Made by a program: the position numbers and the translations under genes. Below the pieces are notes generated by a model that made no database searches, was not told where the DNA came from, and saw nothing but the letters and a program-made list of their open reading frames with translations. A DNA stretch of 64,000 nucleotides from an uncultured Muribaculaceae bacterium (GTDB lineage Bacteria; Pseudomonadota; Alphaproteobacteria; Rs-D84), in the NCBI GenBank assembly GCA_964576135.1, contig CAZNTZ010000001.1, forward strand, positions 5,792-69,791. Reading direction: 5' to 3'. This document shows, one piece after another, positions 1 through 64,000 of this stretch; position 1 is the stretch's first letter, and the number at the start of each line of letters is the position of its first letter.

Positions 1-162
1 GGCGTTATTATCACGGATCATAATGTTCGCGAAACACTCGGTATCACTGATCGTTCTTATGTTTTGCATGATGGAAAAATCTTAAAGCATGGTACCACAC
101 CAGAAATTATCAAAGACAAAATGGTTCGCGAAGTTTATCTGGGTGAAAATTTCACACTTTGA
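1..162 (+). CDS. lptB: LPS export ABC transporter ATP-binding protein LptB, C-terminal fragment (5' end outside window)
   Basis: Frame 1 from nt 1 reads GVIITDHNVRETLGITDRSYVLHDGKILKHGTTPEIIKDKMVREVYLGENFTL then TGA at 160-162. It matches the conserved LptB C-terminus (ITDHNVRETL ... VYLGE.F.L). Confidence 0.7.
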   Translation, partial: GVIITDHNVRETLGITDRSYVLHDGKILKHGTTPEIIKDKMVREVYLGENFTL

Positions 163-184
163 TTTTATCTTTGTAATTTAAATA

Positions 185-3100
185 TCAGAATCTGTATCCA
201 CCGCCCAATCTAATGTTATGCGATTGAATATTTCCATTTGTTTGGAAACGGTAATCCAGTCCCAACTGTCCCCCGCGAGCAGATATAATATCAATACCAG
301 TACCAATATTAAACCACAGCGCGCCATTACCAGTGTCGTATTTAGAGAAATCAACAGCATCGATAAATTTATAGTCTATTGTTTTCTTTGCACCTAACAG
401 GTTGTATTCAAATCCAGTTGTAATTTTTGGAAGCAATTGTAACCATGGTGTGGCGTATATTCTTTTCTGAGCAGCCAAACTGTAACCAGGCGTTAATGAT
501 ATAAATCCATCTTGTTTTGCGTTCATATAATCCTGCAGATTCAATGTAAATCCAGAATTATAACCACCGCGCAGATATGCGTTTCCAACAATATATTTAT
601 TCAACAAATCATGCATTATTCCAAATTCACCAGATACAGACATAGCAGTTGTTGTGCCATCAGTATCTTTAAAGAATGTTTGGCTGCGCGATACATCAAT
701 TGAATGATTATAAAAATTCAAATTGCTGTAAAAGCTGGATTCTTGGGACAATTTTCTGATCAAGTATGCACCTAAGCTGAAACTTGTATCTTTGGCTTCG
801 GTTCTGACAGCGCCATATTGCATAACATTTGCATAAGATAAATCAACATTCATATCAGCATTACTTGTCAATTGTGCAAAACGAGCGGTAACACCCATAA
901 TTGTGTCTTTGCTGTGTTGCCAATCCATACCCGCAGAAACAGACAAACGATTACCATTTATATCCTCTGAATCATTAAAAAAGCTTACATTTGTATCGAC
1001 CCAGACTTTTTTCAAATTACGTGTACGGTTTAATAAAAATTCATCTACTAATTTATTTTCAAATTGACGATAATTCATACGTTCATCTAAATCGATTTGC
1101 ATTGCAACTGCGCCTGCTTCTATTGGTTCAAACATTTTTGCAAACCGTGCCATATACAATGTTTGTTTTGAATTATCGCTGTTGTAATATTCCATACGAT
1201 TATAAATTTCATTTCCTATTTGTTGAAAATCACTGCCCAAAAACGCACTTGGCATTGCTTCTATTGGGGTATTATTTACAAAACCATTTTTAATTAATAC
1301 ACCTTCAACCAAATTATCTAATGCCCCAGCCGAAGCATATTCATTTGCAGTATGGGTAGGTTCTTTGCCAACAATTGGTTGTATCTTAAATATTGATATT
1401 GGACCACCAAATCGTGGATCAAACACGATATAAATACTGTCGTTTAATCCGTCACCATCTACGTCTTTTACACTAAGATATGCAGGAACAGCACCAGATG
1501 CAGACAACGATTGATCAGCACGGAAAGCATCAAGATAATTAAAACATCTGCTGCCATCAAGGTTACAGAACATAACGTTCAAATTACGTGTACCAATTTG
1601 TAAATCTTGAATTTCTGTTGCTCTTAATAAATATACAGCATCACCAGAATCAACAATATTGGTCAAATACAATCCGATACTGCCATCACTTAAACCTGTA
1701 CCGCCTGGTGCTGTGGCAGTATTATTAGTAATTAAATTACCAGAAACATTTACGATTGCTGTACCGCCAGATATATTTCCATTTGAAATATCTATTGTTG
1801 AATTATGTGATGAATTTGACAACCCGACCAGCAATTGGCTTGTTGAATTAAAGTAATAATCACCAGTAATATTCATCGATCCAACGCCAAGGAATTTAAC
1901 CCCACCCGAAACATCGCCCATAATATTTGCATTTATAAGCCCTGATCCAGTTGCACTATAAATATATGTATCGCCTGCACTGATGATACCATTTCCTGTA
2001 ATATTTAAATTATCTGTGTGCAATTCCAGTGTTCCACCTGTTTGATATATTCCACCAGAACCAATATTGATTGTTGGTGATCTGAGCACTAAATCACCAC
2101 CAGAATTTAAAATTTGATATACGCTGATGCCTGTATTTGCACTTACTAAACCTGTGCCCGATTCGTTTGTCAGACGGTTCCCAATGTTGATTTGGTTAGC
2201 ATTCATAAACAAATCACAATTTGTACCGTTTGTGCAAAGCGCACCCAAAGCACTGTTACCAGTATTCCAAACAATATCACTAATATTTATTGTCCCAGTA
2301 TTGAGTGCGGATGAAACAAACAAATTTCCATTATTCAAAATCGAATATATATTTAATGAATTTGTACCTGAAAATATAATATCTCCGAAATTAACAATAT
2401 TTCTTACACTGAGTGTTGTACTTGAAGATATATTTGATACAGCCCCGACCGCCCCAGCAGTTGCGGTCGAACCATCCAATGTTCCATTTAATAAATCATT
2501 ACTTAGAACTATGTTGCCACTCGAAGCAAATGTCATACTGTTACCAACGTTTATAACGTCACTTGTCGCGGTAATACTTGTCGCAGTAATTGACATATCT
2601 GAATTTACATTATCAATTGCGGCCCCAACATTACTTCCGTTATAAATATTTGTAAATGAAACACCACCATTTAGAACATTTAATGTATAACTCGCTAAGT
2701 GGCTTCCTATATCTCCGGAAACACCTGTTAAGGTTCCAGTTTCTAAATAAAAATTATTACTATTTGTCGCAGAACCAATATCTATACCACCAACCAAAGT
2801 TGTTGCACCCGAAACATAACCTGTGAAATTACCATCAAGATACAAACCAGCGGCAGTTAAACTTGCCACTTTGGCAGAACTTGGGCCACCTATTTGTAAA
2901 GAATTACCAGTTTCAATACTTATACCCCCAGTAATGTTTCTTGCACCAGATGCGGCCAAAGTAGCAGAACTTGCAAAATAAACATCTCCGTCTGTTCCAA
3001 CATCTGTATGTCCAATAAATAAATCGCCAGCAGCACTAAGTCCACCTGCACCGAACCCAAAGTTAGCGCCATTACCAAAAACGATTCGGCCACCAGAATT

Positions 3101-3847
3101 AGATGTCACACCGGCTGATGAGAAATTTTGACCGATACCAGGGTTGATAGTAATTGCATTATCACTGTTTGTAACAGTTCCACCAACAGTAATGCCAGCG
3201 CCGCCCGTCAAAGTAATTCCACCATTACCAGAATTTGAAACATTACCCAGGATATTTATTTCGTTTGTTGCAGTAAGAGTTGTCGGCACAGGATCTGGGT
3301 CACCAATCCCGGTTGGAAAATCATATGTAACGCTTAAATTATTTACGCGTATAAAATTACTTGAATTTATAACTGCTTGACCAGATGAAATTGTAATATC
3401 GCCAATTGTTACACCCGTTGCACCGGTAACAGAAAGCATTTCTGCAGAATCAACCAATGATATATTTGATGTTTCAATACTGTTTGTCGAAGCATTCAAA
3501 ACAATATCACCCAGATGCGAAGTTATTGGGTTACGAACATATATATTACCACCTGTTGCAGACAGACTTACCGATCCGCCAAAATTTTCAATTGTACCAA
3601 TAACATCAATATCGCCAGCAGTCGAAGTTAAATTTACTTCGAAAAGACTTTTAAAAGTATTATTGCTGACAGTCAAACCATCTGAAGTATTATTCCAGAT
3701 ATAATCAGTACTGATTCCAGTGTTAGACTGGCTGTAAACAGGCGAAGTTGGCGGTTCTGCAACATCAACATTTACTATCCCAGCAGCGCGCGCAGCGCCA
3801 CATAAAGGCAAAACTGTAACCAAAATTGGTAAAATCTTTTTAAACAT
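185..3847 (-). CDS. autotransporter (type Va) outer-membrane protein with large Gly/Thr/Asn/Ser-rich beta-helical passenger
   Basis: 1220-aa ORF. N-terminal signal peptide MFKKILPILVTVLPLCGAARAAG. Long passenger full of G/T/N/S-rich repeats. C-terminal ~300 aa have alternating hydrophobic beta-strand character and end in ...GGGYRF, the aromatic C-terminal residue typical of OM beta-barrels and autotransporter translocators. Confidence 0.75.
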   Translation of the reverse strand: MFKKILPILVTVLPLCGAARAAGIVNVDVAEPPTSPVYSQSNTGISTDYIWNNTSDGLTVSNNTFKSLFEVNLTSTAGDIDVIGTIENFGGSVSLSATGGNIYVRNPITSHLGDIVLNASTNSIETSNISLVDSAEMLSVTGATGVTIGDITISSGQAVINSSNFIRVNNLSVTYDFPTGIGDPDPVPTTLTATNEINILGNVSNSGNGGITLTGGAGITVGGTVTNSDNAITINPGIGQNFSSAGVTSNSGGRIVFGNGANFGFGAGGLSAAGDLFIGHTDVGTDGDVYFASSATLAASGARNITGGISIETGNSLQIGGPSSAKVASLTAAGLYLDGNFTGYVSGATTLVGGIDIGSATNSNNFYLETGTLTGVSGDIGSHLASYTLNVLNGGVSFTNIYNGSNVGAAIDNVNSDMSITATSITATSDVINVGNSMTFASSGNIVLSNDLLNGTLDGSTATAGAVGAVSNISSSTTLSVRNIVNFGDIIFSGTNSLNIYSILNNGNLFVSSALNTGTINISDIVWNTGNSALGALCTNGTNCDLFMNANQINIGNRLTNESGTGLVSANTGISVYQILNSGGDLVLRSPTINIGSGGIYQTGGTLELHTDNLNITGNGIISAGDTYIYSATGSGLINANIMGDVSGGVKFLGVGSMNITGDYYFNSTSQLLVGLSNSSHNSTIDISNGNISGGTAIVNVSGNLITNNTATAPGGTGLSDGSIGLYLTNIVDSGDAVYLLRATEIQDLQIGTRNLNVMFCNLDGSRCFNYLDAFRADQSLSASGAVPAYLSVKDVDGDGLNDSIYIVFDPRFGGPISIFKIQPIVGKEPTHTANEYASAGALDNLVEGVLIKNGFVNNTPIEAMPSAFLGSDFQQIGNEIYNRMEYYNSDNSKQTLYMARFAKMFEPIEAGAVAMQIDLDERMNYRQFENKLVDEFLLNRTRNLKKVWVDTNVSFFNDSEDINGNRLSVSAGMDWQHSKDTIMGVTARFAQLTSNADMNVDLSYANVMQYGAVRTEAKDTSFSLGAYLIRKLSQESSFYSNLNFYNHSIDVSRSQTFFKDTDGTTTAMSVSGEFGIMHDLLNKYIVGNAYLRGGYNSGFTLNLQDYMNAKQDGFISLTPGYSLAAQKRIYATPWLQLLPKITTGFEYNLLGAKKTIDYKFIDAVDFSKYDTGNGALWFNIGTGIDIISARGGQLGLDYRFQTNGNIQSHNIRLGGGYRF

Positions 3848-3944
3848 CTTTTCCCTGCAATCGCTGAATTATATCATAAAATTAGGTTGACTCCAAAGAG
3901 TAAAATTTGTTATCCCTATACATCGAAGAAACTAAGGAAGAAAA

Positions 3945-5171
3945 ATGTTTAATATAACAAAAGTACATGCGCGGCAAATAATGGACAGCCGCGGAAATCC
4001 AACAATTGAATGCGATATTATGTTATCTGGCGGCGCTTTTGGCCGTGCAGCGGTACCAAGTGGCGCAAGCACAGGTAGCCACGAAGCGCTTGAATTGCGC
4101 GATGGTGGCAAAGATTATATGGGCAAAGGTGTTTTAACAGCGGTAAAAAACGTAAATGAAATTATTGCACCTGTCGTTATTGGTATGGATGCAAGCAAAC
4201 AATTTGAAATTGATGAAAAAATGATTGAGATTGACGGCACCCCAAACAAAGCAAAGCTTGGTGCAAATGCGATTTTGGCTGTTTCAATGGCTGTTGCACA
4301 TGCTGCTGCAAAACAATCTGGCAAACCACTTTATAAATATATAGAAACAAAAAATGGATTGTCTTTACCACGTCCAATGATGAATATCATCAATGGTGGT
4401 GCACATGCAGATAACGGACTTGATGCACAGGAATTTATGATTATTCCACTGACAAATTCGGCGACAAAATCCGTAAAGATGGGCAGCGAAGTTTTTCATA
4501 ATCTGAAATCAATTTTGAAACAAGCCGGTCATTCAACCAATGTTGGTGACGAAGGTGGTTTTGCGCCAAACTTAAACACAACCCGCGAAGCACTTGATAC
4601 AATTATGTCTGCTATTGCCAAAGCTGGTTATGTTGCAGGAACAGATATCGCAATTGGAATGGATGTCGCAAGTTCTGAATTTTATCGTAACGGAATTTAC
4701 GAATTCGAAGGCAAAAAATTATCATCTGATGAAATGGTTGCTTTCTATGAAAAACTTATTTTGGATTATCCGATTATTTCAATCGAAGACGGACTGGCCG
4801 AAGATGATTGGGATGGATGGAAAAAATTAACATCATCAATTGGTGAAAAATGCCAATTAGTTGGCGATGATTTATTCGTAACAAATCCGACGAGATTGAA
4901 ACGTGGAATTGACGCCGGAATTGCAAATGCGATTTTAATCAAAGTAAATCAAATTGGTTCTTTGACAGAAACTTTTGCAGCGATTAAAATGGCACAAGAT
5001 GCAAAATATGGTGTTATCATATCGCACCGCAGTGGCGAAACCGAAGACACAACAATTGCCGATTTATCAGTTGCAACTGCTGCGGGTCAGATTAAAACAG
5101 GTTCAATGTCACGAACAGATCGTATGGCAAAATATAACCAATTGATCAGAATTGAAGAGGAAATCGCATAA
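3945..5171 (+). CDS. eno: enolase (phosphopyruvate hydratase)
   Basis: 408 aa. N-terminus [41 protein letters not shown], and full-length enolase-like conservation including ...[12 protein letters not shown]...SHRSGETED. Confidence 0.95.
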
Positions 5172-5175
5172 ATAA

Positions 5176-5382
5176 ATGCTTACACTCGATTTATTATTTT
5201 TGATTGTAAAATACGTATTTGCAATCGCGATTTTTATCGTATTGCTTGGCGCGCCGGCTTGGCTTGCGCGCCAAAATAAGAAAGATAAATTACAAATGGG
5301 AATCGTACGTGTTTCCAGTTGGTTATTCGGATGGACAGGTGTCGGTTGGATTTATGCACTGTATCTGGCTGTACGAAAATAA
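5176..5382 (+). CDS. small hydrophobic membrane protein, function unknown
   Basis: 68-aa ORF 4 nt after eno. Two predicted TM helices (LLFLIVKYVFAIAIFIVLLGA and WLFGWTGVGWIYALYLAV). No motif recognised. Confidence 0.4.
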   Translation: MLTLDLLFLIVKYVFAIAIFIVLLGAPAWLARQNKKDKLQMGIVRVSSWLFGWTGVGWIYALYLAVRK

Positions 5383-5460
5383 TCAAAAATCCCCTTGCAA
5401 TTACATTGTTTTTACGCTTTAATTCCCGTAAGATTAGAAAAAATAAAGAAAGGATGACTC

Positions 5461-5919
5461 ATGGCAGGCAGTATAAATAAAGTTATACTTGTTGGAAATT
5501 TGGGTGGTGACCCACAAGTTCGTCAAATGCAAAACGGACAAAAAGTTGTCAGTTTTTCTCTTGCTACATCTGAATCATGGAAAGATAAATCTACTGGGGA
5601 AAGAAAAGAACAAACTGAATGGCACCGCGTTGTAATTTTTCAACCAAACCTGGTCGAAGTTGCTGAACGTATGTTACAAAAAGGATCCAAAGTTTATATC
5701 GAGGGTCAATTGCGTACACGTAAATGGCAAAACCAACAAGGTCTTGAAGTTTACACAACCGAAGTTATATTAAATGGCTTCACTGCTATCATGGTAATAC
5801 TCAGTGGTTCAAAAACATCTGATGGAATGGGCGGCGATTATTCATCTGCATCACATGCAAGCCAACCACCACGTGAAGAAATAAATGTTGCACAAATCGG
5901 TGATGATATACCGTTTTAA
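5461..5919 (+). CDS. ssb: single-stranded DNA-binding protein
   Basis: 152 aa. OB-fold N-terminus [21 protein letters not shown] ... TEWHRVVIF. Gly/Ser-rich tail ending in acidic DDIPF. RBS AAAGGATGA upstream. Confidence 0.9.
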
Positions 5920-5923
5920 CAAA

Positions 5924-5953
5924 TAAAAAATGCGGCGTTTGCCGCATTTTTTA
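5924..5953. terminator. rho-independent terminator hairpin between convergent ssb and bamE-like genes
   Basis: aaaaaaa-tGCGGCgtttGCCGCa-ttttttatt. GC stem flanked by an A-run and a T-run, so it can act on both strands. Confidence 0.7.
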
Positions 5954-5967
5954 TTACACACTTGTTT

Positions 5968-6405
5968 TTATTGTCCGAGTCCAGCGGGTGTAAACCGACC
6001 AATATTATTAAACAATTCTTGCAAAGCATTTAATTCTATCGCTGCTGGTATTTGTGTTTCGTCATCTGAAATTTTTATATCTGGCAACTGATCATCTTTT
6101 AATATCTTGCTGTTCGTAATTTTTCCAGAATTATCTGACCAAACTAATAATGCTTTCTTATTATCATAAGTCACAGGAAACGGACCGTGATAATTTTCAT
6201 CAGCACCGTAATAAATCCAGACTGGATCACCAAAAACAGTTTTTGCCTGGGGTGATCCAAAATTTTCTGTTAAATCTTGTGTGGTTTTAACAGATGCGAC
6301 TTGGGTTTCCAAATCATCTGGAAAAATAAAACCGCGATGTTTCGTTTGAAAAGTACAAGCAGACAAAACTATCAAAGAACAAAATCCAAAAGTAATTTTA
6401 TACAT
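5968..6405 (-). CDS. bamE: outer membrane lipoprotein, BamE (SmpA/OmlA)-like
   Basis: Lipobox (FGFCSLIVLSAC) followed by FGSPQAKTVFGDPVWIYYG, resembling the BamE core motif (G-[ST]-P ... W-x-Y). The ORF track extends it to 6462 (MKNQ...), abutting the PFOR stop; the internal ATG at 6405 gives a cleaner lipoprotein signal. Confidence 0.55.
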   Translation of the reverse strand: MYKITFGFCSLIVLSACTFQTKHRGFIFPDDLETQVASVKTTQDLTENFGSPQAKTVFGDPVWIYYGADENYHGPFPVTYDNKKALLVWSDNSGKITNSKILKDDQLPDIKISDDETQIPAAIELNALQELFNNIGRFTPAGLGQ

Positions 6406-6462
6406 TGAACTTTTAAACAAATAAACTTTCAAAGATTTTGTCTTTGATATTTGATTTTTCAT

Positions 6463-9400
6463 CTAGCTATCCTTTTTCTGCATAGCAAAGTTTGCGATAT
6501 GCTGTTTCAATTCACGACGATACACGTTATCATTTTTAGCAAGTTCTACCAATTTATCAAAATTAGGGTTTGCTGCTTTGGCTGCACTGAAACGCGATTC
6601 GGTTTTTAAGAAATCTTCTAAATCCACAGATGCTGGACCAGAATCCATAGTAAGTGGATTTTTACCCTGCTCTATTAAATTTGGATTAAACCGATAAAGT
6701 GGCCATGCCCCTGTTCCAACCAATTGATGTTGATGTTCAACACCTTTGTTCAAAGCATAACCATGTGCAATGCACGGACTGTACGCAAGAATTATTGACG
6801 GTCCATTAAATGCTTCTGCTTCGCGGAATGCTTTAATAGCCTGGGCTTGGTTTGAACCCAATGCAATTTGTGCGACATATGCACCAGACATCATTGCAAT
6901 CATTCCTAAATCTTTCTTGGCCATTTCTTTTCCGCCGACAGCAAATTTCATTGATGCACCAAATGGTGTTGCCTTGGACTGTTGGCCACCAGTATTTGAA
7001 TAACCTTCGGTATCAAGTACAAGTATATTCACATTTTGTCCGCTGTGCAAAATATGATCCAAACCACCATATCCAATATCATATGCCCAACCGTCACCAC
7101 CAATAATCCAAACAGATTTATCAACAATTGCATCGGCAAGCGATTCGGCAATTCGTGCGCGTGGGTTTTTAATCTTTGCCAATTTTTCACGAATCATTTT
7201 TTCGTTTTCACGTTGTTTTTCAATATCTTTCTCGGCAAGAATTTTTTCAATAATCTTATCGTCTTCGTCATCAAACACTTCAAATAACAAAGATTTTAAT
7301 GCTGCACCGCGTTGATTCAATGCCATACGCATTCCTAAACCATATTCAGCATTATCTTCGAATAATGAATTTGACCACGCTGGCCCACGACCATTCGCAT
7401 CTTTGGTCCATGGTGTAGTTGGCAGATTTCCACTGTAAATTGACGAACATCCGGTTGCATTTGCAACAACCATACGATCACCAAATAAATGTGCCAACAT
7501 TTTTATATAAGGTGTTTCACCACATCCTGCGCATGCACCTGGGAATTCAAAATAATGTGGCGTTAATTCTAAATGCTTTGGCAAATTCAGGTTTAATTTT
7601 TCACGTGGAAATTCTGGCAAATTTGTAGCTTCGTCAAATGCCTTTTGTTGATTTTCAGTGTCGTTAAGTGGCACCATAGAAAGCGCGTTAACAGGACAAT
7701 TTTTAGCACAAACTTCGCAACCAGTACAATCAGCCGGCGAAATATTTAGTGTGAATTCCAAATCCGAACCAAGTTCTGGCGTTTTATAATCAACAAATTT
7801 TACAGATTCATAATCACCAATTTTGGATTTTTCCAATACGTTTTGGCGAATCGCTGCATGTGGGCACAGCATTGAACATTTTCCACATTGGATACATTTA
7901 TCTAAATCAACTGTCGCAACACTGTCTGATATTGCGCGTTTTTCGTATTTAGATGTTCCAACTGGATACTGACCACCACCAAACATACCGTCAACTTTGA
8001 ATGTGGATACAGGCAAAGAATCTCCGCGCATTCCGGCCATTTCGCCCAATGTTCCTGCGATTTCAACTGGTGTATTCACAGTCATTGCAGGTATAAAGTC
8101 TGGTGCAAAATTTGATGGACTGGATGGTAATTTATATTCTGTTAAAAATTCGCCAGCGCGATCAACCGCGGCCCAGTTAGCAGATACAACTTCGGCACCC
8201 TTCTTTTTATAAGTTTTTTCAATCGCAGCTTTGGCCGAATCAGCGGCCTTAGTCGGATCAATTATTTGTGTAATATTAAAGAAATTCAACAAAATGAATG
8301 TATTAATTCTGTTGCCCAAACCAAGTTCGGTCGCGCCACGATTCGCATCAAGGAAATAAACGTGCGCGTGGTTTCTGATTAATAATTCTTGAACTTCGTG
8401 CGGCAGATTTGCAAAAGCAATTTCAGGTTTCATTCCTGTATTAAACATCACAGAACCACCTGGTTTTAATGCTTTGAAAATATCAAATCTTTGTGCAATT
8501 ACAAAATTTGAAATTCCGATAAAATCAGCTGACTCTACCAGATATTGTGATTTGATTGGTTTTTCACCAAAACGTAAATGTGAAACGGTAAGTCCACCAG
8601 ATTTTTTGGAATCATACACAGCATAGCTTTGTGGATAAAGATCAGAATTTTCACCAACTATCTTAACAATATTTTTTACCGCACCAACTGTTCCATCGGA
8701 ACCAATGCCGTAAAGCAGAGCTGTTTTTACATCTTTGTCTTCAACTGTAAAAAATTCGTCGGTTGGCAAAGAATTGTTTGTTAAATCATCGACAATTCCG
8801 ACAACAAAATTATGTTTTGGTTTACCAGAAATCAGCATTTCATAGATTGCTTTGACATCACGTGGCTTGAATTCTTTTGAACCCAAACCATAACGTCCAC
8901 CAACAATATCTATGTCTAAACGTGCTGCATGTATAGTTGAAACAATATCTTGGTACAGAGGTTCACCAGTAGCCCCAGATTCTTTGGTTCGGTCAAGCAC
9001 AGCGATTCGTTTTACTGTTTTTGGCAAAGCCTCGATAAATGCATCTGTTGGAAATGGACGATATAAATGTACGGCAATCAATCCAGTCTTTGATGGTAAA
9101 TATGGTAATGTTTCGGTAATTGTATCAATCGCACTTCCCATTGCGACCACAACATTTTCAGCCTTTGGGTCACCAATGTATTCGACCAATTTATATTCAC
9201 GACCTGTCAATTTCGAGAATTTTTCCATCGTTTCCGCAACAATTTTTGGAATTTCATTGTAAAGTGGATTTGCTGCTTCGCGGCCTTGGAAATAAACGTC
9301 TGGGTTTTGCGCTGTTCCACGAATTGTTGGATTATTCGGACTCATCCCACGAGCGCGGTTTTCTAGGACTAATTCATCGGTAACTAATTCATGAAGAACT

Positions 9401-9993
9401 TCGTTTGGAATTCTTGTAATTCTGGATTCTTCGTGACTGGTGCGGAATCCATCAAAGAAATGCATGAATGGAACGCGTGCACGTAATGTTGATGCATGTG
9501 CAATAGCGGCCAAGTCATGTGCTGCTTGAACATTATTAGATGACAACATTGCAAATCCAGTCTGGCGGGCAGACATAACGTCACTGTGATCACCAAATAT
9601 AGAAAGAGCGTGTGTAGCAAGAGCGCGCGCGGCGACATGCATAACAAAAGGTGTATGTTCGCCCGCAATTTTATACATATTTGGAATCATAAGTAATAAA
9701 CCTTGCGACGCAGTAAATGTTGTCGCCAAAGATCCCATTTGCAAAGCACCGTGCAATGCGCCTGCTGCTCCACCTTCGGATTCCATTTCGATTACAGATG
9801 GTTGAACACCCCAAATATTCTTTTTATGCTGAAAAGCCCATTCATCAGCCAATTCACCCATTGTGCTTGATGGAGTAATTGGAAAAATCGCCATGAATTC
9901 GCTCAGTCTGTATGCGACATCGGCTGCAGCCCAGTTACCATCTGTTATTAAATGCTCGGGTTTACTTTTACTTTGTTCTTGTTCTTTTTTCAT
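6463..9993 (-). CDS. nifJ: pyruvate:ferredoxin (flavodoxin) oxidoreductase, single-chain homodimeric type
   Basis: 1176 aa. N-terminus ITDGNWAAADVAYRLSEFMAIFPITPSS. Two 4Fe-4S ferredoxin motifs (CIQCGKCSMLCP, CTGCEVCAKNCP). TPP-binding GGDGWAYDIGYGGLDH. Confidence 0.9.
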   Translation of the reverse strand: MKKEQEQSKSKPEHLITDGNWAAADVAYRLSEFMAIFPITPSSTMGELADEWAFQHKKNIWGVQPSVIEMESEGGAAGALHGALQMGSLATTFTASQGLLLMIPNMYKIAGEHTPFVMHVAARALATHALSIFGDHSDVMSARQTGFAMLSSNNVQAAHDLAAIAHASTLRARVPFMHFFDGFRTSHEESRITRIPNEVLHELVTDELVLENRARGMSPNNPTIRGTAQNPDVYFQGREAANPLYNEIPKIVAETMEKFSKLTGREYKLVEYIGDPKAENVVVAMGSAIDTITETLPYLPSKTGLIAVHLYRPFPTDAFIEALPKTVKRIAVLDRTKESGATGEPLYQDIVSTIHAARLDIDIVGGRYGLGSKEFKPRDVKAIYEMLISGKPKHNFVVGIVDDLTNNSLPTDEFFTVEDKDVKTALLYGIGSDGTVGAVKNIVKIVGENSDLYPQSYAVYDSKKSGGLTVSHLRFGEKPIKSQYLVESADFIGISNFVIAQRFDIFKALKPGGSVMFNTGMKPEIAFANLPHEVQELLIRNHAHVYFLDANRGATELGLGNRINTFILLNFFNITQIIDPTKAADSAKAAIEKTYKKKGAEVVSANWAAVDRAGEFLTEYKLPSSPSNFAPDFIPAMTVNTPVEIAGTLGEMAGMRGDSLPVSTFKVDGMFGGGQYPVGTSKYEKRAISDSVATVDLDKCIQCGKCSMLCPHAAIRQNVLEKSKIGDYESVKFVDYKTPELGSDLEFTLNISPADCTGCEVCAKNCPVNALSMVPLNDTENQQKAFDEATNLPEFPREKLNLNLPKHLELTPHYFEFPGACAGCGETPYIKMLAHLFGDRMVVANATGCSSIYSGNLPTTPWTKDANGRGPAWSNSLFEDNAEYGLGMRMALNQRGAALKSLLFEVFDDEDDKIIEKILAEKDIEKQRENEKMIREKLAKIKNPRARIAESLADAIVDKSVWIIGGDGWAYDIGYGGLDHILHSGQNVNILVLDTEGYSNTGGQQSKATPFGASMKFAVGGKEMAKKDLGMIAMMSGAYVAQIALGSNQAQAIKAFREAEAFNGPSIILAYSPCIAHGYALNKGVEHQHQLVGTGAWPLYRFNPNLIEQGKNPLTMDSGPASVDLEDFLKTESRFSAAKAANPNFDKLVELAKNDNVYRRELKQHIANFAMQKKDS

Positions 9994-10198
9994 GTTTTAT
10001 TCTTTTTGTTTGTTTTTAAGTCGACAAAACCTGACACAGTTGTTGCCAACTTTGAATTGTTTTTTTTGGTGCGTAACCCACTAATTATAACCCACCAAAA
10101 GGTTAAAAACAAGAAAAGAGATAATTTATTGACAAAACAGTAATATACGACAAGTTTTATACCGCTATATTTTATAAAACATAGCGGTATAATTTATA

Positions 10199-20005: not shown

Positions 20006-20134
20006 CTTATTATTTCCCATATATTTAATTGACTGAATTATATCACAAAAATAAACCAAATAAAAATGAAATGCTTGGTAATAAACAGGTGTTTGATTCA
20101 AATAAAAAACCACCTTTCGGTGGTTTAATTTTTT

Positions 20135-20210
20135 TGGTGGAGCTGATCGGACTCGAACCGACGACCCCCTGCTTGCAAAGCAGGTGCTCTACCAACTGAG
20201 CTACAACCCC
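20135..20210 (-). tRNA. tRNA-Ala (anticodon UGC)
   Basis: Reverse complement GGGGTTGTAGCTCAGTTGGTAGAGCACCTGCTTTGCAAGCAGGGGGTCGTCGGTTCGAGTCCGATCAGCTCCACCA. G3:U70 Ala identity pair. Loop TTTGCAA. CCA encoded. Confidence 0.9.
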
Positions 20211-20220
20211 AAAAAAGAAC

Positions 20221-20296
20221 TGGTGGGAGCGAGGGGATTCGAACCCCTGACCCAATGATTAAAAGTCATTTGCTCTACCGACTGAGCTACGCTCCC
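20221..20296 (-). tRNA. tRNA-Lys (anticodon UUU)
   Basis: Reverse complement GGGAGCGTAGCTCAGTCGGTAGAGCAAATGACTTTTAATCATTGGGTCAGGGGTTCGAATCCCCTCGCTCCCACCA. Anticodon loop CTTTTAA. Confidence 0.9.
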
Positions 20297-20410
20297 GTAA
20301 AAGTTCAGCGCAGATTCTGGCATAATACGAAACAAAAAGCAAATAAAAAATGATTTTTTTCAGCAGAGTTTATTATTGTTTGTAAAAAAACTTTGTAAAT
20401 TACGAATAAT

Positions 20411-20441
20411 TATAAAAAAACCGGCATATTGCCGGTTTTCT
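20411..20441 (-). terminator. rho-independent terminator downstream of rlpA
   Basis: aaaaaaACCGGCATATTGCCGGTtttc. On the minus strand the hairpin is followed by a T-run. Same CCGGCATATTGCCGG stem as the terminators at 51900 and 63941. Confidence 0.65.
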
Positions 20442-20442
20442 T

Positions 20443-21327
20443 TTATATACTGTCTGCATTTACCCATTTGCCTGATTTTAACAAACCTGGCGACATACCT
20501 TCGCTTGAACGTAATCCTTCGATTGCTTTCTTAGCCGACGATGCATCCAAATTCAAAATACGAACTTTGTACATTCCACCTTCGTTTTCAACTTTGACAT
20601 CACCGTAAGAACCCAGTCTTTGTGCAAGGCTATCTGCATTTTCTTGTGAATAAAATGCTGCAACTTGAACTGTGTATGGTCCAGCCGCCGGAGCAACTTC
20701 TGTGGTTTCAACAACAGGTGCCGCTGTTACTTCTGTCGCTGCCGGAGCAACAGGCGTTGCTGTTGCGCCCAATGTAGCATTCTTTACCTGCAAGCTTTGA
20801 TCTTGGACAACCTGGACTTGAACTTTGGTGTTACCACTCATTCCTAATTTTTTTGCTGCTGCTGGTGAAACGTCCATTATTCTGGAATTTACAAACGGAC
20901 CACGATTGTTTACGCGAACCAACAGAGTGTTGCCATTATCCAAATTTGTAATTTTTGCTATTGTTGGTAAAGGTAATGTTTTGCTGGTTGCAACCATTTG
21001 ATTAACATCAAATGTTTCACCATTACTTGTCTGTGTGCCATTTAATTCCACAGGAATAATCCCTGCAACACCAGTCTGGTTATATGTCATATCTTCCATT
21101 GGAATATATTGAACATCTTCGACTTTATAAGCCATCCCAACCAAATACTTTGGCGCAGCGGCCAACATATATGAAGTATCTTCGGTTACAGACTGTGACG
21201 GGGTGCCTGAATCAAGAGATTCTTCCTCTAACATACCATAATTGCTGGCGGCGCTTTTATTGCCATTAGAACCTGCACAAGCAGCCAACAACAAAGGCAA
21301 AACAGCCAAAGCTAAAACTTTTTTCAT
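20443..21327 (-). CDS. rlpA: septal ring lytic transglycosylase RlpA-family lipoprotein (DPBB domain plus C-terminal SPOR domain)
   Basis: Lipobox LLLAACAG. DPBB region ...GIIPVELNGTQTSNGETFDVNQMVATSKTLPLPTIAKITNLDNGNTLLVRVNNRGPF. C-terminal SPOR-like YTVQVAAFYSQENADSLAQRL...YKVRIL. Confidence 0.75.
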   Translation of the reverse strand: MKKVLALAVLPLLLAACAGSNGNKSAASNYGMLEEESLDSGTPSQSVTEDTSYMLAAAPKYLVGMAYKVEDVQYIPMEDMTYNQTGVAGIIPVELNGTQTSNGETFDVNQMVATSKTLPLPTIAKITNLDNGNTLLVRVNNRGPFVNSRIMDVSPAAAKKLGMSGNTKVQVQVVQDQSLQVKNATLGATATPVAPAATEVTAAPVVETTEVAPAAGPYTVQVAAFYSQENADSLAQRLGSYGDVKVENEGGMYKVRILNLDASSAKKAIEGLRSSEGMSPGLLKSGKWVNADSI

Positions 21328-21411
21328 TGAAATCCTCCTTACATTATGATTTGTATTGTATCACAATAAAAAGCCTGTTTCAACTTTTATTTAAATTTTA
21401 TATTTTGAAAT

Positions 21412-22881
21412 TTATCTTTTTTTCCAAGCAAGACCAATGTACAAAATGCCAGCCAACCCCAGTGCACCGGCAAGTATGAATATATTCGTAATCATAGGTT
21501 GAATAAACCAAAGTCCAATTCCCATCAAAACTGACAGGACAAAAAATATTGCAACTGATTTTTTTGTTTTTGGTTGTAATTGGTACAATCCGTGCTTTTT
21601 ACATTCGCGTTGCAGCCACATATTTCTTAAATAACCTGCAACAACTGTGCCGATTGGAACTGCAAGATATCCAAAGAATTTAAATAATGAAATCATAACG
21701 ATTATACCTGTACCCAGCGCAAGCCCGCTTATTTTCACAGGTGCTTTGACATTTTGCGCAGCATACAAAGTTTTGGTAAATATTTGACTTGTGACCATTG
21801 CAGGCAAAGCAAGACATTGAATCATTATTGCTGCAACAATTCCTGTTGTCGCATCGTGTGTCCAATTTCCATATTCAAATAACAATCTTATTATTGGTTC
21901 GGCCAGGACAAATAATCCAACCATACATGGTAATGTCAACATCAACGAACTACGAATTGCAGAATTCTGTTGAACATAAACACTTCGCATATTCTTTGCT
22001 GTCAATGCATCTGAAATACTGGTCAGTAAAACAGTTCCAGCAGCCAACCCAATCATTCCAAATGGTAATTGAATCATTCTGTCTGAATAATAAAGCCATG
22101 ATACAGCACCACTTTGAAACGATGCAATCAACATTCCAACCAACACATTAACTTGGTAAAAACCGCTTGAAAGTAAACTTGCACCCATTCTGCGAAACAT
22201 TGTTCTTATTCTTGGGGTGAATTTTGGGCGAATAAATCTTAAACCAAATTTGTGTCTCTTTATTCTGGCCCATAAAATCCAAAACTGAAAAATACCAGAA
22301 ATAAGTACTGCGATTGACATAATATGAAGCGCGTACATATTTGCATCTGATGCTATAAATAATCCGCCAATCATAAATATATTCATCAAAACTGGCATAG
22401 CTGCTACAACGGCGAATTCAGAAAAAGCGTTTAATATGGCGGCCAGGAAACTTGCCCCACAGATAAATATGACATAGAAAAACATTATTCTGGCAAAATA
22501 TGTTGCCATATCTAACTTCGCAGCATCAAACCCAGGTGCGGTCCCAAGCATAATAAATGGCATAAGAATTTCAGCTATAATTGTGATGCCAAGTAATATG
22601 GCCATTAGCCATGAAAAAGCGTTGCTTGCGAATTGGGTTGCAGTTGGTTTATCTGATTTATGTTCTGAAAACATCGGAACGAATATTGATGCAAGTGCCC
22701 CCTCGCCCAGCAAGTCTCTCAACATATTTGGTAACTTGAACGCGGCCAAGAAAATATCGGACAAGCGACCCACACCCAGAACGCGACCAATCATCATATC
22801 ACGAACAAACCCTAATACTCTTGATATTGCGGTCCAAATGCCAACTTTAAAGATGTGTTTTGACAATGACATAATTTGCAT
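21412..22881 (-). CDS. murJ: lipid II flippase MurJ (MviN)
   Basis: 489 aa polytopic. N-terminus ...IWTAISRVLGFVRDMMIGRVLGVGRLSDIFLAAFKLPNMLR matches MurJ. Confidence 0.85.
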   Translation of the reverse strand: MQIMSLSKHIFKVGIWTAISRVLGFVRDMMIGRVLGVGRLSDIFLAAFKLPNMLRDLLGEGALASIFVPMFSEHKSDKPTATQFASNAFSWLMAILLGITIIAEILMPFIMLGTAPGFDAAKLDMATYFARIMFFYVIFICGASFLAAILNAFSEFAVVAAMPVLMNIFMIGGLFIASDANMYALHIMSIAVLISGIFQFWILWARIKRHKFGLRFIRPKFTPRIRTMFRRMGASLLSSGFYQVNVLVGMLIASFQSGAVSWLYYSDRMIQLPFGMIGLAAGTVLLTSISDALTAKNMRSVYVQQNSAIRSSLMLTLPCMVGLFVLAEPIIRLLFEYGNWTHDATTGIVAAIMIQCLALPAMVTSQIFTKTLYAAQNVKAPVKISGLALGTGIIVMISLFKFFGYLAVPIGTVVAGYLRNMWLQRECKKHGLYQLQPKTKKSVAIFFVLSVLMGIGLWFIQPMITNIFILAGALGLAGILYIGLAWKKR

Positions 22882-22916
22882 TATACTCTCTCATATAAAC
22901 ATATGGAAATCAAGAA

Positions 22917-23639
22917 ATGAAAAAAATAACCTTATTTTGCGCTTTGTTATCTGCTTTGGTACTTACTGGATGCGCTGGCGATAAAGTAAAACCAGATCAA
23001 ACTTTGCCAGAAATTTATGATTCAGCGTATAATAAAATTGATGATAAAAATTATGCCGAAGCAGCAAATGAATTTCAAAATGCTGAAAAATCTTTCCCAG
23101 CCAGTGAATGGGCACCAGACGCATTAACTATGGCTGCGTATGCTTCTTATATAGATAATGACTTTTCAGGGGCACTTGCAATCACAGACAGATTTATGCG
23201 TTTCCACCCAGGTCATAAAAACGCTCCTTATATTTTATATTTACGCGGAATGTGCTATTACAGACAAGTATCTGATGTTCGACGCGAACCAGGAATGTCT
23301 GTTTACGCATTGCAAGCATTCCAGACTTTGGTTCAACGCTTTCCAGATTCTGAATATGCAAAAAATTCAGAAAATAAAATTATGATTTTGAAAAACTATA
23401 TCGCTGGTAAGACACTTTATTCTGCACGTCGCGATATGCAAAAACAAAATTGGACATCAGCAATTGAAAGATTGCAATCAATTATTACCGATGCATCTGA
23501 CACACAAATGACGGCAGAGGCTTTGTATCGACTGACAGAGGCTTACACAGCAATCGGATTACCAGAACAATCCAAAGGCTATGCTTCAATGTTACGCAAA
23601 AATTTTCCAGAAAATGAATGGGCAAATAAATTAAAATGA
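22917..23639 (+). CDS. bamD: outer membrane protein assembly factor BamD (TPR lipoprotein)
   Basis: Lipobox LVLTGCAG. TPR-like repeats. ...RFPDSEYAKNSENKIMILKNYIAGKTLYSARRDMQKQNWTSAIERL typical of BamD/YfiO. Confidence 0.8.
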   Translation: MKKITLFCALLSALVLTGCAGDKVKPDQTLPEIYDSAYNKIDDKNYAEAANEFQNAEKSFPASEWAPDALTMAAYASYIDNDFSGALAITDRFMRFHPGHKNAPYILYLRGMCYYRQVSDVRREPGMSVYALQAFQTLVQRFPDSEYAKNSENKIMILKNYIAGKTLYSARRDMQKQNWTSAIERLQSIITDASDTQMTAEALYRLTEAYTAIGLPEQSKGYASMLRKNFPENEWANKLK

Positions 23640-24522
23640 ATAAAAAAACGCACAGCGGTTTCATCGCAATAATAGGCCCTACGAATGCTGGTAAATCCAC
23701 ATTGATGAACGCGATTATGGGTCGTAAAGTTTCAATCGTTTCACACAAGGTTCAAACAACTCGTACACGTATTCGCGCCGTAAAAATGGTTGGTGACTCT
23801 CAGTTGATTTTTGTTGATACACCGGGAATTTTTTTGCCAAAGCGTCGTTTGGATCGCGCAATGGTGTCGGCCGCTATGGAATCTGTGGCTGATGCGTCTG
23901 CAGTTTTAATTATGATTGACGCGACACACGGTGTTACAAAAACTGTCAGAGAATTACTACCAAAATTAAATGGAAATTTATTCGCGGTTATAAACAAAGT
24001 CGATACTATTAAGAAAGATGAACTATTGCCGATGATTTCAGAATTATCCGCACTCGCACAATTCAAAGAAATATTTATGATTTCTGCGCTTAAAAATGAT
24101 GGTGTCGAAAAAATGTTAAAAACACTGGCGCATGAAATGCCAGAATCACCTTATTTATTTGACCCTGTTGATGCACCAGATGTTCCTGATGAATTATGGT
24201 TGGCCGAAATAACGCGTGAGAAAGTTTATAAATACCTGCACAAAGAATTGCCATATCATATTTACGTCGCGACCGAACGTGTTGATACTGATTCGGAAGG
24301 AATTCTGGAAATTTATCAAAAAATAGTTGTCGCATCCGAAGGCCATAAAAAAATAGTAGTTGGTCATGGCGGGGCGCAATTAAAACAAATTGGAACAGAG
24401 GCCAGACAAGCCATACAGTACGAATGGGGCGTCAAAGCACGTCTGCATTTATTCGTTCGTGTTGAACCAGATTGGGAAGATCGCGCAGAAAACTATGCCG
24501 ACCAGGGTTTGGAATTTAAAAA

Positions 24523-24526
<4 letters not shown>
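23636..24526 (+). CDS. era: GTPase Era
   Basis: G1 GPTNAGKST, G3 DTPG, G4 NKVD, C-terminal KH domain. 4-nt overlap with bamD. Confidence 0.9.
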
Positions 24527-26642
<2,116 letters not shown>

Positions 26643-26669
26643 TAAACTTTTTTCAAAAGGAGATTAAAA

Positions 26670-27575
26670 ATGGCAAAAAGTAAAACACCGATAGAAGTAA
26701 TCGATCGCGGCGGAGCAAAAACCGTCGAACGCAAAAAATCATGGGTAGCACGTGTAAAATCTGTATTTTGGATTATCACCGTAATATGGTTGACATTTGT
26801 TGCAGCATTCCCATTGTATGTAAAAAACACTTATTCTGGACCAATTAAAAAATCAATTGTTGTATCAATGTTCTTTGATTTGCAAAGAAATATCCAAGAA
26901 CAATATGCACAATTGTTAAACGGAATTAAAAAATCTATCAATCTGGAAAAACCGGTCGCAATTGCAATTTCCAAAGTAAAAATGGCCGAGAAACCGGTTG
27001 CAACTGTTCAAAAAAGCGCGGATAAGGCACAAAAACTTTCCGGAATTGCGGCCAAGTTCGGTGTTAAAACTGGCGGCGCTGATAAAATTATAAACAAAGT
27101 TGATGATACTGCGAACGTTGTAAATAAAAAGTTAGACAGCGTTGAAAAAGAATTGGTTACGATTTCACAAACCGAAGTCGACAAGATGATTGACGAAGCA
27201 ATCAAAAATCAATTGGATAAAAGCAGTGGTGGATTAGGAACAACTTTGTTGACCAATTATGGTGTCAAACATGTTTATCCATGGCGCCCTTCGTCTTGGC
27301 CAACAGCGGTTAAAATTTATAACGATTTGGAAAAATCAAACCTTGGCGTAATCCAAATTATAACCAGCACAGTTGATTCATATTTTGGTTATGTTGCATG
27401 GGGATTGGTAATTGCAGCATGGGCAATTGGTTTATATATATGGATGATTTTGTTCAAAAAAATGAAAGCAATTATCGCACCATTTATCGTTTGCCCACGT
27501 TGTGGAAACGCTTTCGCAGACAAACGCACAGCGGTAAGTTTATTGAAAGTTTTCAAACCATGGACATGGTTGTAA
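26670..27575 (+). CDS. hypothetical membrane protein (N- and C-terminal TM segments, C-terminal CPRCG motif)
   Basis: 301 aa. TM at ~30-50 and ~250-275. K-rich, probably helical middle. ...IVCPRCGNAFADKR near C-terminus. Last gene of the bamD-era-queA-tgt same-strand run. Confidence 0.5.
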   Translation: MAKSKTPIEVIDRGGAKTVERKKSWVARVKSVFWIITVIWLTFVAAFPLYVKNTYSGPIKKSIVVSMFFDLQRNIQEQYAQLLNGIKKSINLEKPVAIAISKVKMAEKPVATVQKSADKAQKLSGIAAKFGVKTGGADKIINKVDDTANVVNKKLDSVEKELVTISQTEVDKMIDEAIKNQLDKSSGGLGTTLLTNYGVKHVYPWRPSSWPTAVKIYNDLEKSNLGVIQIITSTVDSYFGYVAWGLVIAAWAIGLYIWMILFKKMKAIIAPFIVCPRCGNAFADKRTAVSLLKVFKPWTWL

Positions 27576-27607
27576 AATAAAAAACGCCCGATTGGGCGTT
27601 TTTTTAT
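27576..27607. terminator. bidirectional rho-independent terminator
   Basis: aaaaaAACGCCCGattGGGCGTTtttttat. Between convergent genes. Confidence 0.7.
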
Positions 27608-27617
27608 ATTTGGTTTT

Positions 27618-30224
27618 TTATCTGGCCACAGATCTTTTTATACAGTTATGAATTTGATTAATCAGATTACGATTTGCATCAATGGATAAAGTATCCAATA
27701 TTTCTGATTCCTTGTAACCTGCATTAAACATCAGATTTACTATTCCTCCATTACCGTCTTCGTTAAATAACATATTGTTTCTGTTACCATCATGCCAACC
27801 TGCACGTAATAATTCAGAAACCCTTAATCTGCGATCACGTAAAATATTATCCGAAACTTCGTTTGTTTTATAAACAACTGTCATTGCTTTTCTGGATTTC
27901 ATTTTTGCAATTTCTTCAATTTCCAGATTATATTTTTCACGCCAATCAATATGATAAATAACATTTGTCATATGCAGCAATTTTTGTTCAATTTTTTTAT
28001 TTTCAATATTTCTGAATGCACCTGGGGTTCTGGTTTTTGCCGCAGGATGAGATAATTTTAAATCTATGGTACCTTTGTATATATATCTTAGTTGTTGTGA
28101 ATCAAAAGTTCTGGTGACCAGACCCAACTTTCTGCCGATATACTGAAACAGCCATCTGTACTCCCCAGGATTGTTTGGCGTATCACCAACAGTTATATTC
28201 ATATGCACAGATTTATTTCCTGAAAATACAACACGATTTACCATGCCCAGATATACTAATTTTTTAGCCAAAACTGTTTGTTCCGCAAGTGACATTGTAT
28301 CGCTTTCGAATACAATATTTTTCATCTGGAAATTGTCATTGCATAATGAAATCATTCCATTTGGTCTGAATATTGTCGGTTTTTCAACCAATGAATTTAT
28401 TGTTTGGAAAATACCGTCTTTATCAAGACGCCAATCATCGCGCGGTTTTCCATTTTTATCGTTATATTGAACAACCGAAACCGAATGTCCGAATTTAACA
28501 TCTGTTAATTTTGTTTCCGGGCATATTTGAAAATCCGCCATTGGAACATTATCAAGGTTTATAATTTCACTGCTTGCTTGGATCTGTTTAATCGGTTTAA
28601 TTTCATACTGAACTGTCTGTGCAAATTTATTATTTTGTTCTTTTTTATCTGGAACTTCTTTTAATTTAACTGGTGGACGTGGATAATTAAACAAACCAAT
28701 ATCAAAACCGTATATCACCATATTTTCTTGTTTGATTTCTTGTTCCAATTTACGTATTTCGGCCATAGTTTCATTTGTCGGATTTGCTTTGTGCTGTTCC
28801 ATAAGTACCGCTAATTTATCTTCGCGACCGCGTCTGTAATTTAAACATGCTTTTTCATCAGATCCAAATAAATCAACTGATATGAAAGAATCCAAAACAC
28901 CTGGGTCGGCGTGAATTTTCCGCCCAGTTTTTCTATCAACAGATTTTGGACCGCGACCAAATTCAATTATTTTTATTGCCTTATAATTATCGCAATGTGA
29001 TTTTTCACAAAACATTTGCACATTTGAAAAATCAAAATCTGTTCCACGCGTTTGTAATTTTAATTTGTCTAAACCAATTCTGATTGTTAAAAAATATTCC
29101 AGCGCCAACAATTCTAAATCATTAAAATTCATACATTCCGCGGGTCTGCTGCAATGACTTTTCATAGATTCAGGGGTGCTGATAGTATATTTATTTTCGT
29201 TACCACGACCGATATGTTCATGAACCCATGATTTTAATTTTTCTTGATTCTGTTGGTCATAAACTAGTTCACAAAATTCGTTCATATATTTTATTAAAAC
29301 AAACATAATATGTGGCGCAATAAAAGACCCTGGAACCTTGGGCGCGATTTTATTTCCACAAATCCATTTGTTTTCAAAAAATTTATAACCTATCTGACGC
29401 AAAGCTTGTTCATAAGCGCGTTGAAATCCAAAAACACTTTTATAATCATCATTATATATTTTCACATTTGCAAATAACGTATCAAATATAAATTTATCAC
29501 GAAATGCGTGTGCGTCACGATAATCAGCATTTCTGCCTTTTAAACCTTTGACTATGTTGTCCAATTTTGTTTTTACAGTTTCAAATTTACTTTTTAATTT
29601 ATCACCACGAATCCATGCCCAAGTAATATCAATCAATTCATCTATATCTGTTTTTGGAAAGGCAAAATAATATCGCGCAAAAGCAATCGCGACTTCAGAT
29701 TCAAAATTCTTTTTTGATTTGTCCGCATCAATTTTATTAGACACTGAAATATCATCACGGAAAGATTCAGATTTATGCAATAATTCTTTGGTTACCAAAT
29801 AAAGCGCATATCGTGACAAATAAATATAATCGTTCGGAAATAATTGACCTGGGACAGGTTCTTTCTTTAATTGAAAATGACCTTCGGGAATTTTATATTG
29901 ACGAATAATTTTTGTCAGTGCTGATTTGGTATCAAGCTTGTCTGAATTTGGAACAAGTGTTTGAACAACTGTATCAAATCGCCATGCATCTTGATGCTCG
30001 ATAGTCTTTTTGCATTTTTCTAATTTTTGAAAAATTGATTGAAATAAAGGTTTTAATAATTCTGGGTTGGCATATGCAAAAAATCTGTATGGTAAATCAA
30101 ATTCTATACTTTCAAATTCTGGCGCAGACGAAAGCTCTGGATTTCCGAAAACATCCAATCTTTGTTTTGTCAGTTTTTCAATTTTATCCGGCGTATTCTG
30201 CGACATGACGGATATTGTATACAA
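27618..30224 (-). CDS. large (868 aa) cytoplasmic orphan protein. C-terminal third carries weak AEP primase-polymerase-like motifs (IVFESD; VVFSGNKSVHMNI)
   Basis: Long uninterrupted ORF. No signal peptide or TM. No family recognised over the first ~600 aa. Residues ~640-700 resemble AEP motif I (hhhExD) and motif II (SGxxxxH, as in PriS/LigD-Pol SGxKGxH). Confidence 0.55.
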   Translation of the reverse strand: MYTISVMSQNTPDKIEKLTKQRLDVFGNPELSSAPEFESIEFDLPYRFFAYANPELLKPLFQSIFQKLEKCKKTIEHQDAWRFDTVVQTLVPNSDKLDTKSALTKIIRQYKIPEGHFQLKKEPVPGQLFPNDYIYLSRYALYLVTKELLHKSESFRDDISVSNKIDADKSKKNFESEVAIAFARYYFAFPKTDIDELIDITWAWIRGDKLKSKFETVKTKLDNIVKGLKGRNADYRDAHAFRDKFIFDTLFANVKIYNDDYKSVFGFQRAYEQALRQIGYKFFENKWICGNKIAPKVPGSFIAPHIMFVLIKYMNEFCELVYDQQNQEKLKSWVHEHIGRGNENKYTISTPESMKSHCSRPAECMNFNDLELLALEYFLTIRIGLDKLKLQTRGTDFDFSNVQMFCEKSHCDNYKAIKIIEFGRGPKSVDRKTGRKIHADPGVLDSFISVDLFGSDEKACLNYRRGREDKLAVLMEQHKANPTNETMAEIRKLEQEIKQENMVIYGFDIGLFNYPRPPVKLKEVPDKKEQNNKFAQTVQYEIKPIKQIQASSEIINLDNVPMADFQICPETKLTDVKFGHSVSVVQYNDKNGKPRDDWRLDKDGIFQTINSLVEKPTIFRPNGMISLCNDNFQMKNIVFESDTMSLAEQTVLAKKLVYLGMVNRVVFSGNKSVHMNITVGDTPNNPGEYRWLFQYIGRKLGLVTRTFDSQQLRYIYKGTIDLKLSHPAAKTRTPGAFRNIENKKIEQKLLHMTNVIYHIDWREKYNLEIEEIAKMKSRKAMTVVYKTNEVSDNILRDRRLRVSELLRAGWHDGNRNNMLFNEDGNGGIVNLMFNAGYKESEILDTLSIDANRNLINQIHNCIKRSVAR

Positions 30225-30255
30225 AATTGTTTAGTTGTCAACTATACTTTTAAGC

Positions 30256-32199
30256 TCAGAAAATCAGCACTGGCCATATCGGTGCAAAGTCGTCTGTCCA
30301 ATTTAATTTCTTGTCTGTCGGTACCGTGTACCAGTTTTCCAGTAAATCCAGCGGTGATTTAGAAACGGCCAACCATGTTTGAATCATTCCGCTTTCTTCG
30401 AATAAATTCGGCCGCATATATTTTGCATATGTTCCGGTTGCTGAGACATGCGCACCAACCACAGGCATTAAATCCATGCCTGACATATTCATATGAAACA
30501 ATAATATCCCGCCAGGCGCAAGTTTGCTCAGGTACATTTGAAACGCCTCTGACGTCAGCATATGTGATGGAATCGAAAACCCATGGAATACATCGATGAT
30601 AATCAGATCGTATTTACCATCTGGTTGCTTTGCAATTTCTAATCGCCCGTCACCAATATATTCATGCGCATTTGGTGTACATAAATCAAAATAAGTAAAT
30701 TTTGTACCGTGACGACCCGAAACACTGAACATATATGGGTTCACATCAAACACATCCCAATTCTGACCCGGCGTCGCATAACATAACAATGCCCCACCCC
30801 CAAGTCCGACAAGTGCGATATTTTTATCACGAAAACGGTTTGCATAAACATTCATAAATATATCAGACGGAGAATTTTGTTTATAATACACAGTTGGATT
30901 TTTTGGACTTGTCTTTATCTGAATTCCATGTAAAGCAGTCCGCGTCATAAACATTTCTGTGTAATAAGAGTTTTCAAATACACGCGTTACTCCATAAAAA
31001 TTTCGATTATTGATAATTTTGGTATATTTCGGATCATCAGAATTGCGTGAAACCTGAATCAAAACACACAATATAACTACACCGAAAGATATCCATTTTT
31101 TAATATTTGTATCGGCAATAAAAATTAATGCCAAAATTAAAACTATTGGATATTCTATGTAACTGGAAAATATCAAAGGTGAAACAACCGAATTAAAGAA
31201 ACCACCCAAAGCGCCACCAATTGACAAACATACGTAAAACCAAGTTAAATCTCTTTTCGCCGGTGCAGATTTTGCCAGTTTAGTATGCAGTACCAGCGCA
31301 ATATAAAAAAATGCAGCTAAATGAACAGCTATAATTGCAAAACCGTACAAACCTTCGGTTCCGTGATTATCTATACTCTGCATCGTCAAAAATAAAATTG
31401 GAACTAAAATGAATAACGGCCATTGCCAGAAATTTCGACGACCACGACTAAAAGAAATAACAAAAGATAAAAAGTAAAGAGCCAATGGAATTATCCAAAA
31501 TAACGGTAAAACAAACATTTCAAAAGAAATATATTCGGTCAGCCCAAGCATTAAACTGGATGGTATAAATGCCAATAATATCCACCATAAACTTTGTTTG
31601 AAATTTCTGGTCTCGGGATGTGAATCATTTGTTACATTATGCTTTTCATTTCGTTTAATAAACATTAAAGCAATCAATGCTAAAATAACCAATCCGGCAA
31701 TAATTGAAAGTAACCCTTTTTGAACACTTCGAGACATTAATGGTTCAATAAAAATCGGAAACGATACCAATGCGGCCAATGCACCAAAATTGCTGGCACT
31801 GTAAAGTACATATGGATTTTCCAAATTGGAAATCCTTTGCACCAATGGCGCGGTCGACGACAATAAAAAATAAATAAACCCAACAGATGACAATAAAATA
31901 CAGATAATAGACAAAGTTGGAATACCAGTATCAATAATATTCAACGCAAATGGCAGTGTAAACAGAGACACCAAAAGCATTAAAATATGAATTTTCAGAT
32001 GATTATAAATTTTATGAGCATATATATATCCCGCCAACAACAATAATTGAAATACGAAACAACTGACATTCCATACACCTGCACTGCCACCAAATAATGG
32101 CAACAAATCACGCGCAAAAATTGGTTGGATTGCAAAAATCAAAAAGGCATTAAAAAATACAAGAATAGCTAATAAAAAAGATTTTAACCCGGTGTTCAT
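30256..32199 (-). CDS. fusion of a polytopic membrane domain with a spermidine-synthase-like (aminopropyltransferase-fold) domain
   Basis: 647 aa. About 12 TM helices over residues 1-400. C-terminal ~220 aa contain IALVGLGGGALLCY...YDLIIIDVFHGFSIPSHMLTSEAFQMYLSKLAPGGILLFHM, a Rossmann methyltransferase/SpeE-like pattern. Confidence 0.65.
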   Translation of the reverse strand: MNTGLKSFLLAILVFFNAFLIFAIQPIFARDLLPLFGGSAGVWNVSCFVFQLLLLAGYIYAHKIYNHLKIHILMLLVSLFTLPFALNIIDTGIPTLSIICILLSSVGFIYFLLSSTAPLVQRISNLENPYVLYSASNFGALAALVSFPIFIEPLMSRSVQKGLLSIIAGLVILALIALMFIKRNEKHNVTNDSHPETRNFKQSLWWILLAFIPSSLMLGLTEYISFEMFVLPLFWIIPLALYFLSFVISFSRGRRNFWQWPLFILVPILFLTMQSIDNHGTEGLYGFAIIAVHLAAFFYIALVLHTKLAKSAPAKRDLTWFYVCLSIGGALGGFFNSVVSPLIFSSYIEYPIVLILALIFIADTNIKKWISFGVVILCVLIQVSRNSDDPKYTKIINNRNFYGVTRVFENSYYTEMFMTRTALHGIQIKTSPKNPTVYYKQNSPSDIFMNVYANRFRDKNIALVGLGGGALLCYATPGQNWDVFDVNPYMFSVSGRHGTKFTYFDLCTPNAHEYIGDGRLEIAKQPDGKYDLIIIDVFHGFSIPSHMLTSEAFQMYLSKLAPGGILLFHMNMSGMDLMPVVGAHVSATGTYAKYMRPNLFEESGMIQTWLAVSKSPLDLLENWYTVPTDKKLNWTDDFAPIWPVLIF

Positions 32200-32289
32200 A
32201 AGCAGAATATTAAAGAAAATTTGCAGTATCGGTCAAGGTATAAAAAATCCTTGCAATCAATCAAAATCTGTGTAAAATACCCCCATCGT

Positions 32290-32366
32290 GCGAGCGTAGC
32301 TCAGTTGGCTAGAGCGCAACCTTGCCAAGGTTGAGGTCGAGGGTTCGAGCCCCTTTGCTCGCACCA
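32290..32366 (+). tRNA. tRNA-Gly (anticodon GCC)
   Basis: GCGAGCGTAGCTCAGTTGGCTAGAGCGCAACCTTGCCAAGGTTGAGGTCGAGGGTTCGAGCCCCTTTGCTCGCACCA. Anticodon loop TTGCCAA. Confidence 0.85.
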
Positions 32367-32373
32367 GATTTTC

Positions 32374-32404
32374 ACGGACGCGCCATGCGTCCGTTTCATT
32401 TTAA
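32374..32404 (+). terminator. hairpin terminator after tRNA-Gly
   Basis: CGGACGCgccatGCGTCCG followed by tttcatttt. Confidence 0.6.
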
Positions 32405-32422
32405 TAACGGGGGAAATTTATT

Positions 32423-33889
32423 ATGGCTGAGAATCCACAGCGTGCAGCTTTTGTAGAAAGATTAAACAAACTTGAAGAGCTTGGTGTAAAAGCATATCCC
32501 CATATTTATAAACCAAAAGATTTGGCCGCTGATTTGCAGAAAAAATATGCAGATTTGGCAAATGACACTATAACCGAAGACCCTGCAAATGTTGCTGGTC
32601 GTATTATGGGATACCGTAATGCAGGTATGTTTATGGACTTGAAAGACGGCAGCGGTAAAATTCAATTATTATCAAACAAATCTGGTTTTGATGAAAAAAC
32701 AGCAGCGGTTTTGAAACTGTTACGTCCAGGTGATTGGATCGGTGTAAATGGAACAATTCGCCGTACAAGCGCAGGCGAACTTACCATTGCTGTATCTGAA
32801 ATAACCGTTTTGGCAAAAACTTTGTTACCATTGCCTGAAAAATTTCACGGACTTGTTGACACAGAGGCTCGTTATCGCCAACGTTATCTGGACATGATTA
32901 TGTCTGACGAATCACGCGACACACTGATTAAAAGATTCCAAATAGAGCAAGAAGTTCGCGCATTTATGATCGAACGAAAATTTTTAGAAGTTGAAACGCC
33001 AATTTTACAAGAATCCAAAGGTGGCGCAACAGCAAAACCATTTATAACACACCATAATTCTTTGGATCGTGATTTATTTATGCGCGTTGCACCAGAATTG
33101 TATCTGAAACGACTTATCATTGGTGGAATGTCCAGAGTATTTGAAATTGGAAAAAATTTCCGTAACGAAGGAACCGATACAAAACACAATCCAGAATTCA
33201 CAATGATGGAGGCTTATCAGACATTTGCCGACTATAATGATATGATGGATTTGGTCGAACAATTGACGGAAAGATTGGCAATAAAATTCACAGGTGGAAC
33301 AAAATTAAAATTTGGTGACCGTGAAATTGATGTCAAAGCGCCATGGCAACGTGCAAGTATGTTGGATTTAATTCGTGAAAAAACAGGTGTAGATTTTCTG
33401 GAAATCAAAGATGATGAAACGGCTCGCGCACTCGCAAATAAACTTGATGTGCATGTTGATAAAAACGCTTCGTGGGGAACAGTTGTCGAAGAAGTATTTA
33501 ATGAAAAAATAGAAGAATCCTTACTCGGGCCAATTCATATTATTGATTACCCAATCGAAGTTTCACCACTTACAAAAACACATCGTGAAAATTCACGTCT
33601 TGTTGAAAGATTTGAAACACGTATGTTCGGAATGGAAATGTGCAACGCATATTCTGAATTGACCGACCCACGTGATCAAAGACAGCGTTTGGAATCACAG
33701 GCTGCTAAACGTGCAAGCGGTGACGACGAAGCAGATATGCTTGACGAAGATTTTATAAACGCAATTGAATATGGAATGCCACCAACTGGTGGAATCGGAA
33801 TCGGAATCGACAGATTGATTATGGTTATATTGAATAAGGAATCTATTCGCGACATCATAGCATTTCCAATTCTAAAAGAAAAGAAATAA
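32423..33889 (+). CDS. lysS: lysyl-tRNA synthetase, class II
   Basis: 488 aa. N-terminal OB anticodon-binding domain. Class II motifs (...FRNEGTDTKHNPEFTMMEAY..., ...GMPPTGGIGIGIDRLIM). Confidence 0.95.
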   Translation: MAENPQRAAFVERLNKLEELGVKAYPHIYKPKDLAADLQKKYADLANDTITEDPANVAGRIMGYRNAGMFMDLKDGSGKIQLLSNKSGFDEKTAAVLKLLRPGDWIGVNGTIRRTSAGELTIAVSEITVLAKTLLPLPEKFHGLVDTEARYRQRYLDMIMSDESRDTLIKRFQIEQEVRAFMIERKFLEVETPILQESKGGATAKPFITHHNSLDRDLFMRVAPELYLKRLIIGGMSRVFEIGKNFRNEGTDTKHNPEFTMMEAYQTFADYNDMMDLVEQLTERLAIKFTGGTKLKFGDREIDVKAPWQRASMLDLIREKTGVDFLEIKDDETARALANKLDVHVDKNASWGTVVEEVFNEKIEESLLGPIHIIDYPIEVSPLTKTHRENSRLVERFETRMFGMEMCNAYSELTDPRDQRQRLESQAAKRASGDDEADMLDEDFINAIEYGMPPTGGIGIGIDRLIMVILNKESIRDIIAFPILKEKK

Positions 33890-33913
33890 AAACACCGCCA
33901 ACAGGCGGTTTTT
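33890..33913 (+). terminator. rho-independent terminator after lysS
   Basis: aaaaaCACCGCCaacaGGCGGTtttttag. Confidence 0.7.
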
Positions 33914-33989
33914 TAGCTAATTTTTTCCACTTGATATTTACACCCTTTTTGCTATGATTCCACTGTTCAACTAAAGAAGGAGAAAACTT

Positions 33990-34817
33990 ATGACTTGGAC
34001 AATATTGGTTCTGGTCGTGGCGATTGCCTTATACGTGTTCGGCGGCATGCTGTTCAAACACGATGGTAAATCCGTTCCGGCTTGGAAAATCTATGCTAAC
34101 AAATCCGCAAAGTTGGTTTCGATCATTTTGTTGGTCGTTGGTGTAAATCGTTTAGGACTTGGCACAACTTATTATTTGACACAAAGCAACCCAGCAATTT
34201 TGCAAGAAATGGCCCAAGGTATGCAAGCTCAAAGAACAGAAGATTCAAGCCGTAATATCAAAAAGTTCGTCCGTAAAAATATGGATATGATGATTAAAGA
34301 TGCACCAGTTTTGGGTAATACAAATGCCACAAAAACTATCTTTCTCTTCTCTGATTATTCATGCCCATACTGCCGCCGCGTTCACAGTGAATTGTCACGT
34401 GTCTTGGCGGAACGTAACGATGTTCGCATTGTTTTGAAGAACTTTTCTATTCATGGTCCATTATCTGATGCACCAGCCCGCGCTGTTATCGCTGCAAAAT
34501 TGCAAAGCAATGACAAAGCCGCAAAATTGGATGCATTGTTGATGGGTAAAGAATACTTCTCACAAAACGACATGAAAGACCAAGCAAAACTTGGTGCCAA
34601 AGTTGAAAAGAATGTTTTAGCAATGGCCAAAGAAGCAGGTCTTAACGTTGATCAGTTAAAGAAAGACATGAATGGTGAAGTTGTAGCACGTGAATTGGGT
34701 AATGTTCGCGCATTGGCAGAACAATTCCAAATCGGTGGTACACCATACTTGATCATCCAAGACAAAGCGTTCCCAGGTGCAATACCTTACGAACAAATTG
34801 TTGATGCATTGAAATAA
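33990..34817 (+). CDS. membrane-anchored DsbA-family thiol:disulfide oxidoreductase
   Basis: N-terminal TM (ILVLVVAIALYVFGG). Thioredoxin-fold active site CPYC (...FLFSDYSCPYCRRVHSE...). Confidence 0.75.
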   Translation: MTWTILVLVVAIALYVFGGMLFKHDGKSVPAWKIYANKSAKLVSIILLVVGVNRLGLGTTYYLTQSNPAILQEMAQGMQAQRTEDSSRNIKKFVRKNMDMMIKDAPVLGNTNATKTIFLFSDYSCPYCRRVHSELSRVLAERNDVRIVLKNFSIHGPLSDAPARAVIAAKLQSNDKAAKLDALLMGKEYFSQNDMKDQAKLGAKVEKNVLAMAKEAGLNVDQLKKDMNGEVVARELGNVRALAEQFQIGGTPYLIIQDKAFPGAIPYEQIVDALK

Positions 34818-34846
34818 AAAATCGCCCGTTTGGGCGATTTTTTTTA
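34815..34846. terminator. bidirectional rho-independent terminator between dsbA-like and recO
   Basis: aaaaaATCGCCCGtttGGGCGATtttttttt. Confidence 0.7.
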
Positions 34847-34854
34847 ACTTAAAT

Positions 34855-35484
34855 TTAATTTAAAATTATTCTGGCATTTGGTAATTTAGCATCTTGATTG
34901 ATTGCCAGTTTTTCCAAAAAAAATTTCGTAGTATTTAAACTGACTGGTAATTCAAAACATCTATCCATCCATGGCTCTGCACACTTTTTACAAACTGCGC
35001 GCCCTGTCCTTTGCGATATATGGGTCAGATTATCTTTACAATTACAATTTGAACAATGGGTCAGATCAAGTGCATATCCAAGTTCACTGAGAAGGTTTGT
35101 TTCCCATTCTGTATAACCTTGTTTCCCACACAACAAATTCAAAGTATCATCAAACAAAGATTCGTATTTTTCACGTTCTGGCAACAATGAGACCAGTAAT
35201 GAAAATGCGGAATTTATGAACAAAAGCACCTTGGCATCATTCATAACTGATGCAATCATATTCTTTTCGGTTTCAAAATGAAATACCCCAAGCTGCGAAT
35301 CGAGACGTGCATTCCAAGATACAGAACCATATTGACCAATTATCGGTTTATTCTTTTTTAAGATTTGTGCCCCACGAAGCATTCCACACATTATACCAAA
35401 ATCACGTGTAAAAATATGCGCGACCAAATCACGTTCACCAAATGGACGCAAAGAAATTAAGATTCCAACCGATTCAAGTTTCAT
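34855..35484 (-). CDS. recO: DNA repair protein RecO
   Basis: 209 aa. N-terminal OB region MKLESVGILISLRPFGERDLV. C-terminal zinc motif CSNCNC...CKKC. Confidence 0.8.
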   Translation of the reverse strand: MKLESVGILISLRPFGERDLVAHIFTRDFGIMCGMLRGAQILKKNKPIIGQYGSVSWNARLDSQLGVFHFETEKNMIASVMNDAKVLLFINSAFSLLVSLLPEREKYESLFDDTLNLLCGKQGYTEWETNLLSELGYALDLTHCSNCNCKDNLTHISQRTGRAVCKKCAEPWMDRCFELPVSLNTTKFFLEKLAINQDAKLPNARIILN

Positions 35485-35499
35485 GATTTTAATTATATC

Positions 35500-35529
35500 A
35501 AAAATCCGCCTTGCGGCGGATTTTTTTTA
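35500..35529. terminator. bidirectional hairpin terminator at the rplI stop
   Basis: aaaaTCCGCCttgcGGCGGAttttttttat. The T-run overlaps the rplI stop codon. Confidence 0.65.
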
Positions 35530-36126
35530 TGCTTCGATATCTTCTTTGACTTTCTTAACTTTCTTTTCTTCTTTAACTTCTTCAATTACTTCGGCTGGTT
35601 CTTCTTCTTCAACCTGCTCTTCTATTTTCTTGGTTCCAAATGTCAAAACCTTACCTGCGACCAACGCATCAATTTCATCTTGAGTTTGAGCAACATAGAT
35701 TTTTACAGGAACAATTACATCAGCATGCAAAGCGATTTTTGTATCAAATGCGCCAATTGTTTTAATTGGGCTGCCCAACAAAACTTGGTTTGATTCAATC
35801 ACAACACCTGTCAAATCTTTCAACATCTTTGCAATATCGCGTGAAGACACAGAACCATATAATTGGCCAGTATCACCTGCAGAACGTATCATATGGAACT
35901 TTGTAGCTGTAACTTTATCTTTCGCAGATTCTGCACCTTTCTTTGCAGTTTCTTGTTTTGCAATCAGTTCTGATTTCTTTGATTCAAACAAAGCGATGTT
36001 TTCACGTGACCATCTCATTGCTTTTTTGTTCGGCAAAAGATAATTACGTGCAAAACCTGTTGCAACTTCTACTGTATCGCCAATGGTTCCAAGTTTGTAA
36101 ATTTTTTCTGTTAAAATGACTTTCAT
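35527..36126 (-). CDS. rplI: 50S ribosomal protein L9 with ~50-aa acidic/lysine-rich C-terminal extension
   Basis: MKVILTEKIYKLGTIGDTVEVATGFARNYLLPNKKA... then tail ...EEQVEEEEPAEVIEEVKEEKKVKKVKEDIEA. Confidence 0.9.
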   Translation of the reverse strand: MKVILTEKIYKLGTIGDTVEVATGFARNYLLPNKKAMRWSRENIALFESKKSELIAKQETAKKGAESAKDKVTATKFHMIRSAGDTGQLYGSVSSRDIAKMLKDLTGVVIESNQVLLGSPIKTIGAFDTKIALHADVIVPVKIYVAQTQDEIDALVAGKVLTFGTKKIEEQVEEEEPAEVIEEVKEEKKVKKVKEDIEA

Positions 36127-36190
36127 TTTATCTGTCCTCTTTAATTATTGTTGAGTTAGGGATAAAAATCCCAAATTTTTTTAGTTCTGA

Positions 36191-36418
36191 TTAACCAAGA
36201 TGGTTTTTCACGAATGCAATCAGACCCAAATGACGTGCACGTTTAATGGCTTGGGCCAATTTACGTTGATCGCCTGCTGGAACACCGGAAATACGACTTG
36301 GGACAATTTTGCCACGTTCTGTGATGTAATGCGAAAGTGTTTTCACATCTTTGTAATCAATATCTCTGCCCTTTAATGGGTTTGATTTTTTGCGATAAAT
36401 CGCTGCGCGAACTGCCAT
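36191..36418 (-). CDS. rpsR: 30S ribosomal protein S18
   Basis: ...[47 protein letters not shown]. Confidence 0.9.
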
Positions 36419-36753
36419 TATTCTACCTCTTCATTTTTCTTCATCATGATTGATGGTTCTGTTGCCAATGCATCAACGCGGACGTTCAAGAATCTGATAA
36501 CGTCTTCGTCAATACGTGCGCGACGTTCAAATTCGGAAAGATTCTTACCATCCAAAACGATGTTCATCATAACAAAGTGAGCCTTGCGGTTTTTACGTAT
36601 GATGTATGCCAAGCCTTTCAATCCCCAGAATTCTGTTGATTTAACTTCGCCACCCAGCTCTTTGATAATGCTCGCAAATTTCGCAGATTTTTCTTTGACC
36701 TGCGGTTCGGTCAAGTCTTGGCGAAATACCAAGACATTTTCATAAAATGCCAT
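36418..36753 (-). CDS. rpsF: 30S ribosomal protein S6
   Basis: [37 protein letters not shown]... Overlaps the rpsR start by 1 nt. Confidence 0.9.
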
Positions 36754-36773
36754 TTATTTTTCCTTTGGTTTAT

Positions 36774-36800
36774 CAGCCGACGGGATAAGCCCGTCAGCAG
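36774..36800 (-). promoter_or_regulatory. hairpin in the 5' leader of the rpsF-rpsR-rplI operon (candidate S6:S18 autoregulatory leader element)
   Basis: Minus-strand transcript would read ...CUGCUGACGGGCUUAUCCCGUCGGCUGAU... about 25-45 nt upstream of the rpsF ATG. Stem GACGGG/CCCGUC plus flanking pairs. Confidence 0.3.
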
Positions 36801-36870
36801 GAAGCAGAGGTATTTTATATAAAAATTAGAGAAAAGCAAGCAAAAATAACCGCGCACTTTTTATTTTCTA

Positions 36871-36900
36871 TTGACCAAAGTTGCCTATTTCATTTATAAT
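36871..36900 (+). promoter_or_regulatory. sigma70-type promoter for the motA/motB-like pair
   Basis: TTGACC (36871-36876), 18-nt spacer, TATAAT (36895-36900). RBS AAGAGGA 7 nt before ATG 36920. Confidence 0.5.
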
Positions 36901-36919
36901 ACAAGGGTAAGAGGAATTT

Positions 36920-37735
36920 ATGAACACTCATTTTCACAGAAATCTTAACAGAATGGCCTTGTTTACGGTGTTGATCGTAGCGGGGCTGGTAATGTGGCAC
37001 GTAAATATTTTACAAATGGCACTGAATAACATATGGTTAAACGGCGCTATTTTAGGAACAACTATTTTTGGAATTGGTTTGTGTTTTGCAAATATTTTTC
37101 AATTGGTTCCAGAATATTCATGGATGCGTCGATTTTTTTCGGACAAATCAAAGTCCATAGATTTACCGCCACGCATTTTACGCCCTGTGGCAATAATGTT
37201 GAACACAGCAAAATTTCAAAAGAAAAAATATATTTCATCACAGACATTAAATAATTTTCTTGAAATTATTATTGGTCGTTTTGAAGATCAACGCGAGTCT
37301 ATCAGATATATTACAAATGTTTTGATTTTTATGGGACTGCTTGGCACGTTTTGGGGACTGATACATACTGTTGGTGGTTTTGCAGATTTAGTTCATGGTT
37401 TAGATTTTGCAGATGAAAATATTATGACAACGGTTCAAAAGGGACTTGCCGTGCCACTTTCTGGAATGGCTGTTGCATTTACAAGTTCATTATTTGGTTT
37501 GGCTGGTTCATTGATTGTTGGATTTTTGGGTTTGCAAGTACAACTTGCCCAAAATGCAATGTTCCGTGAACTTGAAGAGCAATTATCCGATCGTGCAAAA
37601 TTATTTGGATATTTAGAAATCGGTGCACGCGGCGAAGAAACCGCACTACCTTATGTCAATGCAGCCGCAAAAGAATTGACCAAAGCAATAGAAAAGCTTG
37701 ATAAAACCGTAAGCAAAATGACGGCAAAAAGTTAA
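36920..37735 (+). CDS. MotA/TolQ/ExbB-family proton-channel subunit (stator A-like)
   Basis: 271 aa. 4 predicted TM helices with a ~70-aa cytoplasmic loop between TM2 and TM3. TM3 MGLLGTFWGLIHTVGGF and TM4 VPLSGMAVAFTSSLFGLAGSLIVGFLGL match the MotA/ExbB/TolQ signature. Confidence 0.7.
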   Translation: MNTHFHRNLNRMALFTVLIVAGLVMWHVNILQMALNNIWLNGAILGTTIFGIGLCFANIFQLVPEYSWMRRFFSDKSKSIDLPPRILRPVAIMLNTAKFQKKKYISSQTLNNFLEIIIGRFEDQRESIRYITNVLIFMGLLGTFWGLIHTVGGFADLVHGLDFADENIMTTVQKGLAVPLSGMAVAFTSSLFGLAGSLIVGFLGLQVQLAQNAMFRELEEQLSDRAKLFGYLEIGARGEETALPYVNAAAKELTKAIEKLDKTVSKMTAKS

Positions 37736-37755
37736 ATCTTTTTGGGAGAGAGCAA

Positions 37756-38946
37756 ATGATAAAATTTCGTGAACGCACAAATACATGGCCTGGATTCGTA
37801 GATTTGTTTTCAAATCTGGTCATTGTTTTGATTTTTTTATTGATTGTTTTTGTGTTTCTTTGGACAACTACAAGTATATTTAATTCCAAAACTGGCGCCA
37901 AAAAAATGGCTGAATTAACAAGAATAAATGCAGAACAAAGCGAACAAATTGTTCAAATGACTGCGGATGAACAAGAAGCTAAGCGTCTCTTGATTCTTGC
38001 CCATGCAGAATTGGAACATCTTGAATCAACCAAGGCAAGTCTTGAAGATGAAGTCAATAATCTTGATTCTTCGGTAAAAAATAAAGATGCAAAAATCGAA
38101 GATCTTGTTCTTTCTTATGAAGACAAAGTTAAACAAATTCAATTATCAAGCGAGAATATGCGGGCCATGATTCAATCTTTGAATGCCCAATTGAGTTCTT
38201 TGAATGATCAACTTAATGCTACTCAGTCTCAAAGTATTGCGGCACAGTCACAAACCGAGGCGGAAAAAGCGGAACTTGCCAATCAAAGAAATAATTTAGA
38301 ACAACAACTTGTTACGTTGAACCAACAACTTGCAGATATGAATGCCGCATTGCAAGCAGCAGAAGTAAAGTCTCAGCAACAAGAAGTTAATTATGTAGAA
38401 ATGTCAACCCGTCTGAATCGTGCATTAGCTGACAAAGCAGCCGAAGCAGCAATGTACGCAAACGAAGCAGCAAAATATGCCGAAATGTCAAAATATCAGT
38501 CAGAATTTTTCAAAGCAATTAAATTAGCTTTTGCAAATGATCCTAATATCGACACCAGCAGTGACAGATTCCTAATTCCAAGTGATATATTATTTGCATC
38601 TGGATCTTTTGATTTATCACCCGAAGGAAAAAAACAACTTAATGTAATTGCAAACGTGATAAAGAATATGGAAAACGTTATTCCACAAAATGTTGCTTGG
38701 ATAATACGTGTTGATGGACATACAGATACAAAACCGGTTGTTCCAGGAAATCGTGCATATAAAAATAACACTGAATTGTCACTGTTGCGCGCACGTGCTG
38801 TGGCACGCGAACTGGGTGAAAAAGGTGTAAATCGTAAACGATTGGTTCCTAGCGGCTTTGGCGAATTACATCCAGCAATCCAAGGTGAAAGCCCAACTGC
38901 ATTGCAAAAGAATCGCAGAATAGAACTGCGTTTGACAAATCCGTAA
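37756..38946 (+). CDS. MotB/OmpA-family stator B-like subunit with ~250-aa Q-rich coiled-coil linker
   Basis: N-terminal TM with conserved Asp (WPGFVDLFSNLVIVLIFLLIVFVF, compare MotB YADLMTLL). Long heptad-rich linker. C-terminal OmpA/MotB peptidoglycan-binding domain (...VDGHTDTKPV...NTELSLLRARAVARELGEKG...NRRIELRL). Confidence 0.7.
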   Translation: MIKFRERTNTWPGFVDLFSNLVIVLIFLLIVFVFLWTTTSIFNSKTGAKKMAELTRINAEQSEQIVQMTADEQEAKRLLILAHAELEHLESTKASLEDEVNNLDSSVKNKDAKIEDLVLSYEDKVKQIQLSSENMRAMIQSLNAQLSSLNDQLNATQSQSIAAQSQTEAEKAELANQRNNLEQQLVTLNQQLADMNAALQAAEVKSQQQEVNYVEMSTRLNRALADKAAEAAMYANEAAKYAEMSKYQSEFFKAIKLAFANDPNIDTSSDRFLIPSDILFASGSFDLSPEGKKQLNVIANVIKNMENVIPQNVAWIIRVDGHTDTKPVVPGNRAYKNNTELSLLRARAVARELGEKGVNRKRLVPSGFGELHPAIQGESPTALQKNRRIELRLTNP

Positions 38947-38980
38947 AAAATCAATCCGCCAAATGGCGGATTTTTAATTT
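38945..38980. terminator. rho-independent terminator after motB-like
   Basis: aaaaaaTCAATCCGCCaaatGGCGGAtttttaatttt. Confidence 0.7.
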
Positions 38981-38981
38981 T

Positions 38982-39194
38982 CTATTCATCAATATCTATT
39001 ACTTTATCGCGTGATTTTTCACCCCTGACTATTTTAATTTTTGATTTGGCGATATTAAAATATTCTGACAATAATTTTATTACTGCTTCGTTTGCATGAC
39101 CATCGGTTGGTGCCACAGTTGTATAAACTTTGGGCAAATCAACTTTGGCATTTTTGGCCTTTGTAATAACACGTATATTTATTTTCCTGACCAT
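38982..39194 (-). CDS. DUF167/YggU-family small protein
   Basis: 70 aa. ...APTDGHANEAVIKLLSEYFNIAKSKIKIVRGEKSRDKVIDI resembles YggU (UPF0235). Confidence 0.55.
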   Translation of the reverse strand: MVRKINIRVITKAKNAKVDLPKVYTTVAPTDGHANEAVIKLLSEYFNIAKSKIKIVRGEKSRDKVIDIDE

Positions 39195-39547
39195 TTTTCA
39201 AATTCTTGTGATTTATCGCCAGACATTATATGTAAATGAAAATGCATGACAGATTGGTTTGCAAATGTTCCGCACCCTGCATTTGACAAAATATTAAAAT
39301 CGTTTTGGATTCCAAGTATGTCCGCAGTTTTATAAAATGCCTGCCAAAACCCTAATTGTTCTGCTGGGGCGGCATTTTTAATAAAGTCGTATATATTTAC
39401 GTATTCACCCTTTGGAATAACAAGCGCATGTTTTGATGCAGCGGGATTTACATCATTAAAAGACATTGCATATTCGTTTTCAAAAATCTTGTTCGTCTGA
39501 ATTTCCCCGCGTACAATTTTCGCAAATATATTGTTTTTGTCATACAT
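39179..39547 (-). CDS. HIT-family (histidine triad) nucleotide-binding protein
   Basis: 122 aa. Histidine triad SVMHFHLHIMSG. Confidence 0.8.
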   Translation of the reverse strand: MYDKNNIFAKIVRGEIQTNKIFENEYAMSFNDVNPAASKHALVIPKGEYVNIYDFIKNAAPAEQLGFWQAFYKTADILGIQNDFNILSNAGCGTFANQSVMHFHLHIMSGDKSQEFEKWSGK

Positions 39548-39604
39548 CTTGAAATCCCCTATATTTGAGTTATATTATAACAATGTAGCAATGGAGAATC
39601 AACA

Positions 39605-39877
39605 ATGTTAAAACCTTTATATAATTATGTTTTACTGGAACGGATTGATGAAGAAAACAAAACCGCATCCGGTATTATAATTCCAGATAACGCTCGTGAA
39701 AAACCCAGCCGCGGCAAAGTCATTGCGGTCGGTCCGGGCACAAAAGACGAACCAATCACTGTTAAACCGAATGACACAGTGTTATTCGCAAAGTGGGCGG
39801 CATCTGCATCTGATATAAAATTAGATGGTAAAGATTTCGTTATTTTAAAAGAAACAGATATTTTAGGAATTTTATAA
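39605..39877 (+). CDS. groES: co-chaperonin GroES
   Basis: MLKPLYNYVLLERIDEENKTASGIIIPDNAREKPSRGKVIAVGPG... Confidence 0.95.
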   Translation: MLKPLYNYVLLERIDEENKTASGIIIPDNAREKPSRGKVIAVGPGTKDEPITVKPNDTVLFAKWAASASDIKLDGKDFVILKETDILGIL

Positions 39878-39889
39878 GGAGTAATTGAA

Positions 39890-41515
39890 ATGGCAAAAGA
39901 TATCATATTCGATACAGACAAACTGATCGCTGGTGTAGATAAACTGGCGAATACTGTAAAAATTACAATGGGACCAAAAGGTCGCACAGTAATAATTGAA
40001 AAATCTTATGGTGCGCCGATTGCAACCAAAGACGGGGTTACAGTGGCCAAAGAAGTATCATTAAAAGATCCAGTTGAAAATATTGGTGCAAGAATGGTTC
40101 AAGAAGTAGCCAAAAAGGCCGGTGACAAGGCCGGTGACGGAACAACAACCGCAACTGTGCTGGCACAAAGACTTATCAAAGAAGGACGCAAAATTGTTGC
40201 TGCTGGTTCAAACCCAATGGATATTAAACGCGGAATAGATAACGCTGTGATTGCTGTGATTGCTGATATTGAAAAACATGCACGCCCAGTCAAAGACAGT
40301 GACGAAATAAAACAAGTTGCCACAATTTCTGCAAATGGCGATTCAGAATTGGGCGAACAAATTGCATCCGCAATGGAAAAAGTTGGCAAAGAAGGTGTCA
40401 TCACTGTTGAAGAAGCCAAAGGTTTAGAAACCGAAATTGATATTGTCGAAGGAATGCAATTTGATCATGGATTTATGTCGCCCTATTTCGTGACAAATTC
40501 TGAAAAAATGTTGGCCGAATTAGATGGTGCGCGTATATTGGTTTCAGAGAAAAAGATTGCTGGACTGCAATCATTATTACCAATATTAGAACCAATCGCA
40601 CAATCCGGAAAACCATTATTAATTATCGCAGATGATGTTGAATCCGAAGCATTGGCAACACTTATTTTGAATCGTTTGCGTGGCGGACTGAAAGTCTGCG
40701 CTGTCAAAGCCCCAGGATTTGGCGATCGCCGCAAAGAAATGTTAAAAGATATTGCAACACTTACCGGTGCAACAGTCATTTCAGATGATATGGGTATGAC
40801 ATTTGAAAATATTACACCCGCAGTTCTGGGCAGTGCAAAGAAAGTTGTAGTCAGCAAAGATAATACTTTAATAGTTGATGGCGCCGGTGAAAAATCAGCC
40901 ATCAAGGCACGCGCAGATGAAATCAGAAAATCATTGGAAACAACGACTTCGGATTATGACCGCGAAAAATTAGCAGAACGTTTGGCCAGATTGGTCGGCG
41001 GAGTTGCCGTTATCAAAGTCGGCGGTATGACCGAAGTTGAAGTCAAAGAAAAGAAAGACCGTGTTGATGACGCATTGGCCGCAACACGCGCCGCAGTTGC
41101 CGAAGGTATTGTGCCAGGTGGCGGTGTTGCATTGGCACGGGCACGCGCCGCAATTGGTTCTGATTTTGTCAAAGGCTTAAACGCTGATCAAATCGCAGGT
41201 GTAACAATGGTGTTTGATGCACTGACAGCGCCAGCAGCACAAATTGCAAATAATGCAGGCATCAGTGGTGAAGTTGTTGTTGATAAAATTTTGGCATCCA
41301 AAGATTATAATTTTGGATACAACGCACAAACCGGTGAATATGTCGACATGTTAAAATCCGGAATCATAGACCCAGCCAAGGTTGTAAAAACAGCCCTGAT
41401 GGCGGCCGCATCTGTTGCAGGTGTTATGATAACAACCGGCGCAGTGATGTCTGAAATTCCTGAAGAAAAACCAGCCGCAAATCCAATGGGTGGCGGTATG
41501 GGTGGAATGATGTAA
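39890..41515 (+). CDS. groEL: chaperonin GroEL
   Basis: 541 aa. [32 protein letters not shown]... C-terminal GGM repeat ...GGGMGGMM. Confidence 0.97.
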
Positions 41516-41519
41516 AAAT

Positions 41520-41560
41520 AAAACAAACCCCGATCGAATGACCGGGGTTTGTTTTTTTAT
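41520..41560. terminator. bidirectional rho-independent terminator between groEL and the GT2 gene
   Basis: aaaCAAACCCCGatcgaatgacCGGGGTTTGttttttt. Confidence 0.75.
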
Positions 41561-41567
41561 ATTTTGT

Positions 41568-42671
41568 TTATTTTGATTTGCCAAGTCTTTCACGTGCAAG
41601 TTTTGCAACTTTTAACAAATCATTTTTATTATCGCATTTTGTACAATTAGTTTTAATACAACCAATGCATTTTTTTGGAACATAAGTTAATATGACCTTA
41701 TAACTTTCTTTGTTTTCTTTACTATATTTTTCTATTTTTTTTACACCACGTGCAAATCTGTGGGCAAATATATTAAATATTTCTGAATCATCACCAAATG
41801 CTTTTTGTGCTTCTGTAACTATGGATCCATAGTAAAATATTTTATCTTTGACACGTTTTAATCTGCGCATATGCTTTTCAGAATGTCTTACCAGTTTTGT
41901 CATCGCAGAATCTGGTCTGCGACGATATCCGTAAAAACCTTCTGGCATACCGATCATAGCAATTTTGTATTGCTGCATAGATGAAAAAATATATCTTGTT
42001 ATAAAATCTGCATCTTCAAAATAAAACATATTATTGTTAAATCTCAGCATATTATCTGAAATTACTGAATTTCGATACATTACCGAACAAGCGCTTATAC
42101 GTAAATCAATAAAATTCATAACCTGGGCGTAATTTAGATTTTTTATGTATAATTTTTGTGCCAATATATTTGCTTGATCTGTAAATATTGGCGAAACACC
42201 ATCTTTATCTATTGGTAAAATATGTCCAGCAGAAAAAGCAACTGTGGGATGTTCATCTAGACAATATTTAAAACTTTCCAAATAGTGGGTATTTATACAA
42301 TCACTTTTATTAGGTTTAAATCCGATAATATCATCACTGTCAACAAACATCATATATCTGCCAGTTGCAAGATTCATACCAACATTCCGCGATGCAGAAA
42401 CACCAAGATTAAATTTATTATTTATAACTTTAACATTTTTTGCAGAGCGTCTATTTTGCAGATATTTTTCCAATTTGTTTGCTGTTAAATCCGAAGAAGC
42501 GTCATTAACTATTATTATTTCTGATTTTTCTATACCCTTTTGGGCACGAACAGAATCCAAACAATCAATTACATATTTATCAGTATTATAAGCAGGAATA
42601 ATAATAGATACTTCAGGCTGCCCATTTTTTTTATCAGTCTTGCTAACTTTTTCTGTTTTTACCGATTTCAT
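41568..42671 (-). CDS. family-2 glycosyltransferase with C-terminal Cys4 cluster
   Basis: N-terminal GT-A motif VSIIIPAYNTDKYVIDCLDSVRAQ...IIIVNDASSD and DxD region (FVDSDD). C-terminal ...KKCIGCIKTNCTKCDNK. Confidence 0.7.
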   Translation of the reverse strand: MKSVKTEKVSKTDKKNGQPEVSIIIPAYNTDKYVIDCLDSVRAQKGIEKSEIIIVNDASSDLTANKLEKYLQNRRSAKNVKVINNKFNLGVSASRNVGMNLATGRYMMFVDSDDIIGFKPNKSDCINTHYLESFKYCLDEHPTVAFSAGHILPIDKDGVSPIFTDQANILAQKLYIKNLNYAQVMNFIDLRISACSVMYRNSVISDNMLRFNNNMFYFEDADFITRYIFSSMQQYKIAMIGMPEGFYGYRRRPDSAMTKLVRHSEKHMRRLKRVKDKIFYYGSIVTEAQKAFGDDSEIFNIFAHRFARGVKKIEKYSKENKESYKVILTYVPKKCIGCIKTNCTKCDNKNDLLKVAKLARERLGKSK

Positions 42672-42829
42672 TAAAAAATCTCTTTCCTATTTATTTTAAT
42701 CATTAAAACGACTTGGCAATTATCACCGAAATAAAAATACCATAAATTTGGTCATTTTTACAACGGATCGGCATTATGCGACAAATTTTATTATATGTCA
42801 ACATTTACATATAAACCACTAGCCCCTAT

Positions 42830-42858
42830 TTTTGTATATACATTGTGTATATACAAAA
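42830..42858. repeat. perfect 12-bp inverted repeat (TTTTGTATATAC-attgt-GTATATACAAAA) upstream of tRNA-Gln
   Basis: Read directly from the sequence. In the divergent intergenic region between the GT2 gene start (42671) and tRNA-Gln (42946). Confidence 0.6.
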
Positions 42859-42945
42859 GTTTGTTTAATTTCCAGGCCTTATTGATAAAACTGATGTGAT
42901 TTTTGTTTGCAAAGCTTGCTTTTGCAGCTTATAATGGCGCCGCAT

Positions 42946-43019
42946 TGGGGCATAATTTAACGGTAGAATACCGGACTCTGACTCCGTTCATGTTGGTTCG
43001 AATCCAGCTGCCCCAACCA
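42946..43019 (+). tRNA. tRNA-Gln (anticodon CUG)
   Basis: TGGGGCATAATTTAACGGTAGAATACCGGACTCTGACTCCGTTCATGTTGGTTCGAATCCAGCTGCCCCAACCA. U1:A72 acceptor pair characteristic of tRNA-Gln. Loop CTCTGAC. Close overall match to E. coli tRNA-Gln. Confidence 0.85.
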
Positions 43020-43022
43020 ATT
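43002..43022 (+). repeat. direct repeat copy 1 (last 18 nt of tRNA-Gln plus 3 nt): ATCCAGCTGCCCCAACCAATT
   Basis: Identical 21-mer recurs at 43181-43201. Confidence 0.9.
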
Positions 43023-43055
43023 ATTTGAACCCTTGTGGTTCGAATAATTGGTTTT
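43017..43055 (+). terminator. 15-bp stem-loop terminator overlapping the tRNA-Gln 3' end
   Basis: CCAATTATTTGAACC-cttgt-GGTTCGAATAATTGG followed by ttttgag (one G:U pair). Confidence 0.65.
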
Positions 43056-43180
43056 GAGTAAACTGATATGAGAACCTTGGTTCGCTTACGAGTCAGCGAG
43101 CAGAGCCAAAGCGAAAGTGAGCGTAGTGGAGCGTCAGCGAACGGGAACGAGTTGAAGCAGAGCGCAAAGCGCGAGCACCC

Positions 43181-43201
43181 ATCCAGCTGCCCCAACCAAT
43201 T
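43181..43201 (+). repeat. direct repeat copy 2 of the tRNA-Gln 3' end (att-like)
   Basis: ATCCAGCTGCCCCAACCAATT, exact match to 43002-43022. Preceded by a ~100-bp GC/purine-rich tract atypical of this AT-rich genome. Confidence 0.9.
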
Positions 43202-43507
43202 TTTATTTGATAATTTTTCTAATTTCATAGCAAAATAACTAATAATGAACTGGAAAATAATATTTAAATCTTTGTTTATATGGCTGTGGATGATTCCAAT
43301 TGCTTTTATAAACGGAACACGAGCGCAGAAAGAATTATTATAAAAATAATACGCAAAAATTTTTCATAATTTAAAATTTTCATCGAAATACTCTATAATA
43401 ATTTATGTTAAATTTACCTCAAAATATTATATTAATAAACACGCAAAAGAAACTTTTCAATTTATATTACACCGTTATACAGATGTTTATTTGAAGTTAA
43501 GTTAAAC

Positions 43508-43536
43508 TTGACAAATAGATTTTTTTGGGTATCATT
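43508..43536 (+). promoter_or_regulatory. putative sigma70 promoter (TTGACA-16/17-TATCAT) for the downstream hypothetical gene
   Basis: TTGACA 43508-43513 and TATCAT 43530-43535, about 30 nt upstream of ATG 43566. Confidence 0.4.
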
Positions 43537-43565
43537 CTATAAATCAATGAACAAATGGGGTGACA

Positions 43566-44336
43566 ATGTTCAAAAAACTGAAATTAAAATTAGCAGCTTT
43601 AAAATTACAGATAGCCACTAAAAAGGCCGAAAAAGAAGCACGTCGTGCCAAAGCACGCGCAAAGAAATCTACCAAAACCGATTCGAAAAATAAATCGGCA
43701 GTCGGTCGCGTATTAAGTTACATTATTAGAATACCTTCTAAAACTTGGAATTGGATTTCTACACGCAATACAATCGGTTTAATAAATTTGGCTTTGCTTG
43801 CTGGAATTATTGTTTTATTTTCAATTTTAATTATCGATTTATACGATGCCAACCAAATCAAAAATGGTAAAAATGGTTCTGCATTATTCCGTGGGGCATC
43901 TGCAGATGAAACATCAATGACTACAGAACAACGTCGCGTTATTGTTCGCACATCCGTTTCTGTTGGTAAACAACGTACAATTAATACTGTAAGTTTGCCT
44001 CTGGAAAAACCGGCAACTGTTTCAACATATGTTTATGAGAAAGTTGTTGTTCCAACCCGTAATTTATCTGGTGACATTATTATTGATGGCGAAGATATAG
44101 CAAGCCTGCGTCTTATGCCTGGGGACAATATTTCTGGAAATTTGATTGTACAAAATGTTCGTCGTTTCAAATTACCACACGATATTAAGATAAACGGAAA
44201 TTTAATTTTACGTAATGCTGGGATTGTTAAATTCTGTGGACCGTTTACGATTACCGGTAATATTTACGTAAGTCGTAATTCATCTTTTGGTCCAATCCCC
44301 CGCGAAGCACACCTTGGTGGTCAGGTACTGTTCTAA
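43566..44336 (+). CDS. hypothetical bitopic membrane protein: Lys-rich cytoplasmic N-terminus, one TM, beta-rich C-terminal domain with GN(L/I)-type repeats
   Basis: MFKKLKLKLAALKLQIATKKAEKEARRAKARAKK..., TM IGLINLALLAGIIVLFSILIIDLY. C-terminal NISGNLIVQNV...KINGNLILRNAGIVKFCGPFTITGNIYVS. ORF track starts at GTG 43560. Confidence 0.5.
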   Translation: MFKKLKLKLAALKLQIATKKAEKEARRAKARAKKSTKTDSKNKSAVGRVLSYIIRIPSKTWNWISTRNTIGLINLALLAGIIVLFSILIIDLYDANQIKNGKNGSALFRGASADETSMTTEQRRVIVRTSVSVGKQRTINTVSLPLEKPATVSTYVYEKVVVPTRNLSGDIIIDGEDIASLRLMPGDNISGNLIVQNVRRFKLPHDIKINGNLILRNAGIVKFCGPFTITGNIYVSRNSSFGPIPREAHLGGQVLF

Positions 44337-44357
44337 AAATAAAAAGTATATTTAAAA

Positions 44358-44382
44358 ACGGCCACATGGCCGTTTTTTTTTA
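44358..44382. terminator. bidirectional rho-independent terminator between convergent genes
   Basis: aaaaACGGCCAcatgTGGCCGTttttttttt. Confidence 0.7.
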
Positions 44383-44387
44383 ATAAC

Positions 44388-45383
44388 TCATACAACTTCG
44401 GTAACTGCACGCAAAGATCCATCGCGTGAAAGTTGAACAACATGTAATTTCTTTTTCATTTCGGCAATCAATTCTGAACGTTCATATGCTGGTTGGGTAT
44501 GCAAAATTCTGTCAGAAAAAGCCTCGTACGCAGCCTCTGCACTTTCAGCATGAATAGTTGTATAAAAATGATCGTGACCAGTGCCCATCATTTCCCACAA
44601 AACACTGGCGTTATCGGTTGAAACTTCACCACCTATGATAACGTCTGGTGTCATACGAACAATTAAATCAAGAAGTCGCGCATAATTAAAATTGTTATTT
44701 TGTTCTGTACGTGACAACACAAAATGCACACGATTCTTTTGTGGAACTTTGATTTCACGCGCGTCTTCGATTGTTATTACACGCGCATTTTGATCAATCA
44801 ATGTTAGAATATGATTCAAGAACAAAGTCTTTCCAGTGCTGGTTGCACCAGATATTAATATAGGACTGCCATCATTTATTGCTGTCATTAAACGATCATA
44901 CGGATCATCTGGCTTTTTCTTGGAGCGTTGTTTTATACTTAATAATTTTTGACCACGTTTAAGGTGGTAATTTTCAAAAGTTATATCTGGTGCCGCACCG
45001 CCGCGAATATTTAATGCTATGCCACCCGTCAGATCACGATCATCATACATAACATTAGGACCCGCAATCGCACTGAAACGATGATTGCCAGGCAGAGTAG
45101 CATAAACAACTGGCATTCCACGAATTGGGTCAAAAGGTCTTTCGTAAACATTAGCAACACAATGAATCAAATCCATCAAATATTGTTTCGATAATTTTTC
45201 GGAATTATACGCAACCCAAGGCTTTGCAGGACCATGTAAACGCATCCATACTTCGCCCGCATGGTTTATAGCAATCTCTTCCACGAATGAAGGTGTAAAA
45301 AATTCTTCCAATGGTTTGATTAAAGTGTCTAATACTATATCGCTCATGTAACATATTTTATCAGAAATTCTGTATTGAATCAA
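44388..45383 (-). CDS. VirB11/TrbB-family type IV secretion/conjugation ATPase (stand-alone)
   Basis: 331 aa. Walker A ISGATSTGKT. ...VITIEDAREI... (VirB11 IEDxxEL-like). ...RMTPDVIIGGEVSTDNA... (VirB11 RxRPDRIIVGExR-like). Confidence 0.7.
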   Translation of the reverse strand: MIQYRISDKICYMSDIVLDTLIKPLEEFFTPSFVEEIAINHAGEVWMRLHGPAKPWVAYNSEKLSKQYLMDLIHCVANVYERPFDPIRGMPVVYATLPGNHRFSAIAGPNVMYDDRDLTGGIALNIRGGAAPDITFENYHLKRGQKLLSIKQRSKKKPDDPYDRLMTAINDGSPILISGATSTGKTLFLNHILTLIDQNARVITIEDAREIKVPQKNRVHFVLSRTEQNNNFNYARLLDLIVRMTPDVIIGGEVSTDNASVLWEMMGTGHDHFYTTIHAESAEAAYEAFSDRILHTQPAYERSELIAEMKKKLHVVQLSRDGSLRAVTEVV

Positions 45384-45425
45384 CGCGCTAAATCTGTTAG
45401 AATTCAGAAAACGAGAGATTTTAAT

Positions 45426-46001
45426 ATGAAAAAATTATATTTACTCTTTGCAATTTTGGCTTTGCCAATCGCAGGATGTGTTGATAATACAACAAATCAA
45501 CAACCGGACACTCCTTATAATACACAGGATTATGCCCAGGGTGGATTTGAAGCGCCCTTGATGAACGAGCGCACATCAAATTTTATGCAACCTGAAAATG
45601 AATACGCAGGCGTGGATTCTTATAAACCACATACCGAAATTGAAAAAGCAGAATTGAATAATAAATGGAATACTTCCAAAGTTGTTACACGGTGGCAAGA
45701 ATACAAAGGAACAATGGTTCGTGTTCAGATTTTACTCGGGGATACAGATTTGCGCGAAATGCGTTTACGTCTGATGCAAAATGCAAATGGCACTGATATT
45801 GATGGTGATTCACGTACAGTATTGTCAAAGGTTGCAGATTTTGAAATGAAGAAAGTTTGCGGCCGTAACGCAGATTCTTTCGTTATTGTTTATGACAAAC
45901 CTTCGTTTGAAACTATGCGTCCAACACCGTATTTCGATTATCGTGTTGAATCCCAAGGTGCAACTATGCGTACTTATGGATTTCGCTGTATTTATAAATA
46001 A
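45426..46001 (+). CDS. hypothetical lipoprotein
   Basis: Lipobox MKKLYLLFAILALPIAGC (internal ATG 45426; ORF track starts 45375). No motif recognised. Confidence 0.5.
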   Translation: MKKLYLLFAILALPIAGCVDNTTNQQPDTPYNTQDYAQGGFEAPLMNERTSNFMQPENEYAGVDSYKPHTEIEKAELNNKWNTSKVVTRWQEYKGTMVRVQILLGDTDLREMRLRLMQNANGTDIDGDSRTVLSKVADFEMKKVCGRNADSFVIVYDKPSFETMRPTPYFDYRVESQGATMRTYGFRCIYK

Positions 46002-46016
46002 TCAAAAGGAAAATGT

Positions 46017-46340
46017 ATGAAAAAAGTATTAGCTATGCTTGCTGTTGTTTTTGCGCTTGCCGCATGTGATAACAGTGCCAAAATTGGTGACACAGTTAAA
46101 ATCAATTTCGCTGGATTTTTGGACGGCGTTCAATTTCCAGGTGGCACAGCAAATGGTTTTGATCTGACATTGGGCAGCGGACAATTTATTCCAGGATTCG
46201 AAGATCAACTAGTTGGGGCAAAATCTGGCGAAGACCGCGATGTCAAAGTAAAATTCCCAGATAATTACCCAGCCAAAGAACTTGCTGGTAAAGATGTAGT
46301 ATTTAAAGTTACTGTATTAGATGTTAAACACGGTAAATAA
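46017..46340 (+). CDS. FKBP-type peptidyl-prolyl cis-trans isomerase lipoprotein
   Basis: Lipobox FALAAC. FKBP core [61 protein letters not shown]. Confidence 0.8.
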
Positions 46341-46360
46341 AACATCAGATAAAAAATAAA

Positions 46361-46384
46361 AACGGGTTTTACCCGTTTTTTTTA
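46361..46384. terminator. bidirectional rho-independent terminator between FKBP and recombinase genes
   Basis: aaaaAACGGGTtttACCCGTTttttttt. Confidence 0.7.
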
Positions 46385-47308
46385 TTTTGCGCGCGGATGC
46401 GCATGATTATAAGCCGACATTACAGATGTCATGTCAACTTTGGTATAAAGCTGGGTTGTTGATAACGATGAATGGCCGAGTAATTCTTGCAAACTTCGCA
46501 AATCTACACCGTCCGCGAGTAATGCAGTTGCAAAACTGTGACGAAGCGAATGCGGTGTTACATAATCTGGTAATTGTAACGCATGTCGCGCCCTTTCAAT
46601 AACCTTTTCAGCCATTCTTGCGGACATTGGTAAACCCCGAACGCTTCTGAATAATGGATCAGATGCTTCTTTGCCAAAAGGTCGCAGATACACATATTGT
46701 TCAATTGCTTCAAATACTGCTGGTAAAACTGGAACAAGACGTTCCTTGTTTCCTTTACCACGAATACGAAAAATATCAGGCCTCCCCGAAACATCAGCGT
46801 TCGTCAAAGCCAATGCTTCTGAAATTCGTAAACCACAACCAAATATAAGCACAACCAACGCAACATCGCGCGATGCAATCCACGGGTTATCAGATTCAGA
46901 TTCACTGATTTCATTTGTCATATTTTTAATATCTGTCGGCGAAATAGCTTTGGACAGTTTTTTTGGGATCTTCGGACTTGAAATCATCGCGATTGAATCA
47001 TTTATAATTTTATATTCGCGTGATAAAAAACGAAAGAACGAACGCAACGAAGACAACGCGCGCGCCGTAGATTTATGGGATAAATTACGTTTCTGACGAT
47101 CAGCCAACCAAGAACGAAAAGCGAAAGTTTCAATGCGTGAAAAATCATTTAACTGGGGGGTATTGCCGCAAAAACGACCGTAAAAATGAATAAAATCATA
47201 AATATCACGGCTATACGCTTCGGCAGTATAGTTAGAATACTTTTTTGTATTCAATAAGTAATTGATAAAACTGGTTATTTCTGTATCCATTAAATAACAA
47301 ATCGACAC
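46382..47308 (-). CDS. tyrosine site-specific recombinase, XerC/XerD family
   Basis: 308 aa. N-terminal SAM-like domain. C-terminal catalytic ...HSLRHSFATALLADGVDLRSLQELLGHSSLSTTQLYTKV. Confidence 0.85.
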   Translation of the reverse strand: MSICYLMDTEITSFINYLLNTKKYSNYTAEAYSRDIYDFIHFYGRFCGNTPQLNDFSRIETFAFRSWLADRQKRNLSHKSTARALSSLRSFFRFLSREYKIINDSIAMISSPKIPKKLSKAISPTDIKNMTNEISESESDNPWIASRDVALVVLIFGCGLRISEALALTNADVSGRPDIFRIRGKGNKERLVPVLPAVFEAIEQYVYLRPFGKEASDPLFRSVRGLPMSARMAEKVIERARHALQLPDYVTPHSLRHSFATALLADGVDLRSLQELLGHSSLSTTQLYTKVDMTSVMSAYNHAHPRAK

Positions 47309-47314
47309 AGGTTT

Positions 47315-47860
47315 TTAATTATTTTTACCTGTAATTTTGTCGACAAGTTCCTCTGCTGTTGAAAAAATGCTAATTTCATAATCCTGCATTGATTCTATGA
47401 AACCTTCTTGCTGCATGTGAACAAGTATTTGCCCAAAAACATCCCAATATTTTGAAGAATTAAGGAAAAAAATAGGTTTTTTTGATTCTCCGACTTGTTG
47501 CATGGTCATAATATCGGTCAATTCATTTAATGTTCCAATACCACCAGGTAATATACAAAAGGCGTCTGATAATTCAAACATTCTTTGTTTACGTTCGTTC
47601 AACCCTGGAACCATTTCAATTTTTATCCCTTCGTGAACCGGTTCCTGACGGGCAGTTACATTTGGTGTTGAAACCCCTATTACTTCTCCGCCATTTTCTA
47701 GCGCTGCAGATGCGACTGTCCCCATTAAACCAACATTTCCACCCCCAAACACAAGTCTTATTCCATTATAAGCCAGTGCTTTTCCAAGCACTTTCGCCTC
47801 TCTAGCGAATTCAGGGTTTTTTCCCATTTGATGACCGCAATATACTGCAACGGATTTCAT
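47315..47860 (-). CDS. LOG-family protein (cytokinin riboside 5'-monophosphate phosphoribohydrolase / lysine-decarboxylase-like)
   Basis: VFGGGNVGLMGTVA and ILPGGIGTLNELTDI (PGGxGTxxE) motifs. Confidence 0.75.
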   Translation of the reverse strand: MKSVAVYCGHQMGKNPEFAREAKVLGKALAYNGIRLVFGGGNVGLMGTVASAALENGGEVIGVSTPNVTARQEPVHEGIKIEMVPGLNERKQRMFELSDAFCILPGGIGTLNELTDIMTMQQVGESKKPIFFLNSSKYWDVFGQILVHMQQEGFIESMQDYEISIFSTAEELVDKITGKNN

Positions 47861-47905
47861 ATTTTTTCCTTTATTTTATGTAATTATAGCATAAAATATC
47901 CACAA

Positions 47906-57586: not shown

Positions 57587-58453
57587 AATCACGCCGTTTA
57601 TTAAGTTTATATCACTGGGGATTATTGTTTCAATTTTTGTTTTTCTGAATACTGCCAATGGTAATACTGCACCTGCGCGCGCGCCATCCATCCACTTTGG
57701 ATTATCTGGCATCAATGCCCGCAAGTCATCCATAGTCATTTCAAAAAATATACGCATAGTCCCAGCAATAAATCCAATCAATGAAACTTGGAACGGATGA
57801 TTTGCATCATCAAACATTGTGTTTTTTTCCAAGGGGTATCCAGACATTTTTTCAAAACGCAATTCGCCTGTGAACAATGCAAAATCATAATCAGTATCAA
57901 AATTTACATCTGAAATTTTTGATGCACAGAAATCTTCGATTCTATTCAATTCAACTGCTGCGACTGATTCATTGATTTCTGGAAATGCAGCATTTATATC
58001 TGCGACACCAATTCGTAATAATTGCGTCGTCGTTGTGCCATCGCGGCGATATGTAACCAATTCTGTTGTTTTGCCACCCATATTGATGACGAGTACTTTC
58101 TTACCGCCATAATTTAATTCGGATGCACGTTTCAGATATGCACCTTCTTGTTCGTGGGTTATAATATTAAAATCAAAACCTAAACGATGAACAAATTCAG
58201 AACGAATATCTTGGACTTGGCTGTCTGGGATTTCACGCCAAATTCCGGTTGCAAAAGTTTTTGTATCATTAGGCAAATTCAAAGACAATAGATGTTCAAC
58301 CAATGCGTCAATCTTGGCCGGTGAAACACCAGTAATTTGGTCGAAACCTTCTTTGAAAAACAGAGATTTTTCTTTGACCAGATCCAAGTGACCATCGCTT
58401 GCGCTGTATGTCTTTACGGTGCCAGATCCGACATCAACATAATACTTTGTCAT
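57578..58453 (-). CDS. Ppx/GppA-family phosphatase-like protein (ASKHA fold), short form
   Basis: MTKYYVDVGSGTVKTY (phosphate-1 motif DxGxxxxK). About 290 aa, consistent with the N-terminal two-domain ASKHA core. ORF track starts at TTG 58519. Confidence 0.5.
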   Translation of the reverse strand: MTKYYVDVGSGTVKTYSASDGHLDLVKEKSLFFKEGFDQITGVSPAKIDALVEHLLSLNLPNDTKTFATGIWREIPDSQVQDIRSEFVHRLGFDFNIITHEQEGAYLKRASELNYGGKKVLVINMGGKTTELVTYRRDGTTTTQLLRIGVADINAAFPEINESVAAVELNRIEDFCASKISDVNFDTDYDFALFTGELRFEKMSGYPLEKNTMFDDANHPFQVSLIGFIAGTMRIFFEMTMDDLRALMPDNPKWMDGARAGAVLPLAVFRKTKIETIIPSDINLINGVIEK

Positions 58454-58529
58454 GGGAACCCCCGTGGTTAGTATGTTGAACTTACGTGAGAGTTTAATAA
58501 AACCAATACAAAAATTCAAGCATATTATT

Positions 58530-58560
58530 AAATAAAAAACGCGCCTTTACTTGGCGCGTT
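58530..58560 (-). terminator. terminator downstream of the 853-aa Cys-rich gene
   Basis: aaataaaaaACGCGCCtttacttGGCGCGT. T-run on the minus strand. Confidence 0.6.
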
Positions 58561-58568
58561 TCATTTTA

Positions 58569-61130
58569 TTACATTGCTATGTCTTCGCATTTTTCAACTG
58601 GATCAGATGATGTACAGTTGGTTTTGCGACTGTCCCACAATCCAAATAGTCCGCGACTGCCACTGGTCTTGCAATCTTGTTTTACAGTCGATTTACATAA
58701 ATGACAGTTTCTGGCGTCACGGTTAAATATCGCCCAAGTTTCAGTTGTTACACCACCGGCAGTTACTTTGAATTTATAACCTTCTTGTTTAAGTCCACCC
58801 ATTTGGCTTTGTCCATGACCACCGGTCATTAATTGATCAGTTGTCAGTCCTGCACCAACGTCATATGAAATCGCGTACGGCGGTGTCAGCGGGGTTGATA
58901 ATGGATCTGGCGCATCACCAGATGTAGTGGTAGTTGCGCCACTTGATTCTGCCATTTTCTGACACATGTATTGTGCTAAATCTGCTGACGCACCCTTGGT
59001 TGCATCTGAAATTGCCTTATTAACCTTTTTATTATAATTTTCATTTGCCTGACGTAATGCAGCAATTGCAATTTGCATTTTAACACTGTTCAAAAGGTTT
59101 GGAAAACGTGCACTTGTCTTTTCGGATTTACCAGTGACTTGTTCCAAACTGCGTCCACTGATGCAATATTGAATTTTTGGATCTTGTTCAATCATTTGGG
59201 TTACACGATTGATTGTTCCAGCAATATTGTTTAACTCTTCTTCAACAGATGTGATTATACCGGCGGCATTTGCCACAGATGTATTTTCTCTGCGAACCTT
59301 TGCAATATATTCTTCAACCCCAAGTTGTCCAGGCGCAAGAATCGTAGTGGTACCATCTTCGGCAACGTCTTTGGTTTTTCCAGAGGCATCACCCATTTTG
59401 ATTGAACCAAAAGAAATCATTCCAGTAACGCGATAAATTGTTCCATCTTTCTGGGACTTTATTGAACTTGTACCAATTGTATCATCGCTGGCAAATTTAT
59501 TACAATCTGTCGTTGAACCACAAACTTCTTCCATTTTTGTGCTGACCAGGTTCTGGCAATTTTCAAGTGCAGAATTATCAATATTCAAATACAGACCCAT
59601 CAACATTGAATCCAAATCATCCATAGCAAACTGTGGGTTATTTTGTTTGCAGACAACCAATTTATCAATTGGGCAAATATCATGAATATATTTATAATCC
59701 ATACCGACACATTTTTCGAAATTTGAACCGCAACGATCATCAGATGTAAAACAATCTTTGACTTCTTGGGTGCAACGATCGACACGCATAGATTTTAATT
59801 TATCTGTGACATAACCCCAAATCAAAGGCTCCATACGTTCGCAAGCGTCAATTTGAACTTTACAAAAGCTGCGCGCCATTTCTGGACGTGATAAACACGA
59901 ATCCATTGTTGCTACACCTTTGCCTTCGATATCATCTTTACATGCAGTTTGTATACATGCAGAAATATCAGTCAAACATGATTGACGACGTTTTGATTCA
60001 TTATTAAGTTCAGCAATTTTCAAATCTGGTGCAACTTCTCGGATAAAATCTGACCAAACATTATCACGCACAGCAACGCATTGATCTAAAACTTTTTCAC
60101 AAATATTACGTTTTGAATCTAAAGATTCCATTGTTGAATCTGCTATTTCAAACTTTGCAACTGTCTGAATATTTGAACCAGCAGTGCTGACAGTTTTAGA
60201 TTGCATATTTTCATATGCAACTTCGCCAACACATTTTGACCAATCAGATCCGCAAACATCGGTACCATTCATACATTTTCTGAATTCCAACATACATTGT
60301 CCGCGATCAAATTTATTTGATGATTCAAACGAAGTAAGTCTTGCATCGCGAATACTTTTTTGTGCATTAGCAAAAACCGTATTCACAGATTCCTGCATTT
60401 TTGCAATAGTATTTCCAAATGCACGACAATCGTTTCTGACCTGTGTCGTGTAAAGCTGGGTTAACAGATTTGCATCAGAATTGCATGAATCAGGCATACG
60501 CGAAATACATAAATCACGCGCCCCAACTTGCAAAGCATCACCTGTTTTAGTGCTGAGATTTTGTTCATTTTCAGTAAAAATATCTTCAGATTCATCGGGA
60601 GAAGATGTATTCCACATAGAAAGCAAATTTGCTTTTTTATTTTTTGCTTCGGTATCTTCCAGAGAAATAACGTTTCCCGAAGAATCATAACTGCGCTCTC
60701 CACCGAAAACAATATCTGCCTTGGCACCGGCTTGGATTTTTTCGACTTCTACTGTGCTTAATGTTTGTGCATTGGCTAACTTTGAATTCATTTCAGAAAT
60801 CTGTTTTTTATAACCAACACCTTCGTCAGAACATGCGCATGTACCACCATCCAAAGTTACTGGACCGTCTGGAATATTCAATACAGTACTGTCGCCTGCG
60901 CAAAATTGATCCATACAACCAAAGTAAGAATTATAACAATCTTGGGAATAAATATTCGATGCTTCTACCTTGGCACGAACACCGGTCGCATTTCCAACAA
61001 CACTAACTGTCTTTGCACCACCAGTTCTGGCCGCAATGGTTGCCGCAGAAACTGATAATGGCACAATACAAGACACAGACAATGCCAATATCCAAATATT
61101 TAATTTTGCTTTTATCATTAATCTCTCCAC
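58569..61130 (-). CDS. giant secreted cysteine-rich protein, paralog A (853 aa), unknown family
   Basis: Signal peptide MERLMIKAKLNIWILALSVSCIVPLSVSA. More than 40 Cys. Shares conserved blocks with the upstream paralog (CMDQFC, CACSD, GAKA(D/N)(I/L)VFG, VLDQC(V/M)AVRD, RNCH(L/I)C, C-terminal CED(I/V)xM). Confidence 0.6.
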   Translation of the reverse strand: MERLMIKAKLNIWILALSVSCIVPLSVSAATIAARTGGAKTVSVVGNATGVRAKVEASNIYSQDCYNSYFGCMDQFCAGDSTVLNIPDGPVTLDGGTCACSDEGVGYKKQISEMNSKLANAQTLSTVEVEKIQAGAKADIVFGGERSYDSSGNVISLEDTEAKNKKANLLSMWNTSSPDESEDIFTENEQNLSTKTGDALQVGARDLCISRMPDSCNSDANLLTQLYTTQVRNDCRAFGNTIAKMQESVNTVFANAQKSIRDARLTSFESSNKFDRGQCMLEFRKCMNGTDVCGSDWSKCVGEVAYENMQSKTVSTAGSNIQTVAKFEIADSTMESLDSKRNICEKVLDQCVAVRDNVWSDFIREVAPDLKIAELNNESKRRQSCLTDISACIQTACKDDIEGKGVATMDSCLSRPEMARSFCKVQIDACERMEPLIWGYVTDKLKSMRVDRCTQEVKDCFTSDDRCGSNFEKCVGMDYKYIHDICPIDKLVVCKQNNPQFAMDDLDSMLMGLYLNIDNSALENCQNLVSTKMEEVCGSTTDCNKFASDDTIGTSSIKSQKDGTIYRVTGMISFGSIKMGDASGKTKDVAEDGTTTILAPGQLGVEEYIAKVRRENTSVANAAGIITSVEEELNNIAGTINRVTQMIEQDPKIQYCISGRSLEQVTGKSEKTSARFPNLLNSVKMQIAIAALRQANENYNKKVNKAISDATKGASADLAQYMCQKMAESSGATTTTSGDAPDPLSTPLTPPYAISYDVGAGLTTDQLMTGGHGQSQMGGLKQEGYKFKVTAGGVTTETWAIFNRDARNCHLCKSTVKQDCKTSGSRGLFGLWDSRKTNCTSSDPVEKCEDIAM

Positions 61131-61150
61131 AAAATAATTTTATCTGTGTT

Positions 61151-63334
61151 TTACATATTCACATCTTCGCAAGATTCTATTTCTTGACAGAAAGTTTGCT
61201 TACCACCTGTGAATAATCCACCAATTGCGCCTGCAACACCGCCGATCAGACTGCCCCAACCTGGCAAAGCAGCTGTACCCATCGCTGCACCACCGGCTGC
61301 CATTTTTGCGGCAGATGCTGCTTTTGATTCGCCACCTTGTTCACAAACTTTTTGAACACGACAAATATGACAATTACGAAGCGATGGTTCAAATGAAACA
61401 GATGTTACCCAAACGCCCGGATTGTTTCCACCGCGATCACCTTTGTTTGAATCTTTTTCTGACGCAAATAAATCATCACAAGCAGCACGTGCTGATTCTA
61501 CATCTTCTTGTTTTGCAAGCTCTGCTTTGCGCGACACATATGCACGTTCGGCACGTTTTTCAGCATTAAATTTTGCCAATGTTTTCGCAGTATTAAATAT
61601 ACTTACACCCAATTTATTTCTGCCAGATGGCTTATTTGTATCACTGCATGCAGCAACCGTTTGGTCTTTTTCAAACTGAACAAAAAATTCATCAACTGCG
61701 GCATCTGCATTTGTGCGCCAATCAACCTTGTCTGTTGATTTTTTCATTGCAGCAATTTGACCGTCTGCCGGCAAACATGCCATATCTGTACCACAAACAC
61801 GACCCAAAGCTTCTGCAAAATGATTAACACAACCAACCATCATTTGGTAATTCATCTGGAGCAATGCTGCAGAAACAATAACATCAAATTGATTTTGTCC
61901 ACGGCAAGATGGAAACATATTTTGTGGGCACATTGCAATAATGTCTTTAGAGCTTTTACCAACACATTCAGCTTTGTCGTAATTTACACCACATTTATCT
62001 TGTAAACATTTATCCACATCGTTCTGGCAGAATTGAATTCTTAAAAACCCAAGTCTGTCACCAACAGAATTTTTAATTCCTGGAACCATTGATTCACACT
62101 CTTCAATCACAGGACAAATTCCTGACGCAATATTAACATTATCAAGACATTGTGAATTTGTGTCCGTTGAACATGAATTTTCTAAACAATCTTGTATACG
62201 TGCAAAGCAAGTTCCACGACGATTCTGATCTGCGAATTTTGCAGCATTTTCTAAAACCAGTTTCGATTCGTCTTGCCAATCTTTCTTAACATAGTCGCGC
62301 ACAGCCATACATTGATCCAAAACATTATCACACGCATTGCCGCGTCTTGCCAATAAATCAGTATCAAGGCAATTTTCAAAATTCGCGCCACAACCACCTT
62401 TATCTGCAACACAAGATTTATAAGCGATCAAACATTCACCACGATTATATTTATTAGTAGTATCAAGCATCGCAAGACGTGCTTCACGCACAGCTTTTTC
62501 TGCGGCTGTCTTATTATCGCTTGCTATTTTTTTCTGATCATCAAGGAATGTGCTGAAAGTTTTGCAATCGCTTGTAACCTCACGACTATAAAGTAATTCT
62601 TCCATATTAGCGTCAGATCCACATGCTGTCAGACGATCTTTACATGATTCCGCAGCCATATTATAAAGGTTTGTACCAATATACATATCCGAATCGAGAC
62701 TTTCTCCATTATCAGAACTGCCGCCGCCAACCCAATCAGCCAAACTCATTCCGGTGACTTTGGATTGTGCCTTGGCTTTATCACTTGTTCCAAAAACTAA
62801 ATTTGCTTTGGCCCCAAGTTTTTCACGTTCAACACCTTCGGTATAAAGTTTATCAGCAGATGATTGAATATCGCTGATTTCTTTAATTCTTGATTTTGAT
62901 TGAATAATATTGTCAGAACAAGCGCAACGGGCACCTTCGGAATCATCAAGCAAACAAAATTGATCCATACAACTGCGATAAGCATCGCGGCAACCCCCAC
63001 CCGTTGTTGTACCAGATTGTGTTGTTTGTGTATTTATTGTTGTTCCTGTCGCAGTGGACACAGATGCAATTACCCCAGGCTGTGCAGTTGTCGTTGTTAC
63101 AGAACCTTCGACAGTACCATCAGGCAAAGTACATTTTCCCGCAACCACAACTGAATTAGAATTTTTGCATGCAGGCGCAGATGGAACACCGCCAGCGGCA
63201 CGGGTTGATGCCTGCGAAATTCGAAGCCCTACACGACTTGAATCAATTGCGTCAGCGCGACTTGCCGCATTTGCAGAAGATATATAAAACAAACTGACCA
63301 GCGTAAATAACGCCGCAAAGAATTTCTTTGTCAT
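61151..63334 (-). CDS. giant secreted cysteine-rich protein, paralog B (727 aa), unknown family
   Basis: Signal peptide MTKKFFAALFTLVSLFYISSANA. Thr-rich linker. More than 40 Cys. C-terminal Gly/Ala-rich hydrophobic stretch then CQEIESCEDVNM. 20-nt gap to paralog A, so probably co-transcribed. Confidence 0.6.
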   Translation of the reverse strand: MTKKFFAALFTLVSLFYISSANAASRADAIDSSRVGLRISQASTRAAGGVPSAPACKNSNSVVVAGKCTLPDGTVEGSVTTTTAQPGVIASVSTATGTTINTQTTQSGTTTGGGCRDAYRSCMDQFCLLDDSEGARCACSDNIIQSKSRIKEISDIQSSADKLYTEGVEREKLGAKANLVFGTSDKAKAQSKVTGMSLADWVGGGSSDNGESLDSDMYIGTNLYNMAAESCKDRLTACGSDANMEELLYSREVTSDCKTFSTFLDDQKKIASDNKTAAEKAVREARLAMLDTTNKYNRGECLIAYKSCVADKGGCGANFENCLDTDLLARRGNACDNVLDQCMAVRDYVKKDWQDESKLVLENAAKFADQNRRGTCFARIQDCLENSCSTDTNSQCLDNVNIASGICPVIEECESMVPGIKNSVGDRLGFLRIQFCQNDVDKCLQDKCGVNYDKAECVGKSSKDIIAMCPQNMFPSCRGQNQFDVIVSAALLQMNYQMMVGCVNHFAEALGRVCGTDMACLPADGQIAAMKKSTDKVDWRTNADAAVDEFFVQFEKDQTVAACSDTNKPSGRNKLGVSIFNTAKTLAKFNAEKRAERAYVSRKAELAKQEDVESARAACDDLFASEKDSNKGDRGGNNPGVWVTSVSFEPSLRNCHICRVQKVCEQGGESKAASAAKMAAGGAAMGTAALPGWGSLIGGVAGAIGGLFTGGKQTFCQEIESCEDVNM

Positions 63335-63479
63335 CCCACCTATCCTGTATACTTATTATTTATTTTATCAAAGTTTTCAAAATTGGGCAACGATAAAATT
63401 CACCCCCAAAGCGGAATAAACCTGATTTCTAAAAAATTCTTGCATTTAACTAATTTTGCCGGTATAGTTTCCCAGCATT

Positions 63480-63556
63480 GCACCCATAGCACAATTGGAT
63501 AATGCGTCTGACTACGGATCAGAAGATTAGGGGTTCGAGTCCTCTTGGGTGCGCCA
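63480..63556 (+). tRNA. tRNA-Arg (anticodon ACG)
   Basis: GCACCCATAGCACAATTGGATAATGCGTCTGACTACGGATCAGAAGATTAGGGGTTCGAGTCCTCTTGGGTGCGCCA. Perfect 7-bp acceptor stem. Loop CTACGGA. D-stem slightly irregular. Confidence 0.8.
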
Positions 63557-63582
63557 AAATTACATCAAAGGATTATTTTCAA

Positions 63583-63915
63583 ATGTTTTCTGTATTGCTT
63601 GTTCTTTTGATAATCGTATCTGTAATAATGATCGGTGTCATTTTAATTCAAAAATCCGAAGGTTCTGGCATATCTGGTCAATCCGCGGCATCTATGTTTG
63701 GTGGTGCTTTGACCGGCGCTTCGGCTGGAAACTTTTTAACAAAGACAACTGCATGGCTCGCAACTATATTTTTTGTTTTATGTGCTGCGCTGGCATTGAT
63801 TGTTTCAAACGATAGCAAACACGCACGTCAATCAGAATTACGTTCTGAATTGGTTGCCCCAGAACAGACACAACCTGCCCCAGTTGAACAACCAATACAA
63901 ATCCCAGAAAATTAA
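63583..63915 (+). CDS. secG: preprotein translocase subunit SecG
   Basis: MFSVLLVLLIIVSVIMIGVILIQKSEGSG...GGALTGASAGNFLTKTTAWLATIFFVL... ORF track starts inside tRNA-Arg; the real start is ATG 63583. Confidence 0.85.
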   Translation: MFSVLLVLLIIVSVIMIGVILIQKSEGSGISGQSAASMFGGALTGASAGNFLTKTTAWLATIFFVLCAALALIVSNDSKHARQSELRSELVAPEQTQPAPVEQPIQIPEN

Positions 63916-63935
63916 ATAAAAAATATGAGATTATA

Positions 63936-63962
63936 AAAATCCGGCATATTGCCGGATTTTTT
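63936..63962 (+). terminator. rho-independent terminator after secG
   Basis: aaaaATCCGGCATATTGCCGGATttttttaa. Confidence 0.75.
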
Positions 63963-64000
63963 AATTCATTATTTTTATTGTTATGCTTGTTGTTGACCAG

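Follow-up and report, generated by a model that had tools for sequence, protein, structure and literature searches.

Ion-driven motors of the 5:2 type form a small set, comprising the flagellar stators, the Ton and Tol systems, the motors for gliding and for type 9 secretion, and Zorya, and each drives a different envelope process. Which of these tasks, if any, falls to a MotA/MotB-like gene pair, here called A and B, that lies among housekeeping genes in a 64,000-nucleotide stretch of DNA (the window)? A preliminary description had considered a flagellar stator of an atypical motor or a non-flagellar proton-driven machine, and had judged Zorya to be unlikely. We find that the pair very probably represents a family of non-flagellar 5:2-type motors. 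The preliminary description is thus partly supported: the non-flagellar class stands, the doubt about Zorya was sound with respect to membership, and the flagellar stator does not hold up.

The two open reading frames are present as described, with the following signals around them:

36871..36900, + strand: putative sigma-70-like promoter, TTGACC and TATAAT with an 18-nt spacer (consensus match only)
36909..36915, + strand: AAGAGGA, Shine-Dalgarno-like, 4 nt 5' of the A start codon (read directly from the sequence)
36920..37735, + strand: gene A, 271 aa, a four-TM subunit of the MotA/ExbB/TolQ/ZorA superfamily that would form a pentameric ring
37742..37748, + strand: GGGAGAG, Shine-Dalgarno-like, 5' of the B start (read directly from the sequence)
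37756..38946, + strand: gene B, 396 aa, one TM helix followed by a coiled-coil stalk and then an OmpA-type domain (open reading frame); B would serve as dimeric axle and anchor
38953..38972, either strand: terminator-like hairpin AATCCGCC-AAAT-GGCGGATT, 8 pairs of which 5 are G-C, with T-runs on either strand

Both genes open with ATG and are separated by 20 nt. The promoter-like site matches 11 of 12 consensus positions and has the top score in the 2.9-kb region scanned, and the hairpin, which scored on both strands, is common to B and a convergent DUF167 gene. The promoter and terminator previously assigned to the pair therefore have candidate sites, putative as consensus matches are; with these and the ribosome-binding sites, the organization of A and B as an operon of two genes is confirmed.

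The flanking genes are those named before, with S6, RecO, DSBA-like, DUF167 and HIT proteins recognized by Pfam, rpsR and rplI named from 80–85% and 67–77% identity to genes at the same positions in related loci, and GroES/EL genes also among the neighbors in the window. The lack of flagellar, Tol–Pal or TonB genes nearby was borne out as well. In tblastn searches with E. coli FliE–Q, MotA, TolQRAB and ExbBD, neither the 64-kb window nor a set of 82 loci yielded a homologue, A itself went undetected by the TolQ and ExbB queries, and no homologues of TolA, TolB, Pal, TolQ, TolR or TonB lie near the pair in the window and loci searched. Horizontal acquisition was considered and is unlikely, because the GC content of the pair equals that of its surroundings and the synteny is conserved.

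Two motifs of A bear on its class:

37277..37309, + strand: cytoplasmic motif RFEDQRESIRY, A residues 120–130, directly N-terminal of TM3 (conserved columns)
37334..37360, + strand: TM3 channel signature GLLGTFWGL, A residues 139–147, with Thr143 invariant (invariant columns)

Hydrophobic segments at residues 13–31, 42–60, 134–152 and 185–203 confirm the four-TM topology proposed for A, and the charge distribution is consistent with an N-in, C-in arrangement. The channel signature, also noted previously, does not vary among 22 close homologues and hardly varies among 51 diverse ones. It corresponds to the TM signature of TolQR and ExbBD (G-L-x-G-T-x-W-G, with the channel Thr): hhalign places A against TolQ 136–153 and ExbB 137–161 with E values of ∼2e-4, and Thr143 falls opposite TolQ T145 and ExbB T148. 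TolQ and ExbB have three hydrophobic segments, however, whereas A has four. The Pfam model MotA_ExbB (PF01618) matches residues 101–190 by a narrow margin (24.4 bits against a cut-off of 22.9). In a Foldseek search, ZorA (8vvn_D) was the first match (E 1.8e-3, TM 0.45/0.52), followed by ExbB and TolQ, and the top fold matches were exclusively A subunits of 5:2 motors. A therefore has the fold of the 5:2 ion-driven motor superfamily (the MotA/ExbB/TolQ/ZorA class), which supports the earlier suggestion of a non-flagellar proton-driven machine at the level of class. By sequence, a profile search of the PDB, made with a tail-free alignment after coiled-coil tails had swamped the diverse one, found no solved homologue of A (best, ZorA with E=0.15), and an exact-sequence look-up returned no record of the protein.

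Strict conservation across the A family is confined neither to the membrane nor to the channel: it covers Thr143 and Gly139/142/146, and also cytoplasmic W68, R120 and Y130. Within RFEDQRESIRY, 51 diverse homologues share R120 and Y130 without exception and R125 almost without exception, and D123 is additionally invariant in the close clade; this motif may be a surface for output or for a partner. Between TM2 and TM3, the cytoplasmic domain is short (∼68 residues, 63–130) and consists of one discrete helix (88–99) plus extensions of TM2 and TM3. Just 66 residues follow TM4 in the window protein, whereas most of its relatives have a coiled-coil-like cytoplasmic C-terminal extension of ∼100–300 residues.

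These properties separate A from flagellar stator subunits. The NCBIfam models for MotA, PomA, TolQ and ExbB give no match to A at E<=1, hhalign against E. coli MotA returns a probability of 3.4% in the wrong region, and E. coli MotA finds nothing by tblastn in the window or the 82 loci. The hydrophobic segments of E. coli MotA imply a loop of well over 100 residues in place of the ∼68 in A, and the torque interface of at least four helices that is diagnostic for flagellar stators (PMC12505986) is absent.

The B subunit has three parts:

37789..37878, + strand: TM helix, B residues 12–41, with the WPGFVD motif (AF2 helix; hydropathy segment 17–35)
37894..38529, + strand: periplasmic helical stalk, B residues 47–258 (AF2 secondary structure)
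38590..38916, + strand: OmpA/MotB-type peptidoglycan-binding domain, B residues 279–387 (Pfam)

A single TM segment (17–35) with a protonatable Asp in the sequence FVDLFSNL, as had been described, is present; the residue is Asp16, with its codon at 37801–37803. W11, P12, F14, V15 and D16 are invariant across 25 close homologues, and the WPGFVD motif, including the Asp, occurs in 72 of 74 complete B open reading frames. The C-terminal OmpA/MotB domain is equally clear (Pfam, 5e-16). Its best sequence matches in the PDB are the domains of MotB and PomB (1e-8), hhalign aligns it with E. coli MotB 159–266 at E=3.5e-9, and Foldseek TMt values are 0.70–0.74 to the MotB-like DVU_2228 (3khn), PomB and MotS and 0.55–0.59 to Salmonella MotB, with 150–176 columns aligned to the MotB, PomB and MotS periplasmic domains. 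N338, L341 and R345 are invariant (N-x-x-L-x-x-x-R), with a spacing identical to that of the peptidoglycan-binding residues N152/L155/R159 of ZorB (PMC11946911). The periplasmic part of B has no similarity to TolR and could not be aligned with it. The best NCBIfam model for the whole protein is NF006543 (PRK09039.1-2; 229 bits, E 1.2e-67), with an equivalog cut-off of 305 bits, and from this below-cut-off score we class B as a divergent member of the alphaproteobacterial PRK09039 "peptidoglycan-binding protein" family. A literature search on PRK09039 found nothing relevant.

The flagellar pairs MotAB, PomAB and MotPS (the FIT clade, PMC12505986) thus resemble A and B in having a four-TM A subunit, an adjacent A–B operon, a TM Asp preceded by Trp and a MotB-type (expanded) peptidoglycan-binding domain that is the nearest to that of B in sequence and fold. 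They differ in possessing a torque interface, a plug and a flexible Gly/Pro-rich linker. MotB_plug (PF13677) gives no match in B at E<=1, and in the position of the expected flexible linker, B has a helical spacer that is predicted to be rigid.

The stalk corresponds to the ∼250-residue Gln/Ala/Glu-rich coiled coil reported earlier. AF2 predicts ∼212 helical residues, in two helices (47–160 and 169–258) with a low-confidence break at 161–168, in a model of moderate confidence (pLDDT 74.8, pTM 0.41). The composition of residues 47–258 is dominated by Ala (34), Glu (24), Leu (24) and Gln (23), with no Pro and one Gly. The first helix has a hydrophobic periodicity of 3.5 residues (p ∼0.002 against shuffles), and the second has no clean heptad periodicity. 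Heptads are also evident in protein lengths: among close B homologues, 110 of 120 lengths equal 1 mod 7, and among distant members 37 of 61 equal 5 mod 7 (13 of 32 when only unique lengths are counted, p=2.5e-4). In the segment E74–Y121, every one of the 34 deviations from the modal length is a multiple of 7, the largest being +56, and the length of the stalk is invariant close to either end. B had been called unusually long, which is correct relative to MotB, TolR and ExbD; within its own family, where the distance from TM motif to C-terminal end is 323–611 aa with a median of 365, its length is typical.

The stalk is probably a long, rigid, parallel dimeric coiled coil. Fully extended, it would measure ∼31 nm here and ∼23–27 nm in common variants, or about three times the ∼9 nm between inner membrane and peptidoglycan in E. 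coli (PMC11946911), and perpendicular anchoring alone therefore does not explain its length. The stalk may be hinged or folded back, which the moderate model, the break at 161–168 and the lack of clean heptads in 169–258 allow. An antiparallel hairpin appears less likely, because insertions of up to 56 residues in one helix are uncompensated in the other.

Relatives of the pair are numerous. A single-sequence scan of reference genomes found no relatives of A, but an alignment-based scan found them in at least 577 reference-genome stretches; the A family comprises 1811 clusters at 50% identity, and 4816 B homologues were found. B directly follows A in ∼77 of 80 alphaproteobacterial reference-genome loci, and the conserved neighbors are housekeeping genes, namely rpsF-rpsR-rplI in the window clade and efp and suhB in distant members, which also have an ABC transporter beside the pair. 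A and B probably belong to a large, vertically inherited alphaproteobacterial family. Clustering with genuine long-linker alphaproteobacterial MotAB pairs, which the preliminary description had named, together with a complete flagellar regulon, as grounds for refutation, was not found. Among named organisms, the nearest relatives that share the synteny belong to Ca. Enterousia, order Rs-D84, and the best hits and gene order suggest that the window organism lies in or near this order. Rs-D84/Enterousia genomes are mostly <1 Mbp and reportedly contain neither flagellar machinery nor respiratory chains (PMC12306168), and it is consequently uncertain what would supply these bacteria with an ion gradient. 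Literature searches for stator-like or non-flagellar pairs returned general reviews only, and a paper on the R. sphaeroides CenKR regulon does not mention such genes. The S. meliloti Rgs and Tol–Pal growth-zone proteins (PMC7327166) were also considered as candidates; none is MotA-like or OmpA-like.

Functional observations come from Komagataeibacter hansenii, which has no flagellar or pilus genes but carries adjacent genes named motA (348 aa, 4 TM) and motB (321 aa, 1 TM, OmpA-type C-terminus). Overexpression of this motAB makes cells elongate or grow as filaments and enhances the spreading of colonies, and GFP fusions locate to the poles (PMC6570709, PMC6315621). The functional data from this distant genus consist of overexpression and GFP localization. 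Termini derived from the published primers share 6 of 7 residues, and the position of the stop, with Acetobacteraceae members of our family (VTRPTTY/MTRPTIY; EFRLTDR-stop/IELRLTDR-stop). Judging from these 7-residue termini and the architecture, the K. hansenii proteins probably belong to the same family as orthologues. When an Acetobacteraceae A was used as query, the best 120 matches were all Acidiphilium-like, at ≥70% identity. Like the window pair, that of K. hansenii (Jacek et al. 2018, 2019) consists of adjacent genes in a non-flagellated alphaproteobacterium; its A bears a C-terminal extension that is missing from the window A, and its B is the shorter of the two.

The interpretation we favor as probable takes A and B together for an ion-driven motor unit of the 5:2 class that is non-flagellar and anchored to peptidoglycan, perhaps engaged in envelope, pole or division mechanics. 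Because lineages reported to be without flagella carry the pair, its task most likely lies in the envelope and not in swimming, and roles in swimming or phage defense are less likely than one in envelope, pole or division mechanics. The assignment to cell envelope, pole or division is itself tentative. In such a unit, five A subunits would ring two B TM helices in the inner membrane, as expected for the fold class. Ions, probably protons, would pass between Asp16 of B and a surface of A formed by TM3 and TM4, with Thr143 and a Gly/Ser-rich TM4, and by analogy with MotAB, ExbBD, TolQR and ZorAB this flow would make the A ring rotate against the B dimer. The two B chains would continue into a periplasmic coiled coil ending in the MotB-like domain, which would fix B to the wall. 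The rotating A ring could then act on a partner through the RFEDxRExxRY motif and a C-terminal helix (244–270), and in most relatives the 100–300-residue coiled-coil-like tail of A would also take part. The models are of monomers, and the A5B2 stoichiometry, ion flow and rotation are drawn from the fold class and from analogy.

A more specific version of this motor, which we regard as speculative and on balance doubtful, is a self-contained, Tol–Pal-like trans-envelope force generator of Alphaproteobacteria. B would combine an ion-coupling, TolR-like TM segment, a rigid, TolA-like rod across the periplasm and a peptidoglycan-binding, Pal/MotB-like head, with the rod tuned in whole heptads to the dimensions of the envelope, and the A ring would turn ion flow into work at poles or division sites; such a device would have been important enough to outlast genome reduction to <1 Mbp in lineages without flagella or respiration, both lost there.

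The alternative that survives best, though we consider it rather improbable, is that B is a tether or spacer between inner membrane and peptidoglycan, a periplasmic ruler, with A as its membrane chaperone or gated channel that performs no rotary work. A rigid, heptad-quantised stalk of fixed length near each end and the conserved peptidoglycan-binding residues of B would suit such a ruler, and so would the near absence of a cytoplasmic tail in A of the window clade and the failure to find an output partner among the conserved neighbors. However, Asp16 of B, Thr143 and Gly139/142/146 of A, and the cytoplasmic residues W68, R120 and Y130 are strictly conserved family-wide, a pattern difficult to reconcile with a pair that lacks ion-coupled activity and a cytoplasmic contact, and characterized members of the fold class are all energy transducers.

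A flagellum-independent surface motility motor for gliding or spreading, akin to AglRQS and GldLM, is unlikely. There are other non-flagellar 5:2 motors that power gliding (PMC12505986), and overexpression in non-flagellated, non-piliated K. hansenii increases soft-agar spreading ∼threefold (PMC6570709, PMC6315621), but this spreading may be a by-product of filamentation or altered cellulose. Unlike AglS and GldM, B anchors to the wall through its own peptidoglycan-binding domain, and Glt-, Gld- or adhesin-like genes are not conserved beside the pair. Moreover, the family is universal in lineages without known gliding and persists in gut bacteria with reduced genomes, for which dependence on partner cells has been proposed (PMC12306168).

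We consider it very unlikely that the pair serves as a Zorya-like sensor in the envelope, one that detects wall perturbation and signals through A to distantly encoded effectors in defense or stress. The resemblance is real: ZorAB (PMC11946911; PDB 8qyd, 8vvn) is a 5:2 motor in which ZorB, like B, combines a TM Asp with a peptidoglycan-binding domain; besides leading the Foldseek matches, ZorA supplies the best HMMs for A (PADLOC ZorA3, 1.3e-12; NCBIfam ZorA_4, 6e-5), and B matches ZorB3 (2e-19) and ZorB1 (4e-18). These scores are nevertheless far from membership, with ZorA_4 at 22.1 bits against a cut-off of 500 and ZorA_2 at 17.5 against 100, and the PADLOC matches to A are limited to the TM3–TM4 region. 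ZorA has three TM helices whereas A has four, and its tail of ∼500 residues (70 nm) compares with only 66 residues after TM4 in the window A. The earlier argument that the wrong subunit bears the long tail is nonetheless true only for the window clade, because most A relatives carry a cytoplasmic C-terminal extension, which parallels the helical tail of ZorA and resembles a short version of it. In ZorB the peptidoglycan-binding domain is fused without a linker (PMC11946911), whereas ∼240 residues intervene in B. ZorC/D/E/F/G-like genes are not conserved nearby, PADLOC found no other defense family, and the housekeeping synteny across Alphaproteobacteria, the GC content and the retention in genomes <1 Mbp (PMC12306168) are unlike a defense island.

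An atypical flagellar stator, in which A5B2 would drive a flagellar rotor and the long stalk would fit a wide periplasm or a scaffold, is extremely unlikely and at the family level largely refuted, since its MotA-like topology, TM Asp, MotB/PomB/MotS-like domain and the many public records reading "flagellar motor protein MotA" are set against the missing MotA-model match, torque interface and plug, the absence of flagellar genes from the window and 82 loci, and the reports of Rs-D84 and Komagataeibacter without flagella (PMC12306168, PMC6570709).

The non-flagellar motor family thus appears to be another widespread 5:2 branch of uncharacterized function, with a distinctive architecture in which a heptad-quantised periplasmic rod is carried on the anchoring subunit. 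The "flagellar motor protein MotA/MotB" label that family members often bear in public records can mislead, as it implies motility for non-flagellated organisms. The pair is kept in gut Alphaproteobacteria with genomes mostly of <1 Mbp and without reported flagella or respiratory chain, which raises the question of which ion gradient drives the motor, and retention in such reduced genomes suggests a basic envelope function. Genetically tractable carriers exist in Bradyrhizobium, Azospirillum and Komagataeibacter, and the Bradyrhizobium B (342 aa) shares both architecture and motif with B of the window.

Genes A and B lie where the preliminary description had placed them, and Shine–Dalgarno-like sequences precede the start codons of both. 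The features of the locus, by window position, are as follows.

36871–36900, promoter-like TTGACC-18-TATAAT with 11 of 12 consensus matches
36920–37735, plus strand, gene A, ORF of 271 aa
37756–38946, plus strand, gene B, ORF of 396 aa, 20 nt after A
38953–38972, terminator-like perfect 8-bp hairpin, AATCCGCC AAAT GGCGGATT, followed by a T-run and reading on both strands

The promoter and terminator previously assigned to the pair are borne out at the level of these consensus matches. Among the flanking genes, Pfam identifies those for ribosomal protein S6, RecO, a DSBA-like protein, DUF167 and HIT, and the putative rpsR and rplI are named from the 80–85% and 67–77% identity that they show to genes at corresponding positions of related loci. 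The pair has the same GC content as the rest of the window. Genes B and DUF167 converge on the hairpin, which has T-runs on both strands and looks like a bidirectional terminator serving the two. The minus-strand DUF167 (YggU-like, 70 aa) and HIT (122 aa) genes (38982–39547) overlap by 16 nt (39179–39194), which suggests translational coupling.

Subunit A belongs to the MotA/ExbB/TolQ/ZorA fold class. It passes the Pfam MotA_ExbB model narrowly (24.4 bits against a cut-off of 22.9) and contains four hydrophobic segments (13–31, 42–60, 134–152 and 185–203). Together with a positive N-terminus, a basic 63–130 loop and an acidic 156–178 loop, these segments fit the four-TM topology proposed earlier, in an N-in, C-in orientation. 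AF2 models A confidently (pLDDT 89.8, pTM 0.78), with helices at 3–25, 27–73, 88–99, 107–160, 168–225 and 244–270. The only solved homologue found by sequence is a weak ZorA match (E=0.15). Among NCBIfam models, A matches none for MotA, PomA, TolQ or ExbB and only weakly those for ZorA, and PADLOC ZorA models match its TM3–TM4 region at up to 1.3e-12. In hhalign comparisons the TM3 sequence FLGLLGTFWGLIHTV, already recognized as a channel signature, aligns with TolQ 136–153 and ExbB 137–161, placing the invariant Thr143 opposite TolQ T145 and ExbB T148; E. coli MotA gave no alignment with A by this method. Across 51 diverse A homologues, W68, R120, Y130, G139, L140, G142, T143, F144, G146 and L147 are invariant, as are F187, S190, G193, L194 and G201. 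These conserved residues, including those of the ion path, make up the two channel helices and a cytoplasmic motif that immediately precedes TM3.

The majority of A relatives have 330–600 aa and continue after TM4 into a coiled-coil-like C-terminal extension of 100–300 residues. The corresponding part of the window protein (residues 206–271; window 37535–37735) holds one short helix, 244–270. Compared with homologous proteins P0242–P0389 and the relative at L016:7998–9119, the clade of the window protein has lost most of this extension, and a few close relatives (P0056, P0063 and P0066; 311–318 aa) have tails of intermediate length.

Subunit B has a single TM helix (12–41 in the model, 17–35 by hydropathy) that carries W-P-G-F-V-D16-L-F-S. 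Its counterparts are W-K-I-A-Y-A-D32-F-M-T in E. coli MotB, V-P-L-L-D23-V-L-L in TolR and T-P-F-I-D25-V-M-L in ExbD, indicating that this is a generic B-subunit motif. Beyond the TM, AF2 predicts a helix at 47–160, a low-confidence break at 161–168, a second helix at 169–258 and an alpha/beta domain, with moderate confidence overall (pLDDT 74.8, pTM 0.41). The C-terminal peptidoglycan (PG)-binding domain is OmpA-type (Pfam, 5e-16) and, with Asp16 in helix 12–41, agrees with the domain plan first read from the sequence. Its nearest relatives, by sequence and by fold, are the periplasmic domains of MotB, PomB and MotS (1e-8 for domains of this type and 3.5e-9 against E. coli MotB by hhalign; TMt 0.70–0.74 to MotB-like 3khn, PomB and MotS over ∼155–160 aligned columns); the TMt to Salmonella MotB is 0.55–0.59. 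N338, L341 and R345 are invariant, with the same spacing as the PG-binding residues N152, L155 and R159 of ZorB (PMC11946911). B has no match to Pfam MotB_plug, and no similarity to TolR was found.

The stalk between these domains (residues 47–258) is a helical spacer whose length is quantized in heptads. The long coiled coil proposed for B is upheld by 212 helical residues rich in Ala, Glu, Leu and Gln, with no Pro and one Gly, and by a clear 3.5-residue hydrophobic periodicity in helix 47–160 (p ∼0.002), but the same test detects no clear periodicity of this kind in helix 169–258. Lengths were counted from the TM motif to the C-terminal end in homologues P0121–P0240 and loci L011–L080. This length is 1 mod 7 in 110 of 120 close homologues (358, 365, 372, 379, 386, 393, 400 or 414 residues, the window protein having 386) and 5 mod 7 in 37 of 61 distant alphaproteobacterial members, raw counts that are inflated by shared ancestry and that agree in direction with unique-length and per-segment tests. 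Eight of the 16 unique lengths among close homologues are 1 mod 7 (p=8e-4, before correction for the choice of class), and 13 of the 32 among distant members are 5 mod 7 (p=2.5e-4). Length is constant in the 38 residues next to the TM, in two internal blocks and in the PG-binding domain (118 residues). Segment E74–Y121 changes only by heptads, all 34 deviations from the mode being multiples of seven (+7 to +56), and around the predicted break the changes are of 4, 8, 11, 18 or 29 residues. Relative to the commonest length form in its clade, the window protein carries +7, +11 and +10, a total of +28, or four heptads. Because big insertions in one helix are not compensated in the other, we infer that the stalk is more probably a continuous, register-preserving coiled coil than a matched hairpin. 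At ∼0.148 nm per residue it would measure ∼31 nm in the window protein, ∼27 nm in the commonest clade form and ∼23 nm in the Bradyrhizobium type; the inner membrane–PG distance quoted for E. coli is ∼9 nm (PMC11946911), and no simple anchoring model accounts for the excess. The heptad quantization is a new observation, and our literature search found no report of it.

The window pair is an ordinary member of its family. A 90%-clustered collection holds 3527 homologues of A and 4816 of B, an exhaustive HMMER search returned 1811 clusters at 50% identity, and at least 577 stretches of species-representative genomes encode relatives of A, the named carriers being nearly all Alphaproteobacteria. 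The closest named relatives are in Ca. Enterousia (50–63%), followed at 33–42% by Bradyrhizobium, Azospirillum, Nitrospirillum, Caenispirillum, Roseospira, Kordiimonas, Thalassobaculum and Acetobacteraceae. Pairing is strict, with B directly after A in ∼77 of 80 loci, and 72 of 74 complete B ORFs have W-P-G-F-V-D, including the Asp. The motif-to-end length in complete ORFs is 323–611 residues (median 365), so a long B is a defining feature of the family; B is indeed long, as first described, but typical among its own relatives. Several public records of metagenome-assembled genomes that carry the pair under the labels Patescibacteria, Sediminibacterium ginsengisoli, Lachnospiraceae, Bacteroidia or Muribaculaceae (L026, L031, P0028, P0034 and P0153) are probably mis-binned or contaminated contigs.

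The pair sits among housekeeping genes. In the window clade it is transcribed divergently from rpsF-rpsR-rplI, and recO and dsbA follow further out, an arrangement common to loci L001, L002, L006 and L009. In distant Alphaproteobacteria (L012–L080) the neighbourhood of A is conserved over ∼2–3.5 kb on the upstream side and 3 kb on the downstream side. It begins with efp and a gene for a suhB-like inositol monophosphatase, continues through an optional OmpA-protein gene to A and B, and closes with the gene of an MsbA-like ABC transporter, which is on the opposite strand to the pair. The optional gene is present in ∼25 of 70 distant loci, including those of Azospirillum, Roseospira and Thalassobaculum; it directly precedes A, shares its strand and encodes a secreted OmpA-domain protein. 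Examples are as follows.

L076, 7046–7894
L057, 6510–7952
L025, 6869–7918
L026, 936–1964
about 20 other loci

The architecture of this protein is Pal-like: it carries a signal peptide, which in Azospirillum includes the lipobox-like LAVTAC, together with a VxVDLSV motif and a spacer rich in Pro and Ala, and it ends in an OmpA domain. Neither the window nor Bradyrhizobium (L041) has it, and it may be a facultative third component of the system.

Two lineages related to the window pair's carrier or bearing probable orthologues are reported to lack flagella. Genomes of the Rs-D84 order, which includes Enterousia, are 0.67–1.6 Mbp, mostly <1 Mbp; the respiratory chain is absent, F0F1 ATPase and H+-pyrophosphatase occur in some genomes only, and 'Flagellar machinery was missing' (PMC12306168). 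Komagataeibacter hansenii, which has no flagellar or pilus genes, encodes adjacent 'motA' (348 aa, four TM) and 'motB' (321 aa, one TM, OmpA-like C-terminus) (PMC6570709, PMC6315621). Translated, the published cloning primers give a MotA start of (V)TRPTTY and a MotB end of EFRLTDR-stop; Acetobacteraceae members of the family start A with MTRPTIY or MTRPTVF and end B with IELRLTDR-stop. On these primer-derived termini, rather than full sequences, the K. hansenii genes are very probably orthologues of A and B. Their overexpression produced elongated, filamentous or chained cells, an approximately threefold increase in colony spreading and looser cellulose, and GFP fusions were polar, or bipolar in long cells (PMC6570709, PMC6315621). 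The family has already been touched experimentally, in Komagataeibacter, and is visible in databases, where B is labelled PRK09039 'peptidoglycan-binding protein'. Our literature search found no structural or mechanistic description of it and no recognition of the pair as an Alphaproteobacteria-wide non-flagellar motor family.

By analogy with the 5:2 motors, the pair would assemble as A5B2, with ions driving A to rotate around a B dimer that is anchored in the wall. The stalk would then be a parallel dimer, and output would pass through the conserved cytoplasmic surface of A or, in relatives, its tail. A function in envelope, pole or division mechanics is the likeliest one, though a tentative proposal with clearly less than an even chance, suggested by the Komagataeibacter phenotypes, PG anchoring, an architecture like that of Tol and the pair's retention in minimal genomes. 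The idea that the pair is the stator of an atypical flagellar motor is rejected at the family level: MotA models fail, the torque interface and the plug plus linker, which are diagnostic traits of flagellar stators (PMC12505986), are absent, and related lineages are reported to lack flagella. Consistent with the neighbours first described, tblastn with E. coli FliE/F/G/H/I/L/M/N/P/Q, MotA, TolQ/R/A/B, CpoB and ExbB/D found no flagellar, Tol or Ton genes across the 64 kb of the window and 82 loci, the sole match being B's own OmpA domain, by the MotB and Pal queries. Membership in Zorya, considered unlikely from the outset, is also rejected, even though by HMM no family is nearer than ZorA; no conserved Zor effector-like gene lies near the pair.

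The window content (housekeeping genes, a ferredoxin-oxidoreductase-like ORF and ∼90% coding density) fits an Rs-D84-type organism, and best hits and synteny suggest that the window belongs to this order. By eye, the N-terminus of a 1176-aa ORF (6463–9993, minus strand) resembles pyruvate:ferredoxin oxidoreductase, and three very large ORFs (727–1220 aa) have signal-peptide-like N-termini. The large-ORF regions are as follows.

6463–9993, minus strand
185–3847, minus strand
58569–63334, minus strand

The large ORFs and coding density fit the published picture of Rs-D84, that of gut alphaproteobacteria that are fermentative and have reduced genomes. The lowest-GC part of the window (42001–44000, 32%) lies just downstream of a family-2 glycosyltransferase gene (41568–42671, minus strand). 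A tRNA-Gln gene at 42946–43019 is overlapped by a 99-aa ORF (42929–43228) that is probably spurious.

Follow-up and report, generated by a model that had tools for sequence, protein, structure and literature searches.

A tRNA-Gln 3' end repeat in a gut alphaproteobacterium and a putative family of structured, gene-less insertion units at tRNA genes

The window (the whole 64-kb stretch of DNA analyzed here) contains six tRNA genes, including an intact tRNA-Gln(CTG) gene located downstream of groES/groEL and of a gene encoding a family-2 glycosyltransferase. On the other side of this tRNA gene lie ORFs encoding a 258 amino acid hypothetical protein (hyp258), a VirB11-like ATPase, a 208 amino acid hypothetical protein (hyp208), a small FKBP, a XerC/XerD-type recombinase, a LOG-family protein, TilS, and FtsH. 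The following features were annotated at the tRNA gene and in the sequence behind it:

42906-42935, + strand: predicted sigma-70-like promoter of tRNA-Gln (TTTGCA/TTGCAA, spacer of 17-18 nt, TATAAT)
42946-43019, + strand: intact tRNA-Gln(CTG) gene with encoded CCA (ARAGORN; Rfam tRNA model, 60.6 bits)
43002-43022, + strand: left copy of the 21-nt repeat (T-loop AT, 3' strand of the T stem, 3' strand of the acceptor stem, ACCA, ATT)
43015-43053, + strand: hairpin (arms of 17 nt, loop of 5 nt) that contains the CCA end and has TTTTG behind it
43063-43198, + strand: body and 3' end of the putative element, matched by the family covariance model
43070-43084, + strand: GAGAACC-TT-GGTTCG, a small hairpin with the GGTTCG motif, shared in the alignment with loci L138, L148, L137, L152, and L160
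43085-43180, + strand: GC- and purine-rich tract, read from its composition, internal repeats, and cmsearch alignment as the rearranged middle and 3' domain of the element
43181-43201, + strand: right copy of the 21-nt repeat, an exact match to 43002-43022

The same promoter motif is found upstream of tRNA-Gln in L001, the closest relative with window synteny. About 75 nt upstream of the promoter lies a perfect 13-nt palindrome (TTTTGTATATACA / TGTATATACAAAA, positions 42830-42858), a candidate site that may correspond to an operator or another binding site; its TGTATATACA..TGTATATACA motif is also present upstream of tRNA-Gln in L001 (about 4900-4930).

An earlier note on this DNA, made from the sequence alone, had reported an exact 21-bp repeat of the tRNA-Gln 3' end, a strong 15-bp hairpin overlapping the end of the tRNA, and a filler of unusual composition, and our analysis bears out all three. 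The 21-mer (ATCCAGCTGCCCCAACCAATT) forms a unique pair, as the window contains two exact copies and no other site with three or fewer mismatches, and shuffling gave a chance expectation of zero (0 matches in 100 shuffles). Its first two bases are the last two of the T loop and its end lies 3 nt beyond the CCA, and with one mismatch allowed the tail repeat grows to 24 nt. No second tail copy was found for the other five tRNA genes of the window. The hairpin is slightly longer than claimed, with arms of 17 nt (43015-43031 and 43037-43053) that are 94% complementary. Between the two repeat copies lie 158 bp without a credible ORF. The tract at 43085-43180 has a GC content of 0.594 (window mean 0.376) and a purine content of 0.667, both of which are reached by only 10 of the ~64,000 windows of the same length (96 nt), all at 43083-43095, and are thus unmatched elsewhere in the window. 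Its AGCG/GAGC-rich appearance, also pointed out in the note, stems in part from internal repeats (GTCAGCGA at 43092 and 43133; AGCAGAGC at 43099 and 43156), with 8-mers recurring at offsets of 41 and 57 nt. The tract also holds GCGC-AAA-GCGC (43162-43172), as well as GGG (43143-43145) and CCC (43178-43180) on either side.

The genes downstream of the repeat had been read as compatible with a decayed integrative and conjugative element (ICE) at tRNA-Gln, comprising an envelope protein, a VirB11/TrbB ATPase, a lipoprotein, and a XerC/D recombinase. The names of these genes point in this direction, and the ATPase does match VirB11/TrbB models, albeit below their cut-offs. Against it stands the synteny of the region. 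Homologues of the ATPase number more than 1,400; the top 120 (79-89% identity) come from uncultured Alphaproteobacteria and 'Rickettsiales' MAGs, and the protein is 80-89% identical in more than 100 relatives. In 77-79 of 80 GTDB species representatives, many of them named 'Candidatus Enterousia', the ATPase, hyp208, and FKBP genes are neighbors; the XerC-LOG-TilS-FtsH extension is kept in the seven closest of these 80, and the order FtsH-TilS-LOG-XerC-FKBP-hyp-ATPase-hyp is the same on the contigs with the closest homologues. Since this gene order is conserved across the lineage and the base composition of 43560-47308 is ordinary (the GC content is backbone-like), the ICE reading is unsupported and we consider it very improbable. 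Judged from gene order, the neighborhood is core genome and not an island. The suggestion that the true right boundary of an island lies further downstream fares no better, given the absence of a third 21-mer from the window and the synteny of the genes. Likewise, the recombinase at 46382-47308, the one nearest to the insert, has the scores of XerC/XerD rather than of a phage integrase, and relatives have it in the same syntenic place; both points count against the ICE reading.

Two of these core ORFs deserve a comment. The ATPase, hyp208, and FKBP genes (44388-46340) form a block in which a lone VirB11-like ATPase is kept without adjacent type IV secretion genes. In turn, the N-terminus of hyp258 (43560-44336) is rich in Lys, and the protein also contains a hydrophobic segment and, toward its C-terminus, repeats (GDIIIDGEDI.., NGNLILRN.., TGNIYV). 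One homologue carries the NCBI name 'polymer-forming cytoskeletal protein', suggesting that hyp258 could be a bactofilin-like protein. After an identical protein, the next best homologue is 63% identical. This protein is fast-evolving, with 37-63% identity between homologues versus 80-89% for the neighboring ATPase.

The search for further copies of the 21-mer and of the tract, a check proposed in the note, had a divided outcome: neither recurs in the window, where the family described below has a single copy, and a family of related units was found at other tRNA loci. JGI metagenome contigs were scanned with the 18-nt tail, yielding 106 loci with ~80 real tRNA-Gln genes in four sequence variants, and ~30 of these ~80 genes have a second tail copy 150-270 bp downstream. 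Considering related genomes and metagenomes together, units are present at about half of some 70 tRNA-Gln loci. Based on covariance model and HMM matches, they are also located behind tRNA-Lys (L078), tRNA-Glu (L074 and L042), tRNA-Gly (L189), and tRNA-Pro (L055); for the units of L073, the tRNA ahead of them lies off the contig. In the 2.1 Mb searched, every match immediately follows the 3' end of a tRNA or of a preceding unit and shares the tRNA's strand. Three tail copies are present in L183 and arrays in L138, L166, and L167; arrays reach 3-4 units, and mixed and hybrid units exist. The bodies of the units are 75-88% identical between loci whose sequences over the 300 nt ahead of the tRNA cannot be aligned (~50% identity).

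Other searches returned no relatives of the insert. IMG/VR and the GTDB species representatives contain no exact match to a 26-mer of the purine-rich tract, a pattern describing the attR junction was not found in viral or JGI metagenome contigs, viral contigs match neither the 18-mer tail nor two body motifs, and BLASTN against phage and plasmid collections gave chance matches only. Rfam 15, searched with E-values up to 1-10, recognized only the tRNA in the window region and in 10 unit-bearing loci. Such units are not described in the literature found by our searches.

The units are 150-190 bp long, lack ORFs, and comprise four parts. They fall into types A, B, and C, plus B+A hybrids, where types A and C were described by eye and from single folds; at tRNA-Gln loci, ~25 have units of types B/C and ~13 of type A. 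The first part is a long hairpin starting from the CCA end, with a GC-rich tip and a T-run behind it, which replaces the tRNA's own terminator. The hairpin at 43015-43053 of the window is, by family comparison, the counterpart of this terminator-like hairpin, which opens every unit. The second part is a 5' segment in which the 3' end of that tRNA is repeated imperfectly and in inverted orientation. In type A this segment is a perfect complement over 13 nt (GGGGCAGCTGGAT), and in type B it is imperfect with many G-U pairs. The third part is a body of covarying helices, which in types B/C sits between GGTTCGA and ATCC, corresponding to T-loop positions 57/58, in the place of the T loop. The fourth part is a direct copy of the last 19-21 nt of the tRNA, from T-loop position 58 to the CCA.

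The second and fourth parts are predicted to form a closing helix by pairing with each other, thereby recreating the acceptor/T-stem 'minihelix' of the tRNA in question. At every non-Gln locus, the 3' end of the unit equals the last 19 nt of its own tRNA and the 5' segment is complementary to this tail. The closing helix even follows differences between tRNA genes of the same specificity: two tRNA-Glu loci differ in the T stem by CCGG versus CTGG, their tail copies differ likewise, and the corresponding 5' strands read CCGGATT and CCAGATT. Units internal to arrays in L138, L166, and L167 lack the CCA end (CAGCTGCC-TACCGAT).

Several loci show variations of this plan. In L073 (1-850), units of types C and B alternate in an array at least four units long, and each of them ends in AATCCTTCTGGATGCGCCA. 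L155 and L157 carry a minimal 72-bp insert after tRNA-Gln, consisting of the opening hairpin, TTATTGTGTATCGAGGCACT, and the tail copy. As this right-end module is also appended to type-B units in L102 and L192, the two ends seem to be the parts of a unit that persist.

Comparison of loci with and without units indicates that these are inserted DNA. In L001 the tRNA-Gln gene is in the same place as in the window and its tail is not duplicated. Four Enterousia loci (L016, L066, L073, and L024) have tRNA-Gln at another location: in L016 the tail recurs 185 bp downstream, L066 shares this insert but its second copy is degenerate, and the tRNA-Gln sites of L073 and L024 are empty. The sequence past the second tail in L016 is orthologous to the sequence found right after the tRNA in the empty loci. 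Moreover, one and the same point is occupied by a type A unit in L016 and by a type B unit in L108, both with the same orthologous native terminator behind them, and these two units appear to be independent insertions at one site. Empty (L073/L024) and filled (L016/L108) sites together show that the repeat is a true duplication of the tRNA 3' end flanking inserted DNA, as the note had supposed. They also favor one of the options it had listed, a miniature non-autonomous element, since both states precede the same native terminator. Variable presence among relatives, which it had proposed to look for, holds for the units, which are present or absent at orthologous sites. Because the flank past the second copy in L016 and L108 is orthologous to the flank of the empty site, on the integration model the right copy of the window (43181-43201) would represent the original 3' end of the tRNA after its displacement, with the native T-rich flank behind it.

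The other option raised for the repeat was a deletion scar, taken here as the attL/attR scar of an integrase island or prophage whose interior was deleted, leaving a decayed cis-mobilizable element (CIME) in which the filler is a leftover attP arm. In its favor, the repeat starts in the T loop, which is reportedly a classical sublocation of integrase crossover, and a genuine integrase island is present at this tRNA in L106, where a Phage_integrase domain gene starts 318 nt 3' of tRNA-Gln; a further locus, L191, has a scar-like partial copy of this tRNA (see below). The filler of the window is, in contrast, homologous to units that keep a constant size, a constant architecture, and covarying helices at more than 35 loci and behind several tRNAs. 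Independent deletions would not yield a constant architecture, and the homology of the filler to a conserved, structured element at many loci makes a simple deletion scar unlikely. In addition, the arm of the L106 island has no similarity to the units, no integrase is located in or beside the window insert, and the nearby recombinase is a syntenic XerC. We therefore regard a scar at this locus as quite improbable.

Integrases were found at only two tRNA-Gln loci, L106 and L191, and neither adjoins a unit. In L106 (3442-4900), the gene past tRNA-Gln(CTG) encodes a 366 amino acid phage-type integrase in the same orientation as the tRNA, and this conventional island lacks a family unit. In L191 (2229-2490), part of tRNA-Gln is repeated 188 bp downstream of the intact gene, over 44 nt that span the anticodon loop through the CCA. 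The filler there is AT-rich and unrelated to the family, and a P4-like integrase gene lies on the 5' side of the tRNA; without a family body, this copy resembles a true scar and represents a different kind of insertion. A third locus, L182 (1330-4240), has a small island to the left of a type-B unit, encoding a 171 amino acid protein with HUH (YHMHILI) and tyrosine (VKYTTKQLK) motifs and weak matches to replication initiators (Pfam PF23343, E = 8e-4; PHROG 3584, E = 2e-3), which we mention as a lead only. The body of the L182 unit is flanked by a 52-nt direct repeat comprising CAACCA, the hairpin, and the first 14 nt of the unit.

To describe the fold of the units, RNAalifold was applied to ten type-B units, revealing four helices with compensatory changes. 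As RNAalifold on MAFFT alignments missed variable hairpins through register shifts, a hand-specified structure with realignment was used instead: the covariance model R1 was built from 10 units with a hand-written structure of 32 pairs, and 36 clean R1 matches were realigned to it, so that the covariation counts rest on a model-fitted alignment. In this alignment of 36 units, 82.6% of the cells at paired positions can pair (65.2% after shuffling), and the covariation score is 0.397 versus 0.148 for shuffled alignments, with none of 500 shuffles reaching 0.397. As a control, sliding the partners by 1-3 columns lowered the score to 0.04-0.07. Double-sided changes occur in 27 of the 32 pairs of the model-fitted alignment, and some pairs show four Watson-Crick types. 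As G-U/U-G cells outnumber A-C/C-A cells (76 versus 36), the tRNA-sense strand is favored as the one to which the modeled fold would belong. Folding z-scores against shuffles were -3.5 for L119 and -6.7 for L016, and in the predicted fold of type A the closing helix leaves the ACCA single-stranded.

These structural data are shared by a second reading, in which the units are host genes for a tRNA-linked small RNA and not mobile DNA. Such an RNA would be transcribed, directly or by read-through, from the tRNA promoter, cut by RNase P at the closing stem, and would have an NCCA end and its own intrinsic terminator; gains, losses, and arrays would arise through unequal crossing-over between repeated tail-plus-hairpin segments. 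The GC-rich hairpin and T-run after every unit, the strong covariation with conserved loops and junctions, the excess of G-U over A-C pairs on the transcribed strand, the ACCA predicted to extend beyond the closing helix in type A, and the better conservation of the units relative to their flanks are all consistent with this, and the terminator-like hairpins, the covariation, and the conservation fit it as well as they fit inserted DNA. A host gene accounts poorly, on the other hand, for two unrelated unit types at one orthologous site in different species with other species empty, for the roughly half of tRNA-Gln loci without any unit, for the same body behind at least five different tRNAs, for the CCA end lost in array-internal units, for the truncated 72-bp versions, and for the loss of the fold in the window copy. 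We consider this reading unlikely, though well worth keeping in view, and it is compatible with mobility and hence not exclusive.

The window insert itself is matched end to end by R1 at 43063-43198 (+ strand; 22.9 bits, E = 0.0035 in 694 kb), and with filters off this is the sole match in the window under E = 0.1 (E = 3.3e-4). With the other units it has in common, besides this match, its position 3' of a tRNA on the tRNA's strand, the opening hairpin including the CCA, the sequences TTGGTTTTG.. and GAGAACCnnGGTTCG, the CGAG..CACCC right end, and the tail copy. It aligns best with the UGAGAUGAGAACCnnnGGUUCG subfamily (L138, L148, L137, L152, and L160), and its right end CGAG-CACCC is type A-like. 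Its fold is no better than that of shuffles (z = +0.40), the closing helix is not intact, several pairs of the model are broken, and the acceptor-like 5' strand reads UUGAGUA versus UGGGGUA in relatives. From this comparison, the window copy is best described as a divergent, rearranged member of the family that has apparently lost most of its fold and is probably inert. A perfect 21-nt repeat next to a lost fold and a low score would be odd for an old relic and is not explained by slow decay; a fairly recent insert with a single internal rearrangement would fit.

Taking these data into account, we propose, as a reading that is somewhat better than an even bet, that the 179 bp at ~43023-43201 are one copy of an undescribed family of structured tRNA-3' insertion elements in 'Candidatus Enterousia'-like gut Alphaproteobacteria. 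The units are most likely non-autonomous insertion elements that target tRNA 3' ends and act as a folded single strand. Entry would take place by site-specific recombination within the last ~20 nt of the tRNA gene, the element bringing a replacement 3' end and terminator and the original 3' end being pushed downstream. Since the element encodes no enzyme, it would be mobilized in trans. The active form would be the folded tRNA-sense strand, as RNA or as single-stranded DNA. The terminators and G-U pairs speak for a possible RNA form with a tRNA-like minihelix; the inverted tail, the arrays, and the internal loss of the CCA speak for a possible single-stranded DNA form in which a recombinase would be offered a double-stranded copy of attB. 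At the loci examined, the units could not be linked to a recombinase, a reverse transcriptase, or a circular form.

A bolder proposal, tentative and in our view more apt to be wrong than right, is that the units constitute a new class of selfish or domesticated element whose two ends, folded in a single strand, would mimic as a duplex 'minihelix' with NCCA the 3' third of their own tRNA gene, a mimicry used for insertion beside tRNA genes. By one route, the folded single-stranded DNA would be a substrate of a host Xer-type or other recombinase, analogous to the attP of CTX-phi or the attC sites of integrons. By another, a tRNA-tagged RNA would be processed and copied, providing a living example of the 'genomic tag' idea.

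Among known systems, CIMEs would be the nearest named category and folded single-stranded att sites the nearest working analogy. CIMEs keep attL and attR and have lost integration and transfer genes, and tandem accretion at tRNA 3' ends is described for Streptococcus ICEs and integrative mobilizable elements (IMEs) (PMC5704250). The window insert likewise has tail repeats at both ends and no genes. CIMEs are, however, decay products of kilobase-sized ICEs/IMEs without a conserved fold, whereas the units are 150-190 bp long and have a constant architecture, covarying helices, an inverted tRNA end, and one body behind several tRNAs. No full-length relative was found in 193 loci, and the L106 island shares no arm sequence with them. 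With tyrosine-integrase islands the window insert shares the direct tail repeat (21/21 nt) starting in the T loop; unlike them, it contains no integrase next to the tRNA.

The attP(+) of CTX-phi (XerCD) and the attC sites of integrons (IntI) are closer in organization, as an imperfect inverted repeat of one strand folds to mimic the duplex partner site. In silico, the units form such a strand-specific palindrome rebuilding the partner site as a duplex, and in both cases structure is conserved above sequence, the branched center is variable, and tandem arrays occur. The units differ in that they target the end of a tRNA gene and not dif or attI, are not accompanied by phage genes or an integron integrase, and have G-U-rich helices and terminators that suggest RNA at least as much as single-stranded DNA; the nearby XerC-like gene is here a syntenic core gene. 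MITEs and the small palindromic repeats known from Alphaproteobacteria and Neisseria, such as Rickettsia palindromic elements and Correia elements, are similar in size (~100-200 bp), lack of ORFs, folding inverted ends, variable presence, and the ability to supply terminators. MITEs, in contrast, are dispersed in many copies, their terminal inverted repeats are fixed, and their target duplication is short and fixed, while the inverted ends of the units change with the tRNA (Gln, Lys, Glu), the duplication covers 19-24 nt of the tail, every copy is tied to a tRNA, and there is one copy in 64 kb.

Finally, tmRNA, viral 3' tRNA-like structures, and YrlA resemble the units in having an acceptor/T-stem-like helix with a 3' NCCA on a non-tRNA body, but the units lack a T loop, a D-arm analogue, and a tag reading frame and are recognized neither by ARAGORN nor by the Rfam models of tmRNA and other families. 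Other candidates were considered and rejected. tmRNA, including the permuted alphaproteobacterial form, is discarded by the missing T arm and the other absences just listed. A GAUGA-stem-GAA arrangement had suggested a hammerhead ribozyme, but it is not maintained among the subfamilies and the essential C3/U4 are absent. The region has neither a cloverleaf nor any similarity to the tRNA body, which argues against a second, degenerate tRNA gene. The constant position of the body, between TTCGA and the tail, also brought IS200/IS605-type PATEs and an omega-RNA-like 'scaffold plus guide' into consideration; this was kept as a remote idea only, as neither a TnpA nor a TnpB gene is found nearby and the inverted copy of the tail would be left without an explanation. 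We class the units as small non-autonomous elements at the tRNA 3' end that do not show the defining features of integrase islands, MITEs, or Rfam families.

Duplicated tRNA tails are routinely read as the footprint of an integrase island, and here the same footprint belongs to a compact, gene-less, structured unit, which cautions that tRNA-tail repeats alone are insufficient for calling islands. In practical terms, the covariance model and the sequence signatures can be used to annotate such loci. The units copy the tail of their own tRNA in both orientations and do so for at least five tRNA species in a little-studied gut lineage with reduced genomes. If they are RNAs, they would represent a new tRNA-mimicking RNA family; if they move, no smaller tRNA-targeting element would be known, and a new mobilizing activity would be implied.

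Follow-up and report, generated by a model that had tools for sequence, protein, structure and literature searches.

What is the role of a VirB11-class ATPase gene that stands among chromosomal housekeeping genes, with no other recognisable component of a type IV secretion system (T4SS) at its side? The question is raised by one locus of the window analysed here, a 64-kb stretch of DNA from an uncultured gut alphaproteobacterium. The preliminary description of this locus, made from the sequence alone, saw a VirB11/TrbB-type ATPase between two envelope proteins and considered three origins for it: an orphan remnant of a conjugative element, part of a scattered T4SS like the rvh system, or an ATPase recruited to another envelope machine together with its neighbours. 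The window derives from Candidatus Enterousia (order Rs-D84), and the related loci that bear the ATPase belong to Candidatus Enterousia/Rs-D84 MAGs, members of a widespread group of uncultured gut Alphaproteobacteria with genomes of ~0.75–1 Mb in most cases. These bacteria are without most biosynthesis, do not have the usual uptake systems for sugars, amino acids or peptides, and presumably rely on partner cells; a published survey reports that flagella are missing in Rs-D84 and mentions type IV pili for another lineage only. In the literature no paper was found on the secretion systems of Enterousia/Rs-D84. Complete Enterousia genomes exist, for example as a 1.03-Mb contig.

Identity of the ATPase

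The features of the locus are collected in Table 1. The maximal open reading frame around the ATPase extends over 44388–45383 on the minus strand and would give 331 aa, the length first assigned to the protein. This frame is real, but its start is overextended, and the protein almost certainly begins at the ATG at 45347, a length at which about half of the orthologues in the database have also been called. The TTG at 45383 coincides with the -35 hexamer of the gene's own predicted promoter, and its spacing to the ATG differs by single bases among species; because of these shifts, the N-terminal extension from the TTG is best read as non-coding.

Table 1. Genes and predicted regulatory elements around the VirB11-class ATPase (window coordinates)
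Feature	Position	Strand	Remarks
Bitopic membrane protein with LRR-like C-terminal repeats	43560..44336 (alternative start 43566)	+	convergent with the ATPase gene
Hairpin between the 3' ends of the ATPase gene and the membrane-protein gene	44354..44377	.	called as intrinsic terminator on the + strand
VirB11-class secretion ATPase gene	44388..45347	-	319 aa; best model TIGR02788, motifs invariant
ATPase promoter, sigma-70-type	45355..45383	-	TTGATT, 17 nt, TG-extended TAAAAT; from promoter scan, putative function
Lipoprotein-operon promoter, sigma-70-type	45375..45403	+	TTGAAT, 17 nt, TG-extended TAGAAT; predicted
Orphan lipoprotein	45426..46001	+	191 aa, lipobox IAGC; divergent from the ATPase gene
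FKBP-type peptidyl-prolyl isomerase lipoprotein	46017..46340	+	107 aa, lipobox LAAC; follows the orphan lipoprotein in the operon
Bidirectional intrinsic terminator	46358..46380	.	called on both strands; predicted

The motifs on which the VirB11 assignment had been based are all present, and they are invariant across 83 orthologues: Walker A (SGATSTGKT), Asp box (ITIEDAREI), Walker B (RMTPDVIIGGE) and His box (GTGHDHFYTTIHAES), the last with the stretch GHDHFYTTIHA, equally invariant in the 83. The gene is intact, and its product is presumably catalytically competent. In Pfam the protein matches T2SSE with 77 bits. Among the NCBIfam models the best is VirB11 (TIGR02788), which covers model positions 6–306 of 308 at 146.6 bits, a score below the curated (trusted) cut-off of 249.95, and ranks above TrbB (88.9), FlaI (71.7), TadA (70), PilT (38.9) and GspE (~30). 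The match to TrbB (TIGR02782) is poorer, its 88.9 bits standing against a cut-off of 304.55 and below the VirB11 score, and there are no trb genes in the window. The models of CpaF/TadA, PilB/PilT, GspE and FlaI hit the protein at 30–72 bits in the C-terminal domain only.

The same distinction is found in the matches to PDB sequences. Both domains of the ATPase are spanned by HP0525/Cag-alpha, the VirB11-like entry 6bge and Brucella VirB11, the aligned residues including the N-terminal domain (15–275 for HP0525 and 10–287 for Brucella VirB11). On the other hand, FlaI, CpaF and PilT align only from about residue 154 on, and the N-terminal domain is therefore of the VirB11 type. As judged from these alignments, the architecture is that of an N-terminal VirB11-type domain followed by a RecA-like domain that contains all four motifs. 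Some orthologues carry in NCBI the labels "Flp pilus assembly complex ATPase component TadA" or "T2SS/T4P/T4SS family".

Conservation in Candidatus Enterousia

The ATPase gene is matched in 156 species genomes and is intact in every one of the 82 loci examined, where the identity to the protein of the window has a median of 81.8% (range 79.6–87.1). Neighbouring genes fall below this value: GAPDH reaches 71.1%, FtsH 70.7%, PriA 65.0% and MiaA 60.7%. At least 98% invariance is found at 202 of the 319 positions, all catalytic motifs among them. By these measures of sequence conservation, the ATPase gene belongs to the core of Candidatus Enterousia/order Rs-D84 and is under strong constraint.

Predicted promoters and terminators

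The ~77 bp between the ATPase gene and the divergent lipoprotein operon are conserved as DNA, as seen in an alignment of 76 intergenic regions. Two sigma-70-type promoters are predicted there, pointing in opposite directions and with overlapping -35 boxes. The ATG of the ATPase lies 7 nt after the -10 box, and a leaderless or near-leaderless mRNA is therefore predicted; upstream of the lipoprotein ATG at 45426 there is a Shine-Dalgarno-like GAGAG element. The ATPase gene is predicted to be transcribed alone, from a conserved promoter of its own. At its 3' side, the hairpin shared with the convergent membrane-protein gene has a 10-bp stem (AAAAACGGCC/GGCCGTTTTT) and, on the plus strand, a T run behind it; an A run 5' of the stem would read as a T run on the minus strand, and this symmetry suggests that the hairpin may also terminate the ATPase transcript. 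The terminator predicted at the other side of the locus would end the lipoprotein operon and also serve the convergent XerC/D-type gene.

The lipoprotein operon and the other neighbours

The divergent lipoprotein of the preliminary description is present as described, with its lipobox, and its mature part contains two invariant Cys. Directly after it, in 79 loci, comes an FKBP lipoprotein that matches Pfam FKBP_C with 70 bits and aligns with the peptidyl-prolyl isomerase (PPIase) domain of trigger factor (TIGR00115, residues 145–233). Of the 80 related loci that extend far enough to show the whole trio, 79 have the FKBP lipoprotein, the orphan lipoprotein and the ATPase in this order. The genes flanking the trio on either side are variable and form many different gene clusters. 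Recruitment of the ATPase together with its neighbours, as had been proposed, is thus matched by the divergent lipoprotein, but not by the convergent membrane protein, which has homologues in only 6 of the 82 loci (36–42% identity), the closest relatives of the window. The FKBP lipoprotein was not among the neighbours first listed, and it too stays beside the ATPase in 79 of 80 loci. None of the small ORFs further downstream is conserved lineage-wide, the largest family being present in 26 loci.

For the orphan lipoprotein, a first structure model (30 sequences) had a pLDDT of 52.8 and was unusable; a second one (120 sequences) reached a pLDDT of 68 with a confident core. In this model the lipoprotein is an alpha/beta protein. 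It has no informative fold match, and the VirB7, VirB9, pilotin and secretin folds that had been contemplated for a flanking protein are absent from it; the profile of the lipoprotein also found no match among PDB sequences. An identical orphan lipoprotein is on record only on a 1.3-kb contig. The FKBP lipoprotein can presumably be likened to the Mip-like lipid-anchored isomerases of host-associated bacteria, with which it has in common the lipid anchor and an FKBP-type PPIase domain. However, the Enterousia protein is minimal (107 aa), is nearest to the trigger-factor PPIase domain and is without the dimerisation helix of Mip.

The convergent bitopic membrane protein exists as well, with repeats that look LRR-like and not, as first thought, beta-helix-like; the resemblance comes from a PDB hit on an LRR protein that is itself weak (E 0.0013), and no family match was found in Pfam or NCBIfam. 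Its distribution indicates that it is lineage-specific and a mere neighbour, outside the conserved unit.

Relatives outside the lineage and known systems

The nearest relatives outside Enterousia are T4SS-linked virB11 genes with 38–60% identity to the ATPase. The closest are those of a gut-metagenome sister group (VirB11 P0241; loci L087, L090, L092 and L094–L122), with 53–60% identity. Like the Enterousia gene, the virB11 of this group is found in the gut habitat and is chromosomal, amid housekeeping genes. In contrast to it, a giant gene for a 1315-aa TrbI/VirB10 protein is always immediately upstream (>30 loci), and the cluster, situated beside engB-yidC-rnpA-rpmH, encodes further repeat proteins of 870–1950 aa. 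On a single contig (L092), CagX/VirB9 is encoded as well, at some distance upstream. The 6-kb flanks of the sister group yielded no homologue of the Enterousia lipoproteins. In a soil relative with 45% identity, virB11 likewise follows TrbI.

Another group consists of divergent VirB11 proteins from T4SS on alphaproteobacterial megaplasmids. The top matches in the plasmid collection are WP_203447100.1 of Microvirga sp. VF16 (pMVF16-3) and WP_165356654.1 of Sphingosinicella (p1), which are 38–41% identical to the Enterousia ATPase over the whole length and form a sub-family clearly apart from canonical VirB11 (E 5e-69 vs ~1e-28). On these megaplasmids virB11 is the penultimate gene of a virB2-B3-B4-like...B8-B9-B10-B11-D4 cluster that has relaxase or replication genes in its vicinity, whereas none of these T4SS partner genes is detectable around the Enterousia ATPase. 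Canonical VirB11 ATPases of P-type (MPF-T) T4SS (Agrobacterium; Brucella suis, PDB 2gza; Helicobacter pylori HP0525/Cag-alpha, PDB 1g6o) align end to end with the Enterousia ATPase in both domains and share its four motifs. Nevertheless, canonical plasmid VirB11 is only ~30% identical, and the Enterousia gene differs in lying outside any virB operon, as a monocistronic gene with its own predicted promoter.

Scattered T4SS genes are established in the rvh system of Rickettsiales, where virB11 itself remains inside a virB8-B9-B10-B11-D4 cluster. Enterousia resembles this case as a partner-dependent alphaproteobacterium of reduced genome in which a virB-type gene lies on the chromosome apart from any complete operon. 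Yet its ATPase gene stands alone, and no further rvh-type gene was found in the sequence searched. The suggestion of a scattered rvh-like T4SS is plausible by descent, given the T4SS-linked closest relatives, but no second Enterousia T4SS gene has come to light in the local sequence and the two VirB10 searches described below.

Search for other T4SS components

The absence of other T4SS genes nearby, noted at the outset, was borne out by every method applied. Neither Pfam nor NCBIfam detected VirB4, B6, B8, B9, B10, D4 or a relaxase in the other sizeable ORFs of the 64-kb window, where the tad, pil and gsp families were not found either. An 868-aa ORF without family was considered as a hidden VirB4 and rejected, since it has no P-loop. 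T4SS reference proteins from Microvirga, Sphingosinicella and the gut-metagenome sister group, used as queries for tblastn and phmmer, gave no second T4SS component in the window and 84 related loci with flanks of up to 10 kb. Together these make up 1.49 Mb of Enterousia sequence, of which the unique part amounts to only ~10–15% of one genome's worth. The engB/yidC neighbourhood, the T4SS site of the sister group, contains housekeeping genes only in Enterousia loci L042 and L073. Two public-database searches were directed at VirB10. With a C-terminal fragment of the sister-group protein, a database of 5.8 billion proteins yielded 36 matches, none with the abundance or long-contig signature typical of Enterousia; and a metagenome scan for VirB10 motifs yielded 28 loci, every one of the sister type and none from Enterousia. 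A diverged VirB10 may be missed in this way, because both searches need exact short words or motifs.

Origin and possible function of the ATPase

The gene encodes an intact VirB11-class traffic ATPase of T4SS descent, which probably powers a T4SS-type or T4SS-derived envelope machine whose partners are encoded elsewhere or are too diverged. The ancestor of the Enterousia gene was the ATPase gene at the end of a type IV secretion cluster; in Enterousia, virB11 has been uncoupled from virB10 and is now monocistronic, with its own promoter. The protein would form a hexameric VirB11-type ring at the cytoplasmic face of the inner membrane, where ATP hydrolysis would drive machine assembly or substrate passage. 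The remaining parts of the machine would be encoded elsewhere in the genome, in the manner of rvh, or would have diverged past recognition, and the two lipoproteins, co-expressed with the ATPase, would be candidate periplasmic accessory or assembly factors.

Two other explanations can largely be set aside. That the ATPase gene was left behind by a conjugative or integrative element once inserted at tRNA-Gln, and is now a decaying orphan, is scarcely credible. The att-like repeat noted at first does exist: the 3' end of the tRNA gene is duplicated 179 bp downstream (43002–43025 and 43181–43204, 96% identical), a tyrosine-recombinase gene lies 1 kb from the ATPase, and GC dips to 0.32 at 42–44 kb of the window. 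However, the repeat encloses only ~155 bp and leaves the ATPase outside; the position of the ATPase relative to tRNA-Gln is not conserved among related loci, whereas its pairing with the lipoprotein is; and the recombinase, an integrase-family gene, is of the XerC/D type and in relatives keeps synteny with LOG, TilS and FtsH. Relaxase and other transfer genes are absent from the window, and the gene, set in a housekeeping context, is neither decayed (intact in all 82 loci, 80–87% identical, with invariant catalytic motifs) nor patchy in its distribution over the 156 species genomes. This origin is rejected also because the nearest outside relatives directly follow virB10 in real T4SS clusters. 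An ATPase of Tad/CpaF, type IV pilus, T2SS or archaellum type is very improbable too, in spite of the NCBI names of some orthologues and of PDB phmmer E-values for FlaI and CpaF similar to that of HP0525, which concern the RecA-like domain only. Against it stand the full-length VirB11 match compared with the C-terminal-only hits of TadA, FlaI, PilT and GspE, the position of the closest relatives after virB10 in virB-type operons, the lack of tad, pil and gsp genes in the window, and the published survey, with Rs-D84 devoid of flagella and type IV pili reported only for another lineage.

A more serious rival, which we nevertheless regard as unlikely, is exaptation: the T4SS channel would have been lost, and VirB11 kept for another, possibly essential, envelope or membrane task together with the two lipoproteins and an inner-membrane partner. 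In favour of it are the negative outcome of all searches for further T4SS genes, both in the 1.49 Mb and in the two VirB10 searches; the separation of the gene from virB10, to which it is adjacent in all outgroups; the retention of the lipoprotein pair and the shared conserved promoter region beside the ATPase in 79 of 80 loci; and a conservation that exceeds that of neighbouring housekeeping genes. On the other hand, those searches covered only ~10–15% of a genome's worth of unique sequence or depended on exact words or motifs, and gene adjacency by itself is no proof of a functional link. Moreover, the lipoproteins are periplasmic and the ATPase cytoplasmic, and a membrane partner would therefore still be required. 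To our knowledge, no T4SS-independent function of VirB11 has been established, which also counts against this explanation. Its strictest form, in which the channel was discarded and the motor kept as an indispensable stand-alone ATPase co-regulated with both lipoproteins via a shared bidirectional promoter, is more doubtful still.

Biological significance

Better conserved than the adjacent glycolytic and protease genes, the ATPase offers a handle on how Enterousia obtain metabolites from their partners. If the remainder of the T4SS is encoded elsewhere, as the favoured explanation would allow, a contact-dependent transfer machine would be a core trait of the lineage. If there is no such remainder, Enterousia would provide the first clear example of a VirB11 ATPase retained for a non-T4SS role; a stand-alone motor, if true, would represent a VirB11-dependent envelope function not described before, in a minimal-genome, partner-dependent gut bacterium.

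Identity and start codon of the ATPase

The maximal open reading frame (331 aa) carries every VirB11 hallmark motif quoted for it in the preliminary description, and profile searches upheld its VirB11-type classification. Its Pfam family is T2SSE, and its top NCBIfam model is VirB11 (TIGR02788; 146.6 bits, model positions 6–306 of 308), followed by a second VirB11 model (119), TrbB (88.9), FlaI (71.7), TadA (70), and PilT and GspE (at most 39); the curated cut-offs are reached by no model, VirB11 included. Among PDB sequences, HP0525, the VirB11-like 6bge and Brucella VirB11 align with both domains, and FlaI, CpaF and PilT with the RecA-like half only. By this ranking and the two-domain alignments, the protein is a divergent VirB11 and not an ATPase of the Tad, pilus or T2SS type. 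The family is a known one; public pipelines label such proteins VirB11 or TadA-like, and the papers found by literature searches contain no discussion of secretion systems in Candidatus Enterousia, the source lineage, or in Rs-D84. The true start is almost certainly the ATG at 45347, because the resulting 319 aa is the called length in about half of the orthologues among the matches listed, the upstream TTG belongs to the −35 hexamer of the ATPase promoter, and the TTG-to-ATG distance shows single-base differences between species.

A conserved three-gene unit

Across 82 related loci, ATPase identity to the window protein ranges from 79.6% to 87.1% (median 81.8%), and nearby housekeeping proteins score lower (GAPDH 71.1%, FtsH 70.7%, LOG 70.1%, PriA 65.0%, MiaA 60.7%, TilS 48.6%). 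At least 98% invariance is found at 202 of 319 positions, all catalytic motifs among them. By these comparisons it is a constrained core gene. Strong conservation by itself is nothing unusual in hexameric secretion ATPases and is not to be over-read. Of the 80 loci extending far enough, 79 keep the whole trio of ATPase, orphan lipoprotein and FKBP lipoprotein genes. Beyond it, genes differ widely between loci, with upstream neighbours including LpxI, XerC/D, YidC and SSB, and downstream ones PriA, the convergent 258-aa membrane protein and YebC. Of the two flanking envelope proteins proposed earlier as possible companions, the divergent lipoprotein thus belongs to the unit; the convergent membrane protein lies outside it, with homologues only in the six closest relatives (36–42% identity). 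The repeats of the latter weakly match an LRR protein.

The orphan lipoprotein has 474 homologues in a 5.8-billion-protein database; the 120 listed are 63–100% identical, and those with a named source are alphaproteobacterial or Rickettsiales/Enterousia MAG proteins. Searches of Pfam, NCBIfam and PDB found no relative. In one Enterousia species LspA (lipoprotein signal peptidase) and YidC lie directly beside the two lipoprotein genes, and several Enterousia genomes have T7-like phage genes, for capsid, head-tail connector and terminase proteins, within 5–8 kb of the trio.

Transcription-unit calls rest on consensus matches and conservation. The ATPase–lipoprotein spacer (~77 bp) is conserved at the DNA level (76 sequences), and the −35 boxes of the two divergent predicted promoters overlap. 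The ATPase ATG lies 7 nt past its −10, a spacing kept within 1–3 nt in related loci, from which a leaderless mRNA is predicted; the putative ribosome-binding site of the orphan lipoprotein gene is GAGAG. The hairpin beyond the ATPase 3′ end may, by its symmetry, also act on the ATPase transcript.

Features of the window and of related loci (L-numbers)
Feature	Position	Strand	Remarks
Secreted protein, 1220 aa	185–3847	−
Fic/DOC-domain protein, 246 aa	11639–12379	+
Outer-membrane protein, 488 aa	18647–20113	−	matches Pom family (Protochlamydia outer membrane protein)
868-aa protein	27618–30224	−	no evident N-terminal signal peptide, no family match
MotA/ExbB-type and OmpA-domain genes	36920–38946	+
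tRNA-Gln repeat	43002–43025 / 43181–43204
Convergent membrane protein	43560–44336	+
Predicted hairpin terminator	44354–44377	+	plus strand only by scan
ATPase, maximal ORF	44388–45383	−
ATPase −10 to ATG	45345–45360	−
ATPase promoter (predicted, sigma-70-type)	45383–45355	−	TTGATT, 17 nt, TG-extended TAAAAT
Lipoprotein operon promoter (predicted, sigma-70-type)	45375–45403	+	TTGAAT, 17 nt, TG-extended TAGAAT
Orphan lipoprotein, 191 aa	45426–46001	+	directly upstream of ATPase, divergent
FKBP-type isomerase lipoprotein, 107 aa	46017–46340	+	nearest match trigger factor PPIase domain
Predicted hairpin terminator	46358–46380	both	terminator scan
Secreted protein, 853 aa	58569–61130	−
Secreted protein, 727 aa	61151–63334	−
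Phage genes near trio	L001/L002 about 1600–5200; L084 15097–17391
LspA and YidC beside trio	L073 6827–9331
Sister-group T4SS cluster	L090 1–11442; L092 1–12382; L095–L122
TrbI/VirB10, VirB11, secretin-family gene	L089 40–3444		forest-soil contig

Partner genes and ancestry

As first noticed, no other T4SS genes lie near the ATPase: no T4SS family was found in any other sizeable ORF of the window. The 868-aa protein, considered as a hidden VirB4, was rejected, having no P-loop. With 34 T4SS protein queries, taken from Microvirga, from Sphingosinicella and from the sister group (a gut-metagenome lineage outside Enterousia), tblastn and phmmer were run over 1.49 Mb made up of the window and 84 Enterousia loci, and the ATPase was the sole hit. 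The engB and yidC neighbourhoods, the T4SS site in the sister group, hold only housekeeping genes in the Enterousia loci L042 and L073. A sister-group VirB10 fragment, used for an exact-word search of the 5.8-billion-protein database, had 36 matches, each of them on a short contig of sister type, and a VirB10 scan of JGI metagenomes, which needs motif matches, gave 28 loci, all of sister type; by contrast, the ATPase as query gave 1597 hits in the former database, other VirB11 families included, and the orphan lipoprotein its 474.

In a plasmid collection, the three best ATPase hits (38–41% identity, E 5e-69 to 4e-57) are well separated from canonical VirB11 (~30%, E ~1e-28). The Microvirga and Sphingosinicella genes lie inside complete, divergent T4SS operons (order B2-B3-B4-like...B8-B9-B10-B11-D4). 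Among 1.84 billion cluster representatives, searched exhaustively, no more than 73 clusters matched at E ≤ 1e-30; the top one (53% identical) and its relatives, 53–60% identical to the window protein, form the sister group, from human-gut and rumen metagenomes (31–50% GC). There, VirB11 is always preceded by a giant TrbI/VirB10 gene (1315 aa, Bflower domains), itself preceded by 870–1950-aa proteins, with CagX/VirB9 further upstream on one contig (L092), and the cluster adjoins engB-yidC-rnpA-rpmH and dnaN-dnaA. The 870–1950-aa proteins are full of DGNxxGY-type repeats; literature searches found no description of this chromosomal cluster. A soil relative (45% identical to the window ATPase) has TrbI on its upstream side and a secretin gene on its downstream side, an unusual combination. 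Since the outside relatives follow TrbI/VirB10 or sit in T4SS operons, the Enterousia ATPase descends from a T4SS ATPase adjacent to virB10, and its stand-alone state is derived.

Host lineage and other window genes

The window (GC ~37%, six tRNAs) has ordinary chromosomal gene content (enolase, SSB, pyruvate:ferredoxin oxidoreductase, TyrS, EF-Ts, S2, MurJ, Era, QueA, Tgt, LysS, GroES/EL, FtsH, TilS, GAPDH, MiaA, PriA). When one genome per species was scanned, 156 of them had an ATPase relative. The 80 top matches come from rumen, faeces and termite guts; every one is a MAG, and they go by the names Candidatus Enterousia, Alphaproteobacteria or 'Rickettsiales bacterium'. Enterousia, the named genus of order Rs-D84, has been described as having a genome of ~0.75–1.0 Mb, without respiration, most biosynthesis, flagella or the usual import systems for sugars, amino acids and peptides, and dependence on a partner cell is supposed. 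One of the complete genomes on record is a 1.03-Mb contig.

The MotA/ExbB-type channel gene is followed by that of a 396-aa protein, which combines a long coiled coil with a C-terminal OmpA domain. The two resemble a stator-like pair, and flagella are reported to be absent from the organism. Fic proteins, one of which is encoded here, serve certain alphaproteobacteria as T4SS effectors and form toxin modules elsewhere. The three large secreted proteins carry signal peptides, and neither Pfam nor NCBIfam gave a match to any of them; the 853-aa and 727-aa ones adjoin, and the N-terminal region of the former looks cysteine-rich.

Interpretation

A second copy of the tRNA-Gln (CTG) 3′ end lies 179 bp downstream of the first (96% identity), with ~120 bp of oddly GC-rich filler between the copies, and this repeat resembles a scar left by an integrated element since lost. 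The suggestion that the ATPase is an orphan conjugative remnant is rejected: the repeat brackets ~155 bp without the ATPase, the nearby recombinase is XerC/D-like and syntenic in relatives, and the ATPase is a constrained core gene. The reading with the best support is a functional VirB11 motor that has T4SS ancestry and now forms an independent transcription unit co-regulated with two periplasmic lipoproteins.

As to what this motor would drive, the negative partner searches are suggestive, not conclusive. They covered the window, the 84 related loci and, in the two public collections, VirB10 by way of exact words or motifs. The main rival, that the T4SS channel was lost and the ATPase exapted, seems rather unlikely. 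We know of no established T4SS-independent role of VirB11, and scattered virB genes have precedent in Rickettsiales; for these reasons we lean slightly towards an ATPase still serving a machine that is of T4SS type or derived from a T4SS, and whose other parts lie elsewhere in the genome or have diverged past recognition. The unusual part is the conserved stand-alone context of the ATPase.

Follow-up and report, generated by a model that had tools for sequence, protein, structure and literature searches.

The window, by which we mean the whole stretch of 64,000 nucleotides analysed here, from an uncultured alphaproteobacterium of the order Rs-D84, contains two co-oriented minus-strand genes, B and, downstream of it, A, which lie where an earlier note on this DNA had placed them and code for cysteine-rich exported proteins (Table 1). 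That note called the proteins "giant"; at 727 to 849 aa we would rather call them large. The reading frame of A is open up to a GTG at 61130, which would give a protein of 853 aa; its start is almost certainly the ATG at 61118, preceded at 4-6 nt by a Shine-Dalgarno sequence GGAGAG. With this start A has 849 aa, and the gap between B and A, previously put at 20 nt, becomes 32 nt. No terminator was found in this gap, and by these features of the sequence B and A are a bicistronic unit closed by a strong predicted terminator after A. The promoter-like site upstream of B is weak evidence, because the scan returned no more sites in the region than in shuffled sequence. Recent horizontal transfer of the pair can be rejected, since the GC content of the A/B region resembles that of the rest of the window.

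Table 1. Positions of the genes, protein segments and signals discussed in the text
Feature	Position in window	Strand	Description and basis
Promoter-like site	63362..63390	-	Upstream of B; TTGCCC-17-TAAAAT with extended TG; consensus scan
Gene B	61151..63334	-	727-aa Cys-rich exported protein; ORF call, identical database protein P0001
B signal peptide, aa 1-23	63266..63334	-	Predicted cleavage between ANA and AS; sequence features
B linker, aa 24-112	62999..63265	-	Thr/Ser/Gly-rich, low complexity; N-terminal
B Cys-rich helical core, aa 113-565	61640..62998	-	Cys columns, paired loss, AF2 helices
B C-terminal beta module, aa 641-727	61154..61414	-	AF2 strands 641-667 and 713-726
B RNCHIC	61361-61378	-	Inside C-terminal beta module
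B glycine-zipper-like hydrophobic hairpin, aa 675-711	61202..61312	-	AAKMAAGGAAMGTAALPGWGSLIGGVAGAIGGLFTGG; candidate membrane anchor
B terminal CEDVNM	61154-61171	-	Inside C-terminal beta module
Gene A	58569..61118	-	849-aa Cys-rich exported paralog; ORF call, database copy P0121 of 849 aa
A signal peptide, aa 1-25	61044..61118	-	Predicted cleavage between VSA and AT
A Cys-rich helical core, aa 57-544 (849-aa numbering)	59487..60950	-	Cys columns, AF2, paired loss
A-specific middle region, aa 545-725	58944..59486	-	Small beta elements and long helices
A C-terminal beta module, aa 745-849	58572..58886	-	AF2 strands 751-848
A RNCHLC	58695-58712	-	Inside C-terminal beta module
A short hydrophobic loop SRGLFGLW	58635-58658	-	Inside C-terminal beta module
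A terminal CEDIAM	58572-58589	-	Inside C-terminal beta module
Intrinsic terminator	58536..58562	-	Directly 3' of A; GAAACGCGCC...GGCGCGTTTT, then T-run
DsbA-family thiol:disulfide oxidoreductase	33990..34817	+	CPYC motif, N-terminal membrane anchor; Pfam DSBA E 1.9e-19

The two proteins and their layout

The translations of A and B align with E=4e-49 and 27% identity over about 530 residues (BLASTP with compositional adjustment), a homology far beyond shared composition, and the colinear motifs reported earlier are all found in both of them (CxxxYxxCMDQFC, CACSD, GAKAxxVFG, CxxxxxxCxxxxxxCGxx[FW]xxC, CxxVLDQCxAVRD, RNCHxC and the terminal CED[VI]xM). Two details have to be corrected: the final cysteine spacing, given as C-x6-C, differs between the two (B, C-x5-C; A, C-x8-C), and in place of more than 40 cysteines each we count 37 (in the 853-aa reading frame of A) and 38 (in B), of which the mature proteins keep 36 and 38, respectively. 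Cysteine nevertheless makes up 4.3-5.2% of A and B, compared with roughly 0-2% of most other open reading frames of the window. The proposal that the pair arose by duplication stands as far as paralogy is concerned, but not as a simple tandem duplication: at this level of identity, and as part of a conserved cluster with two further genes (C and S, see below), the pair is ancient and not the product of a local, diversifying duplication.

Read heuristically, both N-termini are signal peptides, as had been claimed, with a basic n-region, a hydrophobic h-region 14-16 residues long and a site of the AxA type, and cleavage is predicted between MTKKFFAALFTLVSLFYISSANA and AS in B and between MIKAKLNIWILALSVSCIVPLSVSA and AT in A. 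In B the signal peptide shows little conservation of sequence (0.23 identity), but its hydrophobicity is kept. The Thr-rich linker and the Gly/Ala-rich hydrophobic stretch of B, both noticed before, are indeed present. Close to the mature N-terminus the linker carries RxGVxR, a short conserved motif, and it also has an extra cysteine pair (C56, C68) that is not conserved; its conservation is 0.11-0.42, and pLDDT falls below 50 for residues 19-110 of the AF2 model. The core that follows contains 30 invariant cysteines matching those of A column for column. Within A, conservation is highest in IYRVTGMISFGSIKMGD (0.90 identity), a block of the middle region that is specific to this protein. The AF2 models have a pLDDT of 76 for A and of 70 for B, the latter being mainly helical, and a moderate global confidence (pTM 0.40-0.46), such that they do not define domain arrangement or oligomer.

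The earlier note had found no recognisable family for these proteins, and neither A nor B matches any Pfam or NCBIfam family above threshold: the best Pfam match is DUF7628 (E 0.045, 14.5 bits where the cutoff is 27), and NCBIfam returns nothing below E 0.8. Pfam searches with 46 diverse members of the family gave no consistent family, and nothing exceeded the threshold in Pfam or NCBIfam for C, S, other Cys-rich reading frames of related loci or the C-terminal pieces of A and B. A PDB profile search yielded chance matches only (E at least 0.25), and the best Foldseek hits of the AF2 models have an E of 0.7 in PDB and of 0.2 in BFVD (viral predicted folds). We found no description of these proteins in the literature searched, in which Rs-D84 is never paired with "cysteine-rich". 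On the strength of these sequence comparisons, A, B and C are a new protein family, with no relatives in described families.

A conserved cluster in Rs-D84

The family comprises 942 clusters at 50% identity, the search with B having returned more than 950 homolog clusters, and its named members all come from alphaproteobacterial MAGs, which bears out the expectation of a family specific to a lineage of AT-rich Alphaproteobacteria and lacking described relatives. A follows B in 75 of the 76 species-level genomes (order Rs-D84 / Ca. Enterousia); a third paralog, C, lies upstream of the pair in 63/63 and a small Cys-rich protein, S, in 62/63, in the order C-S-infA-secG-B-A. A and B of the window have the features that define the family, namely a Sec leader, a colinear core of about 30 cysteines and the position in the cluster. 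The window is syntenic with a related locus (L084), with secG upstream and priA, miaA and gap downstream. Neither tblastn nor HMM searches detected orthologs of C and S inside the window, whose small Cys-rich reading frames (194 and 170 aa) show no relation to S; synteny with L084 and with another related locus (L085) suggests that C and S lie just past position 64000.

The pair had also been described as diversifying. This does not agree with a dN/dS of about 0.09 for both A and B, which denotes strong purifying selection, with the 36 invariant cysteines of each ortholog group, or with the gene order shared by nearly all species. Hosts as different as termites, ruminants, birds and humans harbour bacteria with orthologs. 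The cluster is retained in Rs-D84 genomes of 0.7-1.0 Mb and about 850 genes, which lack biosynthetic routes to amino acids, nucleotides and lipids as well as standard transporters, and for which a partner-dependent lifestyle has been proposed (PMC12306168).

Disulfide map and oxidation

Members of the family lose their cysteines in specific pairs, and this argues that the paired residues are disulfide partners. All 30 core cysteines are kept in 104 of 132 sequences. In divergent members the pairs lost are, in A numbering, 456/482 (n=5), 381/426 (n=4), 533/539 (n=3) and 61/212 (n=1), to which must be added 393/408, lost in 6 representatives and in all C-type proteins, and 282/340, lost in 1 representative and again in all C-type proteins. 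Apart from the short-range pair 533/539, these pairs (five of the six) are consistent with nested antiparallel hairpins and map to predicted helices. The spacing of the cysteines is regular, CX6C facing CX6-7C (275/282 with 340/347, 381/388 with 419/426, 449/456 with 482/490), and 32 of the invariant columns are common to A and B. The predicted disulfides are 61-212, 68-204, 275-347, 282-340, 381-426, 388-419, 393-408, 449-490, 456-482 and 533-539 in A, and 115-238, 122-231, 301-342, 308-335, 376-413, 383-407, 388-396, 436-477, 443-469 and 514-520 in B. In the module that we call M3, paired loss backs 381-426 and 393-408, and 388-419 follows by nesting.

We strongly infer that nested disulfides staple antiparallel helical hairpins in a "twin CX6C" pattern with an additional loop disulfide, repeated about four times, and that each protein contains about 18 disulfides. 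The idea of repeated modules relies on cysteine spacing and pairing and not on statistics, because profile-profile signals between the four modules are weak (E about 1e-3 and probability 9-17% in 4 of the 6 pairs; E 0.14-0.22 and probability below 1% for M1-M3 and M1-M4). An even number of cysteines is more frequent than an odd one across the family (423 against 136), which is weak evidence, since orthologs are not independent and the cleavage-site heuristic is crude.

The view that these are disulfide-rich proteins thus gains from paired cysteine loss, and also from the DsbA gene of the window, which is 66% identical to a DsbA-like gene near the cluster in another related locus (L002). Its product is presumably the oxidant of the Cys-rich proteins, although the gene is not adjacent to theirs. 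The genes for DsbA, BamD, RlpA and an OmpA-like protein in the window point to a diderm cell whose periplasm is oxidising; a further reading frame (21412-22881) we take, from its N-terminus, to code for MurJ. Extracellular disulfides are unusual in the reducing, anaerobic gut lumen, and it is a puzzle how some 18 of them per protein could be made and kept by an anaerobe devoid of a respiratory chain. Respiratory chains are reportedly missing from Rs-D84 bacteria (PMC12306168), so that the re-oxidation of DsbA lacks an explanation.

The C-terminal module and the glycine zipper

The terminal module RNCHxC...CED(I/V)xM, in which the earlier note had seen a possible sorting or anchoring signal, does stand out: its motif is kept in 83/83 B orthologs and in 76/78 A orthologs, and it occurs in neither C nor S. 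In B it encloses the Gly/Ala-rich hydrophobic hairpin, likewise kept in 83/83 orthologs, and the glycine zipper is the only Pfam signal that recurs in the family (46 diverse members scanned). The hairpin of the window itself scores E 0.069-0.22 against the Pfam Gly-zipper profiles PF13488, PF13441 and PF13436 (about 12-13.5 bits, with a cutoff of 25), a consensus-like segment of B orthologs reaches E 0.018, and some members of the family match Gly-zipper_OmpA, _YMGG and _Omp with E 3.5e-5 to 1e-3. The segment also weakly resembles Bacteriocin_IIc (E 0.026).

NCBIfam gave no match to the known C-terminal sorting signals (PEP-CTERM, GlyGly-CTERM, MYXO-CTERM, T9SS CTD, LPXTG), and the tail past the hydrophobic segment of B is acidic and contains cysteine (...FCQEIESCEDVNM), unlike the basic tail of such signals. 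A structure of the trimeric-autotransporter kind was rejected, the C-terminal strands being polar and Cys-containing and not amphipathic membrane strands; Pfam finds no YadA-type or autotransporter beta-barrel anchor in A or B. No outer-membrane export route was identified for the two proteins, which could therefore be purely periplasmic.

Interpretation

The explanation that we prefer, and hold tentatively, is that A, B, C and S make up a structural assembly, oxidised by DsbA and located in the envelope or at the cell surface, in which B is membrane-anchored, a function that we infer. A and B, members of a family confined to reduced-genome gut Alphaproteobacteria of Rs-D84 (Candidatus Enterousia and relatives), are very probably co-transcribed, exported through Sec and oxidised in a periplasm that has kept a DsbA homolog, and fold into elongated, mostly alpha-helical proteins whose hairpins are stapled by nested disulfides. 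Together with C and the small S they would form a disulfide-stabilised structure. In it B would be anchored in a membrane, probably the outer one, by its glycine-zipper hairpin, and A would bind B, or a partner common to both, through the shared module RNCHxC...CED[IV]xM-COOH. Such an assembly may provide a minimal-genome cell, exposed in the gut lumen, with a mechanically robust layer or appendage that resists proteases. A core structural role is suggested by the low dN/dS, by the near-fixed cluster and by its retention in genomes of this size. Against the proposal stand the sub-threshold zipper score of the hairpin in the window, the moderate global confidence of the models, the failure to find a route across the outer membrane and the two difficulties with disulfides raised above, namely the reducing gut lumen and the re-oxidation of DsbA.

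A credible, if unlikely, alternative is that the four proteins serve for attachment and acquisition, as rod-like adhesins or docking structures that bind microbes, protists or host mucus for metabolites. This would suit the metabolic gaps and the proposed partner dependence of Rs-D84 (PMC12306168), and it would also make sense of the predicted shape, an elongated helical rod, of the mucin-like, Thr-rich tether at the N-terminus of B and of the hydrophobic loops at the tips of both C-terminal modules. However, such strong purifying selection, with orthologs across diverse hosts, is unusual for adhesins whose ligands vary; A and B moreover have neither a known adhesin domain nor the signature of an autotransporter or a pilus, and the failure to identify a route across the outer membrane also weighs against this idea.

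We consider it improbable that the proteins handle lipids, with saposin-type binding and with the zipper of B inserting into a foreign membrane from which lipids would be extracted for an auxotrophic cell. The three nested disulfides of M3 do have a saposin-like connectivity, the glycine-zipper segment has its slight likeness to class IIc bacteriocins, and lipid biosynthesis is reportedly absent in the order (PMC12306168), but there is no Pfam SapB match, the modules of about 46 residues are shorter than saposin domains, and nested disulfides would result from any stapled helical hairpin, which makes the resemblance a generic one. There is equally little probability in a bolder combination, in which C, S, B and A would be a surface machine of glycine-zipper-tethered rods that dock on partner cells and extract lipids or metabolites from them, a key parasitic or epibiotic adaptation of Rs-D84; were it true, the hydrophobic C-terminal loops would insert into the membranes of the partner cells.

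That the cysteines are ligands of metals or Fe-S clusters or redox groups, in a periplasmic metal store, electron conduit or thiol buffer, seems to us very improbable: cysteine density is high, the C-terminal module has a conserved C-H-x-C element, and thiols would remain reduced outside the cell in an anaerobic host, but cysteines are lost strictly by twos, as long-range pairs fitting a helix-hairpin geometry, on which ground a metal cluster is rejected, their conserved number is even in each module (36 in total), CxxC or CxxCxxC motifs are almost absent and CxxCH heme motifs entirely so, and DsbA is retained. An arms-race toxin, bacteriocin or effector pair (a "diversifying effector") is hardly credible, for although we are dealing with secreted, Cys-rich orphan proteins, and B has its faint bacteriocin-like segment, strong conservation makes such a role unlikely, as do the fixed place beside infA and secG in almost every species, the typical GC content and a context free of immunity-like genes and mobile elements.

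Rs-D84 / Enterousia are uncultured bacteria with genomes below 1 Mb, widespread in the guts of humans, livestock, birds and termites. They spend about 1% of the genome on the three large paralogs and the small Cys-rich protein, all exported. Being under strong purifying selection, fixed as a cluster and without relatives among described families and folds, these are prime candidates for a lineage-defining envelope or partner-contact structure. The disulfide map drawn from paired cysteine loss is a concrete and testable structural hypothesis, and the proteins could be used as lineage-specific markers or antigens to detect, image or enrich these bacteria.

Comparison with known systems

Secreted bacterial repeat proteins with disulfide-bridged helix pairs are already known in Helicobacter, where the Hcp proteins consist of 36-residue Sel1 repeats; they differ from A and B in module length, cysteine spacing and overall size, and Pfam detects neither Sel1 nor TPR in A, B or family members. 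The principle of the stapled hairpin is shared with the mitochondrial twin CX9C/CX3C (CHCH) proteins, in which each of two antiparallel helices carries two cysteines at a fixed spacing and the hairpin is closed by two nested disulfides, the spacing here being CX6C/CX6-7C. CHCH proteins are small eukaryotic proteins of a single hairpin, oxidised by Mia40, whereas the present family is bacterial, with 700-1000 aa and about four hairpin modules, each with an extra loop disulfide, and Pfam CHCH has no match in A, B or family members. The saposin fold is helical, with three nested disulfides (C1-C6, C2-C5, C3-C4), and M3 resembles that of SAPLIP proteins in having three such disulfides, a feature that does not define a family by itself; the modules here are shorter, and no SapB Pfam or saposin structural match was among the matches listed.

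The GxxxG-rich hairpin of B (GGxxAGAAxGTxxxPGWGTAIGGVVGAVGG) is like those of Gly-zipper_Omp/YMGG/OmpA proteins and of SlyB/Pcp-type lipoproteins, but in B the segment is an insertion in a Cys-containing beta module that ends a helical protein of 700 aa, and B, unlike the lipoproteins, has no lipobox.

Finally, the chlamydial OmcB/OmcA pair also associates a large and a small Cys-rich exported protein, whose genes are neighbours in a reduced genome, and stiffening of the envelope through disulfides has been proposed for it. OmcB and OmcA are beta-rich and covered by Pfam families of their own. There is no relationship in sequence or fold: A and B have no such Pfam match, and their models are predominantly alpha-helical. 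The disulfides predicted in A and B are intramolecular helix staples, where the chlamydial complex is an insoluble one cross-linked by intermolecular disulfides. The chlamydial proteins depend on a retained DsbA system (PMC6752827). Rs-D84 bacteria differ from chlamydiae in retaining peptidoglycan-related genes; RodA, MreB and MrdA are present in them (PMC12306168) and, with MurJ and RlpA, make it unnecessary to assume a role in replacing peptidoglycan such as that proposed for chlamydiae. The assembly that we propose would thus be analogous in function to the chlamydial cysteine-rich envelope complex, and not homologous to it.

The two genes and their transcription unit

The adjacent minus-strand genes called here B and A are paralogous: in BLASTP with compositional adjustment they align over ~530 residues with 27% identity (E=4e-49), so their likeness reflects true homology rather than common composition, and every conserved motif listed in the earlier note was found in both. 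Cysteines number 38 in B (5.2% of residues) and 37 in A (4.3%), not more than 40 each as first counted; most other ORFs of the window contain about 0-2%. The GTG start assigned to A is probably wrong and the true start the ATG at 61118, because a GGAGAG Shine-Dalgarno sequence precedes this ATG and a database protein identical to A (P0121) has 849 aa. The gap between the genes, first put at 20 nt, then becomes 32 nt. These are small numerical corrections to an observation that is otherwise confirmed.

B and A look like a single bicistronic unit, because a strong intrinsic terminator lies directly after A, none was found in the B-A gap, and a promoter-like site lies 5' of B (such sites being no commoner in the region than in shuffled sequence). 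GC content at B/A is typical of the window, and an Rfam search returned tRNAs only. The gene directly downstream of the terminator, with weak similarity to Ppx/GppA phosphatases, lies outside the conserved cluster in other genomes.

Features discussed (in the window unless another locus is named)
Feature	Coordinates	Strand	Basis
B, 727 aa	61151-63334	minus	ORF call
A, 853 aa from GTG	58569-61130	minus	ORF call, adjacent to B
313-aa protein	57578-58519	minus	Ppx/GppA, sub-threshold, Pfam E 1.3e-4; NCBIfam E 9.5e-7, far under cutoff
170-aa ORF	51194-51706	minus	signal-peptide-like N-terminus; 15 Cys (8.8%); no Pfam match
Type II/IV secretion family ATPase, 331 aa	44388-45383	minus	T2SSE, E 1e-21
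DsbA, membrane-anchored, CPYC motif	33990-34817	plus	Pfam E 1.9e-19
Pom-family protein, 488 aa	18647-20113	minus	Pfam Pom (Protochlamydia outer-membrane porin), E 1e-11
194-aa ORF	13476-14060	plus	signal-peptide-like N-terminus; 9 Cys (4.6%); no Pfam match
1220-aa protein	185-3847	minus	signal-peptide-like N-terminus; no Pfam match
Small PF05635 gene between B and A (L001, termite-gut MAG)	9648-10013		'23S rRNA intervening sequence protein'
Region with a lone 998-aa family member after rplQ and other large Cys-rich ORFs (L086, more divergent termite-gut MAG)	14293-21011		

A conserved four-gene cluster

Across 80 species-level loci the gene order is near-invariant: S (~240 aa, secreted, 9-10 Cys), C (the third paralog, 665-1013 aa long with a median of 840, and with 23-53 Cys, median 31; E ~1e-16 to A) and infA, followed by B and A. 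In 75 of the 76 loci with enough sequence B is followed by A (median spacing ~23 nt); C lies upstream in 63/63 and S in 62/63. The closest relatives (L084, L085) have the order C-S-infA-secG-B-A-(sod)-priA-miaA-gap, which the window matches: B is preceded by secG and tRNA-Arg, and priA, miaA and gap (identified by reading N-termini) lie downstream. The window ends short of infA, S and C, and neither S nor C was found inside it. This conserved order with C and S implies that the 'tandem pair' is half of a four-gene cluster and that A and B arose by duplication before the order radiated, which replaces the local tandem duplication proposed earlier. Co-transcription of A and B within this cluster is strongly indicated.

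Departures from the pattern are few. L041 (JAISKV010000001.1) is the sole locus where A is not within 8 kb after B, and there C and S are co-oriented with B, not divergent. The PF05635 gene of L001 overlaps the start of A. Near the L086 member lie other large Cys-rich ORFs (748 aa/29 Cys, 349 aa/22 Cys, 598 aa/25 Cys), which matched neither the family HMMs nor Pfam. An odd mature Cys number is usual in the S proteins (L004-L083; 9 in 55/65 sequences, with a heuristic cleavage site); this might mean that one thiol is left free to form an intermolecular disulfide, or that the cleavage site was guessed wrongly.

Family, distribution and host lineage

No Pfam or NCBIfam model scored above threshold against A, B, C, S or any of 46 diverse family members, PDB sequences searched with a profile yielded chance matches only, and Foldseek of the models against PDB and viral models found nothing at E <0.2. 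The AlphaFold2 models consist mostly of long helices (B: pLDDT 70, pTM 0.40; A: pLDDT 76, pTM 0.46), with a small C-terminal beta module in both and a disordered Thr-rich N-terminal linker in B. The family appears undescribed, with no relatives detectable by sequence or predicted fold, and a literature search found no paper mentioning these proteins.

For each protein the homolog clusters, at 53-70% identity, number more than 950-1200. All are annotated 'hypothetical' and derive from MAGs that bear the names Rickettsiales bacterium, Alphaproteobacteria bacterium or Candidatus Enterousia, with habitats including termite guts, rumen, human and many-animal faeces, and digesters. A scan of GTDB species genomes gave 487 stretches coding for relatives, and an exhaustive search of 1.84 billion cluster representatives with the family HMM gave 942 clusters (50% identity) at E <1e-3, 279 of them below 1e-30. 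Named members all come from alphaproteobacterial MAGs. The contigs with these genes are up to 716-933 kb long. Ca. Enterousia is placed in the GTDB order Rs-D84, for which reliance on partner organisms is suspected (PMC12306168). A and B are, on strong grounds, ancient paralogs in an order-specific family. Among the exported proteins that define this widespread and uncultured gut lineage with its minimal genomes, they are the most conspicuous.

One chromosome-level record of 716,531 bp (OZ246409.1, L061/L002) has the complete S-C-B-A cluster and alphaproteobacterial synteny; its title, 'uncultured Muribaculaceae bacterium', is probably a wrong taxonomic label, and the record may represent the entire genome of an Rs-D84 bacterium.

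Selection

The earlier note took the pair to be diversifying, and this is refuted. Pairwise dN/dS (NG86, ortholog pairs at 75-97% identity) has a median of 0.094 for B (313 pairs), 0.093 for A (96), 0.126 for C (8) and 0.085 for S (14). The A and B ortholog groups have 36 invariant Cys each and share 32 of the columns; the N-terminal linkers are variable, and the Cys-rich core and C-terminus 60-90% conserved. There is every indication that A and B are core genes under purifying selection.

Cysteine pairing

We aligned 132 divergent, adequately covered members, none of them C-type, to the family profile. All 30 core Cys are retained in 104; members that lose Cys mostly lack exactly two, always from one fixed set of long-range pairs (numbered as in the 849-aa A): 393+408 (in 6 representatives, and also independently in every C-type protein), 456+482 (5), 381+426 (4), 533+539 (3), 61+212 (1) and 282+340 (1, and all C-type proteins). 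Three of these, 381-426, 456-482 and 61-212, had been predicted from Cys spacing ahead of the loss table; with ~15 'nested' among 435 possible pairs, random guesses would get all three right with a probability of around 1e-5.

The spacing describes a 'twin CX6C' staple, in which a Cys pair 7 apart on one helix faces partners 7-8 apart on an antiparallel helix: 61-212 + 68-204, 275-347 + 282-340, 381-426 + 388-419 and 449-490 + 456-482. A third, local disulfide per module (289-296, 393-408, 463-470) completes the scheme, and staple and local positions sit on helices of the AlphaFold2 models. The conserved Cys number is even in every module, 36 in total or ~18 disulfides; the two extra Cys of B (56, 68) are a pair, and the extra Cys of A lies within the signal peptide. 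We think that the Cys are very probably disulfide partners, and the proteins helical and disulfide-stapled. Paired loss and even counts speak against metal-cluster roles and in favour of an oxidising location outside the cytoplasm.

The C-terminal module

A and B, unlike C and S, have a conserved C-terminal module: a beta hairpin with RNCHxC, a hydrophobic loop, and a final strand ending in CED(I/V)xM-COOH (83/83 B orthologs, 76/78 A orthologs). The loop of B is a 37-residue Gly/Ala-rich hairpin kept in all orthologs; that of A is short (SRGLFGLW). The hairpin of B gives the sole recurrent Pfam signal of the family, to glycine zippers (Gly-zipper_OmpA, _YMGG, _Omp; E 3.5e-5 to 1e-3 in some members), the match of the present B being below threshold. 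Known C-terminal sorting-signal models did not match A or B. A membrane beta-barrel or autotransporter anchor is ruled out, the C-terminal strands being polar and Cys-containing.

Envelope context and possible function

The DsbA-family protein of the window has an N-terminal transmembrane segment and a ~100-aa extension; respiratory chains are reportedly absent in Rs-D84 (PMC12306168). BamD, RlpA, an OmpA-like and a porin-like protein are also encoded, indicating a normal diderm envelope. The Pom porin family, here in an alphaproteobacterium, was described in chlamydial symbionts (PMC3561449). The T2SSE ATPase gene adjoins a small lipoprotein-like ORF and could belong to a pilus/secretion system that bears on export or on contact with partners. 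The 170-aa ORF (no detectable relation to S) and the 194-aa ORF suggest a Cys-rich exported proteome as a lineage trait; the 1220-aa protein is another large orphan exported protein.

The genes are real and their products, whose N-termini resemble classical Sec/SPase I leaders on heuristic inspection, are in all likelihood Sec-exported. The earlier interpretation holds for proteins that are secreted, disulfide-rich, lineage-specific and of no known family, but not for diversification or local duplication. We predict a structural role in the envelope or at the surface: A and B would form an assembly, B being anchored in the membrane by its glycine zipper and A associating through the C-terminal module common to both. 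The main rival is an attachment or acquisition apparatus serving the partner-dependent lifestyle; a saposin-like lipid-handling role is more speculative, and toxin/effector and metal-binding roles are disfavoured, since the conservation data speak against the former and the Cys-pairing data against the latter. For the structural assembly, the nearest analogue in function is the cysteine-rich envelope complex of chlamydiae, which is DsbA-dependent (PMC6752827); it shares no homology with A/B, however, and the present bacteria have peptidoglycan genes.
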